The notes beneath the pieces were generated by a model. That model did not search any database and was not told where the DNA came from. It worked only from the letters and a program-made list of their open reading frames with translations. Position numbers and translations under genes: made by a program. This document shows, piece after piece, positions 1 to 64,000 of a stretch of DNA of 64,000 bases (within the stretch, counting starts at the first letter, position 1; each line of letters starts with the position of its first letter). Source of the DNA: Amphiscolops sp. MND2022 (lineage: Eukaryota); contig OZ076413.1 of the NCBI GenBank assembly GCA_964187785.1, forward strand, positions 25,792,001 through 25,856,000, in the 5' to 3' direction.

Positions 1-90
1 TACCTTGATGACAAGTTTAGGTGGTCATGACTACAACACCAGAAGAAAAAATGTCTGCTACCTTCTACATACAACAGACTGGTTCTAGAA
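1..90 (+). mobile_element. Degraded 3' fragment of a LINE ORF2
   Basis: Frame 2 reads ...GGHDYNTRRKNVCYL; an H-x-YNTR motif is typical near the C-terminus of CR1/L2-group ORF2. Short and degenerate. Confidence 0.35.
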
Positions 91-785
91 CAGCGAAGTT
101 TAACTATAGTACTCAAAGTCTACAATTGGCTTCGTTTACTCAATTTAATTCCTCCGGAACTGAGGAACTTTACTGTGCAGCAAGTCAATAAAACTGTAAG
201 AAACATAAGTGAAGTCTACGTAATTCATAACAAGGAACTATTCGAACTCTTTTTCTAATTCCACAAAACCTGAAAACTTATTGAGAAATAAAAAACGACG
301 CTTGTTGTTCACAGAAAATTTGTTCTTATGGGCAAAAGCTCGACGAGCTGAAAAGCTCTTCTTTTGTCCTTTTTTAAAAGATATCTATAACGTTTAGTTT
401 ATAGTGTAACTTTTAGAATATGCACATAAAATTGACTGTAATCTGATGTTTTCCATGGTTTCATGTCCATTGTTCTGAATTTTTTTGAGAACAACCTGTG
501 ATGCGATTCCTTAAAGCCAAACGTTCAAGGCTTCATTCAAACTCACAATTGTTACTGGAAGTATTCTGCACTCTCGCTCAGTCCCAATTTTCGGTTTAGT
601 AGAGGCAGGAAGTTGAGGCAATCACGTCGTTTAAAGATTCTCGATTTTGAGTATATCAAATTTTGTGAGCAAATACTTCATATCTTGGAAAAGTTGTATC
701 GTGATCATTTTGAATAAACATCTTCTAGAAAAATTGATATGTATGAAATCATCACTGATAGAAATATTCTTGTGTTTTTGTTTAG

Positions 786-854
786 ATGATGATTTGGGCC
801 CTGGAGACGACGAAATTGAAATTGACCTAACTGCTTTTGGAACGTTGAAAGAAA
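786..854 (+). CDS. Internal exon of an unidentified host gene (DDLGPGDDEIEIDLTAFGTLKE)
   Basis: Acceptor TTTTTGTTTAG ends at 785, donor GTAAGA at 855-860; open frame, phase 1 at both ends, matching the next exon. Confidence 0.65.
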
Positions 855-1149
855 GTAAGATTTTTTTTTCAAAATTAACAAATTGAGAATACCAAATGCA
901 ATACAGTTATGACACCTTTAAATTTCACCTCTTAAAATGACGATGACGTCATGTAAAGTTCCAGAACTCGCCGCTCTATTCTATGCTTCCATGATAGCAC
1001 GTTCAAAGAAGATCAAAATTTAATGTTTTGAGACTTAAGACCCGATATCGTCTAGAACAATGACCTCAACGTAGGCATTTCGAAATAAAAACTTTTAAAA
1101 CGAAAACAGTTTCGACAAACTTTTTCTAGCCAACTCTGCTGTATTTTAG

Positions 1150-1436
1150 GTAAATGTTACGGTGGATTGTGGCAAGAAACCCCCATTGACACGATCGTCC
1201 CTGAAGACGACCAGGAACTGTTCGAATGGGGACTTCTCTACACGCCTCTGTTAGGCGACTGTCTCCAATCTTTCAAATGCGAGTCGGATTTTTTGCAGAA
1301 GATTTTCGTGAACGTTGAAACTCTGGGCGAACTTATAATCGAGGTTTATTGCAATGAGAGGCTGTATTATGTGTGGATGAACCATCTGATTCCTGAAAAA
1401 GTTGAATTTTCTTCTTTCAATCCGATCGACAAGTAG
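1150..1436 (+). CDS. Terminal exon of the same unidentified host gene (SKCYGGLWQETP...FNPIDK*)
   Basis: Acceptor GTATTTTAG ends at 1149; A(854)+GT(1150-1151) forms an AGT codon and the frame runs without a stop into ORF 1167..1436, ending at TAG. No TE motifs. Confidence 0.7.
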
Positions 1437-1520
1437 AAATAACTGCCTATATAAAGAAATTATAAATAACGAAAATCATTATGCTGTTTGTGCGAATTTG
1501 ATAATGTTAGATGTGAAATT

Positions 1521-1897
1521 CAGGAATGGATTAAAATCAGATTTTTTAAAAAATTAAATCAGATTTTTTTTTTATTTTTATGGTTGATTTTTTCTTGATT
1601 TTAAATATTTTTTTGATTTTTTTCTGGGAAAACAATATTGTTTAAAAAGATGATGAAAATTCATTTCAAAACACTTCAAGCTTTGATTTATTCAAAACTT
1701 TGAAGCAGAGTAAAAGTTTGGCAGCTTTTTTCGATCTTTCGAATTTCTCCCAAACATCGGCAGATTTTCGACCGGGCCTATCTGAAAAAAAATCAATTTT
1801 CTGATTTCAATTTTTAAAAAATCATGATTTAAATCATGATTTCAATCAATGATATAAATCAATGATATAAATCAATGATATAAATCAACCATTCCTG
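1521..1897. mobile_element. hAT-like MITE
   Basis: TIRs CAGGAATGG...CCATTCCTG; perfect 8-bp TSD GTGAAATT at 1513-1520 and 1898-1905; subterminal 12-13 bp tandem repeats (AAATCAATGATAT). Confidence 0.9.
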
Positions 1898-2827
1898 GTG
1901 AAATTTTAATTGTAACTACACGAAGCGAACAATGTGTCAGCCAATTTATGTACATACTCGTGTAACACCCAGCCAAAGGACCACAATCTAGAACTGGGAA
2001 GGTTGCCTAGTAAAATATCTGGTTTATGTTAAATGTTGATGAATGATTGACAGATCACAGGGTGGTTGCTACTTTAAAGGAGACAACTGACAGAGCTGCA
2101 ATGTTAGGTTTTATAAAGCAGAACCTGAGTGGAAGAGTTAATTTATCTGTCTCAGACACCTACAAAATAAATTGGTAGGTATACCCTAGTTGAGACTGCT
2201 GGAACTTCTTACATGCTGCAGGCCTGCACGCAAGGTAATTTTTTATAAAACCTAGAAAATTCAGTAGGGTCCCGATGGTAAATCTTGTAGAATTACACTG
2301 CGTTTTCCACTACTGCAATTAAATTTGAAAATATTTTCCTGTTCTTTACGGACACGATCACGTTGTTTCCACACATTGATTTCTCAACTACTCATCTGAC
2401 TTAATCACCGCTTTTCAAATAGGACGTTGAAGATGACGCTAGTTTGTTGATCACATTGTGATTGAATTTAATTTGTATTAAAATGGCGGCATAATTGTTG
2501 ACGTCTCAGCTGCATTCAAAATTAGAGCTAACGCATAACAAAACTTGGAGAAGTTCACGGCTTGAAATTGTCGCCAAAACTTTGATAACACTTTCAAGCA
2601 GCTTGATAAAAGTTGATGACAACAGGGAAACATTAACGCATTAAAGTTTCCCTAAGGGTCTTAATCTTCCCTAAGAATCGTAATAAAAGTTTCTGGCAAC
2701 TTTAAAGAACATGTTAAAAATTCAAGCATGTTCAACAAGGGTAGAGATGATAACATTGGATTGGAAGTAGTATAAAAAATCCCGATCCTAACCGCAGCCA
2801 ATGATTATGCTAAGACAAAACAAGACG

Positions 2828-3900
2828 GCAACGTCTGAAATCGGCGCCATATATAAGGCTCAAAAAGCGCAAAGTTTTTGAAATATGCTCGGAAAGTTTT
2901 TATGAAAAACTTAGATTACAGTTTCGATAAGACTCGAAAAAAATATCTCACAGTGCGGAAAAAATCCGAAACGGGGATTTGTCTATTTCGATAAGACTCG
3001 AAAACCACTTCGAAAAAAATTTTCATTTTGGAAAATTTTACAACGCTGAAAATTGTAAAAAGGGGTCCCTTTAGGTTTTTTGAAAAAAAAAGAAACCCTT
3101 CAGTCTTGTTTTGCAAATGCACAAAAAGTTTCTGGCTGAAACAGGGACTCGAACTTGCTTCCACTCTAAACCACTAAAGTCTGTACTAGAAAGTGGTACA
3201 CACAGGTTGAGCACTGTGATCTGACTGGAAAAAAGTCACTATAATAGTCGGGCCCTTTTCTTTAAAAAAAGCGCCGACTGAAAAAACACATTTCCAAATT
3301 AAAAGCTAAAATGTTGAGAAAAACTAACACAACGGGAACGTCTCAAAACTGCGCCCCACTTAAGACCCCTACGCCACTTGATGTTTTTGAACCTCCACCT
3401 CCTCTTCAGTGAAAAGCAATTTAGGTCAGATGTAACGTCAAAAATTCCAATAAAATTGAAAAATTTTTTGAGTGATATATAATGAGAACTAATATCAGAC
3501 GAAAAATGGGAAAATTAAGAAGAAGTCTCACAGTGCCGAAAAAGGTAAAATGGGGACACTTTGGGATTTTTGATCATCCATTTTGTTGCAAAATATCTCT
3601 TGGTCTTCCTAGTCTCGCCCGGTTTTGTAAGTTACGTTAAAAAAGAAAACATGGCAGGGGGATCTTTTGTGCTATCTTAGACGCGTTTCCGAGGTATTCG
3701 TTTAGCTGAACAAAAAATATAGAATTTCGTTCCATTCTCGTATGTCCTAAAGAATTTTATTCAAAAAAACGAGTGACTGTAATTGTCGGGCTCTTTTTTT
3801 CTAAAAGCTCCGACTACAAAATGAACCGTAAAAGCAATAATTCATCAAAAGAAGCGATCAGATCAAAGTTGTATATTCACAAATTTCCAAAAATATTCAG
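2828..3900. repeat. Mosaic of an unclassified non-coding interspersed repeat (GGGGACCCTTT-rich family)
   Basis: 2828-2890 (GGCAACGTCTGAAATCGGCGCCATATATAAGGCTCAAAAAGCGC) matches 57065-57130; blocks such as CACTATAATAGTCGGGC and GCCGAAAAA..GGGGAC recur at 55200-55550 and 57270-57610. Boundaries approximate. Confidence 0.6.
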
Positions 3901-4649
3901 CCCAATTCAGACCAAGACAAAAAATGTGCAAAAAAAAACAGATTAGTTGGACCAAAAATTGAGGATCAAACTTATTAAGATATGAAGCTAGTACAAACAC
4001 GTCATCAGTTTTTTTCAACGACGGAAAATGTGCATTCAAGGGGATACGCAAGTGTTACAAAAATTCACCACACCTTTTTCTAAAATGAATGAAACAGTCG
4101 AGACGAAAACAATAACAATCTTTTTTTATGATTACGTTTTTTTCTCCGGTTTTTCATTTGTCTCGGTTTCTTCAACATGCTTTAGAAAAGTCAAAAATAA
4201 AAAAGTCGAAAACTTTCTAACTGAAAATGAAAATAAATCAATATCTAATTGCCGGAAACGAGAATCAAGATAATGAAGTCTTTGTTTTTGGAAACTAATG
4301 AAAAACAAGTGTGAAAAACAACACAAGTGTTCTGAAGTCAGCACAATTTGTTCAACATTTGCAAGACATAAAAAGGTTACACAGAGATTGAAAAAAAATG
4401 CAAAACCTTGATAAAACTAAAGTCAATATTGGTGACATGGTGTTGCAAATGAATGAGGATCTCAAAAAAGAACAACACATAACTAATAGCAATTATCTGG
4501 GAAATATTTTACAGTGTATTGTAATCACTGATGATTCCACACTTTGCACGTACAATATATTCCATGAAAACATCTAGGAAGATTTGACGAGACTTATTAT
4601 CGAAGACGAAAAAAAGAAGAAATCATCATGATAACCATTTGGAATTTGT

Positions 4650-5245
4650 CAGAAGACGAAACTATTTCAAAAAAGCACAAAAAAACGAGATGAAATCTTG
4701 TCATCAACTCCATACAAAAGAGGGTAGATACAACTACTCGGCAATATCAGAGTTTTGTGAAGTATTACCAAAGTTAGATTTGGTAGACCCCAGACTTTTG
4801 TGCAAAACAGCCGTATCTCTTTCCACTTCCATTTGCTTCGCCCAATCGTTGCTTCCGCATGTGATCTGGTAGTCAACTCCTCGTCGACAATAATTCCCAG
4901 TATTCTAGTGCTATAATTTTTAAAGCAAATTCCTTTGTCAAAGTAGGAAGCATGACTGCATGCCTCTTTGGTGTCAACAAGTACGATTACTGTTTTCGAG
5001 CTGTTAGTCTGAAGACACCATTAGCGATACCATTGTTGGCTAGTTGCAAGGTTCCTATGAATGAGTTGTTGAAGGGTTTCCCGGCCATTCGCAGTAAGAA
5101 GAATTTGCCAGTTGTGCGCATCTTTGATTGTTACGCCACAGCAAGCTGCTAACATATGTGCGATACATAAACTAAGAGGAAGGGATAGAGGACACTCCCA
5201 TGAGTGTTACTTTGTTTAGGTGTGATGGCCGAGCTGTATGAGACA
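4650..5245 (-). pseudogene. Highly decayed LINE RT fragment
   Basis: Minus strand shows a remnant of the QGSVLxPxLF motif (CATGGGAGTGTCC...TTCCTCTTAGTTTATGT) followed by a broken post-YADD region. Many stops. Confidence 0.4.
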
Positions 5246-5246
5246 T

Positions 5247-7030
5247 TCAGTGTTGTGCGTACAAGATTTCTGATGTACTGTTGGAACCGACGTTCCTAAT
5301 AGCATTTTCATTTCCTGAGTCATTCACAGGATCAGTGTCAAATTCAAAACGCAAGGTGGAACTACACTGTTCAGAGGCAGGGTTTGAAAGGCTATCTACT
5401 TTGGACGTAAGGTTCTCGATCAACTTCAAGATCTCTCTTTGTCCAACCTCAGTATCTCTCAACCGTTTTGACAAACATTTTTCAATTTTGCAAGAAATAT
5501 CCTCCAAATCCTGTTCGGAAAGACTCACATTTTTGTCATCTGGGTGATTGTAATTCTCAATCTCTTCCTGACTGGTACTCTGATCACTTCTTAATTTCCG
5601 TTTTTGAGTCTTTTCAGGCATTTTTCAAGAAAGTGTTCAGGCTTGGAATAATTGAATTAGGTATTTTCTGAAGATTAATAGTTCCAAGTTATTCCCAAGC
5701 AAGGACAGTTGATTAAACAAATAGTATCCAAACTTCGGAAGGTACAAATGCGGTGATTATTGTCAAACAATTTAAGAGAGCAACAATTGTTAGGAAAATA
5801 ACGTTATGAAAATAATATTCAAAATTACAGGTGAACGGTTCGTAAAATCACAAAATAAAACTGGTCCTCTTCTTAGCCCGCCCCAGGTATATATACTTTC
5901 AGCTAGACACGCGGGATAAATCCCGCGCGAGAATTCACACCTCGTTCAGCTCGGCGTCAATCCGAGGCAGGAAAATCCAAATAAGGTCCGCTTCCTCGGG
6001 ACTCGGCTTTCAGCGTCAACTCACTTTAAAGGAAAAGTGGGAATCAACTTCCTGCCGAAGTCCCGATTCCGCGTTACTTCCTTCTTCATTTCCCGCCACT
6101 TCAAGACGCCGAACCAAAGTTGACCCTGAAAATTCATGAATCTAGCTACTGAAGCGGGAAAGGAAAGTGAAATTTACATCGAATATTCCCAAATTTTACT
6201 TATAAACAATTCAGGAAAATACTTCGGTATTACAAATTAACAGCACTGATTTTCTTTCAATCAGACAACTATAGCCGTTAATCGGTCTTTTAGGCTGAAA
6301 CAAACAATTAAAATCCTGGATGAACGCCACGCAACGCGTTTCATTTTGGGTCGTCTGGCCAGTTGACCAGGTGGTTGACTCAACTGTAATTGAACTAAAC
6401 GATGCATGTGGGGGTGAATAATAGCACTGGGGGGTTTATTTCACTATAATATTATCAGTCAGTACGTCTAAAGAGGACAGCTTCGCAAATGAGATAACCA
6501 AATGTTATATATTACTCAAATATTTTGGTCGCCTACCCAGGCTGTCGTTTTACTTAGGAAATTTAGCACTTTGCCTGGGAGGTCGACTCAGACACGAGGT
6601 GAATCAAATACATCAATAACACTCAATTATTATTAATTAGTGTTCATTGGACACTCTCTTGGTAATTGACTTATTTTAAGTCGTGTAATTTCATTTAAAA
6701 CTTAGCGTCGATTAGTTGCATCAGTATATTCAGGCAGTGCGACTGAGCGTGCGTCCCAGCTTCAGTCGACTGGTATGCTGCCTGGGACGTTGACTCAAAT
6801 TCACTAGTAGCTTCAACTGCGCTCAATTCTGATTGGTGAATACAGACGGAATTATTTAAAATTACTACTGCCGCTGAGGCAAGTCCCCAGTCGATGCGTT
6901 GATCGAATTAATTTCGGTCGGCGCGTTGGTTGATGGTACTGAGCAAATACTGCTCTCGTTATTATTATATAATTATATACATATCTATGTATTTCAAGTA
7001 CATCACGATGGTAGTAAATGTACATTTACA
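5247..7030 (-). mobile_element. Possible LTR-retrotransposon 5' remnant: long non-coding leader plus a truncated gag-like N-terminus
   Basis: ORF 5247..5621 (MPEKTQKRKLRSDQ..., basic N-terminus then a coiled-coil-like stretch) is cut off by the LINE fragment. No second LTR, PBS or pol found, so the class is a guess. Confidence 0.35.
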
Positions 7031-7039
7031 TGTTATTTA

Positions 7040-10000
7040 GATAATATTAGGTTGTTTGTTGGTTTTCCCTTTTAGGTTTGTTATGGCATTTCTGACCTAC
7101 TCTGGTCGATTTTCTTGCTTTTGCTTCTCTCGTCAGGCGTTCCTCTTGTTGTTTGCATTCCGTGACACCTCTGGGGTCGCGACATGTACGTTGCAGTGAT
7201 TCTGAAAACAATGTCCAAGTATACCAGCGCAGCAGAGCTTCATGAAAGGGCCATTTAGCCAAACACAGTTTGAAGCTTTTTCTAAAGCCAAAACGATATC
7301 TGCTGCAATTTTTTTTCTTCGATTTCTCGTGTTTAATTTCTAATTTGAAAACTGATCTGATAGTGCTCATATTTGGAAGGAAACTATCTTGTCAGGGTTA
7401 GACAGATGGTTACTGGTAAGATAAATGGTTAACCGACTGTTGAGAGTTCGTTCAAACTTTGCCAATGTGACTGGATATTGATAGAAGTTGATTTGCAGAC
7501 GGGTCACTGTAGTCAGCTTTTGTTGGCTTCTTGATGAAAAAAAACTTCGGGCTTCCGGTCAAGGCCCTTCAGATGTACCATTCACTCTCTTAATTTTGCT
7601 TTTGTTCTAAAATTTTGATATTTAGCAGCACCATATTCACAAATTTACCGAAATGGTTACCAAAAGAGTGCTGCTTCAGGTGCTTCAAGCTGAAGAATGT
7701 GTCAACCAAAACGTTTGATGTGTCATGTTCGGAAAAACGGAGGCCCGTAGGAATCGTCGACGGAACAAGAATGCCCATCTCTTGTTGGCGTGCATGAACT
7801 TCTGCAATGTTTCTCCAGAAGATAGTAACATGATTCTCCTTGTTTTGTTCTTCTAGTTTGGATCTCGACCAATCACATGACGCAATCAGGAGTTCACTCA
7901 TGACGCTGGTTCTTGCTTCACTTAGATCTTCCAAACTTTGTGGGTTAGACTTAAATTTTTTCAAGTTCCTTGAATCATGGCTCAAATCCATCATGATGCT
8001 TGCGCATCATGCCGCGTGATGACTTGAGGATTCTGAAAATGCTGAACACCGGAACATGCCTTCTGTTGGGGTAGCCAGTCAGTAGTTCATGCGTGTATCA
8101 ACGTCTTGTACAAACTTTCGTTCTCTTAGCTTGTTCGTTATAATTATCACATCGATAACGGACCTTCCATTCACTGCATGAAAAACTGGCTCAGTGTTGT
8201 TCCCTGAAAAACTTTCTATGATGTTGCGTATGTCGTCACAGGAGGTACTTCTGGCATCTAGGTCGCTAGAAAGACATACCCGTCAGATAATTCCCCATAC
8301 AATACCTACTGGCTTCTTCAAAGCATGTGAAGAGATCATTGAAGTGTTCCTCAGCATCAGATGGAACAAATGCAGATGCAGTGTGGTACGAGTTCCATAG
8401 TGAACGAGACAACACACGAAGTCAAAGCTCGGTCTCAAGAGCTAAAAATCTTTAGTAAATACAAAGGAGTTCCTCAACTGTCAACTGCTTGGTGTTGTGA
8501 TTAAGTGCGAAAGTTGTTGAAATTGCCCGGTTGTAGATGCGTTTTAGTTTGTTCAGAGCAACACATTTAGCTTCTTCCTATTGAAGTCTTCAAACAACAT
8601 TCTTTGTTTCGGATATGTTCAACTCAAGTAGAGTACTTTTGTTCCATCAGATTCTGGTGTTCCAGGTCAAGTTTGTCTAGTATAAAACTCGCGCAATTCG
8701 CGCATTTTTGGAATGCATTTTCTTTCACAATACCTAAAGGCATGTGACACTGCGCATTTACCACATTTCAATAGGCTGTGACAAGAGAAAACCAGTTTTC
8801 CAAAACATTGGCAGTTATAACAGCAAAATATGAGTCTTCTTTCTCCTTGATTGAGTTCGTAAGCTTTCAAGTATTCATTCTTCAGGGAGAGGCTGTTATG
8901 GAACCCTGACTCAAGGTTGGATTGTTTGGTGTTCAAGATTGTTTGTTGTCGTTGGGCAAACCGTTAAGCTTTCGCTCTAGGGTACACTTTATCTAATCGT
9001 TTGTTCATTTTTTCAACAGTGAATTCAGGCTCCCTTGGTTTCTCGAGCTTGTTTTCAGTCTTCGGCAAATGATTCCTGTTCCCAGATAGCATGCTTGCTT
9101 GCTGTCTTTCCCTTTTGCTTCTTCTTTGGTTTAATGTTCGAGTTGTATTTGTCCTCTAGAAGCGTATAGCAGTTTTTAGTTATAAAATCTAGAAAAAATG
9201 CCTTGAATTTCAGAGCTTTTTTGTTGTAGATGTTTTCAAGAATTAGAACTGAGTCAATTTTGGTTATGAGTTGTTGTAATGAGAGCTAGTGCTGTTGCTG
9301 CATATGATGCCATTTTTTGACAGCACGCATCACATAGCTAATCTTGGGGCCAACGTCATGCGCATTTTTGTTGATTGAGATGATGATTGCTGTAAATTCT
9401 TTGGGCGCTACCATCATGATGCTTTCAAGGCAATAGAGGTTGCGTTTGTTGCTTGCTCGAATTGATGTAAGTAGTAGGGAGTCCTTTTCAGTGTTCCTCG
9501 TTGCTTAGAATGAAAGATCGAGCCAAGTTTTCTATTGATGAACCATTGGTTTTCGGCATCTTCGTCAGGAACCTCAAACGTTGTGTGCAGTACCAACGTT
9601 GTGAGGGTGAGTCATCTAGAGCTTTCATGTTATGTTTCTTTTCACTCAAATGGGTTAAAGCTTGGTGGAATCATTGTTGCCAAGATACGCATTCGACGGC
9701 ACACGTGCCTGTTGTTACGGGGATAGAACGAAGGCCGCACTGCAAAGAACGGTCAATTGTTGACTTATCTTATTTTTCAAGTTTTCGGATTCTTTTGAGC
9801 AAATCATGGTCCACTGAGCAGCTCAAAGCGAACGAAGGCCTAAAAAGCTTCCCAGGACACTGATTTTTTTTGCACCTGTGTCTACAGGAAGTCGATCGTT
9901 TTTTGATTGTCTTTGTCTTAATTTGGATCGCTTCTACAAAGCAGGTCCACCTAGTTTCTTACAGTGCTTGAGAAAAATGCTAAGTATAATTTTTCGACTC

Positions 10001-10643
10001 AAATCTGAGGATGTTGTATTTTTTCCTTCAAGGCACCAGGGTTTGGCTTTCTTCCTGACAATAAATAACTCCGCAATTCAATAACCAGAATCCCAGGGAG
10101 AATTATTCGTTTCGAGATGTCTGAATTATTGGTTTGTCTACGAACAATGACAGCTGCAAATCGCTCTCTGTGTGTTTCGAGTTCTGAAATAAATCTTATG
10201 GTCTAAAAGTAGTTATTATTGCTAGAAAAGGGGCGATATTATATTGAGAATGAGATCGTGCTAGAAACCAATTTTGTAATGTTTTTGTAACAGAGAATGC
10301 GGAGTGTTACCGGATTTTTAGTACAAAAACACTTATCTACCGCAAGAAACTAACAAAATATCAATTTGAAAACCAAGGAAGGTCGAAAGTTGTCCAAGTA
10401 AGGTTAGATCTAAACCAGTAAATGCCCAGACGACGCTGTTCTTTTACCATTTACGGTCTATATGAAACTGTTTTGTCAATCTGTCAAGGTCCTGATGAGG
10501 CTGCATTGAAAACCTTTCCATGTCCATTGTCGTAAATGCTTTTTTCCATTTGTGATAGCCCTTCTGGGTTCAATACTTTCATTAGGAAGTTAACTTATTG
10601 AACAGCAAAATGCTTATATATTTAGTTTATTACAACATTTAGC
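7040..10643 (-). mobile_element. Old decayed LINE 'F' (family A type: SGNH-like ORF0, PHD ORF1, zinc knuckles, APE, start of RT)
   Basis: SGNH remnants (F*HDLI, ERFAAVIVRRQ at about 10100-10270); PHD remnant VTTGTCAVECVSWQQ*FHQ near 9700; knuckle CYNCQCFG...CGKC...H in ORF 8667..8936; APE remnants about 8000-8560. Confidence 0.7.
10613..10643 (-). other. Degenerate spliced-leader-like motif at the 5' end of LINE F
   Basis: Reverse complement GCTAAATGTTGTAATAAACTAAATATATAAG shares the TGTTGT-x-ATAAAC core and terminal AG with the leader at 38039; about 160-200 nt upstream of the ORF0 remnant. Confidence 0.45.
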
Positions 10644-10828
10644 TTTGTTCACAACTTTCAGTACACTCTCAGTACACTTTCAGTACACTCACAGCTGCGC
10701 AGTATACTCATAAAGTCACATAAACTGAGTTTCTAATTTAGTTTTTAGCAAAGGAAGTTTGTTAATTATTTTTGGAGCGATGACGGGGAAAAACAATCAA
10801 TTGCAAGGTTTCACAGGGAAATGTTCAA

Positions 10829-10859
10829 GCCGACTTGCTGTGATAAACCTATTGAATAG
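10829..10859 (+). other. Spliced-leader-like motif at the 5' end of LINE E
   Basis: GCCGACTTGCTGTGATAAACCTATTGAATAG is 26/31 identical, ungapped, to 38039-38069, while the following 5' UTRs do not visibly align. Confidence 0.7.
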
Positions 10860-12151
10860 TTTCGGAGACATTTTTGCTTGGCGAACACTGACTGGCCAAA
10901 GTTTGAGTCTGGAAACTTTTGACACACCATTTGCTTCTCCACTACAATCGACATAACCTTAATAGTGGTTTACCTAGAAGACGCGAGTTCAAAGCCTTTA
11001 TTTACTTCTTTCCCTCATTCTACACGTGCTTCTGTTTGCAATAAGATTACAGCTATTTCCGGATTGTCCTTCAACAACAGATTTGTTCACATACTGGAAA
11101 AAGGCTTTCTGGAGAATCGTGTTGACATAATTTGTTGGTCCGACGTTATCAGCAATAACAATACCCCACACAAATAAAACGGAAAACAAACTCTCACAGT
11201 TGAAACGTTATTGAAAAATCTCAGCAAACATTCTCAGAAGTTTGCTGATAGTATTTACTGCCATAGGTTTGGGACTCCAAACAAATTGAGCAACTTAGAT
11301 TGCTGAATGAACTATTTTTTAACGTCATGAGAGATCAAAACGCAAACAAAAAACTGGAACCACAAACAAAAGTGACAAGCCAACCCCTTCGCTACTTTGG
11401 AACAAAATTTCATCACTAGAATTTTGAGGAAAACCCCTAGCATCTACTGTCTAGTATTGCAGAAACGCTGAAGACACGAGAAAACAAACCCATAACAAAC
11501 GAAGAAGAAAACTTGCTATTTTCGTTAGTCAGCTCAAGCTCTTGTTTTAGTGGGCTGGTTTCGACAGCTTTCAAGGTTTCATTACCTTGTAGTACAGTCG
11601 CATTTTTCTAATCAAGATGTTCCCCAGAACAAAAATTGTTGAACCACTTCAGCAGCTGACAAACAGAATGCCGCCTGTGGCTTATGTAACAGCATAGTTA
11701 CCTCATGATCCAGCGGAATCGAATATGCTGCTTCTGAAAGTTGGCTCCTCGAAAAGTGCTCTGTGCTAACGGAAGAAAACAATAAAGTAATTGACGGAAC
11801 ACAGTCCATACTTGCGTAAAATAATGCTCGTTTCCATAGAGTAAAAAAATCATGATGTCTGAAACCTTGGAATTAACTGGCAAAAATTGGACTCTTTATT
11901 GGAATCAACAGGATCAGGAAGTCTGGTAAAGACCGACATTGAAAAGACGACACCTCATGTGTCTCTACATTATCGACAGAAAGCAACCTCAAGCTATCAA
12001 AAGACCTATCCGCTCTACATCTGTCCATCAAAAAAGTCGCTCACGGAGTGGTATCAAAAACAGCTTTGTCATAGGCGCAGTTGAAAATATCGTCAACCTA
12101 CGCCACGGTTGCGTAGACAGCAACCCCTAATGTGGTCACTCAACATACAGC

Positions 12152-12154
<3 letters not shown>

Positions 12155-12196
<42 letters not shown>
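12155..12196. repeat. (AG)21 microsatellite inside the ORF1 remnant of LINE E
   Basis: Perfect AG dinucleotide run. Confidence 0.95.
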
Positions 12197-12199
<3 letters not shown>

Positions 12200-14929
12200 T
12201 AAGTAGTGCTCCTAACCAAAAACGCAGACCCGTCCTTCAGAAGGAGCACCGACATCACACGCAAGTTTCTCTAAGGCATTCCCGAAAAGAAACTGATGTT
12301 TGCTTCCAGAACAACAAGAGCCTTATCCATCTGGACTGCGCAACATACTCGGAATCCAAAATAAAAAAGCATGGAAATCTACCTTCTTGGGCACAGAAAC
12401 GACCTGTAGGAGACCATGAAAACGGCAAAAATTCGTTTTCAATGAATAAGTCCCGAAGAAGATGTTTCACGGGCTCCAGAAAGGATTCACCACTTCAAAA
12501 GAACTTAAACGATGTTACTGCTCGTAAATGTTTCAAAAATGGTCAAAGTTTTTTTAATACAGTCAAAATTGATTTTGCCAACCGCAACGAGATGGATAGA
12601 GCAACCAAAATTAGATTCCTTCTAAAGATCATTACTTTTGAGCAAATGAGTTCAATGATATACCAAGGCGTTTTTTGATTGAATATCAAAGGCCCAATGC
12701 TATTTTTTTCAAAATTTCGTGCATACTGTCAAAACATGCAATAGTGCTCTGAAATGTGGCAAATGTGTTGGAAGTCACAGCATTGGGGAAAGTAACACAG
12801 AAGAATTAAAATGAGCAAAATGCCTATCAAGACACGCAGCAAACGATCCCAACTGTGAAGCTTACCTAAACAATGCAGAGAAAGTCTAACACCAAATAAG
12901 CGCCCCCTTCCCAGACACTTACAGAAGAGACCTAATTTCTATACCACTATGGGTTAACAGGAACTCTTTTACCGTAATGCAGTTAAATCCAATCGAACTT
13001 TCAAATTCCAAACAACTACTTCTCGACAAGTAACTCCAAGATCAGAAACCTGATTTTTTCGTTGAACGAAACCACGAAACAAGTACGCGATCACTTTTTC
13101 ACGAACTACAATACTTTCTCAAGATACAAAAGACAAAATCAACGTGGTTCATTGCTCTCGTTGCCGAAAGACACGAGTTACTGTGAATCATCAGAAACAA
13201 AAATAATGAAACGTTAGAACCCATTTGGTGTGCAGTACAAACCCTCAAACTATCTCTGTTGCTACAGCCTATACACCCCAAGGGAAGCCAAATATATGAA
13301 AGAATTTATCATTACTTTGAGAAACGTAATTGATTTTGCAAAAGAAAATGACTTGAAAGAAGTTGTTTTGTAGGAAATATCAAAACAAGATGCACTTTAT
13401 GGGGAGATTCATTAACAAACGAGTGTGGTGGTACTGTGGTCCTCGATATCGAGACCATGCAGGTGAACAAACTAAACAAGGAATAAAATACTTCTTACGC
13501 TGTCAGTGGCAGCTGAGTTATTGATCTATGTATGACTACCGACCAACTCGCAAATTAGAAGCCAACACTTTATACTGGCACTTCCGCGCAGTTACTAACA
13601 TGATGCCTAGCTGTGGGCACGTTCCAGTATCAGCAAAAAGTGATCTGCCGAGCTAATCCGCAACCAAAAAAGTTACAAAGTTCAAACTTGATGACGTTGA
13701 TTGGAAGAAATGGCAAGACAGCCTAGAAGGCAGACTTCGTGATGTTTTTCGGACAAAACAATCTAAAAAGAACACAGTGCAGCCTGGAATAAACCAGGAG
13801 GCCCTCATCAAGGCTCGAGACAGATTTCAAAGAAAAACTAAGCACAGCATCAAAGTGGACACTCGGTAAATTGCAAGAAGACAACCAAGCTGAACACGGA
13901 AATGAGTTTTGAAAAAATGTAACAAAGGTATCTTCCACAAAATAAATCAAGTACGACTCCCACCCAAGTCTACATCCGTACTTTGTGTGAGAGTGATCAA
14001 AAAGCACGAACACTTCTTGACAACTTCTGCAACTTATCAAGCATCTGAAGAAAAATCAACAAAGGTTCCGAAAAAACTTGAGAATGGGTTTCTGTAAAAC
14101 CCTGAGGAAATAGAGCCAAACAATATGAGTTACAGTGGAAATACCAACATGATAGGAATGAACCATTTCATCGAGACAGTCAGTAAACGAAGTCTTCATC
14201 AGAGGATGACTACAGTCACACGAAGATTATTGTGATATCAAGCACAAAGCTGAAATTTTGCCTGAATAAACTCTTCAATAGTTGTTAGAGCTCAGCAAGT
14301 GGGCCATGGAACGGAACCCGATTTTTTTCAAAAGCATATTCTAGAGAGAGCTATACTGTCTAAGAGCCAATTTTTTTCTACAGCAAACTGAAAAATTGGC
14401 TAAAGCCTTGCAAGTTTGAAAACATTCGGACTGACATAGTACATGAACTGTTTATACAATACAAGAACACAACGAGATTTATTTAAAGTTCGAGTTATAC
14501 ACTGATCCCCGTTTTAGAAAAATCACAACACAGAAACAAGTCATGAGGACCGCCGAATTGCTCATGGGCATTGATCCAACTCTGAATGACTTCCCTTACA
14601 ATAGAAGCTAGACAGCTTGCCCGTTGTGCTTTTGTCACAAAACAGAAAGCTGGCACCCACTTTCTAATCTACTGCCAGAAATCGGAAAAAACAAAGCTGT
14701 CCACCTGAATCTTTACATTGTATGACAAAAATGAATGTTTAGAACAAATAAAAAGTAGTGGAAGCTATTGAAAACAAACCAATTTCTGTACAATATGTGA
14801 AATACATTTTTTGATAAGAGGAATGTAGTGGGTTTTCTTCCCAGAAGGGGTTTCCCCTTCAGAGATCGGTCAGAATTTGTTCATAATTCATGAAGTAAAT
14901 GTACCGATAAAGTTTATGCAGTTGTTTAT

Positions 14930-17330
14930 TGTTCAGTCACAATGTGCACGCAGTGTACAGGTTTTATGTTCTTGGTAGCTTCGACTAAATATGTCCCAGA
15001 GCCATTTCAGTAAGCGGTGCTTCAAGCCAGCAAAAAATCTGATGTTGACAGTCGATGGAAATAAGTTTGCTAATCTAGCAGTTCGAAACCAGAATTTCTC
15101 TGCACGATTCTTTTTCTAGGTTCTTTCGCACTGAAACGTATTTGAAGGTGAAAACCGGGTTGAGTAGTGTTGGAAGATTGTCGAAAAAAGTTCAGTTAAG
15201 TCGGCATCATAAAAAGTGTTCAGGGTTTTGGAGAAGGTAATCAAATCTCCTAATTGAAAGTAGTATGGCAAAGGGAGAACGTTGATTGTTATCAGTGCTT
15301 GTCGATAACCCAGGTCAGGACAGACCCAGCGAAAATTATTTTCTGCACTGCGCTTCGAGCATTTTCGTGCATTCCACATTTACATCTACACAAGGAGATG
15401 CGTAAGTTAAAATTGGAAGGACCATAATTTTGTAAAGGTTTAATTTGGTGTAGGCCGGAACGTTAAGGGAATTGCGTTTAAGCATAAATAAGAATTTTTT
15501 TGCATTGCTTACTGCCTCTTCGGTTTCCACGATAGATTGCTGCTAATAAGGAGCCAAGCTCTTTTTGTGAATCAATTTTCTCTAAAACATTTTCATTAAA
15601 GCATAAATGGGGAGGTGTTGTTCTTCCGAAGAACATATAGTAACATTTATCTGTAAAATGAGATACGGTTATAAGCAGTCCACGGAACGCAATATTCAAG
15701 TCACTTTGGAAGAGACCAATGTCAACAGCAAAATTCAGACATTTTGCATCACCTGCATTTGATAATGGTTTCCAGAATATGCATACTTTCGGCAGATCAT
15801 TGAAGAAAACCAAGTATTACAGCGCAGCTGAAATGGCTCCTTGAGTTGCACCACTACTTGCAAGAAAGCAATGCGAGAGCGTTTCATTAGTTTTTACTCT
15901 CTGAGGTCGATTTTGGAAGTATGATTCAGTAAGGATCAGGAGCTTGCCTCGAAGTCCAAAGAAATGAAGCTTCCCTTGTAAAATTTCTTGATCCACTCTG
16001 TCGAACGCTTTTTCAAAATCTGTATAGATGACGTCAACTGGTTTGTTCTGTTCGATAGCTTTGTATTAAAGATCTAGATGTGAAGAAGTTGTATGATACA
16101 AGAGCGATGTTTTCTAAGACCGTATTGGCCATCATCGAAGAAAGGATAGAGGTGATTATAAAGTGCTGAAAAGAGACATTATTCAAAGACTTTGAAAGCC
16201 AAATCAAGGAGCGATACTGGTCTGTAGTTGGAGATATCTTGTTTACTGCCTTTCTTCGGAATAGGGACAACTATGGGTTTCTTCCAGCTCTGTGGAAATG
16301 TCGAAGTTTGAAAAACTTTCTTGAATATTTGGCAGAAAGAATGTGACAATGAATGAGCACATTACATTACTTGAGGAATTTTGCCGGAATGTCAATGGGT
16401 CCTCTTTATTTGCTAACATCGATTGCTTTAAACAGTTCTAGGACAACACTTTCGTTGATGAAGAGTTCTTCAAGAATATGAACTTCACAATCGGTTCCAA
16501 GGATAACCTATACGAAACTGTTTGCTTCAAAAAAGACACATGAAAAATTGTTAACAAACAAGTTAGTTTTATCAGTTTCGGATTCAACTTTTGTATTACC
16601 AAGATACATTATTGCAGAGAAAGGTATCTTTTTGAAAGACTTGTAATATGTGAAGTTATGTGATTCGTTTCTCTGCAATTCGAGATTCATATTCAGATTT
16701 GTTGCTGTGGAGGGCGACACAAAGCTCATTGTTTCCCTAAAAAATTTGACATGCCATTTGCAAAGGTTTTCTGAGATTGGTCTCAATCTCTGCAGCAGGT
16801 TAGGTGTTTCAGGAGAAATCCACGGAGGCAGGGTGTCTCGGTGTTTGGTCCTTCTAAATGTGCAAGCTCTAATCTTTGGCCAAAGTCATTTATACCAGAT
16901 GCTCACCACGACTGAGACATTTGACCAGAAATTGAAGTAGAAAACATCTGTTCTGTTAAATTGTTCAGCATAAGGTAGTCAATTTTACAATACCTCATGT
17001 AGGTATCAGTCGTTTACTGGCGTAGTTTGAATTCGTGTTCGATGGCAAGTGTGCATGATATAGGTAAATGCATGAAAGTTGGAAGATAATGGGCATATAA
17101 TATCACGGAGACATGAAAAAAGTTTTGAATGAATTTTTGTAAGTTCGTTTCAAGTCTCAAGCTTTCCTCGAAAGCTTTTGAGTTGCTGTGTCCTCCAACT
17201 ATTCGTCATTTCCGGAACCTTTAATGAAGCAAATTTGCCACGCGCGAATTTGTTAAAGGCAATGTGTACGTTTACCTTTGATCACGGCGGCTATTCTTGA
17301 GTATAGTGGGTTGCTATTTATTCTGTTGGG
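14930..17330 (-). mobile_element. Decayed LINE 'D' (CR1/L2-like; partial APE and RT)
   Basis: RPI(S)L(F) at about 16270, VFFNDLP...AGDAK in ORF 15478..15813, LGSLL and NLYKIMVLPILTYASP in ORF 15336..15530. Confidence 0.75.
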
Positions 17331-17339
17331 TTTCGCTCT

Positions 17340-20040
17340 GTCGGTTTACTGGGACAGTGGTTGAAATTTGAAACAAATCGTTTCATTTGTTTTCCTCCCA
17401 ATGTTTCCTCTTGTGAATCACCGATTTGCTTTTGTCAGCATAGTTGTAAAAGAACATAAAAACTCGCACTGAGCAACGACAATTAGAACAATTACAAAGA
17501 ATAAACCAGGAGCATGTGTTTTCAACAAAAAATTTTTTGACAGAGGCAAAAAGTAATAAATTTATGTTTGTTCTAAACAGACTTTCCCAGTCGATGAGTT
17601 TTGTTTTTGATTGGTTGAGAAAAACATTCAATAATCTTGCTGTCTTTTCGGTGAATGTACTGTTGAGATTCCATTTCTTGAACTTGTATGTAGGCATCAC
17701 GTGGATGCACCGTCTTTCAGCTGAAACAGAGAAATGGTCAAACAACTGTACATCGTAGGGACCAATATATAGTTTGTAGAACAACATTGCGTATCTGCGC
17801 ACATTTTCGAATGATATTGGTAGGGTATTGCAAATCTGGAGCTGTTGATGGTAGTCATGAACACTTGTCACCCAACTGAGACGCATGCGATGCATTCTGA
17901 ACAATTTCTTCAGTGAAGTTATTGAAGGTGACCAAAAGTGAGCACAATATAATAATAATTAAATAACGCAGGATTTGATTGAAGATTCCCTAACATTCAT
18001 GTTGACTGAGAAGGAAACTGCGCCTTTCATGAAGTGGAAATTTCGGTAACATGCGTCCAATTTCTTCTTCAAGTGTTTGTCCCAGGTCAAGTTTGTGGAA
18101 ATATATAGACCAAGACCTTTAATTAGTGAAGGTTCTTCAATTTTGATACCGAAGACAGTTGTGCTGTTTGAGAACAGAGTCTGATCAAAGTACTGACACT
18201 TCGGAAGCTTGATACTCAGCTTGTTTGTATCCAGTCGATAAAGTAGTCACGGTCAGCATTAAAAATATTCGGAGCAGTACCCAGTATTTTGGAGTCATAA
18301 GCAAAGAGGTAGACTTGAGACAAAATATGCTCTGCTAAATCGTTAATACATCTCAGGATCAGCAGAGGGCCCAAAATGCTAACCTGGGGAACACACTGCT
18401 AATGAGTTTTGCAAACGAGACGCTTTTTTTGACTTTCACTCTTTGTACGCAATTTTGTAAATTTGATGAGAACAGTTTCAGAAAACCATCGTCTGGACCA
18501 AAAGTGGAAAGCTATTGCAGAAGGTCGAATGCTTTGGAATAATCAAAGTGGATAGAACCACAGCAGATAATCCGGTCAGCATTTCTGTATAATGATTCCA
18601 AATACGTGAACAACTGAGTACTAGTCGAGCGCCGTTTTCAAACACCCTGTTGACCTTTGTTTTGGAGGAATGATATTTTCGGGTACAAGAAAATGAGCAG
18701 TATTTTTTCCGGAATGCGAGATGAAGAAGGCAGGATACTGATTGGGCGATAGTTTGCAACCTCTTTGGGTTTTCCACTTTAACGAATGGGTACAATTCAA
18801 TTCATCGGGCCATTTACAGTTTTTTACTACGACGTTATAAAATTGATATACTAATGGTGCAATATCTTCAACACAGTCGTGGTAAATGAATGGTGGAATA
18901 GCGTCAGCACTCAATGAGAATTTGCATTTACCATGAAGTTCAGAAACTGTTGAAGGAAGAATGACGACGTCTGCAAGGAACAATGACTCTTTAACTTTAG
19001 GTACCACGATGGACTAAGATGCAGAATTAAATATGAACACGATGTATTTGTTGAACAAGTTCGCGATGCCATTATCCGAGTGAGAAAATTCTTCTTTGTA
19101 GGAGTTAGTTGAGCGAATGTCTGCATTCCTCTTGAATCTTTGAAGATCTTTAAAACTTAGTTGATGTTAGTTTGCATATTGTTGAACATCAATGTTCCGT
19201 CCAGAATTACACTGACGTTGAGATCACTTTCCATTTTCGCCAAGAAATAAGGCGACATGTTCGGTTTGGGTTTTACCGTTCTGATTTCATTAAAAATTTG
19301 AATTGAGTGAGATGAATAATAATATGGAAGATCCATGAGTCGTTTAGACTTCTTTGAGCAACAGAGGGGAAGGCAAGATAGAAAGTGGTGTGTGAAATGG
19401 TTAAGGAAACCGGCCTGTTGGTTGCTGTACATTCTGTTGTAAAGAGTGTCTAGTGAGGCATTGCATAATTCCTTGTTAAGGCTGCAATGTGATAGTGGTC
19501 GAGGAGGGTGATTGTCAATTTGTGGGTCATGAAGGTTAACGAACTCGCAAAAAATTGCATGTTGATCTGAGTACAACGAAGACGTGGGATAAGTGTTCAA
19601 GGTTGTTGAGTTATTGACAATCAGTTCTAAAGGGTTTCCTGACATGTGTCGGAAATTGGACCATCTGCATTATATCGCTTTGTTCATAAAACAAGATTGA
19701 ATGTTCCTAGTTGGAGATATTGACGAAGGGAGTAGGTAGGTTGAATTCTTCTAGTACAAATATGACTTTTAGGAGGGAATTTTTTACTAATGGCAACTAA
19801 TATACCACCAAATTTGCCAGATTCCTCATCATTTCTATTAAATAGTCTATAATTCGAATGTGGAAAAAACTCACCGTCTTCGATATCGTTGTAAATCCAG
19901 ATTTCGATTACAAATGATAAGACAGGTTGAGTTTGATAAATGTAGAGGTCCAGCTTATGACATTGTTGTGCAGATATTAGACTTTGAATATTTGAATATC
20001 TATATTTCTTCATTGAAAGTTGAGTTGAATTTTTTTCCAC
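17340..20040 (-). mobile_element. Decayed LINE 'C' ORF2 (APE + RT), 5'-truncated
   Basis: APE motifs FVIEIW...NYRLFNR...GGILVAI (19684..20040) and YPT...SDQHAI (19157..19645); RT-proximal ADAIPPFIYHDC...CKWPD; C-terminal RRYAMLFYKL (17383..17904). Confidence 0.8.
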
Positions 20041-22187
20041 ATTAAGTTAGGGAATTTGTTCTTGATGGGTGATGAATCTGTAATGTTGATAATCTTCGCT
20101 AGTGAATTAGTCCTTGAGGGTGCTCGAGGCCAAAAGTTTAGTCGCATTTTTTCGCTGGTTTCTTTTGGAAGAACAAATTTATTTCTTCTTTTGCTTTGCT
20201 TTAAATGGTTAAAATCTTTGCATATTTACATCATATTGACCATCAATTATGTTTGATAACATCATCAATTTCTTGAGCTCGATAAAATAAGATATGGGTA
20301 AAATTCTCAGGGTTGACAATCTCTGTTTGTAGTCGTCTCCTTATATGATCCATCTGGTCACTCTAGAAATAAACTTTTTCAATATCCTCAATTCTGATTG
20401 TTTCGGACACCAAAAGTCTGAACCGAACAGTAGGGAAGGAATGACCATGGATTTGTATACTGGCAGCTTCGACTGAGTTGATGTATTTGATGCAGAATTT
20501 CTTCTTTCCATTCGATAGACTTTATGAGCTTTAGATAGTCTTGTCTCCAGGTGGTTGTTCCATTTCAAGCTATTTATAACGGGCCCTAAGTCCGCACATA
20601 CATCCGTACAGTTCTGGCTCAAATTCTAAAGATCCTTTGAGAATGAGATATTGGCACTTTTAGGCATTGAAAAAAAACATATTGCGCTCACTCTAAGTTT
20701 GAAGTTGGCATAATTCAGACTTTAAACTATTCGCTGGGTTGTTGGGTCCTGTGTACAAGAAAAAAAGGTATTCGGCAAACAGGTATCAAGAGAAATATAC
20801 AATATTATTCGGTAAGTCGTCGATAAATAACACAAAAAAGAATAAACCAAGAAAAGAACCCCGAGGAACCCTTTTTTTTCAAATTTACTGTATTCAGATA
20901 AAGCATCATCAATTTAGACCCCCATATAACGATTACAGAGATATGATTCAAGGAATTTATGAAGTTTGGAGTCGAGTTTTTTTATTTTTTTTGTTCAAAA
21001 GAAGGTCGTGTCTGCTTGTATCAAACGCCTTTTGGAAATCGAATGAGAAGAGTGTAACGCATTCAACATTCTGAATATTGGAAAATATCTCACTTAGTGT
21101 CATCATCAGTCTCAATAATAGTGATCTACAAGTTCTGAAACCATATTGTCGTTCCTGCATATGGGGGGTGGGTTCTAGATGTCCAATAATCGCTTCAATA
21201 CAATCTCAAAAGTTTTGCTACCAATGTTTGACAAATTTATTGGGCGATAATTTTCCACTGTTTGCTGCGAACCTTGCTTGAATACTGGAATCACTTTGAC
21301 TTCCTTCCATTTCAAAGGGAATAGAGTAGTTCGAACAATTTTAAAATAAACGTTGTAGAGCGAATGAATAAGTGTATCTGCCGTCCTAACATGCCATATA
21401 GGGGGATAGCATCATGGCCAACTAACTTCACTGCAATTTGATTTATCTCATCTCTGCAAATTTCCAAGTCGAAGGATCCCGATTCAGTGTATTTTGGCAT
21501 TGTTATTGCACTGGTTTCTCTATAAATAGTTGCAAAGTACTAAATTAGATCGTGCTTTAGAACTTCTTGCAGTCTCATCCCTCCATTCTAGGTGCGGCGA
21601 GATGACAGTGCGCTTTAGCTATCTGAAGTGTTCAAACATTAAGGAGCCATTTTTGGAGCAATTGCAATATCAATCTCTTTTTTTTTCTTGAGATTATAAC
21701 GGTTTCGCTTTGAAATACTGTTTGGTTGTTTCTGATACACTTTTTCGGCGGTGGAGAGTCTATTCATTAAATTCGAGGTACCAGGTGTAATCCATGGCAG
21801 GGAGATTTCTTCTGTGTTGCGTTCGCCCTGGGTGGTAGAATCCCGCTTTTCAGGAAGAAACCAAGCATACCATTCTTCAACTGTTTGGTCACAGTTGCTA
21901 TAACATTTGGCCATGAAAGGTTGTTCAATCAAAAGTGCATTCAACATGTCGTAATCACATCTGTTGGATGAATAACTGATAGGAGAAAGTGGGCTGGATT
22001 GGAAATCATGTCGAGTAGATAGCAAACTAACTGCGAAAGTTATGGCAAAATGAACTGATTTTCACAAGAATTCATAAATTCGCTATTGACTCGTGCAGCG
22101 TCTACACAGTCAGGGTCATTGACAAACACAAGATCCAGAGTGTTCCGCTTGGTGGTGAAGAAATCTATTACTTGTGTAAGGTTGAGT

Positions 22188-22544
22188 GGCTTGCTATATA
22201 GAGATCGAATTTCCGAGGTCGAATTGAATGAGGTCGAACGGAAAGAAGTCGACTACTTTAGTTGCATTACACAGCTCGAACGAACTGAGATCGAATTTGG
22301 TAGAACACGTCGGGTCGAAGTTTGTTATCCCATTTCTCGAATGGAAACAGCATTGCGCAACCCCGCATGTTTTTTGTAAAAGAATATAAAGTCAAGACTT
22401 CGATCCCAGACAGTCGCTATATTTCCGAAATTTTCACAATTCGACACGATTCAGTTGATCTTTTTCCGGAATTTTCACTGGTCGACCCGAGGACGTACCC
22501 TAGTTTTTGACGGCCTGATGGATTCGATCCGTATCCGCGCACCC
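22188..22544. mobile_element. Mutator-like MITE inserted in the APE domain of LINE B
   Basis: 9-bp TSD AGGTTGAGT at 22179-22187 and 22545-22553; imperfect TIRs; many TCGAA/TTCGA subrepeats; removing it restores APE ...DRLNLTQVIDFFTTKRNTLDLVF. Confidence 0.85.
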
Positions 22545-23729
22545 AGGTTGAGTCTATCCACTTCATCCAAGATCTCCTGTTCATACAGATCACTTGAAGT
22601 CATTGAAATCCAATATTTGTCTTTTTCATATTAAAATCACCCGTTATCATCTTGCAATCAGCTGTATGGTTATTAATGGCTTGAAAAAAGAGGGTCAACT
22701 CGTTTATAGGTAGACGGTACGTACTTTTATCAAGTGGTTTGTATAAAAAATCAATACAAATTGTTTTACTGTGCAGTTTTATTAACGCTGCAGCCGCACA
22801 TGAGACTTGTATTTCAGTGGGTAAAGTGTCTGGGGAATACTTGAGGTCTTTGTGGATTCCTATTAGAACTCCACCATGGGCAGTTGGGTTGGGTTTGCTT
22901 TCTTTTTCTGCTCGCATTAGGCTATATTGGGGTAAATGAATTTCGCCATCCATTATTACCTTTCTTAGCCATGTTTCTGTTAAAAGGCATATGTCTGGCA
23001 TGTATTGTAGATACAGGTGGAAACAATATGACGTCTATCGGCTAAGTATATACGTTGGCAATTGAATAATATAACTTCTAGCATGATATGTAGTCAATCA
23101 TTTCGTCCAGCTTGGATCTCATTTCCATCCTTTAACAGTTTTAGATTTCTTATCTTCAGCTGTTGTCGTTGAATTCCAGAATCGATAAGCTCTTTGCTTT
23201 TAAAGAGCAGAGTTCTTTCCACTTGTCTTTCCTCATATGTTAGTGAATCCGAAATGAATATTCGTTTTTCTGGAAAGTTTTTGTGCTCAAGTGTCTTTGC
23301 TAATATTTTCCTCACATCCCATGGGTTTTTGAGCGTCGCAATTAATGATCGTGGTCGCCATTTGAGAGGATCAAATTTTCCATACGTTGAATTCCGATAA
23401 CAGTTGGATTTTCACTGAGGAATTCCATGATACCGTTCACTTTTCTTTCTTCGCAGTTCAAAGTTTGTTCTTGCTCTTTCTTGGCCTCGAGTATACGTTT
23501 ATTTGTAAACAAGTATCTTCTTCCTGGAAAAACGCTTTATGAATGATTATTCCTGCGCTTGAAAATTGATGTTTGACAAGTTCCTCGTTACACTCTGACA
23601 TGTTTTTGATAATTGCTCAATCTTGTCATGAAGAGGTTTTATAGATGCTTCATTAGTCGAATCAACACATTCCTTAATGGAATCAATAAAAAGTTAGGTC
23701 CCACATGGTTGTTGTAGATCATACTCGAC

Positions 23730-24555
23730 CATGAATTTAATTGCAATATGCGTTATATCGCATGCGAGAGGGATATATTGCACGTTTTTTACAATAACGA
23801 TGTGTAAAATTTTGCTATCGCAATCTAAGCAATGCGATATATTTATATTTTATGCAAAAACTGATATATCGCATCATGTTTCTGCGATACTTCGCAAAAA
23901 GCGATGAAAATGCGTTAAATCGGGATATAGTAAACCGGCGTTACGAAGACCAGCGTATCGAGTAAAATACAGCGAGACAATTGAGAACTTTTTTTGAGAA
24001 ATTTCGGCATCAACATGAATAAGAATAAGTCTGTAAAATCATGCCTTTGTTGTGTTTTTTTTCAGACATATGAATGATTTCGAGAATATAAATTATGATG
24101 ACTTTAGCAATATCACTGATGAAGGGAACACAACTGACGATAGTGTGTTAGTCACAGGTTCAAATATAATGTCGCCAATTTGCATATGTTATCTGTCCAT
24201 GTGCGTATTGTATTGTATTGTAACGTAACATGCTTCATTGTCGCATTTGCAGTCTTAAGTTTATTGTTGTTGTCAAGGTTGTCTTATCAGTTGTTTAGTT
24301 ATTCAGGCAAGCTCAGCGGTATCCAATCGAAACTTTGATATATTAAAGTCCTTTTTTCAAAAAGTACGAAGCGAGCTTGAACTTTTGATATTTTAGAGGT
24401 TTTGCGTCTAAAGAGCGATAAATCATTGCAATGTTTTCAGAAAAAGGGATAGCGATAACGTTAACTTTTACTGAACTTCGCTTTGGCTGCGATGCGATGT
24501 TTTTTAGAACACTGCGATAGCGATGTTTGAAAAAAGCAATGTATCTAAATCCTTG
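23730..24555. mobile_element. hAT-like non-autonomous DNA transposon in ORF1 of LINE B
   Basis: 8-bp TSD TACTCGAC at 23722-23729 and 24556-24563; degenerate TIRs CATGAATTTA.../CAAGGATTTA...; clusters of GCGATA subterminal repeats. Confidence 0.8.
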
Positions 24556-25076
24556 TACTCGACCAGTTGTAAACAGGAATCGCAGAACCATAGGCATCCT
24601 TTGATTCTTCCGAGATGGGGGTACACTACTTTCGTCACGTCACTACAGGCCAGATGGAACCAGTTCATGAACTTTGAGCACTGTACTGCATGAGAGTTGT
24701 CGGACACACTGGTTGTACATTTTCCACAATGTGGGTTTTGCTTGGCAAGCGTCCCCGTCCACGTGTAGCATGTATTTTATCTCAAATCTATTAAGTATTT
24801 ATTTATGGTCGGGGAAGCGGAGAGTCATCATTGTTCTTGCCAATGCGAAAAAGATCCTCGATTTTGACTTTCACATTTAAACGAGTTTATTTCACATTGA
24901 CAAATGAGTTTATTTGACTAATCTCGTGTCCTTTATTAGATGTACATTCTCTTTTCCTTCAGAAATGCCTGTAACCATTATATCGTAGTCACAGTTATTT
25001 TCTTTGTCGGTAGAACTTCTCATTGGCGTAGCTCCAGGTTGAGAACGGTTACTCTCAGGGGATATCGTTGGCTTCG

Positions 25077-25102
25077 ATTGTTGTGATAAACTTATTAAAT
25101 AG
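25077..25102 (+). other. Spliced-leader-like motif directly fused to the ORF1 ATG of LINE G1
   Basis: ATTGTTGTGATAAACTTATTAAATAG immediately followed by ATG at 25103. Confidence 0.75.
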
Positions 25103-27270
25103 ATGAGATATGGTGGTGTGCCGATAGGAAGAAGCCCTAGTGGGTTTCAGAGGTCGTCCGAATATGACAGGGGAATCACGATGAAGAATGTACAACAAAT
25201 GACAAGGCATCGCAAAGCATTTGCAACAAGTGTGATGTGGAGGTACTAAATGGTCATTTGGCAATAATGTGTGACATGTGCTCTATATGGTTTCGTGAAG
25301 AATGTTCGGGTTTGTCCAAAAAGCAAATGAATGTCATCGGAGAGATCGACGCTTGCAAGTGGTTGTGTGGTTGTGTGGTTGGTGTCTGGACAATGTGGAT
25401 GATCGTCTCAAGTGTGTTTCTAACAATCTAGAAATAAAGAAGGACATCGAAGATATAAAAAGATTAGTAACCTCGTTTAATACCAATAAACCCACTTATG
25501 CATCCAAAGTTTCGGAAAAACCTCCCACTAATGTAAATGAAACTTGCACTGATAATCGTAACTATTCTGATGAACAAACACTGTACATTTCAGTCACAAT
25601 AGATGATGATATACTTTCTTCTAATGTATTACAAAAACGGAGGCTGTATACTCGTTTCCCCGGTATCAAACTTGATTTCACTTTTACCAACGAGCTTGGG
25701 GAGATTGTACTATTATTTAACAACAAATACTGTTGCACTAGAGTGAAAAACAAGTGGTGTTCGAATCTTCACGGACAGAAACTAGAGTTTTCCCACCGAA
25801 TGAAAGCAGATCAAATAAAGGTATAATCCGAGATGTGCCGATTGAAATTTCCACTATATATCAAAGGCGGAAAGGTCATACTTTTATTGGAATTAGTTTT
25901 CCAAAGAGAATGCACATTTAACGACTACCTTCAAAATGGATTTACGCTAGAGTATATGTTTTTCAAGATGGACCCAAAACGTACCACCAACGGATTGTTC
26001 AATGTTTCAACTGTCAACAATGGGGTAGCCATGTATCCAAAATTTGTAAAAACCAATCGTGGTGTGCCATCTGTGGCTACCAGCACCCAACACACCGTCA
26101 TAAAGAATATGTATGCCAGGAAAAGCATGAACAAGCAAAAGATTGTATCTCACCAAATGAAATCTACTCTGTCAATTGCGACAAGGATCACACAGCATTT
26201 GATAAAAACTGCTAATTGTACCAGGAAATATTGAAAACGTTGAACAGAGTCAACTCGTGATGAAACAATTTCTCTTAGCTATGAGTGTAAGTATTGCTGG
26301 TCTCTCCGCTCACTCGTGTATTGCTATAGATAAATATAAAAACGACAACAACATGAAAGTTATTAGGTCTCTGAAAGTTATGGAAATTATCTGGGTTTTG
26401 GTAACTACGACATCTACCGCGGCCAGTTAAGCAATCTTGGTTGCTCCTCATACACAAACAAATAATATCCTATGAAGTGAAAATAACACCCAGAGAAGGC
26501 GTTAATTGCTGTTTTGCAGCAATCTCTATTGAAAAAAGGAATTTTTCGCTGGGATCAATTTACGTACATTTAGGAAACAGTGAAAACATCGAAAGTGCCA
26601 CAGATGATCTGGCCGAAACGTATACGTTATAGAAAATTGAGAATAAAACCGGACCAATAATCTTCGGGGATTAGAATTCGGGGGATCCGCTATGGAGCAA
26701 CAAACTAGAAAAGAAATATGGTAAAATACTCGCCGACTACTGTGCCGAAATTAGTCTTTCTATAATAAGCCCTCACCAGCCCACTTTTGTCTCAGCAAGC
26801 GAGAAGGTAGCAGCAAAATCGATTTTTGCATCACTGAACAAAATTGCTCTGATCTGGTATACAATGCACGAGTGATCGAAGATATCGGTATCTTCTCTGG
26901 TGCTCCAGAGCAAGGTCATTGGCTTGTTCTATTTGATATAGATATTTCTGTGAAATATGATAATCCAAAACGGTGTGTGCTAAACTACGAAAAGGCAAAT
27001 TGGGAAGAAATAAGTATACAACTGGAAAATATTATGGTGGAGAACATGGATAGCATGATAACGGAAACACCTACGAAAGCTCTCTTAACATTCTTGGGCC
27101 TACTGAGAGAAGTTTGTGAAAATTCCATTCCACGAGAAACACTTCGTAAATATTCCAAACTATACTGGAGCAATAAATTGACTCACTTATCGAAAAAACT
27201 GAAAGATTCACCCAAAAAATACAGACTCCAATGTAACCCGAAAAACAAAAACCTTGTTGAAATGACAAAA

Positions 27271-28165
27271 GGTATTGATTACAAGACCAAATTTTTTCGC
27301 GCTTTTTCAATGCCAATGTGAAAATTTCGCTACGTTGAGCTGGAATCAAAAATTCTGCGAATGTGACCACTGATAATGTTCCGTTTGTACGTCATAGGGG
27401 CAGATGCTCTGACTGATAGTGATGTTCCTGTTTCGGTAGTCTTCGAATACTAACCTGTAGTAATTCTTCCACTGTTTGTTCTGATGTTCATGTCCAAAAA
27501 AGGCGATGTTCTGTTTTCCGGATCTTTCAATTGTAAACTTTAAATTAGGATGAAGCGTGTTGATTTTTTGCGACAGACCATCAATCTCGGATGTTCTTCC
27601 TGATTTAATTATGTCGTCCACGTACCTGGCAAAGAATTTTGAACGACCAGAGTCAGTTGTCTCGATCTGATCACACCCACAAGACCATTCGGAGTCTCAC
27701 CCGATGTCTTGATCTCGTTCAGAGACAAATTGGCATTTCCTGTGGAACCAACGATTGCAGGTGTCGCATTGTATTGATGAAACAGATGACAAAACCTTTC
27801 TACTGCAATTACCACAAATGTAATCTAAATGGGCAGTTAATGTAGCCAAATCACAATCTAACCGCATTTCGAACGATTTCACCCATATGTTCGCTAGAAT
27901 AACGGCCATTGACGCATTGACGCTCCCATCGCCACTCCGTCTTTTTGAACATTCCAAACGCAATCAGCTAGAAACCTTTACGTTTTTCACAAACAAAATC
28001 AACAAGACGTTAAAGGTGGAACGGGACAAATCTATGTCCTTTTTGTGACGAAACAAATGATTTACAGCCATGTCGATTGCTTCATCAACAGGTACAATTG
28101 TATACAAACCTTTTACGTCTAGCGAAATACTTTCGTCGTCTTCATCTAGAGTAACAGTGGTTTAT
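27271..28165 (-). mobile_element. Penelope-like (PLE) reverse transcriptase fragment with an embedded PHD finger
   Basis: Motifs in order: SLDVKGLYTIVP; QKDGVAMGAS/MAVILANIWVKSFE; CGNC..CDTC.RWFHRKC..WSCGC; ARYVDDII; INTLHPNLKFTIE; IAF(L)DMNI. This series is characteristic of PLE RTs. Frameshifted. Confidence 0.85.
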
Positions 28166-29539
28166 ATGGTCCAATAATAGCTCCTATAAAATCTTTTTTA
28201 TCGAATCGGAAAGTCAGTATTCAAGTCAATGATTATATCGACATGTCATTTGTCCCTCTTAGTGGTTTATCTCAGGGGGCTGTACTGTCACCACTTTTGT
28301 TTATATTCTATATGAAGGGCTTCCTCCAAGATGCAGACTTAACATATAAGTATTCAGATGACAGTACTTCTCTTTCCAGCAAAGAAAACCTAAGTACATC
28401 TTTAGAAAAGGCGGAAAACTATACATACAAATAGAGGCACGTGCTGAATAAAGACAAAACTGAACACATAAAGTTCTCAAACGAAGTATTTCGGTCCGAC
28501 TATAAATTTGTTGAGAGAAGTAGAATATTGGGCCTATGGTTTGAGCGAGAATTGAGTTTGAAAACACATGCTGCCATTATCTCTGCCTCAGTGGCTAATT
28601 TCTGGAAAGAAACTAATTTACTTATAACGCAAAGATTAAATCCATTTTACGCTGTCCGTATCTTTGATGCAAATGTGAATCCACGTGTAGCGTACTGTAT
28701 GATTACTTGGTTTCATCAAAACAAGACACCTCCGGACAAGATATGGTGGAGTGTTCATCAATCTATCTTTGGGATAAGAAACCACCAAGTATCGAAACAC
28801 GTAATTAGTGTTTTGAGTAATATTTGGCCTCCTTCTTTTTTTTTACACTAATCAAGTATTAAAGTTTCTACATTCAACTGCTAGAAGTGCAGATATTCTA
28901 AACCCAGGTAATTTAGCAATCATACCCCAACATATTAATATGGTGAGATTGTTTTTGGTACACAAACTTTCAGTTGTAAATCGTGATCCTGATGAAATTA
29001 AGGCAAAAACCATACTAATATGCTAGAAAATCCTCAGTCAAGACTTTTAGGAAGGAGGTGGAGGAGTATTTTAGGCACTTATGGCAACGAGAAACAAAGC
29101 AAAGTCTTATGTACTCAAATTTTTTCAGGGATCAAAGTAAGAAACAGCATCATGAAAATGCTAGCACCATATCCTAGGAAAATTTCTGTCAAAATGCTAT
29201 GTTTTCTATTGAATGATTTTGAAGTACGAGAAGTATTATTCAGAAGTAATAAGAGCAAAACCGATATTCGTCCCTATTGTAGAGTTGTCGATGATACTGC
29301 ACATTTCTTATTTTCCTGTGTCTTATACCAAGAACACCGAAGGAGTTTCATAAGGGAGCGTAAAAATCAAAAAATTGACGAAACGCTAGTTACTTTGCTA
29401 AATTGCGAAAACAAGCATGTCGTAAGGGCGGTGGCTGGCTTTATTGCAAGCATCGATAAATTCTTATAACCCTGCAATCCTCAGTTGCCTTCCTTCTGTG
29501 TCAATTCTGTTATGCTATTTTCTCCGCAGCTGACTAATT

Positions 29540-30110
29540 CTTGACAATTATGGGAATAAACTCTTTTAGCGTGTCTTCTAAATCTTTTCAAGATGTTTCA
29601 AATACGTTTTTCTCATCGTACCATGAAATACATCGAAGAAAAAGTAACTTAGCTTTCTCAACAACGGGCAAGATTTCTGGTTCCAAACCAGAGCATTCGT
29701 TGTGGTACCAGGAGTCGCAGGTGTCACATTGTACCCATTTCTCGTTTGGCCTTTCTTCGTTCTTGCATTTTGCATATTCGTTAGCATTGGAGGGTGTTTG
29801 TAGGCGTCCCTGTGTTTTAGTCCTTTTGACATTAGTCCAGTGATGTTCCAGTGGACCCGTAACGATTAATGTCCGAAGCTATTCAAGAAGTTTATAATTA
29901 CGAGCTGATCCGAGGGTGCATTCCTTCGTATTCGCTCCAAATGAAACTCAAAACAGAACAACAATTGATCGAGAGCAATACGACAGTCGGATATCGTTGG
30001 GGTTGTAAATAAGAATAAAAGCGGCTTATTGTATCCATGTTGAAGGCAAGCACAGCGGAAATATGATGTCCAGCTTGGCACCGGTATAAAGATGACAATC
30101 TATATCATCT
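29540..30110 (-). mobile_element. 5' fragment of another PHD-ORF1 LINE ('H')
   Basis: Minus strand reads EKWVQCDTCDSWYHNECSGLEPEILPVVEKAKLLFLRC at about 29630-29745; its CACTGGAACATCACTGG tract also occurs in the family A 5' UTR at 38122. Confidence 0.65.
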
Positions 30111-30339
30111 TAATTTTTTTATTCTATGTTTTTCCTCTATCAGATATCATGGATCTTCGTCATCAATCAAGTGCCATGTATATCAGCATGTTGGGGGGAG
30201 AAGACACACACCCGCGGTGTGCAACGAAAGTGGGGAACCACATACCAGCCACTATACCAGTAGACGAGTAACAATAAAAACAACCAACAAACTACTCAAA
30301 CCAGCCACTAAGCAGTCGACCGGTAGAACTTTTTATAAG

Positions 30340-32950
30340 CTGCTATGATATAAAGGTCAAAAAATTTAGGTTATATGTAATAAATTTCTTCGAACGCATC
30401 TCTGTCGCTAACAATTCTTAGAACACAGGCCGCATTGCCGATCTGAAGAGCCATTGAAATCCGTTGCTTCAAGAAGCTGCCAGCTCGTTGATCGTCGTGC
30501 GAACGATAGAGCATTTTACAGAGACGCGTGATGAAAATTTCACTGCTCTCGCCTAAAGAAACCTGTACTTCCAAGGCCACCGGCTGAAAAATGTAACCAT
30601 TGTCTATTAATTCGCGATACCTCTCAATTTTACGCGCTTCAGCCTCGGTGGCGGTGGTTCCCGGGTTGCATAAAGAACCTTGATTCAGGCAACTTGGTGC
30701 AAGAGCATCCACAATCGTGACATCCCACACCAGCTGTTTACCCATTTCCCAAGGAACCATGGTAACACCGTCTGAGCGTTTGTCAGCTGTTCGGTACAGT
30801 CCACGCGGTTCGATTATTGAAGGCAAGTCGAGAGATCCCAACGTCTGCTTTATGAGAGAATTGAGAGTAGCATGACGTGAGAAGCGACCAGCACTCTTGG
30901 TGCAAGAAAGACCGTGTAAACCGTCCCGTTCAACTCTTTTACCACAGTGGCACGTATGCGCAATGCAGATGTTGGTACCGAGACGCAAACCAATTGAAAT
31001 TCGATGTTGTTGATCATCAAGTTTCAGGCCTAGGTTCTTGCAAGGAACGATGTTCAGCCATTGAGACCCGAATTTACCTTGATGATCGTGGCAAATTTTC
31101 GAACGTTTCTCATCAATTCTAGAAATCAAGTCTTGGGCGGTTTTGACGAAGACAGGTTGTGTCCAATTTTTCTGGGTTCCATCGAGAAGACTTTCCTGTT
31201 CATTCGTCAAACTCAACCATTTCTCTAGAACTTTTGTAAGTGAAACATCTTCCAATGTTTCCGAGAAAATCGCCGTGAGAAAATCACTCGCACCAAAAGC
31301 TGAGCTGAGGCCAAAAGGCGGGAAGTGCTAATAATGATGCGGATGAAACCCCAAGACCACCCATCTCAGCAGGCAGAGCCAGCTGAGTACTCGAAATATC
31401 GTCGATGTTCACGTTGCACACTTTGGAAAGCTCGTCGCGGACGGTTTTGTCATATTTCTCCAAGAGAGTTGGATGATTAAAATATGTACTGGTTCTCAGG
31501 AAGTACAACAACTTTGGCAAACTGAAGCAATTTTTCAACATAATAGAACAATAGTGCGCATCTAGTTTTTCGACAATACCGTTAACTTTTTCCAGTTCAA
31601 TAATTTTCTTTTCCAAAAGGTCTGCTTGTGATTTCGAGCCGAGCGGTGAACCAAGAAAGATAAGTTCATCTTTCTTTGCTGTTTTGATCCCGGAGCAAAG
31701 TTTTTGGAAAGATGCTAAAATTGTCGATCGTCTTTTTTCAGTGATGTCACCAGGGAAAAATTTTCACATTTCGTGGGTTTAATTTTGAGTCCCAGCGTTC
31801 TTTCGGCATCAATATTTTTTTTTGAGATCTTTCCAAACGGTTCGGCAATCATCACTTAAATTTCCATCGTCTAGATACCATAAGTTTATTTTCGACTCCA
31901 AACTGTCAATCAGATCCTGAATGGAATCCGAAAACAAAGCAGGAGACTCAGGATCTCCTTGCTGGGTCCCTTCACAAGATTTGATTACTCAATCACCGTA
32001 AAAAAGAAAACTTGGCTGACTGTACGCCGAGTGTGAATACTTATAAACTTCAGGGTGTATTTCAAAAACTTTCTCTAGCATGAATTGCCGGTTTATCGAA
32101 TTGAAAGCGTTTTCAAAGCCAATTTTCAAAATTACGTTTTCTTTGGGCTTAGGGCTTTCTATCAAACAACGGAAAACATGTGAAGCCAATTGGGTAGACG
32201 GAAGTCAGTCGGAGGAACGGGATCGAAAATCAGAGTTAGTCCTCAGGTCGACATATCAAATTTTTGAATGGGATCGAAACAACTCGCATCGAAATTTTTA
32301 CAACGTAGTAAGGCAGTGTACGCCTTTGATCTAATTGCTCGGGTCTAATGGAAATAGATCTAACTGTTAGGTCTAACTTTCAGATCTAATTTTATCTAAA
32401 AAACTTAGGTCTAACCCCTTTATGATCTAATATGTGTTCTGAAAGCGAAAGTATAATGTGGGGGATATGCGGTGCATGCACGCTCGCCCTCACCGTCGCA
32501 GAGACCAGCTCCCACTACCATCGCTTCGCGATCTCCGTTCCCGCTAGGTCTTTGCTCCTGTTCGACATCGCGTAGCAAGATGTGCATATAAGCGACCCCA
32601 AGGGGCCGCGGGGCTCTAGAGGAACTAGGGACATATCCGAGGCACGTTTATACTTTATCTCACTTTTTAGTTTTAGATCCTAATTGACTATTTTTTTTCT
32701 CAAATTAGTTCAAATTAGAAGAAATTTTTAGAACTGATTATTTAAATCAATTTATTTAGATCTCAATTTTGCCCCCTCTCTTAGATCTATTCGACCTTAT
32801 TACAGCCACCCAGGCCAATTCAGCGTCCCTTTTGGTGCCTACACCTACTTGTCGATTTCCATATCTTGCTTGACGTGATTCGAACACATGGTATCCGGCA
32901 CATTTTGCGGACAATCGGCGGAAAGTGTTGCCTATAGCGATAGGACGAAG
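30340..32950 (-). mobile_element. CRE-clade-like non-LTR retrotransposon (RT, CCHC knuckle, restriction-like endonuclease), 5'-truncated and decayed
   Basis: RT LRPIAIGNTFRRL (about 32900-32945), QVGVG, FENAFNSINR, GTQQGDPESPALF, WYLDDG; ORF 30371..31255 has CHC...HGLSC, RH, KRSDG, WDVT, AEARK..RY and QRISMALQIGNA, the RLE signature. Confidence 0.9.
32192..32811. mobile_element. Composite Mutator-like MITE inserted in the CRE RT
   Basis: TSD AAGCCAATT (32183-32191) vs AGGCCAATT (32812-32820); ends GGGTAGACGGAAGT... and ...TTACAGCCACCC; interior filled by a second, TAGATCT-rich element; excision restores RT ...DAELASHVFR. Confidence 0.85.
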
Positions 32951-32957
32951 TACTCCA

Positions 32958-32985
32958 TAATTGTTGTGATAAACATATTAAATAG
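32958..32985 (+). other. Spliced-leader-like motif directly fused to the ORF1 ATG of LINE G2
   Basis: TAATTGTTGTGATAAACATATTAAATAG then ATG at 32986; upstream flank is unrelated CRE sequence. Confidence 0.75.
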
Positions 32986-35900
32986 ATGATATATGGTGGT
33001 GTGCCGATAAGAAGAAGCCCTAGTGGATTTCAGAGATCGGCCGAAGATGACGCGGGGGGATTCACAAGGCAGAATGTACAACAAATGACGAGGCATCTCA
33101 AAGCATTTGCAAGAAATGTGATGTGGAGGTCCTAGATGGTCAATTAGCAATGTTGTGTGACATGTGCTCTATATGGTTTCATGAAGAATGTTCGGGTTTG
33201 TCCAAGAAGCAATTAAATGTCATCGGAGAGATCGACACCTGCAAGTGGTTCTGTGGTTGGTGTCTGGACAATGTGGATGATTGTCTCAAGTGCGTGTCTA
33301 ACAGTCTAGGAATGAAGAAGGATATCGAAGATATAAAAAGATTAGTAACCTCGTTTAATACCAATAAACCCACTTTTGCATCCAAAGTTTTGGAAAACCC
33401 TCCCACTAGCGTAAATGAAACTTGCACTGATAATCGTAAATATCCTGATGAACAAACACTGTACATTTCAGTCACAATAGATGATGATATTCTTTCTTCT
33501 AGTGTATTACAAAAACGGAGGCTGTATACTCATTTCCCCTGTATCAAACAGGATTTCAATTTTACCAACAAGCTTGGAAAGATTGTACTATTATTTAACA
33601 ACAAAGGCTGTTGTACTAGAGTGAAAAACAAATAGTGTTCGAATCTTCTCGGGACAGATACTAGAGTGTTTTCACCCAATGAAAGCAGATCACATAGGGG
33701 TATAATCCGAGATGTGTCGGTTGAAATTTCCACTGATGACATCAAGATTGTTTTAGCTGGCGAAAAAGAGGAAGAATTTCGAGTGATCCGACATATCAAA
33801 GGCGAAAAGGCCATACCTTTAGTGGAACTGGTTTTCCAGAAAGAATGCACATTTAACAAATATCTTCAAAATGGAATTACGCTAGAGTATATGTACTTCA
33901 AGATGGACCCAAAACGTACCAGCAAACGGATTATTCATTGTTTCAACTGTCAACAATGGGGTAGTCATGTATCCAAAATTTGTAAAAACTAATCATGGTG
34001 TGCCATCTGTGGCTACGAGCATCCAACAAACCGTCATAAAGAATATGTATGCCAGGAACAACATGAACACACAAAAGATTGTATCCCACCAAATGAAATC
34101 TATTGTGTGAATTGCGGCAAGCATCACACAGCTTTTGACCAAAACTGCGAAATGTACCAGGAATTGTGGAAAAAGTTGAACAGAGTCAACTCGTGGTGAA
34201 ACAATTTCTCTTAGCTATGATTATAAACATTGCTGGTCTCTCCACTCACTCGTGTATTGCTATGGATAAATATATAAACGACAACAACATAAAAGTTATT
34301 ACGATCTCTGAAAGCCATTGAAAGATTCAGGGTTTTGGAAACTACGATATCTACCGCGCCCATTCAAACAAACTTGGTTGCTCCTAGCTCATACACAGAC
34401 AATTAAACGCCTATGAAGTGAAAATAACACCAGAGAAGGCGTTGATTGCTGTGTTGCTGCAATTTCTACTGGAAAGAGCAATTTTTTGCTGGGATCAATA
34501 TACGTACATTTAGGAAACACTGAAAACATCGAAAGCGCCACAGATGTCCTGACTGAAGTGTATACGTTATGCAAAAATGAAAATATAACCGGACCAATAT
34601 TCTTCGGGGATTGGAATTCGAGGCATCCCTATGGGGCGATAAATTAGAAAATAAATGTGGTAAATTACTTGCCGACTACTGTGCCGACAATAGTTTTTCT
34701 ATAATAAGCCCTCACCAGCCCATTTTTGTCTCAGCAAGCAAGCAAGGTAGCAGCATAATCGATTTTTGCATCACTGAACAAAAGTGCTCTGATCTGGTAT
34801 GCAATGCACTAGTGATCGAAAATATCGAATACTTCTCTGGTGCTCCAGAGCAAGGTCATTGGCCTGTTCTATTTGATATAGATATTGCTGTGAAATATGA
34901 TAATCCTAAACGGTGGGTGCTAAACTACAAAATGGCAAATTGGGAAGAAATAAGTATACAACTGGAAAATATTATGGTGGAAAACATGGATATCACGATA
35001 ACGGAAGCAAGTACGAAAGCTCTCCTAATATTTATGGACCTAGTGAGAGGTGTTTGTGAAAATTTGTTTCCACGTAAAACAGTTTGTAAATATTCCAAAC
35101 CATACTGGAGCAATAAATTGACTCACTTATCGAAAATACTGAAAGATTCACGCAAAAAATACAGACTCCAATGTAACCCGAAAAACAAGAACATTGTTGA
35201 AATGGCTAAAATCGAATTCAAAAAGGAAATGAAAAAGAATAATGTCCGTTGGACGCAAATTGGCATTATGTAAATGAATGAGGATTTTTCGATAATATCC
35301 GCAAACTCAATGGCTCAATGGACCTAAATAACATAGGAGTACTTCGTCACAAGGGTAAGACACTGGAAAAGGATTGCCATAAAGCTGCGCTCTTTCAACG
35401 TATTTTCTTCGATGGTGCACACTTTACTGGTAAACTAATTGACGACGCTTTTTATGAAAAAACAAAAGAAGAAGTGAATGAAAAAGTAGCTCACACCGTT
35501 GGGGATTATTACAAGGAGGAGGTCAAGGATGGTCTAAACATGCGTATTACAATGGATGAACTTAAACAAGCCATAATGAAAATGAAGACAAACAGCAAGG
35601 GCGTGGATCCTTATGGCCTTCATTCTAAACTAATGAAGAACTTCAAATTTAACACCATTAACATAGGTTAGCACTTGATAAACAGTGCATTCTTCAAGGG
35701 GATTTGGCCATTCGATAAAACCATAGTCAAACTCTTGAAAAAGTCTGGCAAAACTGAATATTTTAATCCATCTTCATGGAGACCTATTTCACTTACATCC
35801 CATTTGGGAAAGTAGTTGAACGACTGATAGATAGAAGACTAAGATCATCAGCTATACTCGACATTGATGAGCAATAATTTGATTCTCAGCCAGGCAAGTC

Positions 35901-37346
35901 AACTTTGCACTATTTACACAAATTATAACATGATATCTTAGCAATGAAAAATTTACCAATAGCAACAGTATAAGATCTAGAGAAAGCTTTTGGCTCCGTA
36001 GATCAAATTTTTTGCTAAGCAAGCTAATAAACAGTGGTTTAAATGGGCCAATGTTAGCTACTATAAAATCTTTTTTATCGAATCGGCAAGTCAGTATCCA
36101 AGTCAATGATTTTATCGACATGTCATTTGTCCATCTTAATGGTTTACCTCAGGGTGCTGTACTGTCATCACTTTTGTTTATATTTTATATGAAGGGCTTC
36201 CTCCAAGATGCGGACTTAACATATAAGTATGCAGATGACAGTACTACTCTGTCAAGCAAAGAAAACTTAAGCACATCTTTAGAAAAGGGGAAAAACTATA
36301 CATACAAATGGAGGCAGGTCCTGAATAAAGACAAAACTGAACATATAAATTTCTCAAAAGAAGTATTTCAGTCCGACTATAAATTTGTTGAGAGAAGTAG
36401 AATAATGGGCCTATGGTTTGAGCGGGAACTGAATTTCAAAACACATGCTGCCATTACCTCTGCCTCAGTAGTTAATTTCTGGAAAGAAACTAGTATACTT
36501 ACAACGCAAGAATTAAATCCATTTTACGCTGTACGTATCTTTCATTCATATGTGAAACCACGTGTAACGTACTGTATGACTATATGGTTTCATCAAAATA
36601 TGACATCTCTGGACAAGATGTGGTGGAGTGTTCATAAGTCTATCTTTGGGATAAGAAACTACTAAGTATCGAAACACGTAGTTAGTGTTTTAAGTAATAT
36701 TTGGCCTCCTCCTCTACTCTACACTAATCAAGTATTAAAGTTTCTACATTCAACTGCTAGAAGTGCAGATATTCTAAACCCAGGTAATTTAGCAATCATA
36801 CCCCAACATATTGATATGGTGAGATTATTTTTGGTACACAAACTTTCAATTGTAAATCGTGACCCCGATGAAATTAAGGCATTATACAAATATTATGCTA
36901 GACAATCCTCAGTCAGTACTTTTAAGAAGGAGGTGGATGAGTATTGCAGACACTCATGGCAACGAGAAATGAAGCAAGGTCTTATGTACTCAAATTACTC
37001 AGGGCTTAAAGTAAGAAACAGCATCATGAAAATGCTTGCACCGTATCCTAGGGAGGTTTCTGTCAAAACGCTACGTGTTCTAATGAATGATTTTGAAGTA
37101 CGCGAAGTAATATTCAGAAGTAAAAAGAGCAAAACCGATATTTGTCCTTATTTTAGAGTTGTCGATGATACTGCACATTTCTTATTTTCCTGCGTCTCAT
37201 ACCAAGAACACCGAAGGAGTTTCATTAGGGAGCTTCAAAATCAAAACATTGACGAAACGGTAGTTGGTTTGTCAAATTGCGAAAACAAGCATGTTATAAA
37301 CGCGTTGGCTGGCTTTATTGCAAGCATGGATAAATTCTCATGGTAA
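32958..37346 (+). mobile_element. Decayed full-length LINE 'G2' (I/Jockey-group-like)
   Basis: Leader then ATG at 32986; PHD (33123..), knuckle CFNCQQWGSHVSKIC, APE (GDWN, SIIDF, GHWPV), RT WRPISLTSHLGK, DLEKAF, GLPQGAVLSSLLFIFY, YADD, C-terminal CCHC-like region to the stop at 37346. Confidence 0.9.
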
Positions 37347-37470
37347 ATGGTCAGTTGGCTTATTGCCATTTGGCTCAAAGTCATTTGGCTTAATACAATT
37401 GGTCACTTGGCTGAACTTTTTTAGGCTAAGTGTCTCGGGTATTGGTCACTTGGCTTAAAGTCATATGACT
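37347..37470. repeat. Fragment of a repeat built from GGTCA(C/T)TTGGCTTA subrepeats
   Basis: Five to six spaced copies; a related block lies at about 58730-58830. Confidence 0.6.
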
Positions 37471-37576
37471 TGAATCCACCTAGTTGAAAGAAAACACGTG
37501 GCAGATTTTGTCGAATTTATCTTTATAACGTAGTCAGCGTATCATTATAACATGTCATATAGAGTACCCCTCGGAT

Positions 37577-37920
37577 GGGTGGCTGTAAATAGGTCGAATT
37601 TTTCTGGTCGAAAGGACAGAGGTCGAACCTTTTGATCGAATTGCAGGGATCGAATGGAATGCGGTCGAATTTTATCGTTTTTGTTGTATGGCTCGGTCGC
37701 TTCGCTCCCTTCGCCAAGTAGCAACATTGAGGCATGGCCATATGGCACGTCGCTCCGCTTCGCTCCTGCATTCAGGGCACTAGGGGTATGTGAACATATC
37801 TGACTACGTTATAAACATTTCGATCCGAGTTGTTTCGATCCCGTTCAAAAATTTGGTATGTCGACCTGAGGACTAACTCTGAATTTCGATCCCGTTCCTT
37901 CGACCTATTTCAGCCCACCC
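37577..37920. mobile_element. Mutator-like MITE (compact family member)
   Basis: TIRs GGGTGGCTGTAAATAGGTCGAA / TTCGACCTATTTCAGCCCACCC; TSD CCTCGGAT (37569-37576, 37921-37928), 8 bp or 9 bp depending on how a C run is assigned. Confidence 0.9.
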
Positions 37921-38038
37921 CCTCGGATATGTCCCCATTTCCTCTAGTGCCCTGAGGCCCCTTGGGGCCGCTTATATTCCCATCTTGCTAAGCGAGGTCG
38001 AACAGGAGCAAAGACCTAGCGGGAACGAAGATCGCCAA

Positions 38039-38069
38039 GCCTAATTGTTGTGATAAACCTAATAAATAG
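38039..38069 (+). other. Spliced-leader-like 31-mer at the 5' end of LINE A
   Basis: GCCTAATTGTTGTGATAAACCTAATAAATAG begins exactly where the upstream MITE fragment stops; ends in AG and is not followed by GT. Confidence 0.75.
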
Positions 38070-38235
38070 GGAAACCGGTTTATTAAGTCAACTTCAGATT
38101 CAATGATATAATACCTGGATCACTGGAACATCACTGGGCACTGGACAATTGAACTGGACCCTTGCTCTGTGACGGTCAAGTCCAGCAAACCATCAATCGG
38201 CAAACTGTTAGTTCGTTCCATTTACCATTTACCCT

Positions 38236-38823
38236 ATGGTTTATCTAATAGGAGCAAGTTCACTCTATCGAGTCTTTAATTCTTCACCTTACTCTTTCAG
38301 ATCTACAATTTATAAAAAATCTACAGCCATCCCTGGATTATCCCTGAACCCAAATTCAAACAATAGATTTAAAGATCTTGGTTTCTTACTGGAAAGAGGC
38401 CAGTTGAGAGATAGAACCGATCTTGTTTGTTGGCACGACGTTATTAATAACAGTATTACAGAACATAAATCAAACGGAAATAAAGCCCTCACCGTTGAAC
38501 AGCTTTTGCCGATCCTGAAAAAACATTTCCATAAATTTGCTGCTATCATCTACTGGCAGAGATTCAGCACTCCCAACATTCTCGAAGAACTGCGAACGCT
38601 AAACATCCTTATCATCGACGTCAAGAAAAAATTTCTGTCCAAGCGCAAGCAGAAAACACCAAAAATCACCTCTGAACTACAAAATGTTCACCCCTGGCCC
38701 GAATTGGAGCGCAACTTTATCACCACTATCCTCAAGAAATCCACAGATCTCTACAGCCTAGTTCTACAGAAAACCCAGAAAAAAGAAGAAAGCCTAATTG
38801 AAAAGTTAGAACTTTTTCCTTAA
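38236..38823 (+). CDS. ORF0 of LINE A: intact 195-aa SGNH/GDSL-hydrolase-like protein
   Basis: VYLIGASS resembles block I (GDS), AIPGL block II, WHDVINNS block III and NVHP block V; homologous remnants at the same position in LINEs E, F and A'. Confidence 0.65.
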   Translation: MVYLIGASSLYRVFNSSPYSFRSTIYKKSTAIPGLSLNPNSNNRFKDLGFLLERGQLRDRTDLVCWHDVINNSITEHKSNGNKALTVEQLLPILKKHFHKFAAIIYWQRFSTPNILEELRTLNILIIDVKKKFLSKRKQKTPKITSELQNVHPWPELERNFITTILKKSTDLYSLVLQKTQKKEESLIEKLELFP

Positions 38824-38896
38824 TTCTTACTTAAGAGTACGGCGACAGCTTTTGAGGTTTAGTTACCTTGGAGTATTTGTCGTGCACTTAGGTAAG

Positions 38897-40227
38897 ATGC
38901 CATCCAAAAACAAAAAAGACCGCACAGTATCAGCAGCAGATCAAAACCCGGACGACTGCGGAACTTGTAACAATGCAGTACTATCTGGAACAAGTGCCGT
39001 CGAATGTGCTTCTTGCGTGCGCTGGTTTCATCAGAAATGCACCGAACTCGCTGAAGAAACTATTAAAGCGATAGATGGTTACAAATCGATTCAATGGTAC
39101 TGTAATGATTGCCTGCACTCCGTTAGAAAATTTCTACGCCCTAAAGGACTGGAAGCAATAGACCAAAAACTGGATACACTCATCGAGTCAAACCGACAAC
39201 ACCAAAAAAGTCTCTCGGCAACAATAACCAAAGTTGACAACGCAACAAACGTTACAACTGTTTCAACGGAGAGTATCACGAAACTTTCCAATGACTTGTC
39301 TGCATTATTACCAGCAATAAACAAAGTTGCACACGGACTTGCACCCAAAATTAGCTCTGTCAAAGACGCTGTTGAGAAAATGACGTCAACGTATGCCACA
39401 GCCAAAAATAAAGGAGCAGCAATACAAACAGAAACGTGCACCATAACAACCAAACCCAGAGATGTCAACGGAGTTCTCATTATCGAGAATGCACATCCTA
39501 CCTTCAGAAACAGCTCTGATATAAAAAGAAGCTTCCCCAAAGCCTTCCCCAAAAAGAAACTACTATATGCCTTCAGAACCACCAGAGGGCATATCCACCT
39601 GGAATTTGAAACACACGATGAATCCAAAGAGATTGAAGATGCATGGCGGTCAAACTTCTTGGGTAAGGACACGGTCTGTCGCAGGCCAAGAACGCTTCAG
39701 AAAAACTTCTCAGTCATAATAAAAGATGTCCCGAAAGAAGACAATTTTACAGACACAAACATATCTTCTTCACTACAAGCAAACTTCCCTGGAGCAAAAG
39801 CTAGAAGATTCATTAAGAGAGACAGCACCATTCTGAACACAGTGAAAATAGACTTCAGGTGCCATAAAGACATAGAAGCCGTAGTTAGAGACGGTTTGTT
39901 TCTAAATGATCAGTTCTTTCGTGCATATGAATTTGAAGAAGAAGTGAAAATCCCAATTGTCCGATGTTATAACTGCCAGAATTTTGGACACATAGCTAAA
40001 ACTTGCAGAAGCCCCCAAAATGCTCTAACTGTTCTGGACCACACAGCACAAGTGAGTGCGACAAAACGAAAGATAGAAAATGTGCGAATTGTCAATCAAA
40101 TCACTATGCTAATGACCCCAACTGTGAAGCATATCTGAATCATGCATCGAAAGTGTACAATCAAAAAAACATTCCGATACCAAACTACCTTCAAGATAAA
40201 TTACACTCGCTCAAGTGGAATGGCTAA
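38897..40227 (+). pseudogene. ORF1 of LINE A: N-terminal PHD finger, coiled coil, central domain, three zinc knuckles; one frameshift near 40015
   Basis: First ATG 38897; CGTC..CASC.RWFHQKC..WYCNDC; CYNCQNFGHIAKTC, CSNCSGPHSTSEC, CANCQSNHYANDPNC; stop TAA 40225-40227 overlaps the ORF2 ATG at 40220. Confidence 0.9.
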
Positions 40228-43026
40228 CAAAAATTACGCTAACATCCTGCAGCTTAACGTAACCGGCATGTCATCTGCCAAACAATTACTTCTAAACAAA
40301 TACATAGACGACGCCGGGGCAGATTTCATTGCACTGAATGAAACAAAAAAGGAATTACCTGAAACTTTTTTCATTAACCATCGAACTTTCTCACAACAAC
40401 AAACACACAACCAAGGATGAGTCTCTCTCTCACTACCAAAAGAAACAAGCTGCTTTGAGATACACGATCTCCAGAGTAAGAATTTCGACTCCGTCTGGTG
40501 CGCAGTAAATTTTCACAACCTGTCTTTTCTGCTCGCAACTGCTTACATCCCTCCCATCGCAGACACCAAAATGAAAGAATTCCTCAGCACTCTTGACAAA
40601 GCGAGATCCTTGGCAAAATTGATTAACATGGAAGGTGTTCTTTTTGTTGGGGATCTAAACGCCAGGAACCTACTGTTGGAAGACATCCGAAACAACTCCA
40701 GTGGCTCACTTCTGGAACAGTACATCGAGGAGGAGAGTGTTGAAATCCTGAATGATGGGCAACCAACGTTTTACTCAATCAACGGAAGTTCAGTAATCGA
40801 TCTATTCATGACAACGGAAGAGCTTTGCGGAAGGAAAACAACAATGTACACGGATCTCGACACAGAACTTCTCACTGGCTATCCGAACAGGGGACATGTC
40901 CCAGTGTTTGCTAATTGGGAACTCAACCACTCATCACAGGACGGAAAAGTCACCAAATTTGATCCCGAAAATACTGACTGGCAAAATTGGCAGAGTATAT
41001 TGGAAGAGAAAATGAACAGCTTTACGGACCCAAACAACCTGTTGTACAAAGACCCGAACGTCGCTTGGCGGAAAAGGAGATTCATTCTTGAAGAAGTGAA
41101 TCAGTTATGTCTCAATACGAAAGTCATCAGTAAGCACAGCAAGCCATTTTGGACAGATGTCCTGACACAGCTTAGCAACAAGGTCGGAGCACTCAACAGA
41201 CCTTCAAAAGAACTTCGACACTGCAAAATCATGCCGCATTGACATCAGCTAGACTTCGATTCAAACAAGAACTCAGAACAGCGGCATCTAACTGGACTTC
41301 TTCCAAACTCAAAGAAATAAACAATGCAAAACATGGTATTTCATTTTGGCGAAACATTCAGAAGGTATTCCCCAACAAAAAAGACCACATGGTAGCCCCT
41401 TTGAGATCACAATCCGGACTGTGTTTCGATGAGCCAGATAAAGCAAAATTACTGCTCAACACGTTTTTTAGCGGTAGCCATCTGAAAGAAGAAGAATTTG
41501 ACGGAGAGTTTGAAAACCTTGTGGATGATCAAATGCGATATTTTGATTTTTTAGAATTTACAGACAGTAATGCGTACTCCAGCTTATGGTTCAATGAAGC
41601 TGTTGAAAGACATGAACTGGACGAGATCATTGAAAAACTACGAAACCTGAAATGTAACAGCGACGATGACAAGATCCAGCCGAAGATGGTCATCATATCT
41701 GGAAATAAATTCAGAACCTGCCTAATCAACCTCTTCAACTCTTGCCTCAGATCTGGAGCCTGGCCTTGGACAGACACTCGCGTTTTTTTCATTAAGAAAC
41801 CCATGAAAGCTGACTACAGCAACCCATCTGTCTACAGGCCAATTTCAATCAGCAGCCATATAGGAAAAGTCTTCGAAAGAATACTCAACTGACGTCTAAT
41901 GCGCTACATGCTCTCTGAAAAACTAAATGCGACCTCCTAAAGAAGAGCAAATTATGTGCAGCTCTCATAAATCTAGACTTAGAGAAGGCTTTCGATAGCG
42001 TTTGGCACAATGGCCTGCTGCTGAAGCTATGGACAGCAGGAATACGAGATTCACTCTTTAATCTCTTTCGGAATTTTCTCAAATGCCGATTGATACGAAC
42101 AAAACTGGATGGAGTGTTGAGCTCGCCCATTAGGCCAAAACAGGGAGTTCCGCAAGGAAGCGTACTCTCACCATTGCTTTTCATATTTTTCATCGCAGAA
42201 ATGTTGAAGAATACTGATGGGACTAAATTCAAATATGCGGACGTTTCTCAGATCCTTGTGTCTGCGGAAACACAAGCCTCCCTCTGCAAACAAATTCAGA
42301 AGAACTTGAATTCGGAGAAAACATGGTGCAGCACATGGCGAATTCAAATAAACGGATTGAAAACCGAGATAATGCCCATTCACCCACTGGATATCTGGGA
42401 CCACAAGTTTCATCTGGGAACAGAGAAATGCGAAGTCAAATACCAAACGAAAATTCTCGGCTTGATCGTAGACAACGAATGTTCATTTAAACAACACACA
42501 GATTCAACAACAGCACGTTGCCTGAACGGGTGGAGAGAACTGAGATATCATTGCACAGGCAAATGGGGTCTATCGAGACACACCCTTACAGTTATGTACA
42601 AAACATTGATCCTATCGGCCTTACTATACTGCACACCTGTATGGGCGAGTCAAAACATTACTAAATTAACTAATATTTAACATACGATTACCCGCAGCAT
42701 AATGGAAACCAGATACAATGCAAACTCGGCAGCAGCTGAAGTTCTTTTGGGTATTCCACCCATAGACATACTGTGCCAAAACATATCATCGAAATTTTTA
42801 ACTAAAGTTCTACAAAGTAATGATCATATGACAAATCAAATAATAGAAAATGGATCAGACTTAGCGTTTCTTATGAGCCATAGAAAGACGTTGAGACAAT
42901 TTCACGGCAGAAAGACATTAAACCTACGCGACAAGCTAAGCTACGATGAAGAAACGAGTAGAAATCACATTCTTAGGCAATGGAATTAAAGATGGCAATA
43001 TCCGGACTTCGATACAAATCTCAAAC
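40220..43026 (+). pseudogene. ORF2 of LINE A: APE endonuclease and reverse transcriptase, disrupted
   Basis: ILQLNV, FIALNET, GDLNA, SVIDL, GHVPV; YRPISISSHIGKVFERI, LDLEKAFDSVWH, GVPQGSVLSPLLF, YADV instead of YADD; stops at 40418, 41890 and 42678, and a deletion removing the QxGFR motif. Confidence 0.9.
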
Positions 43027-43226
43027 NNNNNNNNNNNNNNNNNNNNNNNNNNNNNNNNNNNNNNNNNNNNNNNNNNNNNNNNNNNNNNNNNNNNNNNNNN
43101 NNNNNNNNNNNNNNNNNNNNNNNNNNNNNNNNNNNNNNNNNNNNNNNNNNNNNNNNNNNNNNNNNNNNNNNNNNNNNNNNNNNNNNNNNNNNNNNNNNNN
43201 NNNNNNNNNNNNNNNNNNNNNNNNNN
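43027..43226. other. Assembly gap (200 N)
   Basis: Run of N. Confidence 1.
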
Positions 43227-45343
43227 AGTCCTTGAGGGTGCTCGAGGCCAAAAGTTTAGTCGCATTTTTTCGCTGGTTTCTTTTGGAAGAACAAATTTAT
43301 TTCTTCTTTTGCTTTGCTTTAAAGGGTTAAAATCTTTGCATATTTACATCATATTGACCATCAATTATGTTTGATAACATCATCAATTCCTTGAGCTTGA
43401 TAAAATAAGATATAGATAAAATTCTCAGGGTTGACAATCTCTGTTTGTAGTCGTCTCCTTATATGATCCATCTGGTCACTCTAGAAATAAACTTTTTCAA
43501 TATCCTCAATTCTGATTTTTTCGGACACCAAAAGTCTGAACCGAACAGTAGGGAAGGAATGACCATGGATTTGTATACTGGCAGCTTCGACTGAGTTGAT
43601 GTATTTGATGCAGAATTTCTTCTTTCCATTCGATAGACTTTATGAGCTTTAGATAGTCTTGTCTCCAGGTGGTTGTTCCATTTCAAGCTATTTATAACGG
43701 GCCCTAAGTCCGCACATACATCCGTACAGTTCTGGCTCAAAACCTAAAGATCCTTTGAGAATGAGATATTGGCACTTTTAGGCATTGAAAAAAAACATAT
43801 TGCGCTCACTCTAAGTTTGAAGTTGGCATAATTCAGACTTTAAACGATTCGCTGGGTTGTTGGGTCCTGTGTACAAGGAAAAAAGGTATTCGGCAAACAG
43901 GTATCATAAGAAATATACAATATTATTCGGTAAGTCGTCGATAAATAACACAAAAAAGAATAAACCAAGAAAAGAACCCCGAGGTACCCTTTTTTCAAAT
44001 TTACTGGGTTCAGATAAAGCATCATCAATTTAGATCCCCATATAACGATTACAGAGATATGATTCAAGGAATTTATGAAGTTTGGAGTCGAGTTTTTTTA
44101 TTTGTTTGTTCAAAAGAAGGTCGTGTCTGCTTGTATCAAACGCCTTTTGGAAATCGAATGAGAAGAGTGTAACGCATTCAACATTCTGAATATTGGAAAA
44201 TATCTCACTTAGTGTCACCATCAGTCTCAATAATAGTGATCTACCAGTTCTGAAACCATATTGTCGTTCCTGCATATGGGGGTGGGTTCTAGATGTCCAA
44301 TAATCGCTTCAATATAATCTCAAAAGTTTTGCTACCAATGTTTGACAAACTTATTGGGCGATAATTTTCCACTGTTTGCTGCGAACCTTGCTTGAATACT
44401 GGAATCACTTTGACTTCCTTCCATTTCAAAGGGAATAGAGTATTTCGAACAATTTTAAAATAAACGTTGTAGAGCGAATGAATAAGTGTATCTGCCGTCC
44501 TAACATGCCATATAGGGGGATAGCATCATGGCCAACTAACTTCACTGCAATTTGATTTATCTCATCTCTGCAAATTTTCAAGTCGAAGGATCCCGATTCA
44601 GTGTATTTTGGCATTGTTATTGCACTGGTTTCTCTATAAATAGTTGCAAAGTACTTCAATAGTAAATTAGCTCGTGCTTTAGACCTTCTTGCAGACTCAT
44701 CCCTCCATTCTAGGTGCGGCGAGATGACAGTGCGCTTTAGCTATCTGAAGTGTTCAAACATTAAGGAGCCATTTTCGGAGGCAAAGACCTTTTCTTGATA
44801 TGCAGCGAGATCTTCAGCAATTGCAATATCAATCTCTTTTTTTTTCTTGGGATTATAACGATTTCCCTTTGAAATACTGTTTGGTTGTTTCTGATACACT
44901 TTTTCGGCGGTGGAGAGTCTATTCATTAAATTCGAGGTACCAGGTGTAATCCATGGCGGGGAGATTTCTTCTGTGTTGCGTTCGCCCTGGGTGGTAGAAT
45001 CCCGCTTTTCAGGAAACCAAGCATACCATTCTTCAACTATTTGGTCACAGTTGCTATAACATTTGGCCATGAAAGGTTGTTCAATCAAAAGTGCATTCAA
45101 CATGTCGTAATCACATCTGTTGGATTAATAACTGATAGGAGAAAGTGGGCTGGATTGGAAATCATGTCGAGTAGATAGCAAACTAACTGCGAAAGTTATG
45201 GCAAAATGAACTGATTTTCACAAGAATTCATAAATTCGCTATTGACTCGTGCAGCGTCTACATAGTCAGGGTCATTGACAAACGCAAGATCCAGAGTGTT
45301 CCGCTTGGTGGTGAAGAAATCTGTTACTTGTGTAAGGTTGAGT

Positions 45344-45700
45344 GGCTTGCTATATAGAGATCGAATTTCCGAGGTCGAATTGAATGAGGTCGAACGAAAA
45401 GAATTCGACTACTTTAGTTGCATTACACAGCTCGAACGAACTGAGATCGAATTTGGTAGAACACGTCAGGTCGAAGTTTGTTATCCCATTTCTCGAATGG
45501 AAACAGCATTGCGCAACCCCGTATGTTTTTCGTAAAAGAATATAAAGTCAAGACTTCGATCCCAGACAGTCGCTGTATTTCCGAAATTTTCGCAATTCGA
45601 CACGATTAAGTTGATCTTTTTCCGGAATTTTCACTGGTCGACCCGAGGACGTACCCTAGTTTTCGGCGGCCTGGTGGATTCGATCCGTATCCGCGCACCC
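45344..45700. mobile_element. Second copy of the Mutator-like MITE in LINE B
   Basis: Same 9-bp TSD AGGTTGAGT at 45335-45343 and 45701-45709. Confidence 0.85.
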
Positions 45701-46884
45701 AGGTTGAGTCTATCCACTTCATCCAAGATCTCCTGTTCATACAGATCACTTGAAGTCATTGAAACCCAATATTTGTCTTTTTCATATTAAAATCACCCGT
45801 TATCATCTTGCAATCAGCTGTATGGTTATTAATGGCTTGAAAAAAGGGGGTCAACTCGTTTATAGGTAGACGGTACGTACTTTTATCAAGTGGTTTGTAT
45901 AAAAATCAATACAAATTGTTTTACTGTGCAGTTTTATTAACGCTGCAGCCGCACATGAGACTTGTATTTCAGTGGGTAAAGTGTCTGGGGAATACTTGAG
46001 GTCTTTGTGGATTCCTATTAGAACTCCACCATGGGCAGTTGGGTTGGGTTTGCTTTCTTTTTCTGCTCGCATTAGGCTATAATGGGGTAAATGAGTTTCG
46101 CCATCCATTATTACCTTTCTTAGCCATGTTTCTGTTAAAAGGCATATGTCTGGCATGTATTGTAGATACAGGTGGAAACAATATGACGTCTATCGGCTAA
46201 GTATATACGTTGGCAATTGAATAATATAACTTCTAGCATGGTATGTAGTCAATCATTTCGTCCAGCTTGGATCTCATTTCCATCCTTTAACAGTTTTAGA
46301 TTTCTTGTCTTCAGCTGTTGTCGTTGAATTCCAGAATCGATAAGCTCTTTGCTTTTAAATAGCAGAGTTCTTTCCACTTGTCTTTCCTCATATGTTAGTG
46401 AATCCGAATTGAATATTCGTTTTTCTGGAAAGTTTTTGTGCTCAAGTGTCTTTGCTAATATTTTCCTCACATCCCATGGGTTTTTGAGCGTCGCAATTAA
46501 TGATCGTGGTCGCTCTTTGAGAGGATCAAATTTTCCAAACGTTGAATTCCGATAACAGCTGGATTTTCACTGAGGAATTCCATGATACCGTTCACTTTTT
46601 TTCTTCGCAGTTCAAAGTTTGTTCTTGCTCTTTTTTGGCCTCGAGTATACGTTTATTTGTAAACAAGTATCTTCTTCCTGGAAAAACGCTTTATGAATGA
46701 TTATTCCTGCGCTTGAAAATTGATGTTTGACAATTTCCTCGTTACACTCTGACATATTTTTTGATAATTGCTCAATCTTGTCATGAAGAGGTTTTATAGA
46801 TGCTTCATTAGTCGAATCAACACATTCCTTAATGGAATCAATAAAAAGTTAGGTCCCACATGGTTGTTGTAGATCATACTCGAC

Positions 46885-47710
46885 CATGAATTTAATTGCA
46901 ATATGCGTTATATCGCATGCGAGAGGGATATATTGCACGTTTTTTACAATAACGATGTGTGAAATTTTGCTATCGCAATCTAAGCAATGCGATATATTTA
47001 TATTTTCAGCAAAAACTGATATATCGCATCATGTTTCTGCGATACTTCGCAAAAAGCGATGAAAATGCGTTAAATCGGGATTTAGTAAACCGGCGTTTCG
47101 AAGACCAGCGTATCGAGTAAAATACACCGAGACAATTGAGAACTTTTTTTGAGAAATTTCGGCATCAACGTGAATAGGAAGAAGTCTGTAAAATCATGCC
47201 TTTGTTGTGTTTTTTTTCAGACATATGAATGATTTCGAGAATATAATTTATGATGACTTTAGCAATATCACTGATGAAGGGAACACAACTGACGATAGTG
47301 TGTTAGTCACAGGTTCAAATATAATGTCGCCAATTTGCATATGTTATCTGTCCATGTGCGTATTGTATTGTATTGTAACGTAACATGCTTCATTGTCGCA
47401 TTTGCAGTCTTAGGTTTATTGTTGTTGTCAAGGTTGTCTTATCAGTTGTTTAGTTATTCAGGCAAGCTCAGCGGTATCCAATCGAAACTTTGATATATTA
47501 AAGTCCTTTTTTCAAAAAGTACGAAGCGAGCTTGAACTTTTGATATTTTAGAGGTTTAGCGTCTAAAGAGCGATAAATCATTGCAATGTTTTCAGAAAAA
47601 GGGATAGCGATAACGTTAACTTTTACTGAACTTCGCTTTGGCTGCGATGCGATGTTTTTTAGAACACTGCGATAGCGATGTTTGAAAAAAGCAATGTATC
47701 TAAATCCTTG
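46885..47710. mobile_element. Second copy of the hAT-like element in LINE B
   Basis: Same 8-bp TSD TACTCGAC at 46877-46884 and 47711-47718. Confidence 0.8.
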
Positions 47711-48225
47711 TACTCGACCAGTTGTAAACAGGAATCGCAGAACCATAGGCATCCTTTGATTCTTCCGAGATGGGGGTACACTACTTTCGTCACGTCACTA
47801 CAGGCCAGATGGAACCAGTTCATGAACTTTGAGCACTGTACTGCATGAGAGTTGTCGGACACACTGGTTGTACATTTTCCACAATGTGGGTTTTGCTAGG
47901 CAAGCGTCCCCGTCCACGTGTAGCATGTATTTTATCTCAAATCTATTAAGTATTTATTTATGGTCGGGGAAGCGGAGAGTCATCATTGTTCTTGCCAATG
48001 CGAAAAAGATCCTCGATTTTGACTTTCACATTTAAACGAGTTTATTTCACATTGACAAATGAGTTTATTTGACTAATCTCGTGTCCATTATTAGATGTAC
48101 ATTCTCTTTTCCTTCAGGAATGCCTGTAACCATTATATCGTAGTCACAGTTATTTTCTTTGTTGGTAGAACTTCTCATTGGCGTAGCTCCAGGTTGAGAA
48201 CGGTTACTCTCAAGGGATATCGTTG

Positions 48226-51200
48226 GCTTCGATTGTTGTGATAAACTTATTAAATAGATGAGATATGGTGGTGTGCCGATAGGAAGAAGCCCTAGTGGAT
48301 TTCAGAGGTCGGCCGATATGACAGGGGAATCACAATGCAGAATGTACAACAAATGACAAGGCATCGCAAAGCATTTGCAACAAGTGTGATGTGGAGGTAC
48401 TAAATGGTCAATTGGCAATAATGTGTGACATGTGCTCTATATGGTTTCATGAAGAATGTTCGGGTTTGTCCAAAAAGCAAATGAATGTCATCGGAGAGAT
48501 CGACGCTTGCAAGTGGTTGTGTGGTTGTGTGGTTGGTGTCTGGACAATGTGGATGATCGTCTCAAGTGTGTGTCTAACAATCTAGAAATAAAGAAGGACA
48601 TCGAAGATATAAAAAGACTAGTAACCTCGTTTAATACCAATAAACCCACTTATGCATCCAAAGTTTCGGAAAAACCTCCCACTAATGTAAATGAAACTTG
48701 CACTGATAATCGTAAATATTCTGATGAACAAACACTGTACATTTCAGACACAAAAGATGATGATATACTTTCTTCTAATGTATTACAAAAACGGAGGCTG
48801 TATACTCGTTTCCCCGGTATCAAACTTGATTTCACTTTTACCAACGAGCTTGGGGAGATTGTACTATTATTTAACAACAAATACTGTTGCACTAGAGTGA
48901 AAAACAAGTGGTGTTTGAATCTTTACTGGACAGAAACTAGAGTTTTTCCACCGAATAAAAGCAGATCAAATAAAGGTATAATCCGAGATGTGCCGGTTGA
49001 AATTTCCACTATATATCAAAGGCGGAAAGGTCATACTTTTATTGGAATTAGTTTTCCAGAGAGAATGCACAATTAACAACTAACTTCAAAATGGATTTAC
49101 GCTAGAGTATATGTTTTTCAAGATGGACCCAAAACGTACCACCAATGGATTGTTCAATGTTTCAACTGTCAACAATGGGGTAGCCAGGTATCCAAAATTT
49201 GTGAAAACCAATCGTGGTGTGCCATCTGTGGCTACCAGCACCCAACACACCGTCATAAAGAATATGTATGCCAGAAAAAGCATGAACAAGCAAAAGATTG
49301 TATCTCACCAAATGAAATCTACTCTGTCAATTGCGACAAGGATCACACAGCATTTGATAAAAACTGCTAAATGTACCAGGAAATGTTGAAAACGTTGAAC
49401 AGAGTCAACTCGTGATGAAACAATTTCTCTTAGCTATGAGTATAAATATTGCTGGTCTCTCCGCTCACTCGTGTATTGCTATAGATAAATATAAAAACGA
49501 CAACAACATGAAAGTTATTAGGTCTCTGAAAGTTATGGAAATTATCTGGGTTTTGGTAACTACGACATCTACCGCGGCCAGTTAAGCAATCTTGGTTGCT
49601 CCTTCCTCATACACAAACAAATAATATCCTATGAAGTGAAAATAACACCCAGAGAAGGCGTTGATTGCTGTTTTGCAGCAATCTCTATTGAAAAAAGGAA
49701 TTTTTCGCTGGGATCAATTTACGTACATTTAGGAAACAGTGAAAACATCGAAAGTTCCACAGATGATCTGGCCGAAACGTATACGTTATAGAAAATTGAG
49801 AATAAAACCGGACCAATAATCTTCGGGGATTAGAATTCGGGGGATCCGCTATGGAGCAACAAACTAGAAAAGAAATATGGTAAAATACTCGGCGACTACT
49901 GTGCCGACAATAGTCTTTCTATAATAAGCCCTCACCAGCCCACTTTTGTCTCAGCAAGCGAGAAAGGTAGCAGCAAAATCGATTTTTGCATCACTGAACA
50001 AAATTGCTCTGATCTGGTATACGATGCACGAGTGATCGAAGATATCGATATCTTCTCTGGTGCTCCAGAGCAAGGTCATTGGCTTGTTCTATTTGATATA
50101 GATATTTCTGTGAAATATGATAATCCAAAACGGTGTGTGCTAAACTACGAAATGGCAAATTGGGAAGAAATAAGTATACAACTGGAAAATATTATGGTGG
50201 AGAACATGGATAGTATGATAACGGAAACACCTACGAAAGCTCTCTTAACATTCATGGGCCTACTGAGAGAAGTTTGTGAAAATTCCATTCCACGAGAAAC
50301 ACTTCGTAAATATTCCAAACGATACTGGAGCAATAAATTGACTCACTTATCGAAAAAACTGAAAGATTCACCCAAAAAATACAGACTCCAATGTAACCCG
50401 AAAAACAAATACCTTGTTGAAATGACAAAAGGTATTGATTACAAGACCAAATTTTTTCGCGCTTTTTCTATGCCAACGTGAAAATTTCGCTACGTTGAGC
50501 TGGAATCAAAAATTCTGCGAATGTGACCACTGATAGTGTTCCGTTTGTACGTCATAGGGGCAGATGCTCTGACTGATAGTGATGTTCCTGTTTCGGTAGT
50601 CTTCGAATACTAACCTGTAGTAATTCTTCCACTGTTTGTTCTGATGTTCATGTCCAAAAAAGGCGATGTTCTGTTTTTCGGATCTTTCAATAGTAAACTT
50701 TAAATTAGGATGAAGCGTGTTGATTTTTTGCAACAGACCATCAATCTCGGATGTTCTTCCTGATTCAATTATGTCGTCCACGTACCTGGCAGAGAATTTT
50801 GAACGACCAGAGTGAGTTGTCTCGATCTGATCACACCCACAAGACCATTCGGAGTCAGTCTCACCCGATGTCTTGATCTCGTTCGGAGACAAATTGGCAT
50901 TTCCTGTGGAACCAACGATTGCAGGTGTCGCATTGTATTGATGAAACAGATGACAAAACCTTTCTACTGCAATTACCACAAATGTAATCTAAATGGGCAG
51001 TTAATGTAGCCAAATCACAATCTAACCGCATTTCGAACGATTTCACCCATATGTTCGCTAGAATAACGGCCATTGACGCATTGACGCTCCCATCGCCACT
51101 CCGTCTTTTTGAACATTCCAAACGCAATCAGCTAGAAACCTTTACGTTTTTCACAAACAAAATCAACAAGACGTTAAAGGTGGAACGGGACAAATCTATG

Positions 51201-52631
51201 TCCTTTTTGTGACGAAACAAATGATTTACAGCCATGTCGATTGCTTCATCAACGGGTACAAATGTATACAAACCTTTTACGTCTAGCGAAATACTTTCGT
51301 CGTCTTCATCTAGAGTAACAGTGTTTTATATGGTCCAATAATAGCTCCTATAAAATCTTTTTTATCGAATCGGAAAGTCAGTATTCAAGTCAATGATTAT
51401 ATCGACATGTCTTTTGTCCCTCTTAATGGTTTACCTCAGGGGGCTGTACTGTCACCACTTTTGTTTATATTCTATATGAAGGGCTTCCTCCAAGATGCAG
51501 ACTTAACATATAAGTATTCAGATGACAGTACTTCTCTTTCAAGCAAAGAAAACCTAAGTACATCTTTAGAAAAGGCGGAAAACTATACATACAAATAGAG
51601 GCACGTGCTGAATAAAGACAAAACTGAACACATAAAGTTCTCAAACGAAGTATTTCGGTACGACTATAAATTTGTTGAGAGAAGTAGAATACTGGGCCTA
51701 TGGTTTGAGCGAGAATTGAGTTTGAAAACACATGCTGCCATTATCTCTGCCTCAGTGGCTAATTTCTGGAAAGAAACTACTATACTTATAACGCAAAGAT
51801 TAAATCCATTTTACGCTGTACGTATCTTTGATGCAAATGTGAATCCACGTGTAGCGTACTGTATGGTTACTTGGTTTCATCAAAACAAGACACCTCCGGA
51901 CAAGATGTGGTGGAGTGTTCATAAATCTATCTTTGGGATAAGAAACTACCAAGTATCGAAACACGTAATTAGTGTTTTGAGTAATATTTGGCCTCCTTCT
52001 TTTTTCTACACTAATCAAGTATTAAAGTTTCTACATTCAACTGCTAGAAGTGCAGATATTCTAAACCCAGGTAATTTAGCAATCATACCCCAACATATTA
52101 ATATGGTGAGATTGTTTTTGGTACACAAACTTTCAATTGTAAATCGTGATCCTGATGGAATTAAGGCAAAATACATACTAATATGCTAGAAAATCCTTAG
52201 TCAGTACTTTTAGGAAGGAGGTGGATGAGTATTTTAGGCACTTATGGCAACGAGAAACAAAGCAAAGTCTTATGTACTCAAATTTTTCAGGGATCAAAGT
52301 AAGAAACAGCATCATGAAAATGCTAGCACCATATCCTAGAAAATTTTCTGTCAAAATGCTTTGTTTTCTATTGAATGATTTTGAAGTATGCGAAGTATTA
52401 TTCAGAAGTAATAAGAGCAAAACCGATATTTGTCCCTATTGTAGAGTTGTCGATGATACTGCACATTTCTTATTTTCCTGTGTCTTATACCAAGAACACC
52501 GAAGGAGTTTCATAAGGGAGCGTAAAAATCAAAAAATTGACGAAACGCTAGTTAGTTTGCTAAATTGCGAAAACAAGCATGTCGTAAGGGCGGTGGCTGG
52601 CTTTATTGCAAGCATCGATAAATTCTTATAA
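48226..52631 (+). mobile_element. Second copy of LINE G1, with leader at 48232-48257 and ATG at 48258
   Basis: Colinear with 25071-29469. Confidence 0.85.
50431..51325 (-). mobile_element. Second copy of the PHD-containing Penelope-like RT fragment
   Basis: ORF 50861..51127 (ANIWVKSFE...CGNC..CDTC..WFHRKC) and ORF 50506..50979 (ETDSEWSCGC...ARYVDDII...HPNLKFTIE). Confidence 0.85.
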
Positions 52632-53499
52632 CCCTGCAATCCTCAGTTGCCTTCCTTCTGTGTCAATTCTGTTATGCTATTTTCTCCGCAGCTGACTAAT
52701 TCTTGACAATTATGGGAATAAACTCTTTTAGCGTGTTTTCTAAAACGTTTCGCGATGTTTCAAATACGTTTTTCTCATCGTACCATGAAATACATCGAAG
52801 AAAAAGTAACTTAGCTTTCTCAACAACGGGCAAGATTTCGGGTTCCAAACCAGAGCATTCTTTGTGGTACCAGGAGTCGCAGGTGTCACATTGTACCCAT
52901 TTCTCGTTTGGCCTTTCTTCGTTCTTGCATTTTGCATATTCGTTAGCATTGGAGGCTGTTTGTAGGCGTCCCTGTGTTTTAGTCCTTTTGACATTAGTCC
53001 AGTGATGTTCCAGTGGACCCGTAACGAATAATGTCTGAAGCTATACAAGAAGTTTATAATTACGAGCTGATCCGAGGGTGCATTCCTTCGTATTCGCTCC
53101 AAATGAAACTCAAAACAGAACAACAATTGATCGAGAGCAATACGGCAGTCGGATATCGTTGGGGTTGTAAATAAGAATAAAAGCGGCTTATTGTATCCAT
53201 GTTGAAGGCAAGCACAGCGGAAATATGATGTCCAGCTTGGGACCGGTATAAAGATGACAATCTATATCATCTTAATTTTTTTATTCTCTTTTTTTCCTCT
53301 ATCAGATATCATGGATCTTCGTCATCAATCAAGTGCCATGTATATCAGCATGTTGGGGGGAGAAGACACACACCCGTGGTGTGCAACGAAAGTGGGGAAC
53401 CACATACCAGCCACTATACCAGTAGACCAGTAACAATAAAAACAACCAACAAACTACTCAAACCAGCCACTAAGCAGTCGACCGGTAGAACTTTTTATA

Positions 53500-55118
53500 A
53501 GCTGCTATGATATAAAGGTCAAAAAATTTAGGTTATATGTAATAAATTTCTTCGAACGCATCTCTGTCGCTCACAATTCTTAGAACACAGGCCGCATTGC
53601 CGATCTGAAGAGCCATTGGAATCCGTTGCTTCAAAAAGCTGCCAGCTCGTTGATCGTCGTGCGAACGACAGAGCATTTTACAGAGATGCGTGATGAAAGT
53701 TTCACTGCTCTCGCCTAAAGAAACCTGTACTTCCAAGGCCACCGGCTGAAAAATGTAACCATTGTCTATTAATTCGCGATACCTCTCAATTTTACGCGCT
53801 TCAGCCTCGGTGGCGGTGGTTCCCGGGTTGCACAAAGAACCTTGATTCAGGCAACTTGGTGCAAGAGCATCCACAACCGTGACATCCCACACCAGCTGTT
53901 TACCCATTTCCCAAGGAACCATGATAACACCGTCTGAGCGTTTGTCATCTGTTCGGTACAGTCCACGCGGTTCGAGCATTGAAGGCAAGTCGAGAGATCC
54001 CAACGTCTGCTTTATGAGAGAATTGAGAGTAGCATGACGTGAGAAGCGACCAGCACTCTTGGTGCAAAAAAGACCGTGTAAACCGTCCCGTTCAACTCTT
54101 TTACCACAGTGGCACGTATGCGCAATGCAGATGTTGGCACCGAGACGCAAACCAATTGAAATTCGAAGTTGTTGATCATCAAGTTTCAGGCCTAGGTTCT
54201 TGCAAGGAACGATGTTCAGCCATTGAGACCCGAATTTACCTTGATGAGCGTGGAAAATTTTCGAACGTTTCTCATCAATTCTAGAAATCAAGTCTTGGGC
54301 GGTTTTGACGAAGACAGGTTGTGTCCAATTTTTCTGGGTTCCATCGAGGGGACTTTCCTGTTCATTCGTCAAACCCAACCATTTCTCTAGAACTTTTGTA
54401 AGTGAAACATCTTCCAATGTTTCCGAGAAAATCGTCGTGAGAAAATCACTCGCACCAAAAGCTGAGCTGAGGCCAAAAAGGCGGGAAGTGCTAATAATGA
54501 TGCGGATGAAACCCCAAGACCACCCATCTCAGCAGGCAGAGCCAGCTGAGTACTCGAAATATCGTCGATGTTCACGTTACACGCTTTGGAAAGCCCGTCT
54601 CGCACGGTTTTGACATATTTCTCCAAGAGAGTTTGATGATTAAAATATGTACTGGTTCTCAGGAAGTACAACAACTTTGGCAAACTGAAGCAATTTTTCA
54701 ACATAATAGAACAATAGTGCGCATCTAGTTTTTCGACAATACCGTTAACTTTTTCCAGTTCATTAATTTTCTTTTCCAAAAGGTCTGCTTGTGATTTCGA
54801 GCCGAGCGGTGAACCAAGAAAGATAAGTTCATTTTTCTTTGCTGTTTTGATCCCGGAGCAAAGTTTTTGGGAAGATGCTAAAATTTTCGATCGTCTTTTT
54901 TCAGTGATGTCACAGGGAAAAATTTTCACATTTCGTGGGTTTAATTTTGAGTCCCAGCGTTCTTTCGGCATCAATAATTTTTTTTTGAGATCTTTCCAAA
55001 CGGTTCGGTAATCATCACTTAAATTTCCATCGTCTAGATACCATAAGTTTATTTTCGATTCCAAACTGTCAATCAGATCCTGAATGGAATCTGAAAACAA
55101 ATCAGGAGACTCAGGATC
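53500..55118 (-). mobile_element. Second, shorter copy of the CRE-like element
   Basis: ORFs 54387..55100 (WYLDDG) and 53533..54417 (CCHC + RLE). Confidence 0.9.
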
Positions 55119-56616
55119 CTTTTATTCTCGATATGACTGGAAAATCACTTTTCCCGACTGGAAACAAAAAATTTTGAAAATTTTTTTTGAAAAAAATCTT
55201 CGAAAACGTCGCATAGTGCCGAAAAATGAAAAAGGGGGGACCCTTTGGGATTCATAAACATACTTTCTGTTGCAAATTATCAAAAAATCCGAAGAGGGGA
55301 CTCTTTTGAGACCGAAAGGGGGGACCCTTTGGAGCCTTCCGGTTTTGTAGGTTACGTAAAAAAGGTAAAAAACGAAAGGGGGACCCTTTGCAGTAAGTTT
55401 GCATTGGTCGAACTTGGCTTGAGTGAACTTATCAGTTTCTGTAAAAAGTGCTACATACGCGATGAGCTCTGTGGTCTGACGAAAAAAAAGAAAAACTAGC
55501 CACTGTAATAGTCGGGCTTTTTTCCTTAAAGGAAAATGCGCCGACTAAAAACAACGAAACCTGCAACGCTCCGAAGTGTCTGAAACCCTCAGGTTTGATA
55601 GACTGGATAAATTGTAAGCTTTGCAACGGATGGAATCACATAAAATGCGCCAATTTTTTTCGAACTTCAGCCGTACTTCTTTGGTGCGAAACTGATTGCG
55701 CTAAAAAAAGGCCTGATGGAAGAAGAAGAAGAAATCAATTAACCTTCGGGATGTGGCAGTACAAATGACTTTCTATCATTGATTCCAGAACAAAGTAAAT
55801 AGTATAAATATAATTGACACAGAAGGAAGGCAGGTGAGGGGTGGGCGGAAGTAGGTCGAAGGAACGGGATCGAAAATCAGAGTTAGTCCTCAGGTCGACA
55901 TACCAAATTTTTGAATGGGATCGAAACAACTCGGATCGAAATTTTTATAACGTAGTCAGATATGTTCACATACCCCTAGTGCCCTGAATGCAGGAGCGAA
56001 GCGAAGCGGAGCGACGTGCCATATGGCCATGCCTCAATGTTGCTACTTGGCGAAGGGAGCGAAGCGACCGAGCCATACAACAAATACGATAAAATTCGAC
56101 TGCATTCCGCTTCGCGATCTCCGTTCCCGCTAGGTCTTTGCTCCTGTTCGACCTCGCTTAGCAAGATGTGCATATAAGCGACCCCAAGGGGCCGCGGGGC
56201 TCTAGAGGAAATGGGGACATATCCGAGGCACGTTTATACTTTATATCACTTTTTAGTTTTAGATCCTAATTGACTATTTTTTTTCTAAAATTAGATCAAA
56301 TTAGAAGAAATTTTTAGAACTGATTATTTAGATCAATTTATTTAGATCTCAATTTTGCCCCCTTTCTTAGATCTATTTCATTAGACCTGATTCCACGTAG
56401 CCGTAGTCAGATATGTTCACATACCCCTAGTGCCCTGAATGCAGGAGCGAAGCGAAGCGGAGCGACGTGTCATATGGCGATGCCTCAATGTTGCTGCTTG
56501 GCGAAGGGAGCGAAGCGACCGAGCCATACAACAAATACGATAAAATTCGACTGCATTCCGTTCGATCCCTGCATTTCGATCAAAAGGATCGACCTCTGTC
56601 CTTTCGACCAGAAAAA
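55118..56616 (+). repeat. About 1.5-kb block repeated at 57183-58676 (GGGGACCCTTT repeat plus composite MITE)
   Basis: Near-identical direct copy at an offset of about 2065 bp; in this copy the MITE starting at 55839 lacks its right TIR. Confidence 0.9.
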
Positions 56617-56879
56617 CGTGGAACGCTCAAAAAAACATGAACTTTTTGCAATTCTGATTTTTTTCCAAAATAATGCACAATTTTTGGTGCTGCACGTTGT
56701 GCTTGTCTTGATTCTGTTTACGCCTTTAGAAAGGATCAACTACCATACTAAATAAATATTTAGTAATAAATTTATTTCTTAATTATTCAGTAAAATAAGT
56801 GAAAAATATACTAAAGAACAACACCATACCGTACAAAAAGTCGTGTAAATATTAAGGCATTCACTTAGATAGTTCACTA

Positions 56880-57060
56880 AGATTCAATCATCATATTGAT
56901 TATGTAGTGAAGAAGTTGAACAAATTTTGTGGCCTCATCAATAGAATACGACATCTTTACGACAAAAAATGCCTTTTAATGTTCTACAACTCGTTTGCAA
57001 AAACTGATATCTGTTATGGTTTATTGATTTACGGCACAGCTGCTAAAAGTAATTTGAGAA
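56880..57060 (+). pseudogene. Short fragment of a CR1/L2-like ORF2 C-terminal region
   Basis: KKLNKFCGLINRIRHLYDKKCLLMFYNSFAKTDICYGLLIYG matches the post-RT L..Y.S.....YG...G pattern. Confidence 0.65.
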
Positions 57061-57899
57061 CAAGGCGGGAACGTCTAAAGTCGGCGCTATATCTAAGGCT
57101 CAAAAAGCGCAGAGTTTTCTAAATATGCCCAGGATGTATTCATGAAAAGCTTTGAAAACACTTTCGAGACACCCAAAGTGTGCCTTTTATGCTCGATATG
57201 ACTGGAAAATCATTTTCCCGACTGGAAACAAAAAATTTTGAAAATTTTTTTTGAAAAAAAACTTCGAAAACGTCGCATAGTGCCGAAAAATGAAAAGGGG
57301 GGACCCTTTGGGATTCATAAACATACTTTCTGTTGCAAAATATCAAAAAATCCGAAGAAGGGACTCTTTTGAGACTGAAAGGGGGGACCCTTTGGAGCCT
57401 TCCGGTTCTGTAGGTTACGTAAAAAAGGTAAAAAACGAAAGGTGGACCCTTTGCAGTAAGTTTGCATTGGTCGAACTTGGCTTGAGTGAACTTATCAGTT
57501 TCTGTAAAAAGTGCTACATACGCGATGAGCTCTGTGGTCTGACGAAAAAAAAGAAAAACTAGCCACTGTAATAGTCGGGCTTTTTTCCTTAAAGGAAAAT
57601 GCGCCGACTAAAAACAACGAAACCTGCAACGCTCCGAAGTGTCTGAAACCCTCAGGTTTGATAGACTGGATAAATTGTAAGCTTTGCAACGGATGGGTTC
57701 ACATAAAATGCGCCAATTTTTTCGAACTTCAGCCGTACTTCTTTGGTGCGAAACTGATTGCGCTAAAAAAGGCCTGATGGAAGAAGAAGAAGAAATCAAT
57801 TAACCTTCGGGATGTTGCAGTACAAATGACTTTCTATCATTGATTCCAGAACAAAGTAAATAGTATAAATATAATTGACACAGAAGGAAGGCAGGTGAG

Positions 57900-58699
57900 G
57901 GGTGGGCGGAAGTAGGTCGAAGGAACGGGATCGAAAATCAGAGTTAGTCCTCAGGTCGACATACCAAATTTTTGAATGGGATCGAAACAACTCGGATCGA
58001 AATTTTTATAACGTAGTCAGATTTGTTCACATACCCCTAGTGCCCTGAATGCAGGAGCGAAACGAAGCGGAGCGACGTGCCATATGGCCATGCCTTAATG
58101 TTGCTACTTGGCGAAGGGAGCGAAGCGACCGAGCCATACAACAAATACGATAAAATTCGACTGCATTTCGCTTCGCGATCTCCGTTCCCGCTAGGTCTTT
58201 GCTCCTGTTCGACCTCGCTTAGCAAGATGTGCATATAAGCGACCCCAAGGGGCCGCGGGGCTCTAGAGGAAATGGGGACATATCCGAGGCACGTTTATAC
58301 TTTATATCACTTTTTAGTTTTAGATCCTAATTGACTATTTTTTTTCTAAAATTAGATCAAATTAGAAGAAATTTTTAGAACTGAATTTTTAGATCAATTT
58401 ATTTAGATCTCAATTTTGCCCCCTTTCTTAGATCTATTTCATTAGACCTGATTCCACGTAGCCGTAGTCAGATATGTTCACATACCCCTAGTGCCCTGAA
58501 TGCAGGAGCGAAGCGAAGCGGAGCGACGTGTCATATGGCGATGCCTCAATGTTGCTGCTTGGCGAAGGGAGCGAAGCGACCGAGCCATACAACAAATACG
58601 ATAAAATTCGACTGCATTCCGTTCGATCCCTGCATTTCGATCAAAAGGTTCGACCTCTGTCCTTTCGACCAGAAAAATTCGACCTATTTACAGCCACCC
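57900..58699. mobile_element. Composite Mutator-like MITE (800 bp)
   Basis: 9-bp TSD GCAGGTGAG at 57891-57899 and 58700-58708; TIRs GGGTGGGCGGAAGTAGGTCGAA / TTCGACCTATTTACAGCCACCC; internal segment of about 150 bp duplicated around a nested TAGATC-rich element. Confidence 0.9.
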
Positions 58700-58924
58700 G
58701 CAGGTGAGGATTGCAGGGTTAAAAGAATGGTTACCAGTCACTTGGCTTAATACCATTTGGCTTAAACTTTTCGTCGAGTCATTTGGCTTAAAAATTTTAA
58801 GCCAAGTGACCACAAAATTAAGCCAACTCCATTCCATCTCAAGGGATAAATATGTCAAATCCTATCATAATGTGGGGCATATGCGGTGTATGCACGCTCG
58901 CCCTCTCCGTCGCAAAATATATAT

Positions 58925-59278
58925 AGAAACTGCAATTCACTTTTTATTCAGTTGCAAAGTATAGGAACCGAGAAATCTTTCGACCGAAAACTTCAACCTC
59001 TATGACCTGACAAACTGCGGTTATATATATTTATATAAAAAATCTATTTACGCCCCTTGATGCGGGCAATGTTAAGCATATGATTTATCAAAAACATTTA
59101 TGGGTGAATAATACCGCTGATTTATATCGTGTTTGTAAGTTATTCAAATCTTCCGCAGTTTCTGATGAATTCTACTAGCTTCGCGCAGTTTGTCAGGTCA
59201 TAGAGGTTGAAGTTTTCGGTCGGAAGATTTCTCGGTTCCTATACCTTGCAACTGAATAAAAAGTGAATTGCAGTTTCT
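58925..59278. repeat. 95-bp inverted repeat (arms 58925-59019 and 59184-59278, 164-bp spacer) at the 3' end of LINE A'
   Basis: Arms are reverse complements with 2 mismatches; both translate as ETAIHFLFSCKV*. Confidence 0.9.
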
Positions 59279-62200
59279 TCGGTTCTTTTACATGAGCATA
59301 GAGGACTGGCTGTTAGGCTTCTGTTGTAAGCAAAATTTTTCAGTGAGGGGTTGATGTCCAGGAATACTTCTATGACATGCCTCATGAGCTCTTTGGTTGT
59401 GGATATTTTGGTCAAAACGGGGTCGTTTTCTACTCGAGGGACAAGATGTTTGAGATTTGTATCGAAGTCCGGATATGCCATCTATAATTCCATTGCCTAA
59501 GAATGTGATTTCTACTCGTTTCTTCATCGTAGCTTAGCTTGTCGCGTAGGTTTATTGTCTTTCTGCCGTGAAATTGTCTCAACGTATTTCTATGGCCCAT
59601 AAGAAACGCTAAGTCTGATTCATTTTCTATTATTTGATTTGTCATATGATCATTACTTTGTAGAACTTTAGTTAAAAATTTCGATGATATGTTTTGGCAC
59701 AGTATGTCTATGGGTGGAATACCCAAAAGAACTTCAGCTGCTGCCGAGTTTGCATTGTATCTGGTTTCTATTATGCTGCGGGTAATCGTATGTTAAAATT
59801 TAGTTAATTTAGTAATGTTTTGACTCGCCCATACAGGTGTGCAGTATAGTAAGGCCGGTAGGATCAATGTTTTGTACATAACTGTAAGGGTGTGTCTCGA
59901 TAGACCCCATTTGCCTGAGCAATGATATCTCAGTTCTCTCCACCTGTTCAGGCAACGTGCTGTTGTTGAATCTGTGTGTTGTTTAAATGAACATTCGTTG
60001 TCTACGATCAAGCCGAGAGTTTTCGTTTGGTATTTGACTTCGCATTTCTCTGTTCCCAGATGAAACTTGTGGTCCCAGATATCCAGTGGGTGAATGGGCA
60101 TTATCTCGCTTTTCAATCCGTTTATTTGAATTCGCCATGTGCTGCACCATGTTTTCACCGAATTCAAGTTTTTCTGAATTTTTTTGCAGAGGGAGGCTTG
60201 TGTTTCTGCAGACACAAGGATCTGAGAAACGTCCGCATATTTGAATTTAGTCCCATCAGTATTCTTCAACATTTCTGCGATGAAAAATATGAAAAGCAAT
60301 GGTGAGAGTACGCTCCCTTGCGGAGCTCCCTGTTTTGTCCTAATGGGCGAGCTCAACACTCCATCCAGTTTTGTTCGTATCAATCGGCATTCGAGAAAAT
60401 TCCGAAAGAGAATAAAGAGTGAATCTCGTATTCCTGCTGTCCATAGCTTCAGCAGCAGGCCATTGTGCCAAAAGCTATCGAAAGCCTTCTCTAAGTCTAG
60501 ATTTATGAGAGCTGCACATAATTTGCTCTTCTTTAGGAGGTCGCATTTAGTTTTTCAGAGAGCATGTAGCGCATTAGACGTCAGTAGAGTATTCTTTCGA
60601 AGACTTTTCCTATATGGCTGCTGATTGAAATTGGCCTGTAGACGGATGGGTTGCTGTAGTCAGCTTTCATGGGTTTCTTAATGAATAAAACGCGAGTGTC
60701 TGTCCAAGGCCAGGCTCCAGATCTGAGGCAAGAGTTGAAGAGGTTGATTAGTCAGGTTCTGAATTTATTTCCAGATATGATGACCATCTTCGGCTGGATC
60801 TTGTCATCGTCGCTGTTACATTTCAGGTTTCGTAGTTTTTCAATGATCTCGTCTAGTTCATGTCTTTCAACAGCTTCATTGAACCATAAGCTGGAGTACG
60901 CATTACTGTCTGTAAATTCTAAAAAATCAAAATATCGCATTTGATCATCCACAAGGTTTTCAAACTCTCCGTCAAATTCTTCTTCTTTCAGATGGCTACC
61001 GCTAAAAAACGTGTTGAGCAGTAATTTTGCTTTATCTGGCTCATTGAAACACAGTCCGGATTGTGATCTCAAAGGGGCTACCATGTGGTCTTTTTTGTTG
61101 GGGAATACCTTCTGACTGTTTCGTCAAAATGAAGTACCATGTTTTGCATTGTTTATTTCTTTGAGTTTGGAAGAAGTCCAGTTAGATGCCGCTGTTCTGA
61201 GTTCTTGTTTGAATCGAAGTCTAGCTGATGTTAATGCGGCATGCTTTTGCAGTGTCGAAGTTCTTTTGAAGGTCTTGTTGAGTGCTCTGACCTCGTTGCT
61301 AAGCTGTGTCAGGACATCTGTCCAAAATGGCTTGCTGTGCTTACTGATGACTTTCGTATTGAGACATAACTGATTCACTTCTTCAAGAATGAATCTCATT
61401 TTCCGCCAAGCGACGTTCGGGTCTTTGTACAACAGGTTGTTTGGGTCCGTAAAGCTGTTCATTTTCTCTTCCAATATACTCTGCCAATTTTGCCAGTTAG
61501 TATTTTCGGGATCAAATTTGGTGACTTTTCCGTCCTGTGATGAGTGGTTCCCAATTAGCAAACACTGGGACATGTCCCCTGTTCGGATAGCCAGTGAGAA
61601 GTTCTGTGTCGAGATCCGTGTACATTGTTGTTTTCCATCCGCAAAGCTCTTCCGTTGTCATGAATAGATCGATTACTGAACTTCCGTTGGTTGAGTAAAA
61701 CTTTGGTTGCCCATCATTCAGGATTTCAACACTCTCCTCCTCGATGTACTGTTCCAGAAGTGAGCCACTGGAGTTGTTTCGGATGTCTTCCCACAGTAGG
61801 TTCCTGGCGTTTAGATCTCCAGCAAAAAGAACCCCTTTCATGTTAATCAATTTTGCCAAGGATCTCGCTTTGTCAAGAGTGCTGAGGAATTCTTTCATTT
61901 TGGCGTCTGCGATGGGAGGGATGTAAGCAGTTGCGAGCAGAAAAGACAGGTTGTGAAAATTTACTGCGCACCAGACGGAGTCGAAATTCTTACTCTGGAG
62001 ATCGTGTATCTCAAAGCAGCTTGTTTCTTTTGGTAGTGAGAGGGAGACTCCTCCTTGGTTGTGTGTTTGTTGTTGTGAGAAAGTTCGATGGTTAATGAAA
62101 AAATTTTCAGGTAATTCCTTTTTTGTTTCATTCAGTGCAATGAAATCTGCCCCGGCGTCGTCTATGTATTTGTTTAGAAGTAATTGTTTGGCAAATGACA

Positions 62201-64000
62201 TGCCGGTTACGTTAAGCAGCAGGATGTTAGCGTATTTTTTGTTAGCCATTCCACTTGAGCGAGTGTAATTTATCTTGAAGGTAGTTTGGTATCGGAATGT
62301 TTTTTTGATTGTACACTTTCGATGCATGATTCAGATATGCTTCACAGTTGGGGTCATTAGCATAGTGATTTGATTGACAATTCGCACATTTTCTATCTTT
62401 CGTTTTGTCGCACTCACTTGTGCTGTGTGGTCCAGAACAGTTAGAGCATTTTGAGGGGCTTCTGCAAGTTTTAGCTATGTGTCCAAAATTCTGGCAGATA
62501 TAACAACGGACAATTGGGATTTTCACTTCTTCTTCAAATTCATATGCACGAAAGAACTGATCATTTAGAAACAAACCGTCTCTAACTGCGGCTTCCATGT
62601 CTTTATGGCACCTGAAGTCTATTTTCACTGTGTTCAGAATGGTGCTGTCTCTCCTAATGAATCTTCTAGCTTTTGCTTACAGGAAAGTTTGCTTGTAGTG
62701 AAGAAGATATGTTTGTGTCTGTAAAATTGTCTTCTTTCGGGACATCTTTTATTATGACTGAGAAGTTTTTCTGAAGCGTTCTTGGCCTGCGACAGACCGA
62801 GTCCTTACCCAAGAAGTTTGACCGCCATGCATCTTCAATCTCTTTGGATTCATCGTGTGTTTCAAATTCCAGGTGGATATGCCCTCTGGTGGTTCTGAAG
62901 GCATATAGTAGTTTCTTTTTGGGGAAGGCTTTGGAGAAGCTTCTTTTTATATCAGAGCTGTTTCTGAAGGTAGGATCTGCATTCTCGATAATGAGAACTC
63001 CGTTGACATCTCTGGGTTTGGTTGTTATGGTGCACGTTTCTGTTTGTATTGCTGCTCTTTTATTTTTGGCTGTGGCATACGTTGACGTCATTTTCTCAAC
63101 AGCGTCTTTGACAGAGCTAATTTTGGGTGCAAGTCCGTGTGCAACTTTGTTTGTTGCTGGTAATAATGCAGACAGGTCATTGGAAAGTTTCGTGATACTC
63201 TCCGTTGAAACAGTTGTAACGTTTGTTGCGTTGTCAACTTTGGTTATTGTTGCCGAGAGACTTTTTTGGTGTTGTCGGTTTGACTCGATGAGTGTATCCA
63301 GTTTTGGTCCATTGCTTCCAGTCCTTTAGGGCGTAGAAATTTTCTAACGGAGTGCAGGCAATCATTACAGTACCATTGAATCGATTTGTAACCATCTATC
63401 GCTTTAATAGTTTCTTCAGCGAGTTCGGTGCATTTCTGATGAAACCAGCGTACGCAAGAAGCACATTCGACGGCACTTGTTCCAGATAGTACTGCATTGT
63501 TACAAGTTCCGCAGTCGTCCGGGTTTTGATCTGCTGCTGATACTGTGCGGTCTTTTTTGTTTTTGGGTGGCATCTTACCTAAGTGCACGACAAATACTCC
63601 AAGGTAACTAAAACTCAAAAGCTGTCGCCGTACTCTTAAGTAAGAATTAAGGAAAAAGTTCTAACTTTTCAATTAGGCTTTCTTCTTTTTTCTGGGTTTT
63701 CTGTAGAACTAGGCTGTAGAGATCTGTGGATTTCTTGAGGATAGTGGTGATAAAGTTGCGCTCCAATTCGGGCCAGGGGTGAACATTTTGTATTTTAGAG
63801 GTGATTTTTGGTGTTTTCTGCTTGCGCTTGGACAGAAATTGTTTCTTGACGTCGATGATAAGGATGTTTAGCGTTCGCAGTTCTTCGAGAATGTTGGGAG
63901 TGCTGAATCTCTGGCAGTAGATGATAGCAGCAAATTTATGGAAATGTTTTTTCAGGATCTGCAAAAGCTGTTCAACGGTGAGGGTTTTATTTCCGTTTGA
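59020..64000 (-). mobile_element. Inverted copy A' of LINE A, with complete 3' end; 5' end runs off the window
   Basis: ORF0 tail 63647..>64000, PHD ORF1 63244..63618, knuckles 62242..62628, APE 61512..62327, RT 59793..60383, C-terminal CSC...HFLFSC, then a short 3' UTR with a TA-rich tail at about 59020-59040. Confidence 0.92.

What the first reader, a model, noticed from the sequence alone, without database searches (positions are those of the whole stretch)
25077..25105. Family G LINEs have no 5' UTR: the leader's terminal AG is fused directly to the ORF1 ATG
Seen in two independent insertions (25077-25105 and 32958-32988) plus the duplicate at 48232: ...TTAAATAG|ATG A(G/T)A TAT GGT GGT GTG CCG. 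There is no room for an internal Pol II promoter, which LINEs normally carry in the 5' UTR. Inference: the leader is the entire UTR, as in trans-spliced mRNAs with the acceptor next to the start codon. Because the junction retains an AG, a new genomic copy could itself act as an acceptor and be re-spliced from read-through transcription, keeping the element promoterless over cycles.
Basis: partly seen in the sequence, partly recalled or inferred. Interest (0 to 1): 0.75.

Follow-up and report, generated by a model that had tools for sequence, protein, structure and literature searches.

The report
LINE whose only leader is host-spliced
In this acoel worm, a family of jumping genes (LINEs) has no untranslated front end of its own: the worm's 31-base spliced leader sits directly against the first start codon in 12 of 14 copies, so the element's RNA was tagged by the host before being copied back into DNA.

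Summary
**Observation: confirmed and extended.**
- The motif is the published spliced leader (SL) of Symsagittifera roscoffensis.
- It abuts ATG at 25103 and 32986. The copy at 48258 is a segmental duplicate.
- I fetched 12 more independent family G 5' ends from a public acoel assembly. Of 14 ends in all, 12 read SL|ATG with unrelated upstream flanks.
- One copy (L007) has a 9-11 bp target-site duplication that encloses the SL.
- Exceptions: one lineage has SL + 65 nt + ATG, and one copy has no SL but ttctcag|ATG.

**The ATG.**
- In both window copies it is out of frame with the PHD-finger ORF1. The cause is a hypervariable G-run about 65 nt downstream.
- In 7 of 14 copies the run has 6 or 12 nt and ORF1 reads MRYGGV... 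straight into the PHD finger.
- Five copies have 7 nt, which puts a second ATG in frame instead.

**Mechanism.** G pre-mRNA is most likely trans-spliced at an acceptor flush with the start codon, and the SL-capped mRNA is the retrotransposition template.

- It is internally consistent, because the SL exon ends in AG. It remains untested, because no RNA data could be reached.
- Partial leader fragments upstream of the full SL look like reverse-transcriptase template jumps, not repeated splicing cycles.

**Prior work.** This scan had already reported SL-capped LINEs on other DNA of this genome. New here are the zero-length own UTR and the 14-copy census. I found no paper describing either.

The parts
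25077..25102 (+). SL relic of copy G1 (nt 6-31 of the 31-nt leader), 0 mismatches
   Evidence: published SL in PMC9911081.
25103..25105 (+). SL-adjacent ATG (AUG#1) of G1
   Evidence: It is in frame with the PHD ORF1 only in copies with a 6 or 12 nt G-run.
25164..25173 (+). Second ATG (25164-25166) and hypervariable G-run (25170-25173, 4 G here)
   Evidence: many family contigs carry +G or +GG behind 25169; run lengths of 5, 6, 7, 8 and 12 nt among copies.
25103..26215 (+). G1 ORF1 region (PHD finger, CCHC knuckle), broken by frameshifts and an 8-nt duplication at 25359-25381
   Evidence: PHD Pfam hit on the G2 homologue.
26216..29469 (+). G1 ORF2 region (APE endonuclease + reverse transcriptase), broken. 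27334-28057 is a low-copy replacement segment that the family lacks
   Evidence: (depth drop; loose end at 27264).
29470..29523 (+). First ~55 nt of the G 3' UTR. G1 lacks the rest of the UTR and the (CTT)n tail
   Evidence: canonical 3' UTR in L002, L004, L007, L008; loose end at 29523.
32958..32985 (+). SL relic of copy G2 (nt 4-31, 1 mismatch)
32986..37346 (+). G2 body: ATG at 32986, second ATG at 33047, 8-nt run at 33052-33059, PHD ORF1, APE, RT, ORF2 stop at 37344-37346
48232..48260 (+). Duplicate of the G1 junction inside the segmental duplication
38039..38069 (+). Full 31-nt SL capping another LINE family. The next base is G and the first ORF starts 166 nt later
10829..10859 (+). Full-length degenerate SL relic (5 mismatches) on a further LINE. 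The next base is T
29879..29905 (-). Degenerate SL relic heading a 5' fragment of a K-like PHD-ORF1 LINE on the minus strand. The next base is C

Best explanation
Family G is an APE-type LINE. Its parts are a PHD/CCHC ORF1, an endonuclease-RT ORF2, a ~130-nt 3' UTR and a (CTT)n tail. Its pre-mRNA is SL trans-spliced by the host at an acceptor AG that lies immediately before the ORF1 AUG. The mature mRNA therefore has the 31-nt leader (32 nt with a leading A) as its whole 5' UTR. That capped mRNA is reverse transcribed at the target, so each full-length insertion begins with the leader, sometimes minus its first 4-6 nt.

**Shown:** the leader's identity, the exon-precise constant junction, the unrelated flanks, one enclosing target-site duplication, and in-frame ORF1 in half of the copies.

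**Inferred:** the trans-splicing step itself, and that the source copy carries a promoter and an outron. The copy without SL (ttctcag|ATG in L001) may be such a source type, or may be a copy truncated inside the leader.
For: **Leader identity and junction.**
- The leader equals the published S. roscoffensis SL.
- 12 of 14 independent 5' ends read SL|ATG with unrelated flanks; 10 carry all 31 nt.
- In L007 a TSD (TCGTAGGGCCT) brackets (C)A+SL ... (CT)n.

**Where the SL exon ends.** The base after ...ATAG depends on the family: A in G, G at 38070 and in L003, C or T in K-like elements. The SL exon therefore ends at AG, and the joint lies at the exon boundary, as splicing predicts.

**ORF1 start.**
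- Proteins P0002, P0007, P0011, P0012 and P0015 start MRYG(G/S)V or MRYCSV in frame with the PHD finger.
- Read contigs show +G at 25169 in a large share of the family.

**Element type.** Pfam finds PHD and RVT_1 on the window copies. The endonuclease hit there is below cut-off, but precomputed PF14529 hits lie on four fetched copies.
Against: - No RNA evidence: no RNA run holds the stretch.
- No copy with an intact ORF1 and ORF2, and no recurrent outron-bearing source, was found among the 14.
- Five copies carry a 7-nt run. This puts the second ATG (good -3 A context) in frame rather than the SL-adjacent one (weak -3 U context), so the functional start is not settled.
- The published SL is written with a terminal A. 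If that A were real, it would move the joint by one base.
Confidence: 0.82

Rival explanations
1. SL-capped daughter copies are themselves sources. Read-through transcripts are trans-spliced again at the AG kept at the end of the relic, which regenerates SL|ATG and keeps the family promoterless.
For: - The SL exon ends in AG, and that is the only AG in the leader, so re-splicing there would restore the same sequence.
- All 12 SL-capped copies keep the AG.
- All leader variants are private to single copies, so the leader looks renewed rather than inherited.
- The paper reports about 30% of host genes as SL trans-spliced.
Against: - The tree of 13 copies is star-like with very short internal branches, so it does not point to many daughter copies acting as sources.
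- Keeping the AG in 12 old copies is not more than chance. My own estimate is roughly 0.3, assuming ~5% decay per site.
- The tract before the AG (TTATTAAATAG) is pyrimidine-poor compared with acceptor-like sites seen here: ttctcag in L001 and cctctatcag at window 30134-30143.
- There is no RNA data.
Confidence: 0.2
2. The source copy is fused behind an SL RNA gene promoter. The leader is then transcribed as the element's first 32 nt and is never spliced on.
For: - Every leader is preceded by A, as expected for a fixed transcription start.
- SL gene promoters lie upstream, so daughters would be inert. That fits the star tree.
Against: - Several unrelated LINE families each carry the leader joined exactly at the exon end to different sequence. 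That would need a separate exact fusion for each family.
- No copy was found with an SL gene's upstream sequence next to SL|ATG.
- The motif upstream of the L003/L011 leader belongs to a very high-copy repeat in reverse orientation, not to an evident SL gene.
Confidence: 0.07
3. G inserts site-specifically into SL genes (as NeSL-1, SLACS and CZAR do), and the leader is target DNA.
For: A scan note reports such L1-type elements elsewhere in this genome.
Against: - The upstream flanks of the 12 copies are unrelated.
- The leader is complete at its 3' end and truncated at its 5' end, the reverse of a target remnant.
- 3' flanks do not continue the SL gene.
- The L007 TSD lies outside the leader.
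- G has an APE-type, not a REL-type, endonuclease.
Confidence: 0.02
4. The leader was added by reverse-transcriptase template switching from the end of G RNA onto SL RNA or another SL-bearing mRNA (a U6/L1-type chimera).
For: SL-derived extra pieces lie just upstream of the full leader in L009 (nt 7-18), L013 (about nt 5-25), L012 (nt 6-13) and, inverted, L010 (8 nt). These show that such jumps happen.
Against: - A jump onto SL RNA would bring its intron part and give variable joints.
- What is seen is a joint at one position, exactly at the exon end, in 12 copies.
Confidence: 0.04

Closest known systems
SL-tagged retrogenes of dinoflagellates (relict DinoSL; PMC5585692, PMC6050394, PMC12014239)
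   Same: A host spliced leader is written into DNA at the 5' end of retroposed copies. It marks an mRNA intermediate and allows recycling.
   Different: - There, host genes are copied in trans, and relicts stack downstream of the new leader because the acceptor AG is inside DinoSL.
- Here the tagged RNA is the LINE's own. The only AG is terminal, no stacked relicts were seen, and the leader touches the start codon.
SL-gene-specific LINEs (NeSL-1, SLACS, CZAR; from my own knowledge, not read here)
   Same: LINE copies physically joined to leader sequence in an SL-using organism.
   Different: - Those insert into SL genes with a restriction-like endonuclease, and the leader is target DNA.
- G has dispersed insertions, an APE-type endonuclease, and the leader lies inside the TSD.
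Trypanosome L1Tc/ingi with the Pr77 internal promoter (PMC1874656)
   Same: A LINE in an SL trans-splicing host whose first tens of bases are conserved across families.
   Different: - The paper reports that Pr77 drives unspliced, non-SL transcripts.
- G copies carry the SL and have no non-coding 5' end. Whether the conserved first 85 coding nt act as a promoter is untested.
Host mRNAs with the trans-splice site next to the AUG (common in nematodes, from my own knowledge; scan notes report YAG 6-8 nt before ATG in this acoel)
   Same: The leader serves as nearly all of the 5' UTR.
   Different: Here the distance is zero, and the gene is a retrotransposon that then fixes the spliced form in DNA.

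Membership tests
Non-LTR retrotransposon (APE-type LINE) | Reverse transcriptase domain | tested here: met
   RVT_1, 38.3 bits against a cut-off of 29.6, on window 36012-36662; also on fetched copies.
Non-LTR retrotransposon (APE-type LINE) | Apurinic-type endonuclease N-terminal to the RT | tested here: met
   Exo_endo_phos_2 scores 22.7 bits on the window fragment, below the cut-off of 27.4. Precomputed PF14529 hits lie on L001, L004, L007 and L008.
Non-LTR retrotransposon (APE-type LINE) | Target-site duplication and a 3' tail without LTRs | tested here: met
   9-11 bp TSD in L007; (CTT)n or (CT)n tails in L002, L004, L007 and L008. Other copies gave no clear TSD.
SL trans-spliced mRNA | 5' sequence identical to the organism's spliced leader | tested here: met
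   Matches the published leader with 0-6 mismatches in 12 copies.
SL trans-spliced mRNA | Joint exactly at the 3' end of the SL exon | tested here: met
   The base after ATAG is A, G, C or T depending on the LINE family. The SL RNA gene itself was not seen.
SL trans-spliced mRNA | Acceptor (pyrimidine tract + AG) at that position in the unspliced source | tested here: inconclusive
   Only L001 has a non-SL upstream, ending ttctcag|ATG. It could also be a copy truncated inside the leader.
SL trans-spliced mRNA | RNA molecules carrying SL + G | not testable with these tools
   No RNA run holds the stretch; only DNA contigs could be laid.
SL-gene-specific LINEs (NeSL/SLACS/CZAR type) | All copies sit in SL genes at one site, with flanks that are SL gene sequence | tested here: not met
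   Unrelated 5' flanks and non-SL 3' flanks.
Dinoflagellate-type recycled retrocopies | Truncated relict leaders downstream of a complete new leader | tested here: not met
   None in 14 copies. The extra leader pieces lie upstream and lack their 3' ends.

The most novel reading that the evidence does not exclude
Family G is a truly promoterless LINE. It persists because every insertion into a transcribed region can be rescued by the host's trans-splicing machinery at the AG left by the previous leader. The nearly invariant first 85 coding nt would serve as the signal that recruits splicing or initiation.
Probability: 0.2. Interest if true: 0.85.

Novelty: new variant of a known kind. Interest (0 to 1): 0.58.

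Why it matters
LINEs are thought to need an internal promoter in their 5' UTR, because each new copy must carry its own start signal. A family with no UTR of its own, whose messenger is completed by the host's spliced leader, shows another way to make a translatable, capped LINE RNA. That raises the question of where transcription starts.

The copies are also useful records:
- Each one is a DNA record of the leader. They suggest it starts one base earlier (A) and ends one base earlier (AG) than published.
- They record where reverse transcription stops near the cap, since truncations and upstream leader pieces begin at nt 4-7.

If daughters can be re-spliced, this would be a self-renewing promoterless retrotransposon. 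I found no description of that.

Tried and rejected
- **12-nt repeat as the G1 TSD.** I first took GGATATCGTTGG (25060 and 29989) for it. The canonical G 3' end shows that G1 stops at about 29523. A K-like LINE 5' fragment lies beyond it on the minus strand. The repeat is unexplained, perhaps chance.\n- **AAATAG|GTCGAATT as the SL gene donor.** It flanks G2 and L009. It is in fact the terminal inverted repeat of a MITE, GGGTGGCTGTAAATAGGTCGAA.\n- **Motif upstream of the L003/L011 leader as an SL gene promoter.** It is the reverse complement of the very high-copy repeat at 30129-30420.\n- **Rfam.** No family matched in the window.\n- **Remembered precedent.** I recalled that rotifer Penelope or Hebe papers report leaders on retroelements. 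That was wrong: the words do not occur in them.\n- **Literature.** Five searches found no SL-capped LINE report.\n- **The paper's supplement.** It holds no SL RNA gene sequence.\n- **Length limit.** An intact ORF1 of about 370 aa was beyond the length range of the word search for my 194-aa query, so intact copies may have been missed.

Full report
**1. Observation**

- 25077-25105 and 48232-48260 carry ATTGTTGTGATAAACTTATTAAATAG followed by ATGAGATATGGTGGTGTGCCG.
- 32958-32988 carries the same with one change in the motif and ATGATA.
- The 26-mer occurs four times in the window at up to 3 mismatches, against 0.00 expected from shuffles.
- The fourth site, 38044-38069, heads a different LINE, whose first ORF starts 166 nt later.
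- The site at 48232 is not independent. It lies in an 11.9 kb duplicate at 97.6% identity (20109-31955 = 43227-55118) that begins right after the N gap.
- The copies at 25077 (G1) and 32960 (G2) are about 90% alike with unrelated flanks.

**2. What the motif is**

Scan notes name the organism as the acoel Symsagittifera roscoffensis. I checked the genome paper. It gives the leader as GCCTAATTGTTGTGATAAACTTATTAAATAGA and reports that 30.2% of genes are SL trans-spliced (PMC9911081). G1 keeps nt 6-31 of this leader and G2 keeps nt 4-31.

**3. What the element is**

- G2 encodes a PHD finger, a CCHC knuckle, an endonuclease fragment and RVT_1.
- Fetched copies carry precomputed PF14529 and PF00078 hits.
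- The canonical 3' end is a ~130-nt UTR that ends in (CTT)n or (CT)n.
- G is therefore an APE-type LINE of about 4.55 kb. I did not place it in a clade by phylogeny.
- Read contigs from four public DNA runs show that it is high copy from the leader to just past the ORF2 stop.
- G1 is damaged in two ways.
  - 27334-28057 is a low-copy replacement segment.
  - Its 3' UTR stops at about 29523, where a K-like LINE 5' fragment on the minus strand begins.

**4. More copies**

A word search with the G2 ORF1 piece found 34 ORF1 fragments on long contigs of an ENA assembly. Twelve look-ups gave loci L001-L013. Together with the window this makes 14 independent 5' ends.

| Class | Copies | 5' end |
|---|---|---|
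| SL flush with ATG | G1, G2, L002, L004, L005/L006, L007, L008 (two copies), L009, L010, L012, L013 | Upstream flanks unrelated; 10 carry all 31 nt |
| SL + spacer | L003/L011 (one event) | Leader, then 65 nt resembling the start of another SL-capped family, then the ATG. The unit was later amplified as a 2.5 kb DNA tandem repeat |
| No leader | L001 | ...cacagttctcag\|ATG |

- In L007 the 9-11 bp duplication TCGTAGGGCCT brackets (C)A + leader ... (CT)n. The leader was therefore part of the inserted RNA.
- L001 is either a fossil of an outron-bearing source or a copy truncated inside the leader. Nothing in my sample shares its upstream sequence.

**5. Is the ATG the ORF1 start?**

- In G1 and G2 the ATG frame ends after 48 codons. 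The PHD frame is offset, preceded by a TGA, and has no ATG.
- The offset arises in a G-run after GAC, about 65 nt downstream.
- Among the 14 copies the run lengths are as follows.

| Run length | Copies | Frame |
|---|---|---|
| 6 nt | L001, L003, L005, L012, L013 | AUG#1 in frame |
| 12 nt | L002, L004 | AUG#1 in frame |
| 7 nt | L007, both L008 copies, L009, L010 | AUG#2 in frame |
| 5 nt | G1 | neither |
| 8 nt | G2 | neither |

- With 6 or 12 nt, ORF1 reads MRYGGVPIRRSPSGFQRSAEDDGGNHN... into the PHD finger. This is seen in proteins P0002, P0007, P0011, P0012 and P0015.
- Read contigs also show +G behind 25169 in a large share of the family.
- The run is unstable even among DNA duplicates of one insertion (L003/L011: 6 and 7).
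- The in-frame state occurs in the most divergent subfamily (L005, 64% protein identity). The 12-nt state is an in-frame doubling. I therefore take AUG#1 as the ancestral start, at about 0.7.
- The caveat is that with 7 nt a second ATG (GAAGATGAC, A at -3) comes into frame, while AUG#1 has U at -3.

**6. Where the leader ends and begins**

- The base after ...ATAG depends on the family: A in G, G at 38070 and in L003, T at 10860, C in the K-like relics. The exon therefore ends in AG, and the final A of the published 32-mer is probably not part of it.
- Every complete leader I inspected on a LINE, the two complete non-G leaders in the window included, is preceded by A. The RNA therefore probably starts AGCC.

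**7. Mechanism**

- A joint at the exact exon end, at one fixed position in 12 insertions, with 5' truncation of the leader but never 3' truncation, is what trans-splicing followed by target-primed reverse transcription predicts.
- It does not fit insertion into SL genes. Flanks are unrelated, the TSD lies outside the leader, and the endonuclease is APE-type.
- It does not fit template switching onto SL RNA, which would give variable joints and include the intron.
- Template jumps do occur as an extra. L009, L013 and L012 have 3'-truncated leader pieces (nt 7-18, about 5-25, 6-13) just upstream of the full leader, and L010 has an inverted 8-mer.
- These pieces are on the wrong side, and lack the 3' end that splicing would keep, to be relicts of earlier splicing cycles.
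- Truncations and upstream pieces begin at nt 4-7, which hints at a block to the RT near the cap (inference).

**8. The re-splicing loop**

- It is coherent. The only AG of the leader is its last two bases, so re-use would regenerate the same RNA and leave no trace.
- For the same reason DNA alone cannot prove it.
- The tree of 13 copies is star-like, so it does not point to many daughter copies acting as sources. It was built from 1.3 kb and resolves little.
- All leader variants are private to single copies. That fits renewal in each generation, but it equally fits one source.
- No RNA run was available.
- I rate the loop at 0.2.

**9. 'No room for a promoter'**

- True for a UTR.
- However, the first 85 nt after the ATG are 94% identical between the L005 subfamily and the other copies. 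The next 600 nt are 53-80% identical.
- Either this module was exchanged between subfamilies, or it is constrained at the nucleotide level. It is the obvious place for an internal signal. This is untested.

**10. Comparison and novelty**

- SL relicts on retrocopies are known in dinoflagellates. SL-gene-targeting LINEs are known in trypanosomes and nematodes. L1Tc avoids the SL by using Pr77 (PMC1874656).
- Five literature searches found no report of LINE copies capped by the host leader in an animal.
- This scan had already reported such capping on other windows of this genome.
- What this report adds:
  - the zero-length own UTR;
  - the 14-copy census with a TSD;
  - the frame analysis;
  - the corrected leader ends;
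  - the template-jump signatures.

Noticed in passing
L002, L004, L005, L007, L008, L009, L010, L012, L013, L003; window 38038 and 10828: Every complete leader inspected on a LINE is preceded by A, and the base after ATAG varies by family. The leader is probably AGCC...ATAG (32 nt), shifted by one base from the published 32-mer at both ends.
   Followed up: partly
L005:103-190 and L006 (samples ERZ17082352, ERZ27289571): A subfamily only 64% identical in ORF1 protein shares the leader and an almost identical first 85 nt with family G, then diverges sharply after a 12-nt insertion. This is either module exchange or nucleotide-level constraint.
   Followed up: partly
window 37577-38040, 55838-56616, 57899-58699; L007:9984-10333: A MITE-like repeat with terminal inverted repeats GGGTGGCTGTAAATAGGTCGAA. 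It is inserted in or next to several G copies. Its AAATAG|GT mimics an SL gene donor but is not one.
   Followed up: yes
window 30129-30420: A very high-copy repeat: summed contig depth is about 380,000, against about 35 for a single-copy contig at this locus. One read contig shows it capped by the leader (SL + AGATGGCAAT...). In reverse orientation, and 5'-truncated, it abuts the leader of other LINEs in L002:8182 and L003/L011.
   Followed up: partly
window 29524-29905 (minus strand): A 5' fragment of a K-like PHD-ORF1 LINE with a degenerate leader carrying a 6-nt internal deletion. It lies tail-to-tail with the 3'-truncated G1.
   Followed up: partly
window 25060-25071 and 29989-30000: An exact 12-nt direct repeat GGATATCGTTGG brackets G1 plus the K-like fragment. 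It does not fit a simple TSD and remains unexplained.
   Followed up: partly
window 27334-28057: G1 carries a low-copy segment in place of the family's sequence. The family continues GCTAAAATCGAATTC... at 27264, as in G2. This is the stretch another note calls Penelope-like.
   Followed up: no
L003:3007-8022 and L011:2928-10491: A 2.5 kb DNA-level tandem array of flank + leader + 65 nt + the first 2 kb of G, present on two contigs.
   Followed up: partly
window 20109-31955 and 43227-55118: An 11.9 kb duplicate at 97.6% identity starting at the N gap. It is either a real segmental duplication or an uncollapsed haplotype.
   Followed up: no
L003:11558, L002:8182 against the read contig: K-like elements read SL|CTTTAGAGATGGCAAT, while another unit reads SL|AGATGGCAAT. 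These may be two acceptors 6 nt apart on related 5' ends. The sequences diverge soon after, so homology is uncertain.
   Followed up: partly

Follow-up and report, generated by a model that had tools for sequence, protein, structure and literature searches.

The window, as we call the whole 64,000-nucleotide stretch of Amphiscolops sp. MND2022 DNA analysed here, very probably contains the broken fossil of a Penelope-like element (PLE) reverse transcriptase (RT), which lies antisense within a LINE, was later duplicated together with it, and derives from a deep clade of PLEs with an inherited PHD finger inserted between RT motifs B and C. An earlier sequence-only reading of this DNA had proposed that the PHD finger is a native, in-frame domain insertion within the RT. 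This central inference, as opposed to a secondary insertion of LINE ORF1 sequence, is supported by the intact ORFs of relatives, by the bimodal spacing between the RT motifs, by the single origin of the insert, by its invariant zinc ligands and by the overlay of the RT core predicted with AlphaFold.

A decayed PLE reverse transcriptase interrupted by a PHD finger

The minus strand of positions 27150-28300 was read in three frames and the positions of the motifs were computed from these translations; all peptide strings quoted in the sequence-only reading were found there. The ends of the fragment were set by comparison with a PLE-free copy of the host LINE (35211-36030) and by LINE contigs that cease to match the window at 27264 and 28153. 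The fragment and its parts are:

27271-28152, minus strand: decayed internal fragment of a PLE RT of the PHD clade (882 bp, motifs A to E)
28099-28128, minus strand: RT motif A (RT3), ISLDVKGLYT, from the frame translation and aligned with relatives
27918-27947, minus strand: first half of RT motif B (RT4), QKDGVAMGAS, from the frame translation
27868-27909, minus strand: second half of RT motif B (RT4), MAVILANIWVKSFE, from the frame translation
27673-27816, minus strand: Pygopus-like C4HC3 PHD finger, CGNC..CDTC..WFHRKC..WSCGC, from Pfam PHD, a profile of PLE PHDs and alignments; its ends are CGNC at 27805-27816 and WSCGC at 27673-27687
27607-27630, minus strand: RT motif C (RT5), ARYVDDII, with the catalytic aspartates, from the frame translation
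27526-27552, minus strand: RT motif D (RT6), HPNLKFTIE, from the frame translation
27483-27500, minus strand: RT motif E (RT7), FLDMNI, past another frameshift
from motif E to about 27297, minus strand: start of the thumb, from the match to the relative P0271

The fragment corresponds approximately to residues 384-665 of P0271, an intact relative of 851 aa (tblastn, 44-52% identity, E 3e-64), and is devoid of the N-terminus with its DKG region, of most of the thumb and of the GIY-YIG nuclease. An 8-bp sequence (CATTGACG) that is duplicated in tandem, at 27907-27914 and at 27915-27922, splits motif B and shifts the frame, a TGA stop lies inside the PHD finger at 27697-27699, and more frame breaks are found in the intervals between motifs A and B and between motifs D and E. 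The segment is a dead PLE RT fossil with no function of its own. The insert had been described as joining motif B in frame, which is correct for the second half of the motif but not for the first half, separated from it by the 8-bp duplication. A single frameshift had also been thought necessary to reach YVDD. This proved mistaken: in this copy (copy 1) the second half of motif B, the PHD finger, YVDD and motif D are all read in the same frame, of which the above-mentioned TGA is the sole break.

The presence of a PHD finger between motif B and YVDD was confirmed with profile searches. Using only the part that precedes the stop, the finger scores 25.1-26.5 bits against Pfam PHD (PF00628), above the cut-off of 24 (E 2e-5 to 6.5e-6), and the window PHD reaches 47.5 bits (E 8e-14) against a profile of PLE PHDs taken from other genomes (hereafter the PLE-PHD profile).

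The LINE/PLE chimera and its duplication

The surroundings of the fragment are composed of a LINE and of several duplicated segments:

25077-29464, plus strand: abundant LINE, host of the antisense PLE fragment; it encodes an ORF1 PHD, an endonuclease of the AP type and an RT
20109-31955 and 43227-55118: arms of a segmental duplication (about 12 kb, 98%) that carries the LINE/PLE chimera
50431-51316, minus strand: PLE copy in the segmental duplicate, with 12 substitutions and a 4-bp AGTC insertion relative to copy 1
38470-43026 and 64000-59448: arms of an inverted duplication
55118-56616 and 57183-58677: arms of a direct duplication

The antisense PLE fragment of 882 bp stands in place of 818 bp of LINE ORF2, the N-terminal half of the LINE RT. 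A third copy of the LINE in the window (32960-37338, about 89% identical) is free of PLE sequence; it aligns with copy 1 up to 27270, resumes at 28153, and possesses 818 bp of its own RT sequence at 35212-36029. We also compared the locus with contigs from four public sequencing runs of the same organism. The LINE flanks are matched by hundreds of contigs, which come from other copies of the LINE and continue as LINE past 27264 and 28153, and the PLE part is covered by just one to three contigs. These contigs include one further PLE copy, about 91% identical, in which motifs C and D are present along with the N-terminal half of the finger, whereas the variable C-terminal PHD loop is swapped for other sequence. 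A few bases of possible microhomology are seen at the LINE/PLE joints of 27271-28152. Template switching, insertion accompanied by deletion, or repair with filler DNA may each have produced this replacement.

The sequence-only reading had treated 50431-51325 as a second copy, in which the supposed frameshift was best seen. The frameshift in question is the copy-specific 4-bp AGTC insertion, a form that is also present in the contigs. Since the PLE copy lies within the segmental duplication, it does not constitute independent evidence; every lesion but one is common to both copies, and because the duplicate has all the other lesions of copy 1, the fragment was already dead when it was duplicated.

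The window is more generally made of large and recent (98%) direct and inverted segmental duplications, and one arm of a direct duplication starts immediately after a gap of N at 43027-43226. An intact ORF of 294 aa (30371-31255, minus strand), for which there is no Pfam family on record, probably belongs to another retroelement.

Intact relatives share the same architecture

An 88-aa piece joining motif B to the PHD finger, used as the query of a HMMER search, retrieved 110 proteins, about 40 of which align over the tail of motif B plus the PHD. An unbroken A - B - PHD - C - D - E order is found in P0034 and P0039. When the search was seeded with P0034, about 30 relatives annotated with a PHD covered more than 90% of the query, whereas hundreds of ordinary PLEs aligned over about 47% only, with the alignment breaking at the insert. 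The PLE-type homologues, which number in the hundreds, bear RVT_1, HTH_animal and GIY-YIG domains.

Intact ORFs among the cluster members are 812-880 aa long, and ORFs of 850-880 aa have the architecture RT(1-4)-PHD-RT(5-7)-GIY-YIG. Five of them (P0233, P0250, P0266, P0271 and P0278; 850-880 aa) display, in this order, Pfam RVT_1 (from profile position 1 to about 140-143), PHD and GIY-YIG. For P0297 (880 aa) and P0252 (812 aa), RVT_1 followed by PHD is detected with no Pfam GIY-YIG match at E 0.01; a GIY-YIG/CCHH pattern is nevertheless recognisable by eye at the C-terminus of P0297. The HMM searches suggested in the earlier reading recover all three domains in five intact relatives, as well as a PHD above the Pfam cut-off in the window. 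The single open frame from RT through PHD to RT and GIY-YIG that it had envisaged exists in the natural intact ORFs and not in the window copy, which is dead and has no GIY-YIG domain.

The PHDs of the relatives score 27-30 bits against Pfam PHD. Full-length relatives (P0233, P0271, P0266 and others) end in a C-terminal GIY-YIG domain (Pfam) with a CCHH pattern visible by eye, and a DKG motif is found in P0271 (PFDKGCGF, at about residue 250). In eight PHD-clade and nine PHD-less relatives the linker before the GIY-YIG domain contains no Cys pair. Since a CCHH nuclease that is not preceded by a CX2-5CxxC linker points to the Penelope/Poseidon type, both sets of relatives appear, by these motifs, to be Penelope/Poseidon-like.

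One of the loci examined (L004, from assembly ERZ25074608) carries at 2027-7582 at least three head-to-tail intact P0271 ORFs of 851 aa separated by spacers of 187 nt, an arrangement typical of PLEs. In another (L002, from ERZ25071359) the full-length P0233 ORF is flanked on both sides by a tandem satellite of 174/185 bp (1-5200 and 7850-12571), an arrangement reminiscent of the association that has been reported for PLEs with tandem arrays of non-autonomous 'retrozymes', although no hammerhead was detected. Hammerheads were searched for in three PHD-clade PLE loci, two of them with full-length ORFs: Rfam models gave no match in L001 and L002 at the gathering score, nor in L002 (3000-10000) and L004 at E up to 1, although hammerheads of the minimal PLE kind may be missed by such models. 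The L004 spacer contains a CUGAUGA...GAAA string, which was considered as a candidate and rejected, as no convincing fold could be drawn by eye.

Single origin and range of the PHD clade

The distance from GxxMG to RYxDD is bimodal: it measures 30-39 aa in 91 PLEs and 90-125 aa in another 50, and no value falls between these ranges. The lower mode is that of ordinary PLEs, and the insert, of about 70 aa, is made of a PHD of about 50 aa plus linkers. In a tree of 101 non-redundant RT sequences, built after removal of the insert columns, the 14 PHD bearers occupy one side of a branch with an SH-aLRT support of 100, so that the distribution of the insert takes one change, and none of 500 shuffles did as well. 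The window fragment was placed with X at each break and with the insert left out; in a quick PMSF tree it falls inside the PHD group, as sister to P0271 (support of 97, and 100 for the clade). Across this clade the PHD insert is inherited, in frame and with conserved zinc ligands, and the surrounding RT core is unchanged. The PHD-bearing PLEs form a recognisable and apparently undescribed clade.

The survey of related genomes that had been suggested located members of the clade in six ENA assemblies (ERZ25074608, ERZ25071359, ERZ25878734, ERZ17082352, ERZ17092181 and the Tara Oceans assembly ERZ907786) and in the acoel Symsagittifera roscoffensis (XP_063722202.1, GCA_963678635.1). The 294-aa ORF of the window (30371-31255) is found identical in ERZ25074608, an assembly that also contains P0001 and P0271, so that the organism of the window is most probably the home of the intact 851-aa P0271 element as well. 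A feature search of the ESM Atlas with the P0271 junction pointed weakly (score 0.76) towards an RVT_1+PHD cluster, one member of which is cnidarian, a lead that carries no weight in our conclusions; with a small piece as the query, the same kind of search returned generic PHD clusters only.

These data bear directly on the proposal that the PHD was gained secondarily from a LINE ORF1, for example by template switching, in this copy or in a very recent ancestor of it. The window is indeed full of Pygopus-like LINE ORF1 PHDs, the best of which is 48% identical to the PLE finger over 33 aa, and the PLE fragment lies, as one component of a LINE/PLE chimera, within a LINE that bears a PHD. However, an equivalent insert is present in frame and at the identical position in intact ORFs of at least six other assemblies, at RT divergence down to about 42%, and the single origin of the insert on the RT tree is at odds with a recent capture. 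Furthermore, the host LINE's own PHD is located 2.4 kb away, on the opposite strand, and is only about 33% identical to the PLE finger. The insert shared by relatives, the motif spacing and the RT tree together refute a recent LINE ORF1 capture, to which we leave a vanishingly small probability. The findings named beforehand as speaking against a native domain were not encountered: relatives do carry the PHD, it is in frame, and it is not a recent LINE ORF1 insertion.

Predicted structure of the insert

Residues 322-705 of P0271 were modelled with AlphaFold2 from an alignment of 76 rows. The model has a mean pLDDT of 89.4 and a pTM of 0.84, and the 10-residue blocks of the insert reach 89-93. 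In the model the insert is made up of a pair of short linker helices, a small beta sheet and short helices, after which the motif C hairpin follows. Within the RT palm, the insert occupies the loop that connects the helix of motif B with the YVDD hairpin of motif C. Foldseek identified retron, TERT and group II intron RTs as neighbours of the model in the PDB. In the ESM Atlas, a search by shape retrieved PHD-less PLE RTs of arthropods and nematodes, with 305 of the 384 residues aligned at 2.8-3.0 A. By its PLE-type motifs and these neighbours, the RT is closer to those of PLEs and TERT than to LINE or LTR RTs. About 79 residues are left unaligned in this overlay, approximately the size of the insert, which argues that the RT core was not remodelled. 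The structure prediction proposed in the earlier reading supports a native insertion, both by the confidence of the predicted insert and by the overlay of the core with PHD-less PLE RTs.

The turn that leads from the B helix to the C strand is situated on the outer face of RT palms. Because of this general topology, we infer that the PHD finger would be directed away from the template-primer cleft.

Kind of PHD finger and conservation of contact residues

Seventeen PLE PHDs, which share 31-42% identity, have ten invariant positions (7 Cys, 1 His and 2 Trp). Among solved structures, the clade PHD profile matches Pygopus best (E 3e-11, 46.2 bits), followed by MLL1 PHD3, KAT6A, BPTF and TAF3, and precomputed Pfam marks also include PHD_Pygo. 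The LINE ORF1 PHDs of the window score 40-51 bits against the PLE-PHD profile. As they match it as well as Pygopus does, the PLE, LINE ORF1 and Pygopus fingers all represent one PHD subtype. The top non-PLE matches of the profile are the LINE ORF1 PHDs at 38810-40135 (plus strand; 48.6 bits) and 63247-63660 (minus strand; 51.5 bits), to be compared with 47.5 bits for the truncated PLE finger of the window and 46.2 bits for Pygopus. The ancestor of the clade may have obtained its PHD from a LINE ORF1 by an ancient capture. The PHD-only matches of the HMMER search belong to mixed families (Helitron-associated DUF6570, LINE endonuclease, SWIB proteins and multi-PHD proteins), and no donor was identified among them.

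In hPygo1, the cage for K4me2 is formed by W366, Y341 and D352, with V350 and A356 at its base, T3 touches I357, and the binding face of Pygopus is acidic (PMC2726290). The PLE fingers resemble the Pygopus PHD (PDB 2dx8, 2vpe and 2xb1) in having a C2-C3 loop of the same length, 12 residues, and in retaining contact residues: the equivalent of W366 is W in all of them, that of V350 is V or L, and that of I357 is I, V or F. A second aromatic residue is found in most members at the position of Y341 or D352, and some are without it; the window copy has a Tyr of the Y341 type. Unlike the Pygopus PHD, the PLE fingers conserve neither the EVND/D352 lip nor E360, which contacts the N-terminus of H3 in Pygopus, and are not known to have a BCL9-type partner. 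Their loops contain many Arg and Lys residues (VTYRG, RRG, HRKC), and the region past the fifth Cys is the most variable part of the finger.

Putative role of the PHD finger

In active elements the PHD finger would project from the back of the palm and bind the tail of histone H3. Such binding could hold the particle of RT, nuclease and RNA on nucleosomal DNA during target-primed reverse transcription (TPRT) or, alternatively, bias the choice of the integration site. Because the contact residues are kept but E360 is lost and the loops are basic, reading of the H3 tail by a finger projecting from the palm is put forward as the leading interpretation and not more, at a probability that we place a little short of even. 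The more specific view that a methyl-lysine/H3 reader in the RT palm docks the polymerase on marked nucleosomes, so that chromatin would steer where TPRT starts, is possible as well, although we regard it with more doubt.

The PHD could be native and yet be something other than a histone reader, namely a zinc module that, as other Cys/His motifs of PLE proteins may do, binds nucleic acid, be it target DNA, template RNA or the primer, or else one that merely stabilises the palm. PLE nucleases already employ CCHH and CX2-5CxxC zinc motifs that are thought to help target recognition (PMC8557442), the insert adjoins the catalytic hairpin, and the basic loops of the PLE fingers differ from the acidic binding face of Pygopus (PMC2726290). 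Conversely, the cage tryptophan of the WxH motif is invariant, the equivalents of V350 and I357, typical of H3-tail binders, are retained, and the nearest solved PHD relatives are all histone readers; we thus consider a purely nucleic-acid-binding or structural module somewhat unlikely. A role in protein-protein contacts, either for multimerisation of the RT or for recruitment of a host factor, may be imagined by analogy with Pygopus, whose PHD contacts BCL9 HD1 through its rear face. Pygopus PHDs, the nearest solved relatives, do bind BCL9 by a second surface, and the frequent occurrence of PLE copies in tandem or inverted arrays has prompted ideas of dimeric action (PMC8557442). Yet the region that corresponds to the BCL9 face, past the fifth Cys, is precisely where the PLE fingers vary most, and in the 91% identical copy from the contigs that same region is replaced altogether, which makes such contacts distinctly improbable.

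Comparison with known elements

The PHD-bearing elements resemble canonical PLEs with a C-terminal endonuclease (Penelope/Poseidon) in their RT motifs, DKG motif, GIY-YIG domain with CCHH, tandem copies and RT core overlay. They differ from them in that about 70 aa, PHD included, are inserted after RT4(B) and before RT5(C), and by their position on a long, fully supported branch. In the survey of PLEs by Craig et al. (2021), PHD insertions were reported in just five Chlamys families of Chlamydomonas, where they lie between RT2a and RT3(A) or within the nuclease, and canonical animal PLEs were described with CCHH and CX2-5CxxC motifs only (PMC8557442). Chlamys PLEs likewise have a PHD, presumed to be chromatin-related, within the PLE polyprotein. 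They are however algal elements with an N-terminal endonuclease, whereas the clade described here is an animal one with a C-terminal endonuclease and a PHD located at RT4(B)-RT5(C), beside the catalytic hairpin. Outside Repbase, the full-text literature searched contained no description of an animal PLE whose PHD lies in the RT4(B)-RT5(C) interval.

According to the account given in PMC8557442, PHD fingers of ORF1 proteins of CR1-like LINEs were described by Kapitonov and Jurka (2003). The PLE fingers share their Pygopus-like subtype; but the LINE PHD is a module of a separate ORF1 protein, while that of the PLEs is a loop in the polymerase, and identity to the PLE finger of the window does not exceed 48%.

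The usual view of RT cores is that they are compact and do not accept foreign domains. The 'a' insertions of group II intron and non-LTR RTs include one between motifs 4 and 5. TERT and Naiad RTs contain an insertion-in-fingers domain (IFD) between RT3(A) and RT4(B) (PMC8557442). The PLE insert is comparable to both in that loops between RT motifs tolerate added structure; the IFD and the 'a' insertions are, however, helical extensions of the polymerase, whereas the PLE insert is an autonomous and widely used reader domain.

The window copy itself adds only a fossil and a LINE/PLE chimera. Through its relatives, the PHD accessory domains already known from the algal Chlamys PLEs are seen in animals too and at a new, intra-catalytic site, in a clade found in marine animals, an acoel included. 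In elements with intact ORFs, an autonomous reader domain has long been carried beside the YVDD hairpin of a telomerase-related RT. To our knowledge, integration targeting by chromatin readers has so far been associated with the integrase chromodomains of LTR elements and not with the RT core. An H3 reader borne by the palm, if its activity proves true, would thus represent a targeting principle new for the RT core. The PHD clade offers a testable route to chromatin-guided retrotransposition, as well as a tolerated insertion site for RT engineering.

What the first reader, a model, noticed from the sequence alone, without database searches (positions are those of the whole stretch)
38039..38069. 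Shared spliced-leader-like 31-mer caps the 5' ends of unrelated LINE families: LINE RNAs may be SL trans-spliced before retrotransposition
Seen: GCCTAATTGTTGTGATAAACCTAATAAATAG marks the 5' boundary of LINE A. Variants of it mark the 5' boundary of G1 (25077), G2 (32958), the duplicate G1' (48232), E (10829) and, weakly, F (minus, 10613-10643). Sequence up- and downstream of the motif is unrelated between families A and G, it always ends in AG, it is never followed by a GT donor, and I saw it nowhere else. Known: SL trans-splicing adds a short AG-terminated leader to mRNA 5' ends in several animal lineages, and retrocopies of such mRNAs retain it. Inference: these LINEs are transcribed, receive the host SL, and full-length reverse transcription writes the SL into the genome, so the element needs no internal promoter of its own. 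From memory the motif resembles a leader described in acoel transcript data, but I cannot verify that here.
Basis: partly seen in the sequence, partly recalled or inferred. Interest (0 to 1): 0.9.

Follow-up and report, generated by a model that had tools for sequence, protein, structure and literature searches.

The report
Host spliced leader caps LINE copies
The 31-base motif is the animal's own spliced leader (the acoel Symsagittifera roscoffensis), written into the genome at the 5' end of hundreds of LINE copies, which shows that these retrotransposon RNAs are trans-spliced before they are copied back into DNA.

Summary

- **What the motif is.** It is the host spliced-leader (SL) exon. It matches the published S. 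roscoffensis SL. In this genome it heads about 1,200 SL RNA genes (SL + GTAAGT + Sm-like site), which lie in 904-bp tandem units together with 5S rRNA.
- **In the window.** The SL starts every full-length LINE: A, G1, G2, G1', E and, in decayed form, F. All six encode LINE proteins.
- **Genome-wide.** At least 642 exact SL 3' halves are dispersed and not followed by a donor. Most of those sampled carry the full leader next to unrelated flanks.
- **It was added by splicing, not inherited once.**
  - In two families the SL is also joined 27 nt further in, just after a ...TTCAG acceptor.
  - Copies of one family carry different minor SL variants, and those variants also exist as SL RNA genes.
  - An eIF2A retrocopy carries the SL too.
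  - An empty-site comparison shows that the insert begins exactly at the SL.
- **Not tested.** There is no RNA evidence here, and the claim that no promoter is needed is untested.
- **Prior art.** Flatworm papers guessed at this in passing, Hydra transposon transcripts carry SLs, and dinoflagellate retrogenes keep SL relicts. None of this covers acoels.
- **New here.** About 75 loci have an anti-SL box that forms a tetraloop hairpin across the splice junction.
- **Elsewhere in the scan.** Other first-stage readers noted the same motif on LINEs elsewhere in this genome.

The parts
38039..38069 (+). Spliced-leader exon copy at the 5' end of LINE A. It is the minor variant ...AAACCTAATAAATAG, which also exists as SL RNA genes.
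   Evidence: empty-site alignment
38070..38095 (+). First 26 nt of LINE A. They hold the anti-SL box (complement of the SL 3' half, here slightly decayed) and end in CTTCAG, the alternative trans-splice acceptor used in two other A copies.
38039..43026 (+). LINE A: ORF1 with PHD and CCHC (38852-40138), APE endonuclease (40571-41242), reverse transcriptase (42090-42680). ORF2 is broken by frameshifts. The element is cut by the assembly gap at 43027-43226.
37577..38038 (+). Repeat U, the target into which A inserted. Other U copies run straight through the insertion point.
   Evidence: (loose ends at 38040)
25071..25102 (+). SL copy at the 5' end of LINE G1. It is exact from ATTGTTG onward; the first 5-6 bases are decayed or truncated.
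25077..29464 (+). LINE G1: PHD ORF1, endonuclease and RT similarity to G2. 88-90% identical to G2.
32955..32985 (+). SL copy at the 5' end of LINE G2 (variant AAACATATT, which also exists as SL RNA genes).
32958..37346 (+). LINE G2: PHD ORF1 (33123-33635), APE endonuclease (34611-35273), RT (36012-36665).
48226..48257 (+). SL copy at the 5' end of G1'. G1' is the copy of G1 inside the 98%-identical duplication 43227-55118.
10829..10859 (+). Decayed full-length SL at the 5' end of LINE E.
10829..14357 (+). LINE E: ORF1, endonuclease and middle region 31-49% identical to A at the protein level.
10613..10643 (-). Strongly decayed SL, followed by an A-type anti-SL box, at the 5' end of LINE F.
4724..10643 (-). 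LINE F: ORF1, endonuclease and RT similarity to A. It lies head to head with E.
58950..64000 (-). Second copy of LINE A, 98% identical. Its SL lies just beyond the window end. Its 3' end at about 58950 is followed by the rest of repeat U.

Best explanation
The motif is the spliced-leader exon of the host, an acoel (S. roscoffensis or a very close relative). LINE transcripts of many families are SL trans-spliced at an AG acceptor in their 5' region. The capped, leader-bearing RNA is reverse-transcribed to its very first base and integrated, so each full-length new copy starts with the leader. The leader is acquired afresh at each round from whichever SL RNA is used. After insertion it decays together with the copy. 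Shown: the identity of the motif, its position at the insert's 5' end, the variation in the junction, and the variant mixing. Inferred: that SL-headed copies are themselves the sources, that they are transcribed by read-through, and that they are re-spliced at the encoded leader's own terminal AG, which would make an internal promoter unnecessary.
For: 1. **Identity of the motif.**
- A 904-bp tandem unit holds the leader followed by GTAAGT, two stems and AAUUUUUG, then a 5S rRNA gene (117 bits).
- There are 1,207 exact SL + GTAAGT sites.
- The published S. roscoffensis SL is the same sequence (PMC9911081).

2. **Position at LINE 5' ends.**
- A, G, E and F encode ORF1, APE endonuclease and RT.
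- Independent A copies start at (A)GCCTAATTG next to unrelated flanks.
- 62 of 65 G-family 5' ends genome-wide have the leader directly upstream.
- Empty copies of repeat U show that the A insert begins exactly at the leader.

3. **Scale.** 642 exact dispersed leader 3' halves are not followed by G, spread equally over both strands. Among the first 30 of these, 22 of 28 distinct loci carry the full leader and 6 are truncated within its first bases. They fall into about 15 sequence clusters.

4. **Addition by splicing.**
- In family A (2 copies) and the L062 family (8 copies) the leader is joined 27 nt further downstream, immediately after CTTCAG or TTTTCAG.
- Minor leader variants (CTTAAT, CCTAAT, CATATT, CCTATT) exist as donor-bearing SL RNA genes. 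The same variants occur on single copies of A, G and E, while their sister copies carry the major form.
- An eIF2A retrocopy carries the leader.

5. **Full-length copying.** 20 of 22 full leaders are preceded by A, the base that precedes GCC in the SL gene (p = 6.5e-9).

6. **Decay with the copy.** The leader part of G copies is about 6% diverged (my count on the rows). That is in line with the 87-91% identity of those copies to G1.

7. **Not an assembly artefact.** Unitigs from public runs join leader bases 5-31 to the body of A.
Against: - No RNA data could be laid. The only runs that hold the stretch look like DNA, so trans-splicing of LINE transcripts is inferred from DNA alone.
- No copy of A or G with an unspliced upstream 'outron' was found, so the acceptor context of a source copy was never seen.
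- Shared variants within a family could partly reflect subfamily inheritance.
- The A insertion has a 22-bp target deletion and no target-site duplication.
- About 14 of the 30 sampled downstream sequences could not be classified by Pfam or by tblastn with the A and G proteins. For two of their families the Atlas gave only weak ORF1-like leads.
Confidence: 0.85

Rival explanations
1. The leader was captured once, or a few times, by ancestral LINEs. It is now an inherited part of the 5' UTR, transcribed from the element's own DNA. It might act as an internal promoter that starts transcription at its first base, as the SL exon does in the Ascaris SL RNA gene (from my own knowledge, Hannon et al. 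1990).
For: Every full-length copy of A and G starts with the leader, and no outron-bearing source copy was seen. Several families follow the leader with a box that rebuilds SL RNA stem-loop I. That could be mimicry of the SL RNA gene's 5' region. For dinoflagellate retrogenes, a leader relict was proposed to serve as a promoter (PMC5585692).
Against: Junctions at an alternative acceptor occur within single families. Different SL-gene variants sit on near-identical copies of one family. The leader also heads a host eIF2A retrocopy and families whose sequence after the leader is unrelated.
Confidence: 0.1
2. The leader is target or bystander DNA rather than part of the LINE RNA. Either the LINEs insert into SL sequences, as NeSL, SLACS and CRE elements do, or the reverse transcriptase switches template onto SL RNA, as in U6-L1 chimeras.
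For: Insertions into the SL exon do occur in the SL/5S array. One A copy sits right after a partial leader ending at base 17 (L034).
Against: The window copies hold the whole exon up to its exact 3' AG and none of the SL intron. No second half of an SL gene follows the elements. The flanks upstream of the leader are unrelated to the SL gene upstream region. A template switch onto SL RNA would bring in the intron part as well.
Confidence: 0.03
3. Assembly or polishing artefact: leader sequence was written into the assembly from RNA reads.
For: The published assembly of this species was polished with RNA-seq reads (PMC9911081).
Against: This assembly differs in size and contig number from the published one. 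Old copies carry leaders that have decayed in step with the copy. Unitigs of public runs contain the leader-to-A junction. Dozens of diverged copies show the same junction.
Confidence: 0.01

Closest known systems
Relict DinoSL retrogenes of dinoflagellates (Slamovits and Keeling 2008, cited in PMC5585692; PMC12014239)
   Same: Trans-spliced RNAs are reverse-transcribed and integrated, which leaves the leader in the DNA at the 5' end of the copy. Re-splicing and a promoter role for the leader have been proposed there.
   Different: Those are host genes in a protist, often with stacked, truncated relicts, because DinoSL has an internal AG. Here the tagged RNAs are mainly the LINEs themselves, in an animal. 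The leader's only AG is its last two bases, so re-splicing would leave no relict, and none was seen.
Leader sequences on retrotransposons in flatworms (S. mansoni, PMC5832876; 24 parasitic flatworms, PMC12582326)
   Same: Genomic leader copies are fused to LINE and LTR elements. The authors suggest integration of trans-spliced retrotransposon transcripts.
   Different: In those papers it is a side remark: six cases, or 597 discarded loci with only partial leaders, and misassembly was not excluded. Here there are full leaders, precise junctions, alternative acceptors, variant matching and an empty site, in another phylum.
SL-bearing transposon transcripts in Hydra (PMC12220107)
   Same: About 30% of transposon Iso-Seq reads carry a trans-spliced leader, so transposon RNAs use the host's SL machinery.
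   Different: That is evidence at the RNA level. The passages I read do not report the leader in genomic copies. Here the evidence is at the DNA level, with no RNA.
Promoter-independent 5'-end definition in LINEs by HDV-like ribozymes (R2, L1Tc; PMC3185411, PMC3383444)
   Same: As a working analogy only: the element is co-transcribed with host sequence, and RNA processing gives it a defined 5' end.
   Different: Those elements cut themselves out. Here the host spliceosome would add a capped leader. No ribozyme was sought or found.
SL-gene-specific LINEs (SLACS, CZAR, CRE, NeSL-1; from my own knowledge)
   Same: A link between LINEs and the spliced leader. Insertions into the SL exon do exist in this genome's SL/5S array.
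   Different: Those elements use the SL gene as a target. The window elements carry a complete leader as their own first 31-32 bases, at dispersed sites.

Membership tests
SL RNA gene | The leader exon is followed directly by a GT splice donor. | tested here: not met
   The window copies are followed by GG, AT or TT. The array copies do have GTAAGT.
SL RNA gene | A Sm-like site and stem-loops lie downstream of the exon. | tested here: not met
   These are present in the array unit. After the window copies, LINE sequence follows instead.
Retrocopy of an SL trans-spliced RNA | The leader is identical to the host SL exon and ends exactly at the exon's 3' AG. | tested here: met
Retrocopy of an SL trans-spliced RNA | The leader is the first sequence of the inserted DNA, and the flanks differ between copies. 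| tested here: met
   empty site
Retrocopy of an SL trans-spliced RNA | The junction lies at a 3' splice acceptor of the precursor. | tested here: inconclusive
   The alternative junctions follow CTTCAG or TTTTCAG. No precursor containing the main acceptor was found.
Retrocopy of an SL trans-spliced RNA | Leader-bearing transcripts of the same element exist. | not testable with these tools
   No RNA run is on record for this stretch, and the single read-laying run returned contigs that look like DNA.
Non-LTR retrotransposon (LINE) | It encodes an APE-type endonuclease and a reverse transcriptase, with an ORF1 upstream. | tested here: met
   A. G2. E, F and G1.
Non-LTR retrotransposon (LINE) | Target-site duplication and an A-rich or repeat 3' tail. 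| tested here: inconclusive
   The second A copy ends in an AT-rich stretch and has a 22-bp target deletion and no duplication. The other 3' ends were not resolved.
SL-gene-specific LINE (NeSL, SLACS, CRE type) | The element is flanked on both sides by the two halves of an SL gene. | tested here: not met

The most novel reading that the evidence does not exclude
In this acoel, SL trans-splicing is an obligatory step of the LINE life cycle and replaces an internal promoter. Any read-through transcript across a leader-headed copy would be re-spliced at the encoded leader's terminal AG, which regenerates a capped, exact 5' end. Several families have in addition evolved an anti-SL box just after the junction. 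It pairs with the leader's 3' half and forms a tetraloop-capped hairpin across the splice junction. The hairpin could dock the SL RNA, or it could mark the mature LINE RNA.
Probability: 0.35. Interest if true: 0.85.

Novelty: new variant of a known kind. Interest (0 to 1): 0.65.

Why it matters
A LINE has to re-create a transcribable, complete 5' end at every jump. The known solutions are internal promoters and 5' ribozymes. Here the genome itself records a third route: the host's trans-splicing machinery supplies the capped 5' end.

The leader is also a built-in tag. It marks full-length, RNA-derived insertions, both LINEs and host retrocopies, in a phylum of interest for bilaterian origins. 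That makes retrotransposition history easy to read there. It also matters for annotation, because SL-based gene models will pick up LINEs.

The anti-SL hairpin suggests that a parasite RNA has adapted in sequence to a host RNA that is added to it after transcription.

Tried and rejected
- **RNA evidence.** The look-up of sequencing runs (kind rna) found no RNA holder. The four runs I laid are contigs that look like DNA, so they tell nothing about expression, starts or strand.
- **More genomic copies.** I used pattern searches that print flanking bases instead.
- **Pfam.** It gave nothing for the ORF pieces of G1 and for several sampled ORFs. G was classified through G2.
- **Atlas.** The look-ups for the L062 and L072 ORFs scored below 0.9 (PHD and FP-type ORF1-like clusters). 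They are leads only.
- **Rfam.** It has no model that matched the SL RNA. Only the 5S rRNA was recognised.
- **A's hairpin in the window.** The fold of A's first 72 nt is not better than shuffles (z = -0.78), because this copy's anti-SL box has decayed. The L062 version is significant (z = -3.5).
- **Rejected readings.** An SL RNA gene (no donor), insertion into an SL gene, template switching onto SL RNA, and a polishing artefact.

Full report
**1. The observation**

The 31-mer is at 38039-38069 and occurs once in the window. Its 25-base core occurs five times, always on the + strand, at 10835, 25078, 32961, 38045 and 48233. Shuffles give 0.01. A sixth, decayed copy lies on the minus strand at 10613-10643. 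None is followed by GT. DNA after the motif does not align between A, G and E.

**2. What the motif is**

A genome-wide pattern search gave 2,499 hits against 0 for the control. Many of them lie in a tandem array with a 904-bp period. One array unit reads: leader, GTAAGT, a stem that pairs the leader's 3' half with the intron, a second stem, AAUUUUUG, and then a 5S rRNA gene at 117 bits. That is a classical SL RNA gene linked to 5S.

- There are 1,207 exact sites of leader 3' half plus GTAAGT.
- A full-text search for part of the motif found the S. roscoffensis genome paper. Its reconstructed leader is the same sequence, and it reports 30.2% of genes as trans-spliced.

**3. Are these LINE 5' ends?**

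- **A** encodes a PHD/CCHC ORF1, an APE endonuclease and a reverse transcriptase.
- **G2** encodes the same three.
- **G1, E and F** match them at the protein level.
- The A and G reverse transcriptases are 30% identical. These are therefore distinct families of one broad LINE type, not unrelated elements.

Copies elsewhere in the genome bear out the 5' boundary:

- Family A: homology starts at the leader in copies with unrelated flanks. Some copies are truncated inside or after the leader, as is usual for LINEs.
- Family G: at least 38 further copies begin their homology at 25077-25078. 62 of 65 5' ends have the leader's 3' half directly upstream.
- The window's A copy sits inside another repeat, U. 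Uninterrupted U copies show that the insert begins exactly at the leader, with AGC microhomology and a 22-bp loss of U (the 3' side is).
- The second A copy at the window's right end shares this flank, so it is a duplicate.

**4. Scale**

642 exact copies of the leader's last 20 bases are followed by a base other than G. They lie on both strands and are scattered over the chromosomes. I examined the first 30:

- They occupy 28 distinct loci. 22 carry the whole leader and 6 lack only its first bases.
- The sequences after the leader fall into about 15 clusters.
- At least 14 of the 30 show LINE ORF1 or endonuclease similarity.
- One is an eIF2A retrocopy and one has a DUF1759 ORF, which I read as BEL/Pao gag-like.
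- The rest could not be classified by those tests. For two of their families (L062 and L072) the Atlas gave only weak ORF1-like leads.
- 20 of the 22 full leaders are preceded by A, the base before GCC in the SL gene (p = 6.5e-9). The leader is therefore probably 32 nt long and is copied to its first base.

**5. Spliced on, or inherited?**

Three results favour addition at each round.

- **Alternative acceptor.** In family A, two copies join the leader to a point 27 nt further in. In full copies that point is preceded by CTTCAG. In a second family, eight copies do the same after TTTTCAG.
- **Leader variants.** Minor variants exist as SL RNA genes with an intact donor: CCTATT (5 genes), CATATT (2), CTTAAT (12) and CCTAAT (6).
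  - The window's A copy carries CCTAAT and its duplicate CTTAAT. Other A copies, 94-97% identical, carry the major form or single substitutions of it.
  - G2 carries CATATT, E carries CCTATT, and at least five G copies carry CTTAAT.
- **A host mRNA retrocopy carries the leader**.

After insertion the leader decays with the copy. It is about 6% diverged in G copies, by my count on the rows, and strongly decayed in E and F.

**6. A new feature: the anti-SL box**

In several families the leader is followed, after 3-30 nt, by the complement of its own 3' half.

- The pattern leader 3' end + N(3-30) + TTTAATAAGT has 80 hits, about 75 loci, against 0 for the control.
- The spacers differ between families. 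With the adjoining bases they form short loops, mostly UGCG, CUCG, GAAA, GCAA or UUCG, that is, stable tetraloop types.
- The L062 version folds into a 14-bp hairpin across the splice junction (z = -3.5).
- The hairpin resembles SL RNA stem-loop I without the donor.

Its role is unknown. It could dock the SL RNA next to the acceptor. It could mark or stabilise the mature LINE RNA. It could copy the 5' region of the SL RNA gene.

**7. What is not shown**

- No RNA data could be used. The runs I laid look like DNA. Their unitigs do join leader bases 5-31 to the body of A, which argues against an assembly artefact.
- No source copy with an unspliced upstream region was found.
- That leader-headed copies are transcribed by read-through and re-spliced at their own terminal AG, and so need no promoter, is plausible but remains inference. 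The leader ends in a YAG preceded by CTTATT and contains no other AG.

**8. Prior knowledge**

- Dinoflagellate retrogenes keep relict leaders, and both re-splicing and a promoter role have been proposed for them.
- For S. mansoni, six leader-transposon fusions were noted as possibly trans-spliced retro-transcribed elements, with misassembly not excluded.
- A 2025 survey of parasitic flatworms set aside 597 partial-leader loci on LTR and LINE elements with the same guess.
- In Hydra, about 30% of transposon Iso-Seq reads carry a leader.
- I found nothing on this for acoels in the library. The S. roscoffensis genome paper says nothing of it in the passages I read.
- Other first-stage readers of this scan noted the same motif on LINEs elsewhere in this genome.

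**9. Verdict**

The feature is real and well supported. The principle has precedents, so it is not categorically new. Three things make it a new variant worth following up: the completeness of the pattern across many LINE families in an acoel, the DNA-level proof of splicing, and the anti-SL hairpin.

Noticed in passing
L013-L030 (G000:C1:16.22-16.43 Mb); also C12:56.0-56.7 Mb, C1:15.37 Mb and C2:4.95 Mb: There are large tandem arrays of a 904-bp SL RNA + 5S rRNA unit. Minor-variant SL genes cluster at separate sites (C12, C2 and the edge of the C1 array).
   Followed up: partly
L016:2398 joined to L017:1495; L030:2399: Many array units have the SL exon interrupted. One is a 2,000-bp insert after leader base 17. 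It is flanked by a 17-bp duplication of leader bases 1-17 and ends in AATAAA...AAAA. Another insert follows base 13. These inserts explain the 2,904-bp periods and may be retroposons that prefer the SL exon.
   Followed up: partly
L034:1490-1501: One A copy lies directly after a partial leader that ends at base 17 (TTGTTGTGATA). This is the same break point as the 2-kb insert in the array.
   Followed up: no
L035-L037 (C6:14.340 Mb, period 1,252 bp); L069/L070 (1,842 bp); L087/L088 (2,003 bp); C2:89.877 Mb (1,382 bp): Short tandem arrays whose unit starts with a full leader followed by the 5' part of a LINE.
   Followed up: no
L077:129-1208 (-): A leader lacking its first three bases is followed by an open reading frame of at least 360 aa with an eIF2A domain (E = 1e-42). 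It is a leader-tagged retrocopy of a host gene and may be intact.
   Followed up: partly
L083:129-1010 (-): A 5'-truncated leader is followed by an ORF with DUF1759 (E = 8e-37). I read this as BEL/Pao gag-like, which suggests that an LTR-element mRNA was trans-spliced and retrocopied.
   Followed up: no
window 20109-31955 versus 43227-55118; gap at 43027-43226: A 12-kb direct duplication, 98% identical, starts exactly at the assembly gap that cuts LINE A. It could be a real segmental duplication or an assembly join. The gap was left as it is.
   Followed up: no
window 59290-59180 versus 59040-58945 (minus-strand reading): The 3' end of the second A copy carries an inverted duplicate, about 95 nt long, of its own last coding stretch. 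This may come from aberrant priming at integration.
   Followed up: no
window 37500-38050: Repeat U and its neighbours reach summed contig depths of 1-3 million in the public runs, against a few hundred for LINE A. They belong to an extremely abundant repeat.
   Followed up: no
L063, L071, L072, L078, L089 and others (first bases after the leader): Many families start with TTTCAG or TTTCCGG directly after the leader. This explains why T is the commonest base after dispersed leaders. Its meaning is unknown; it could be a second acceptor.
   Followed up: no
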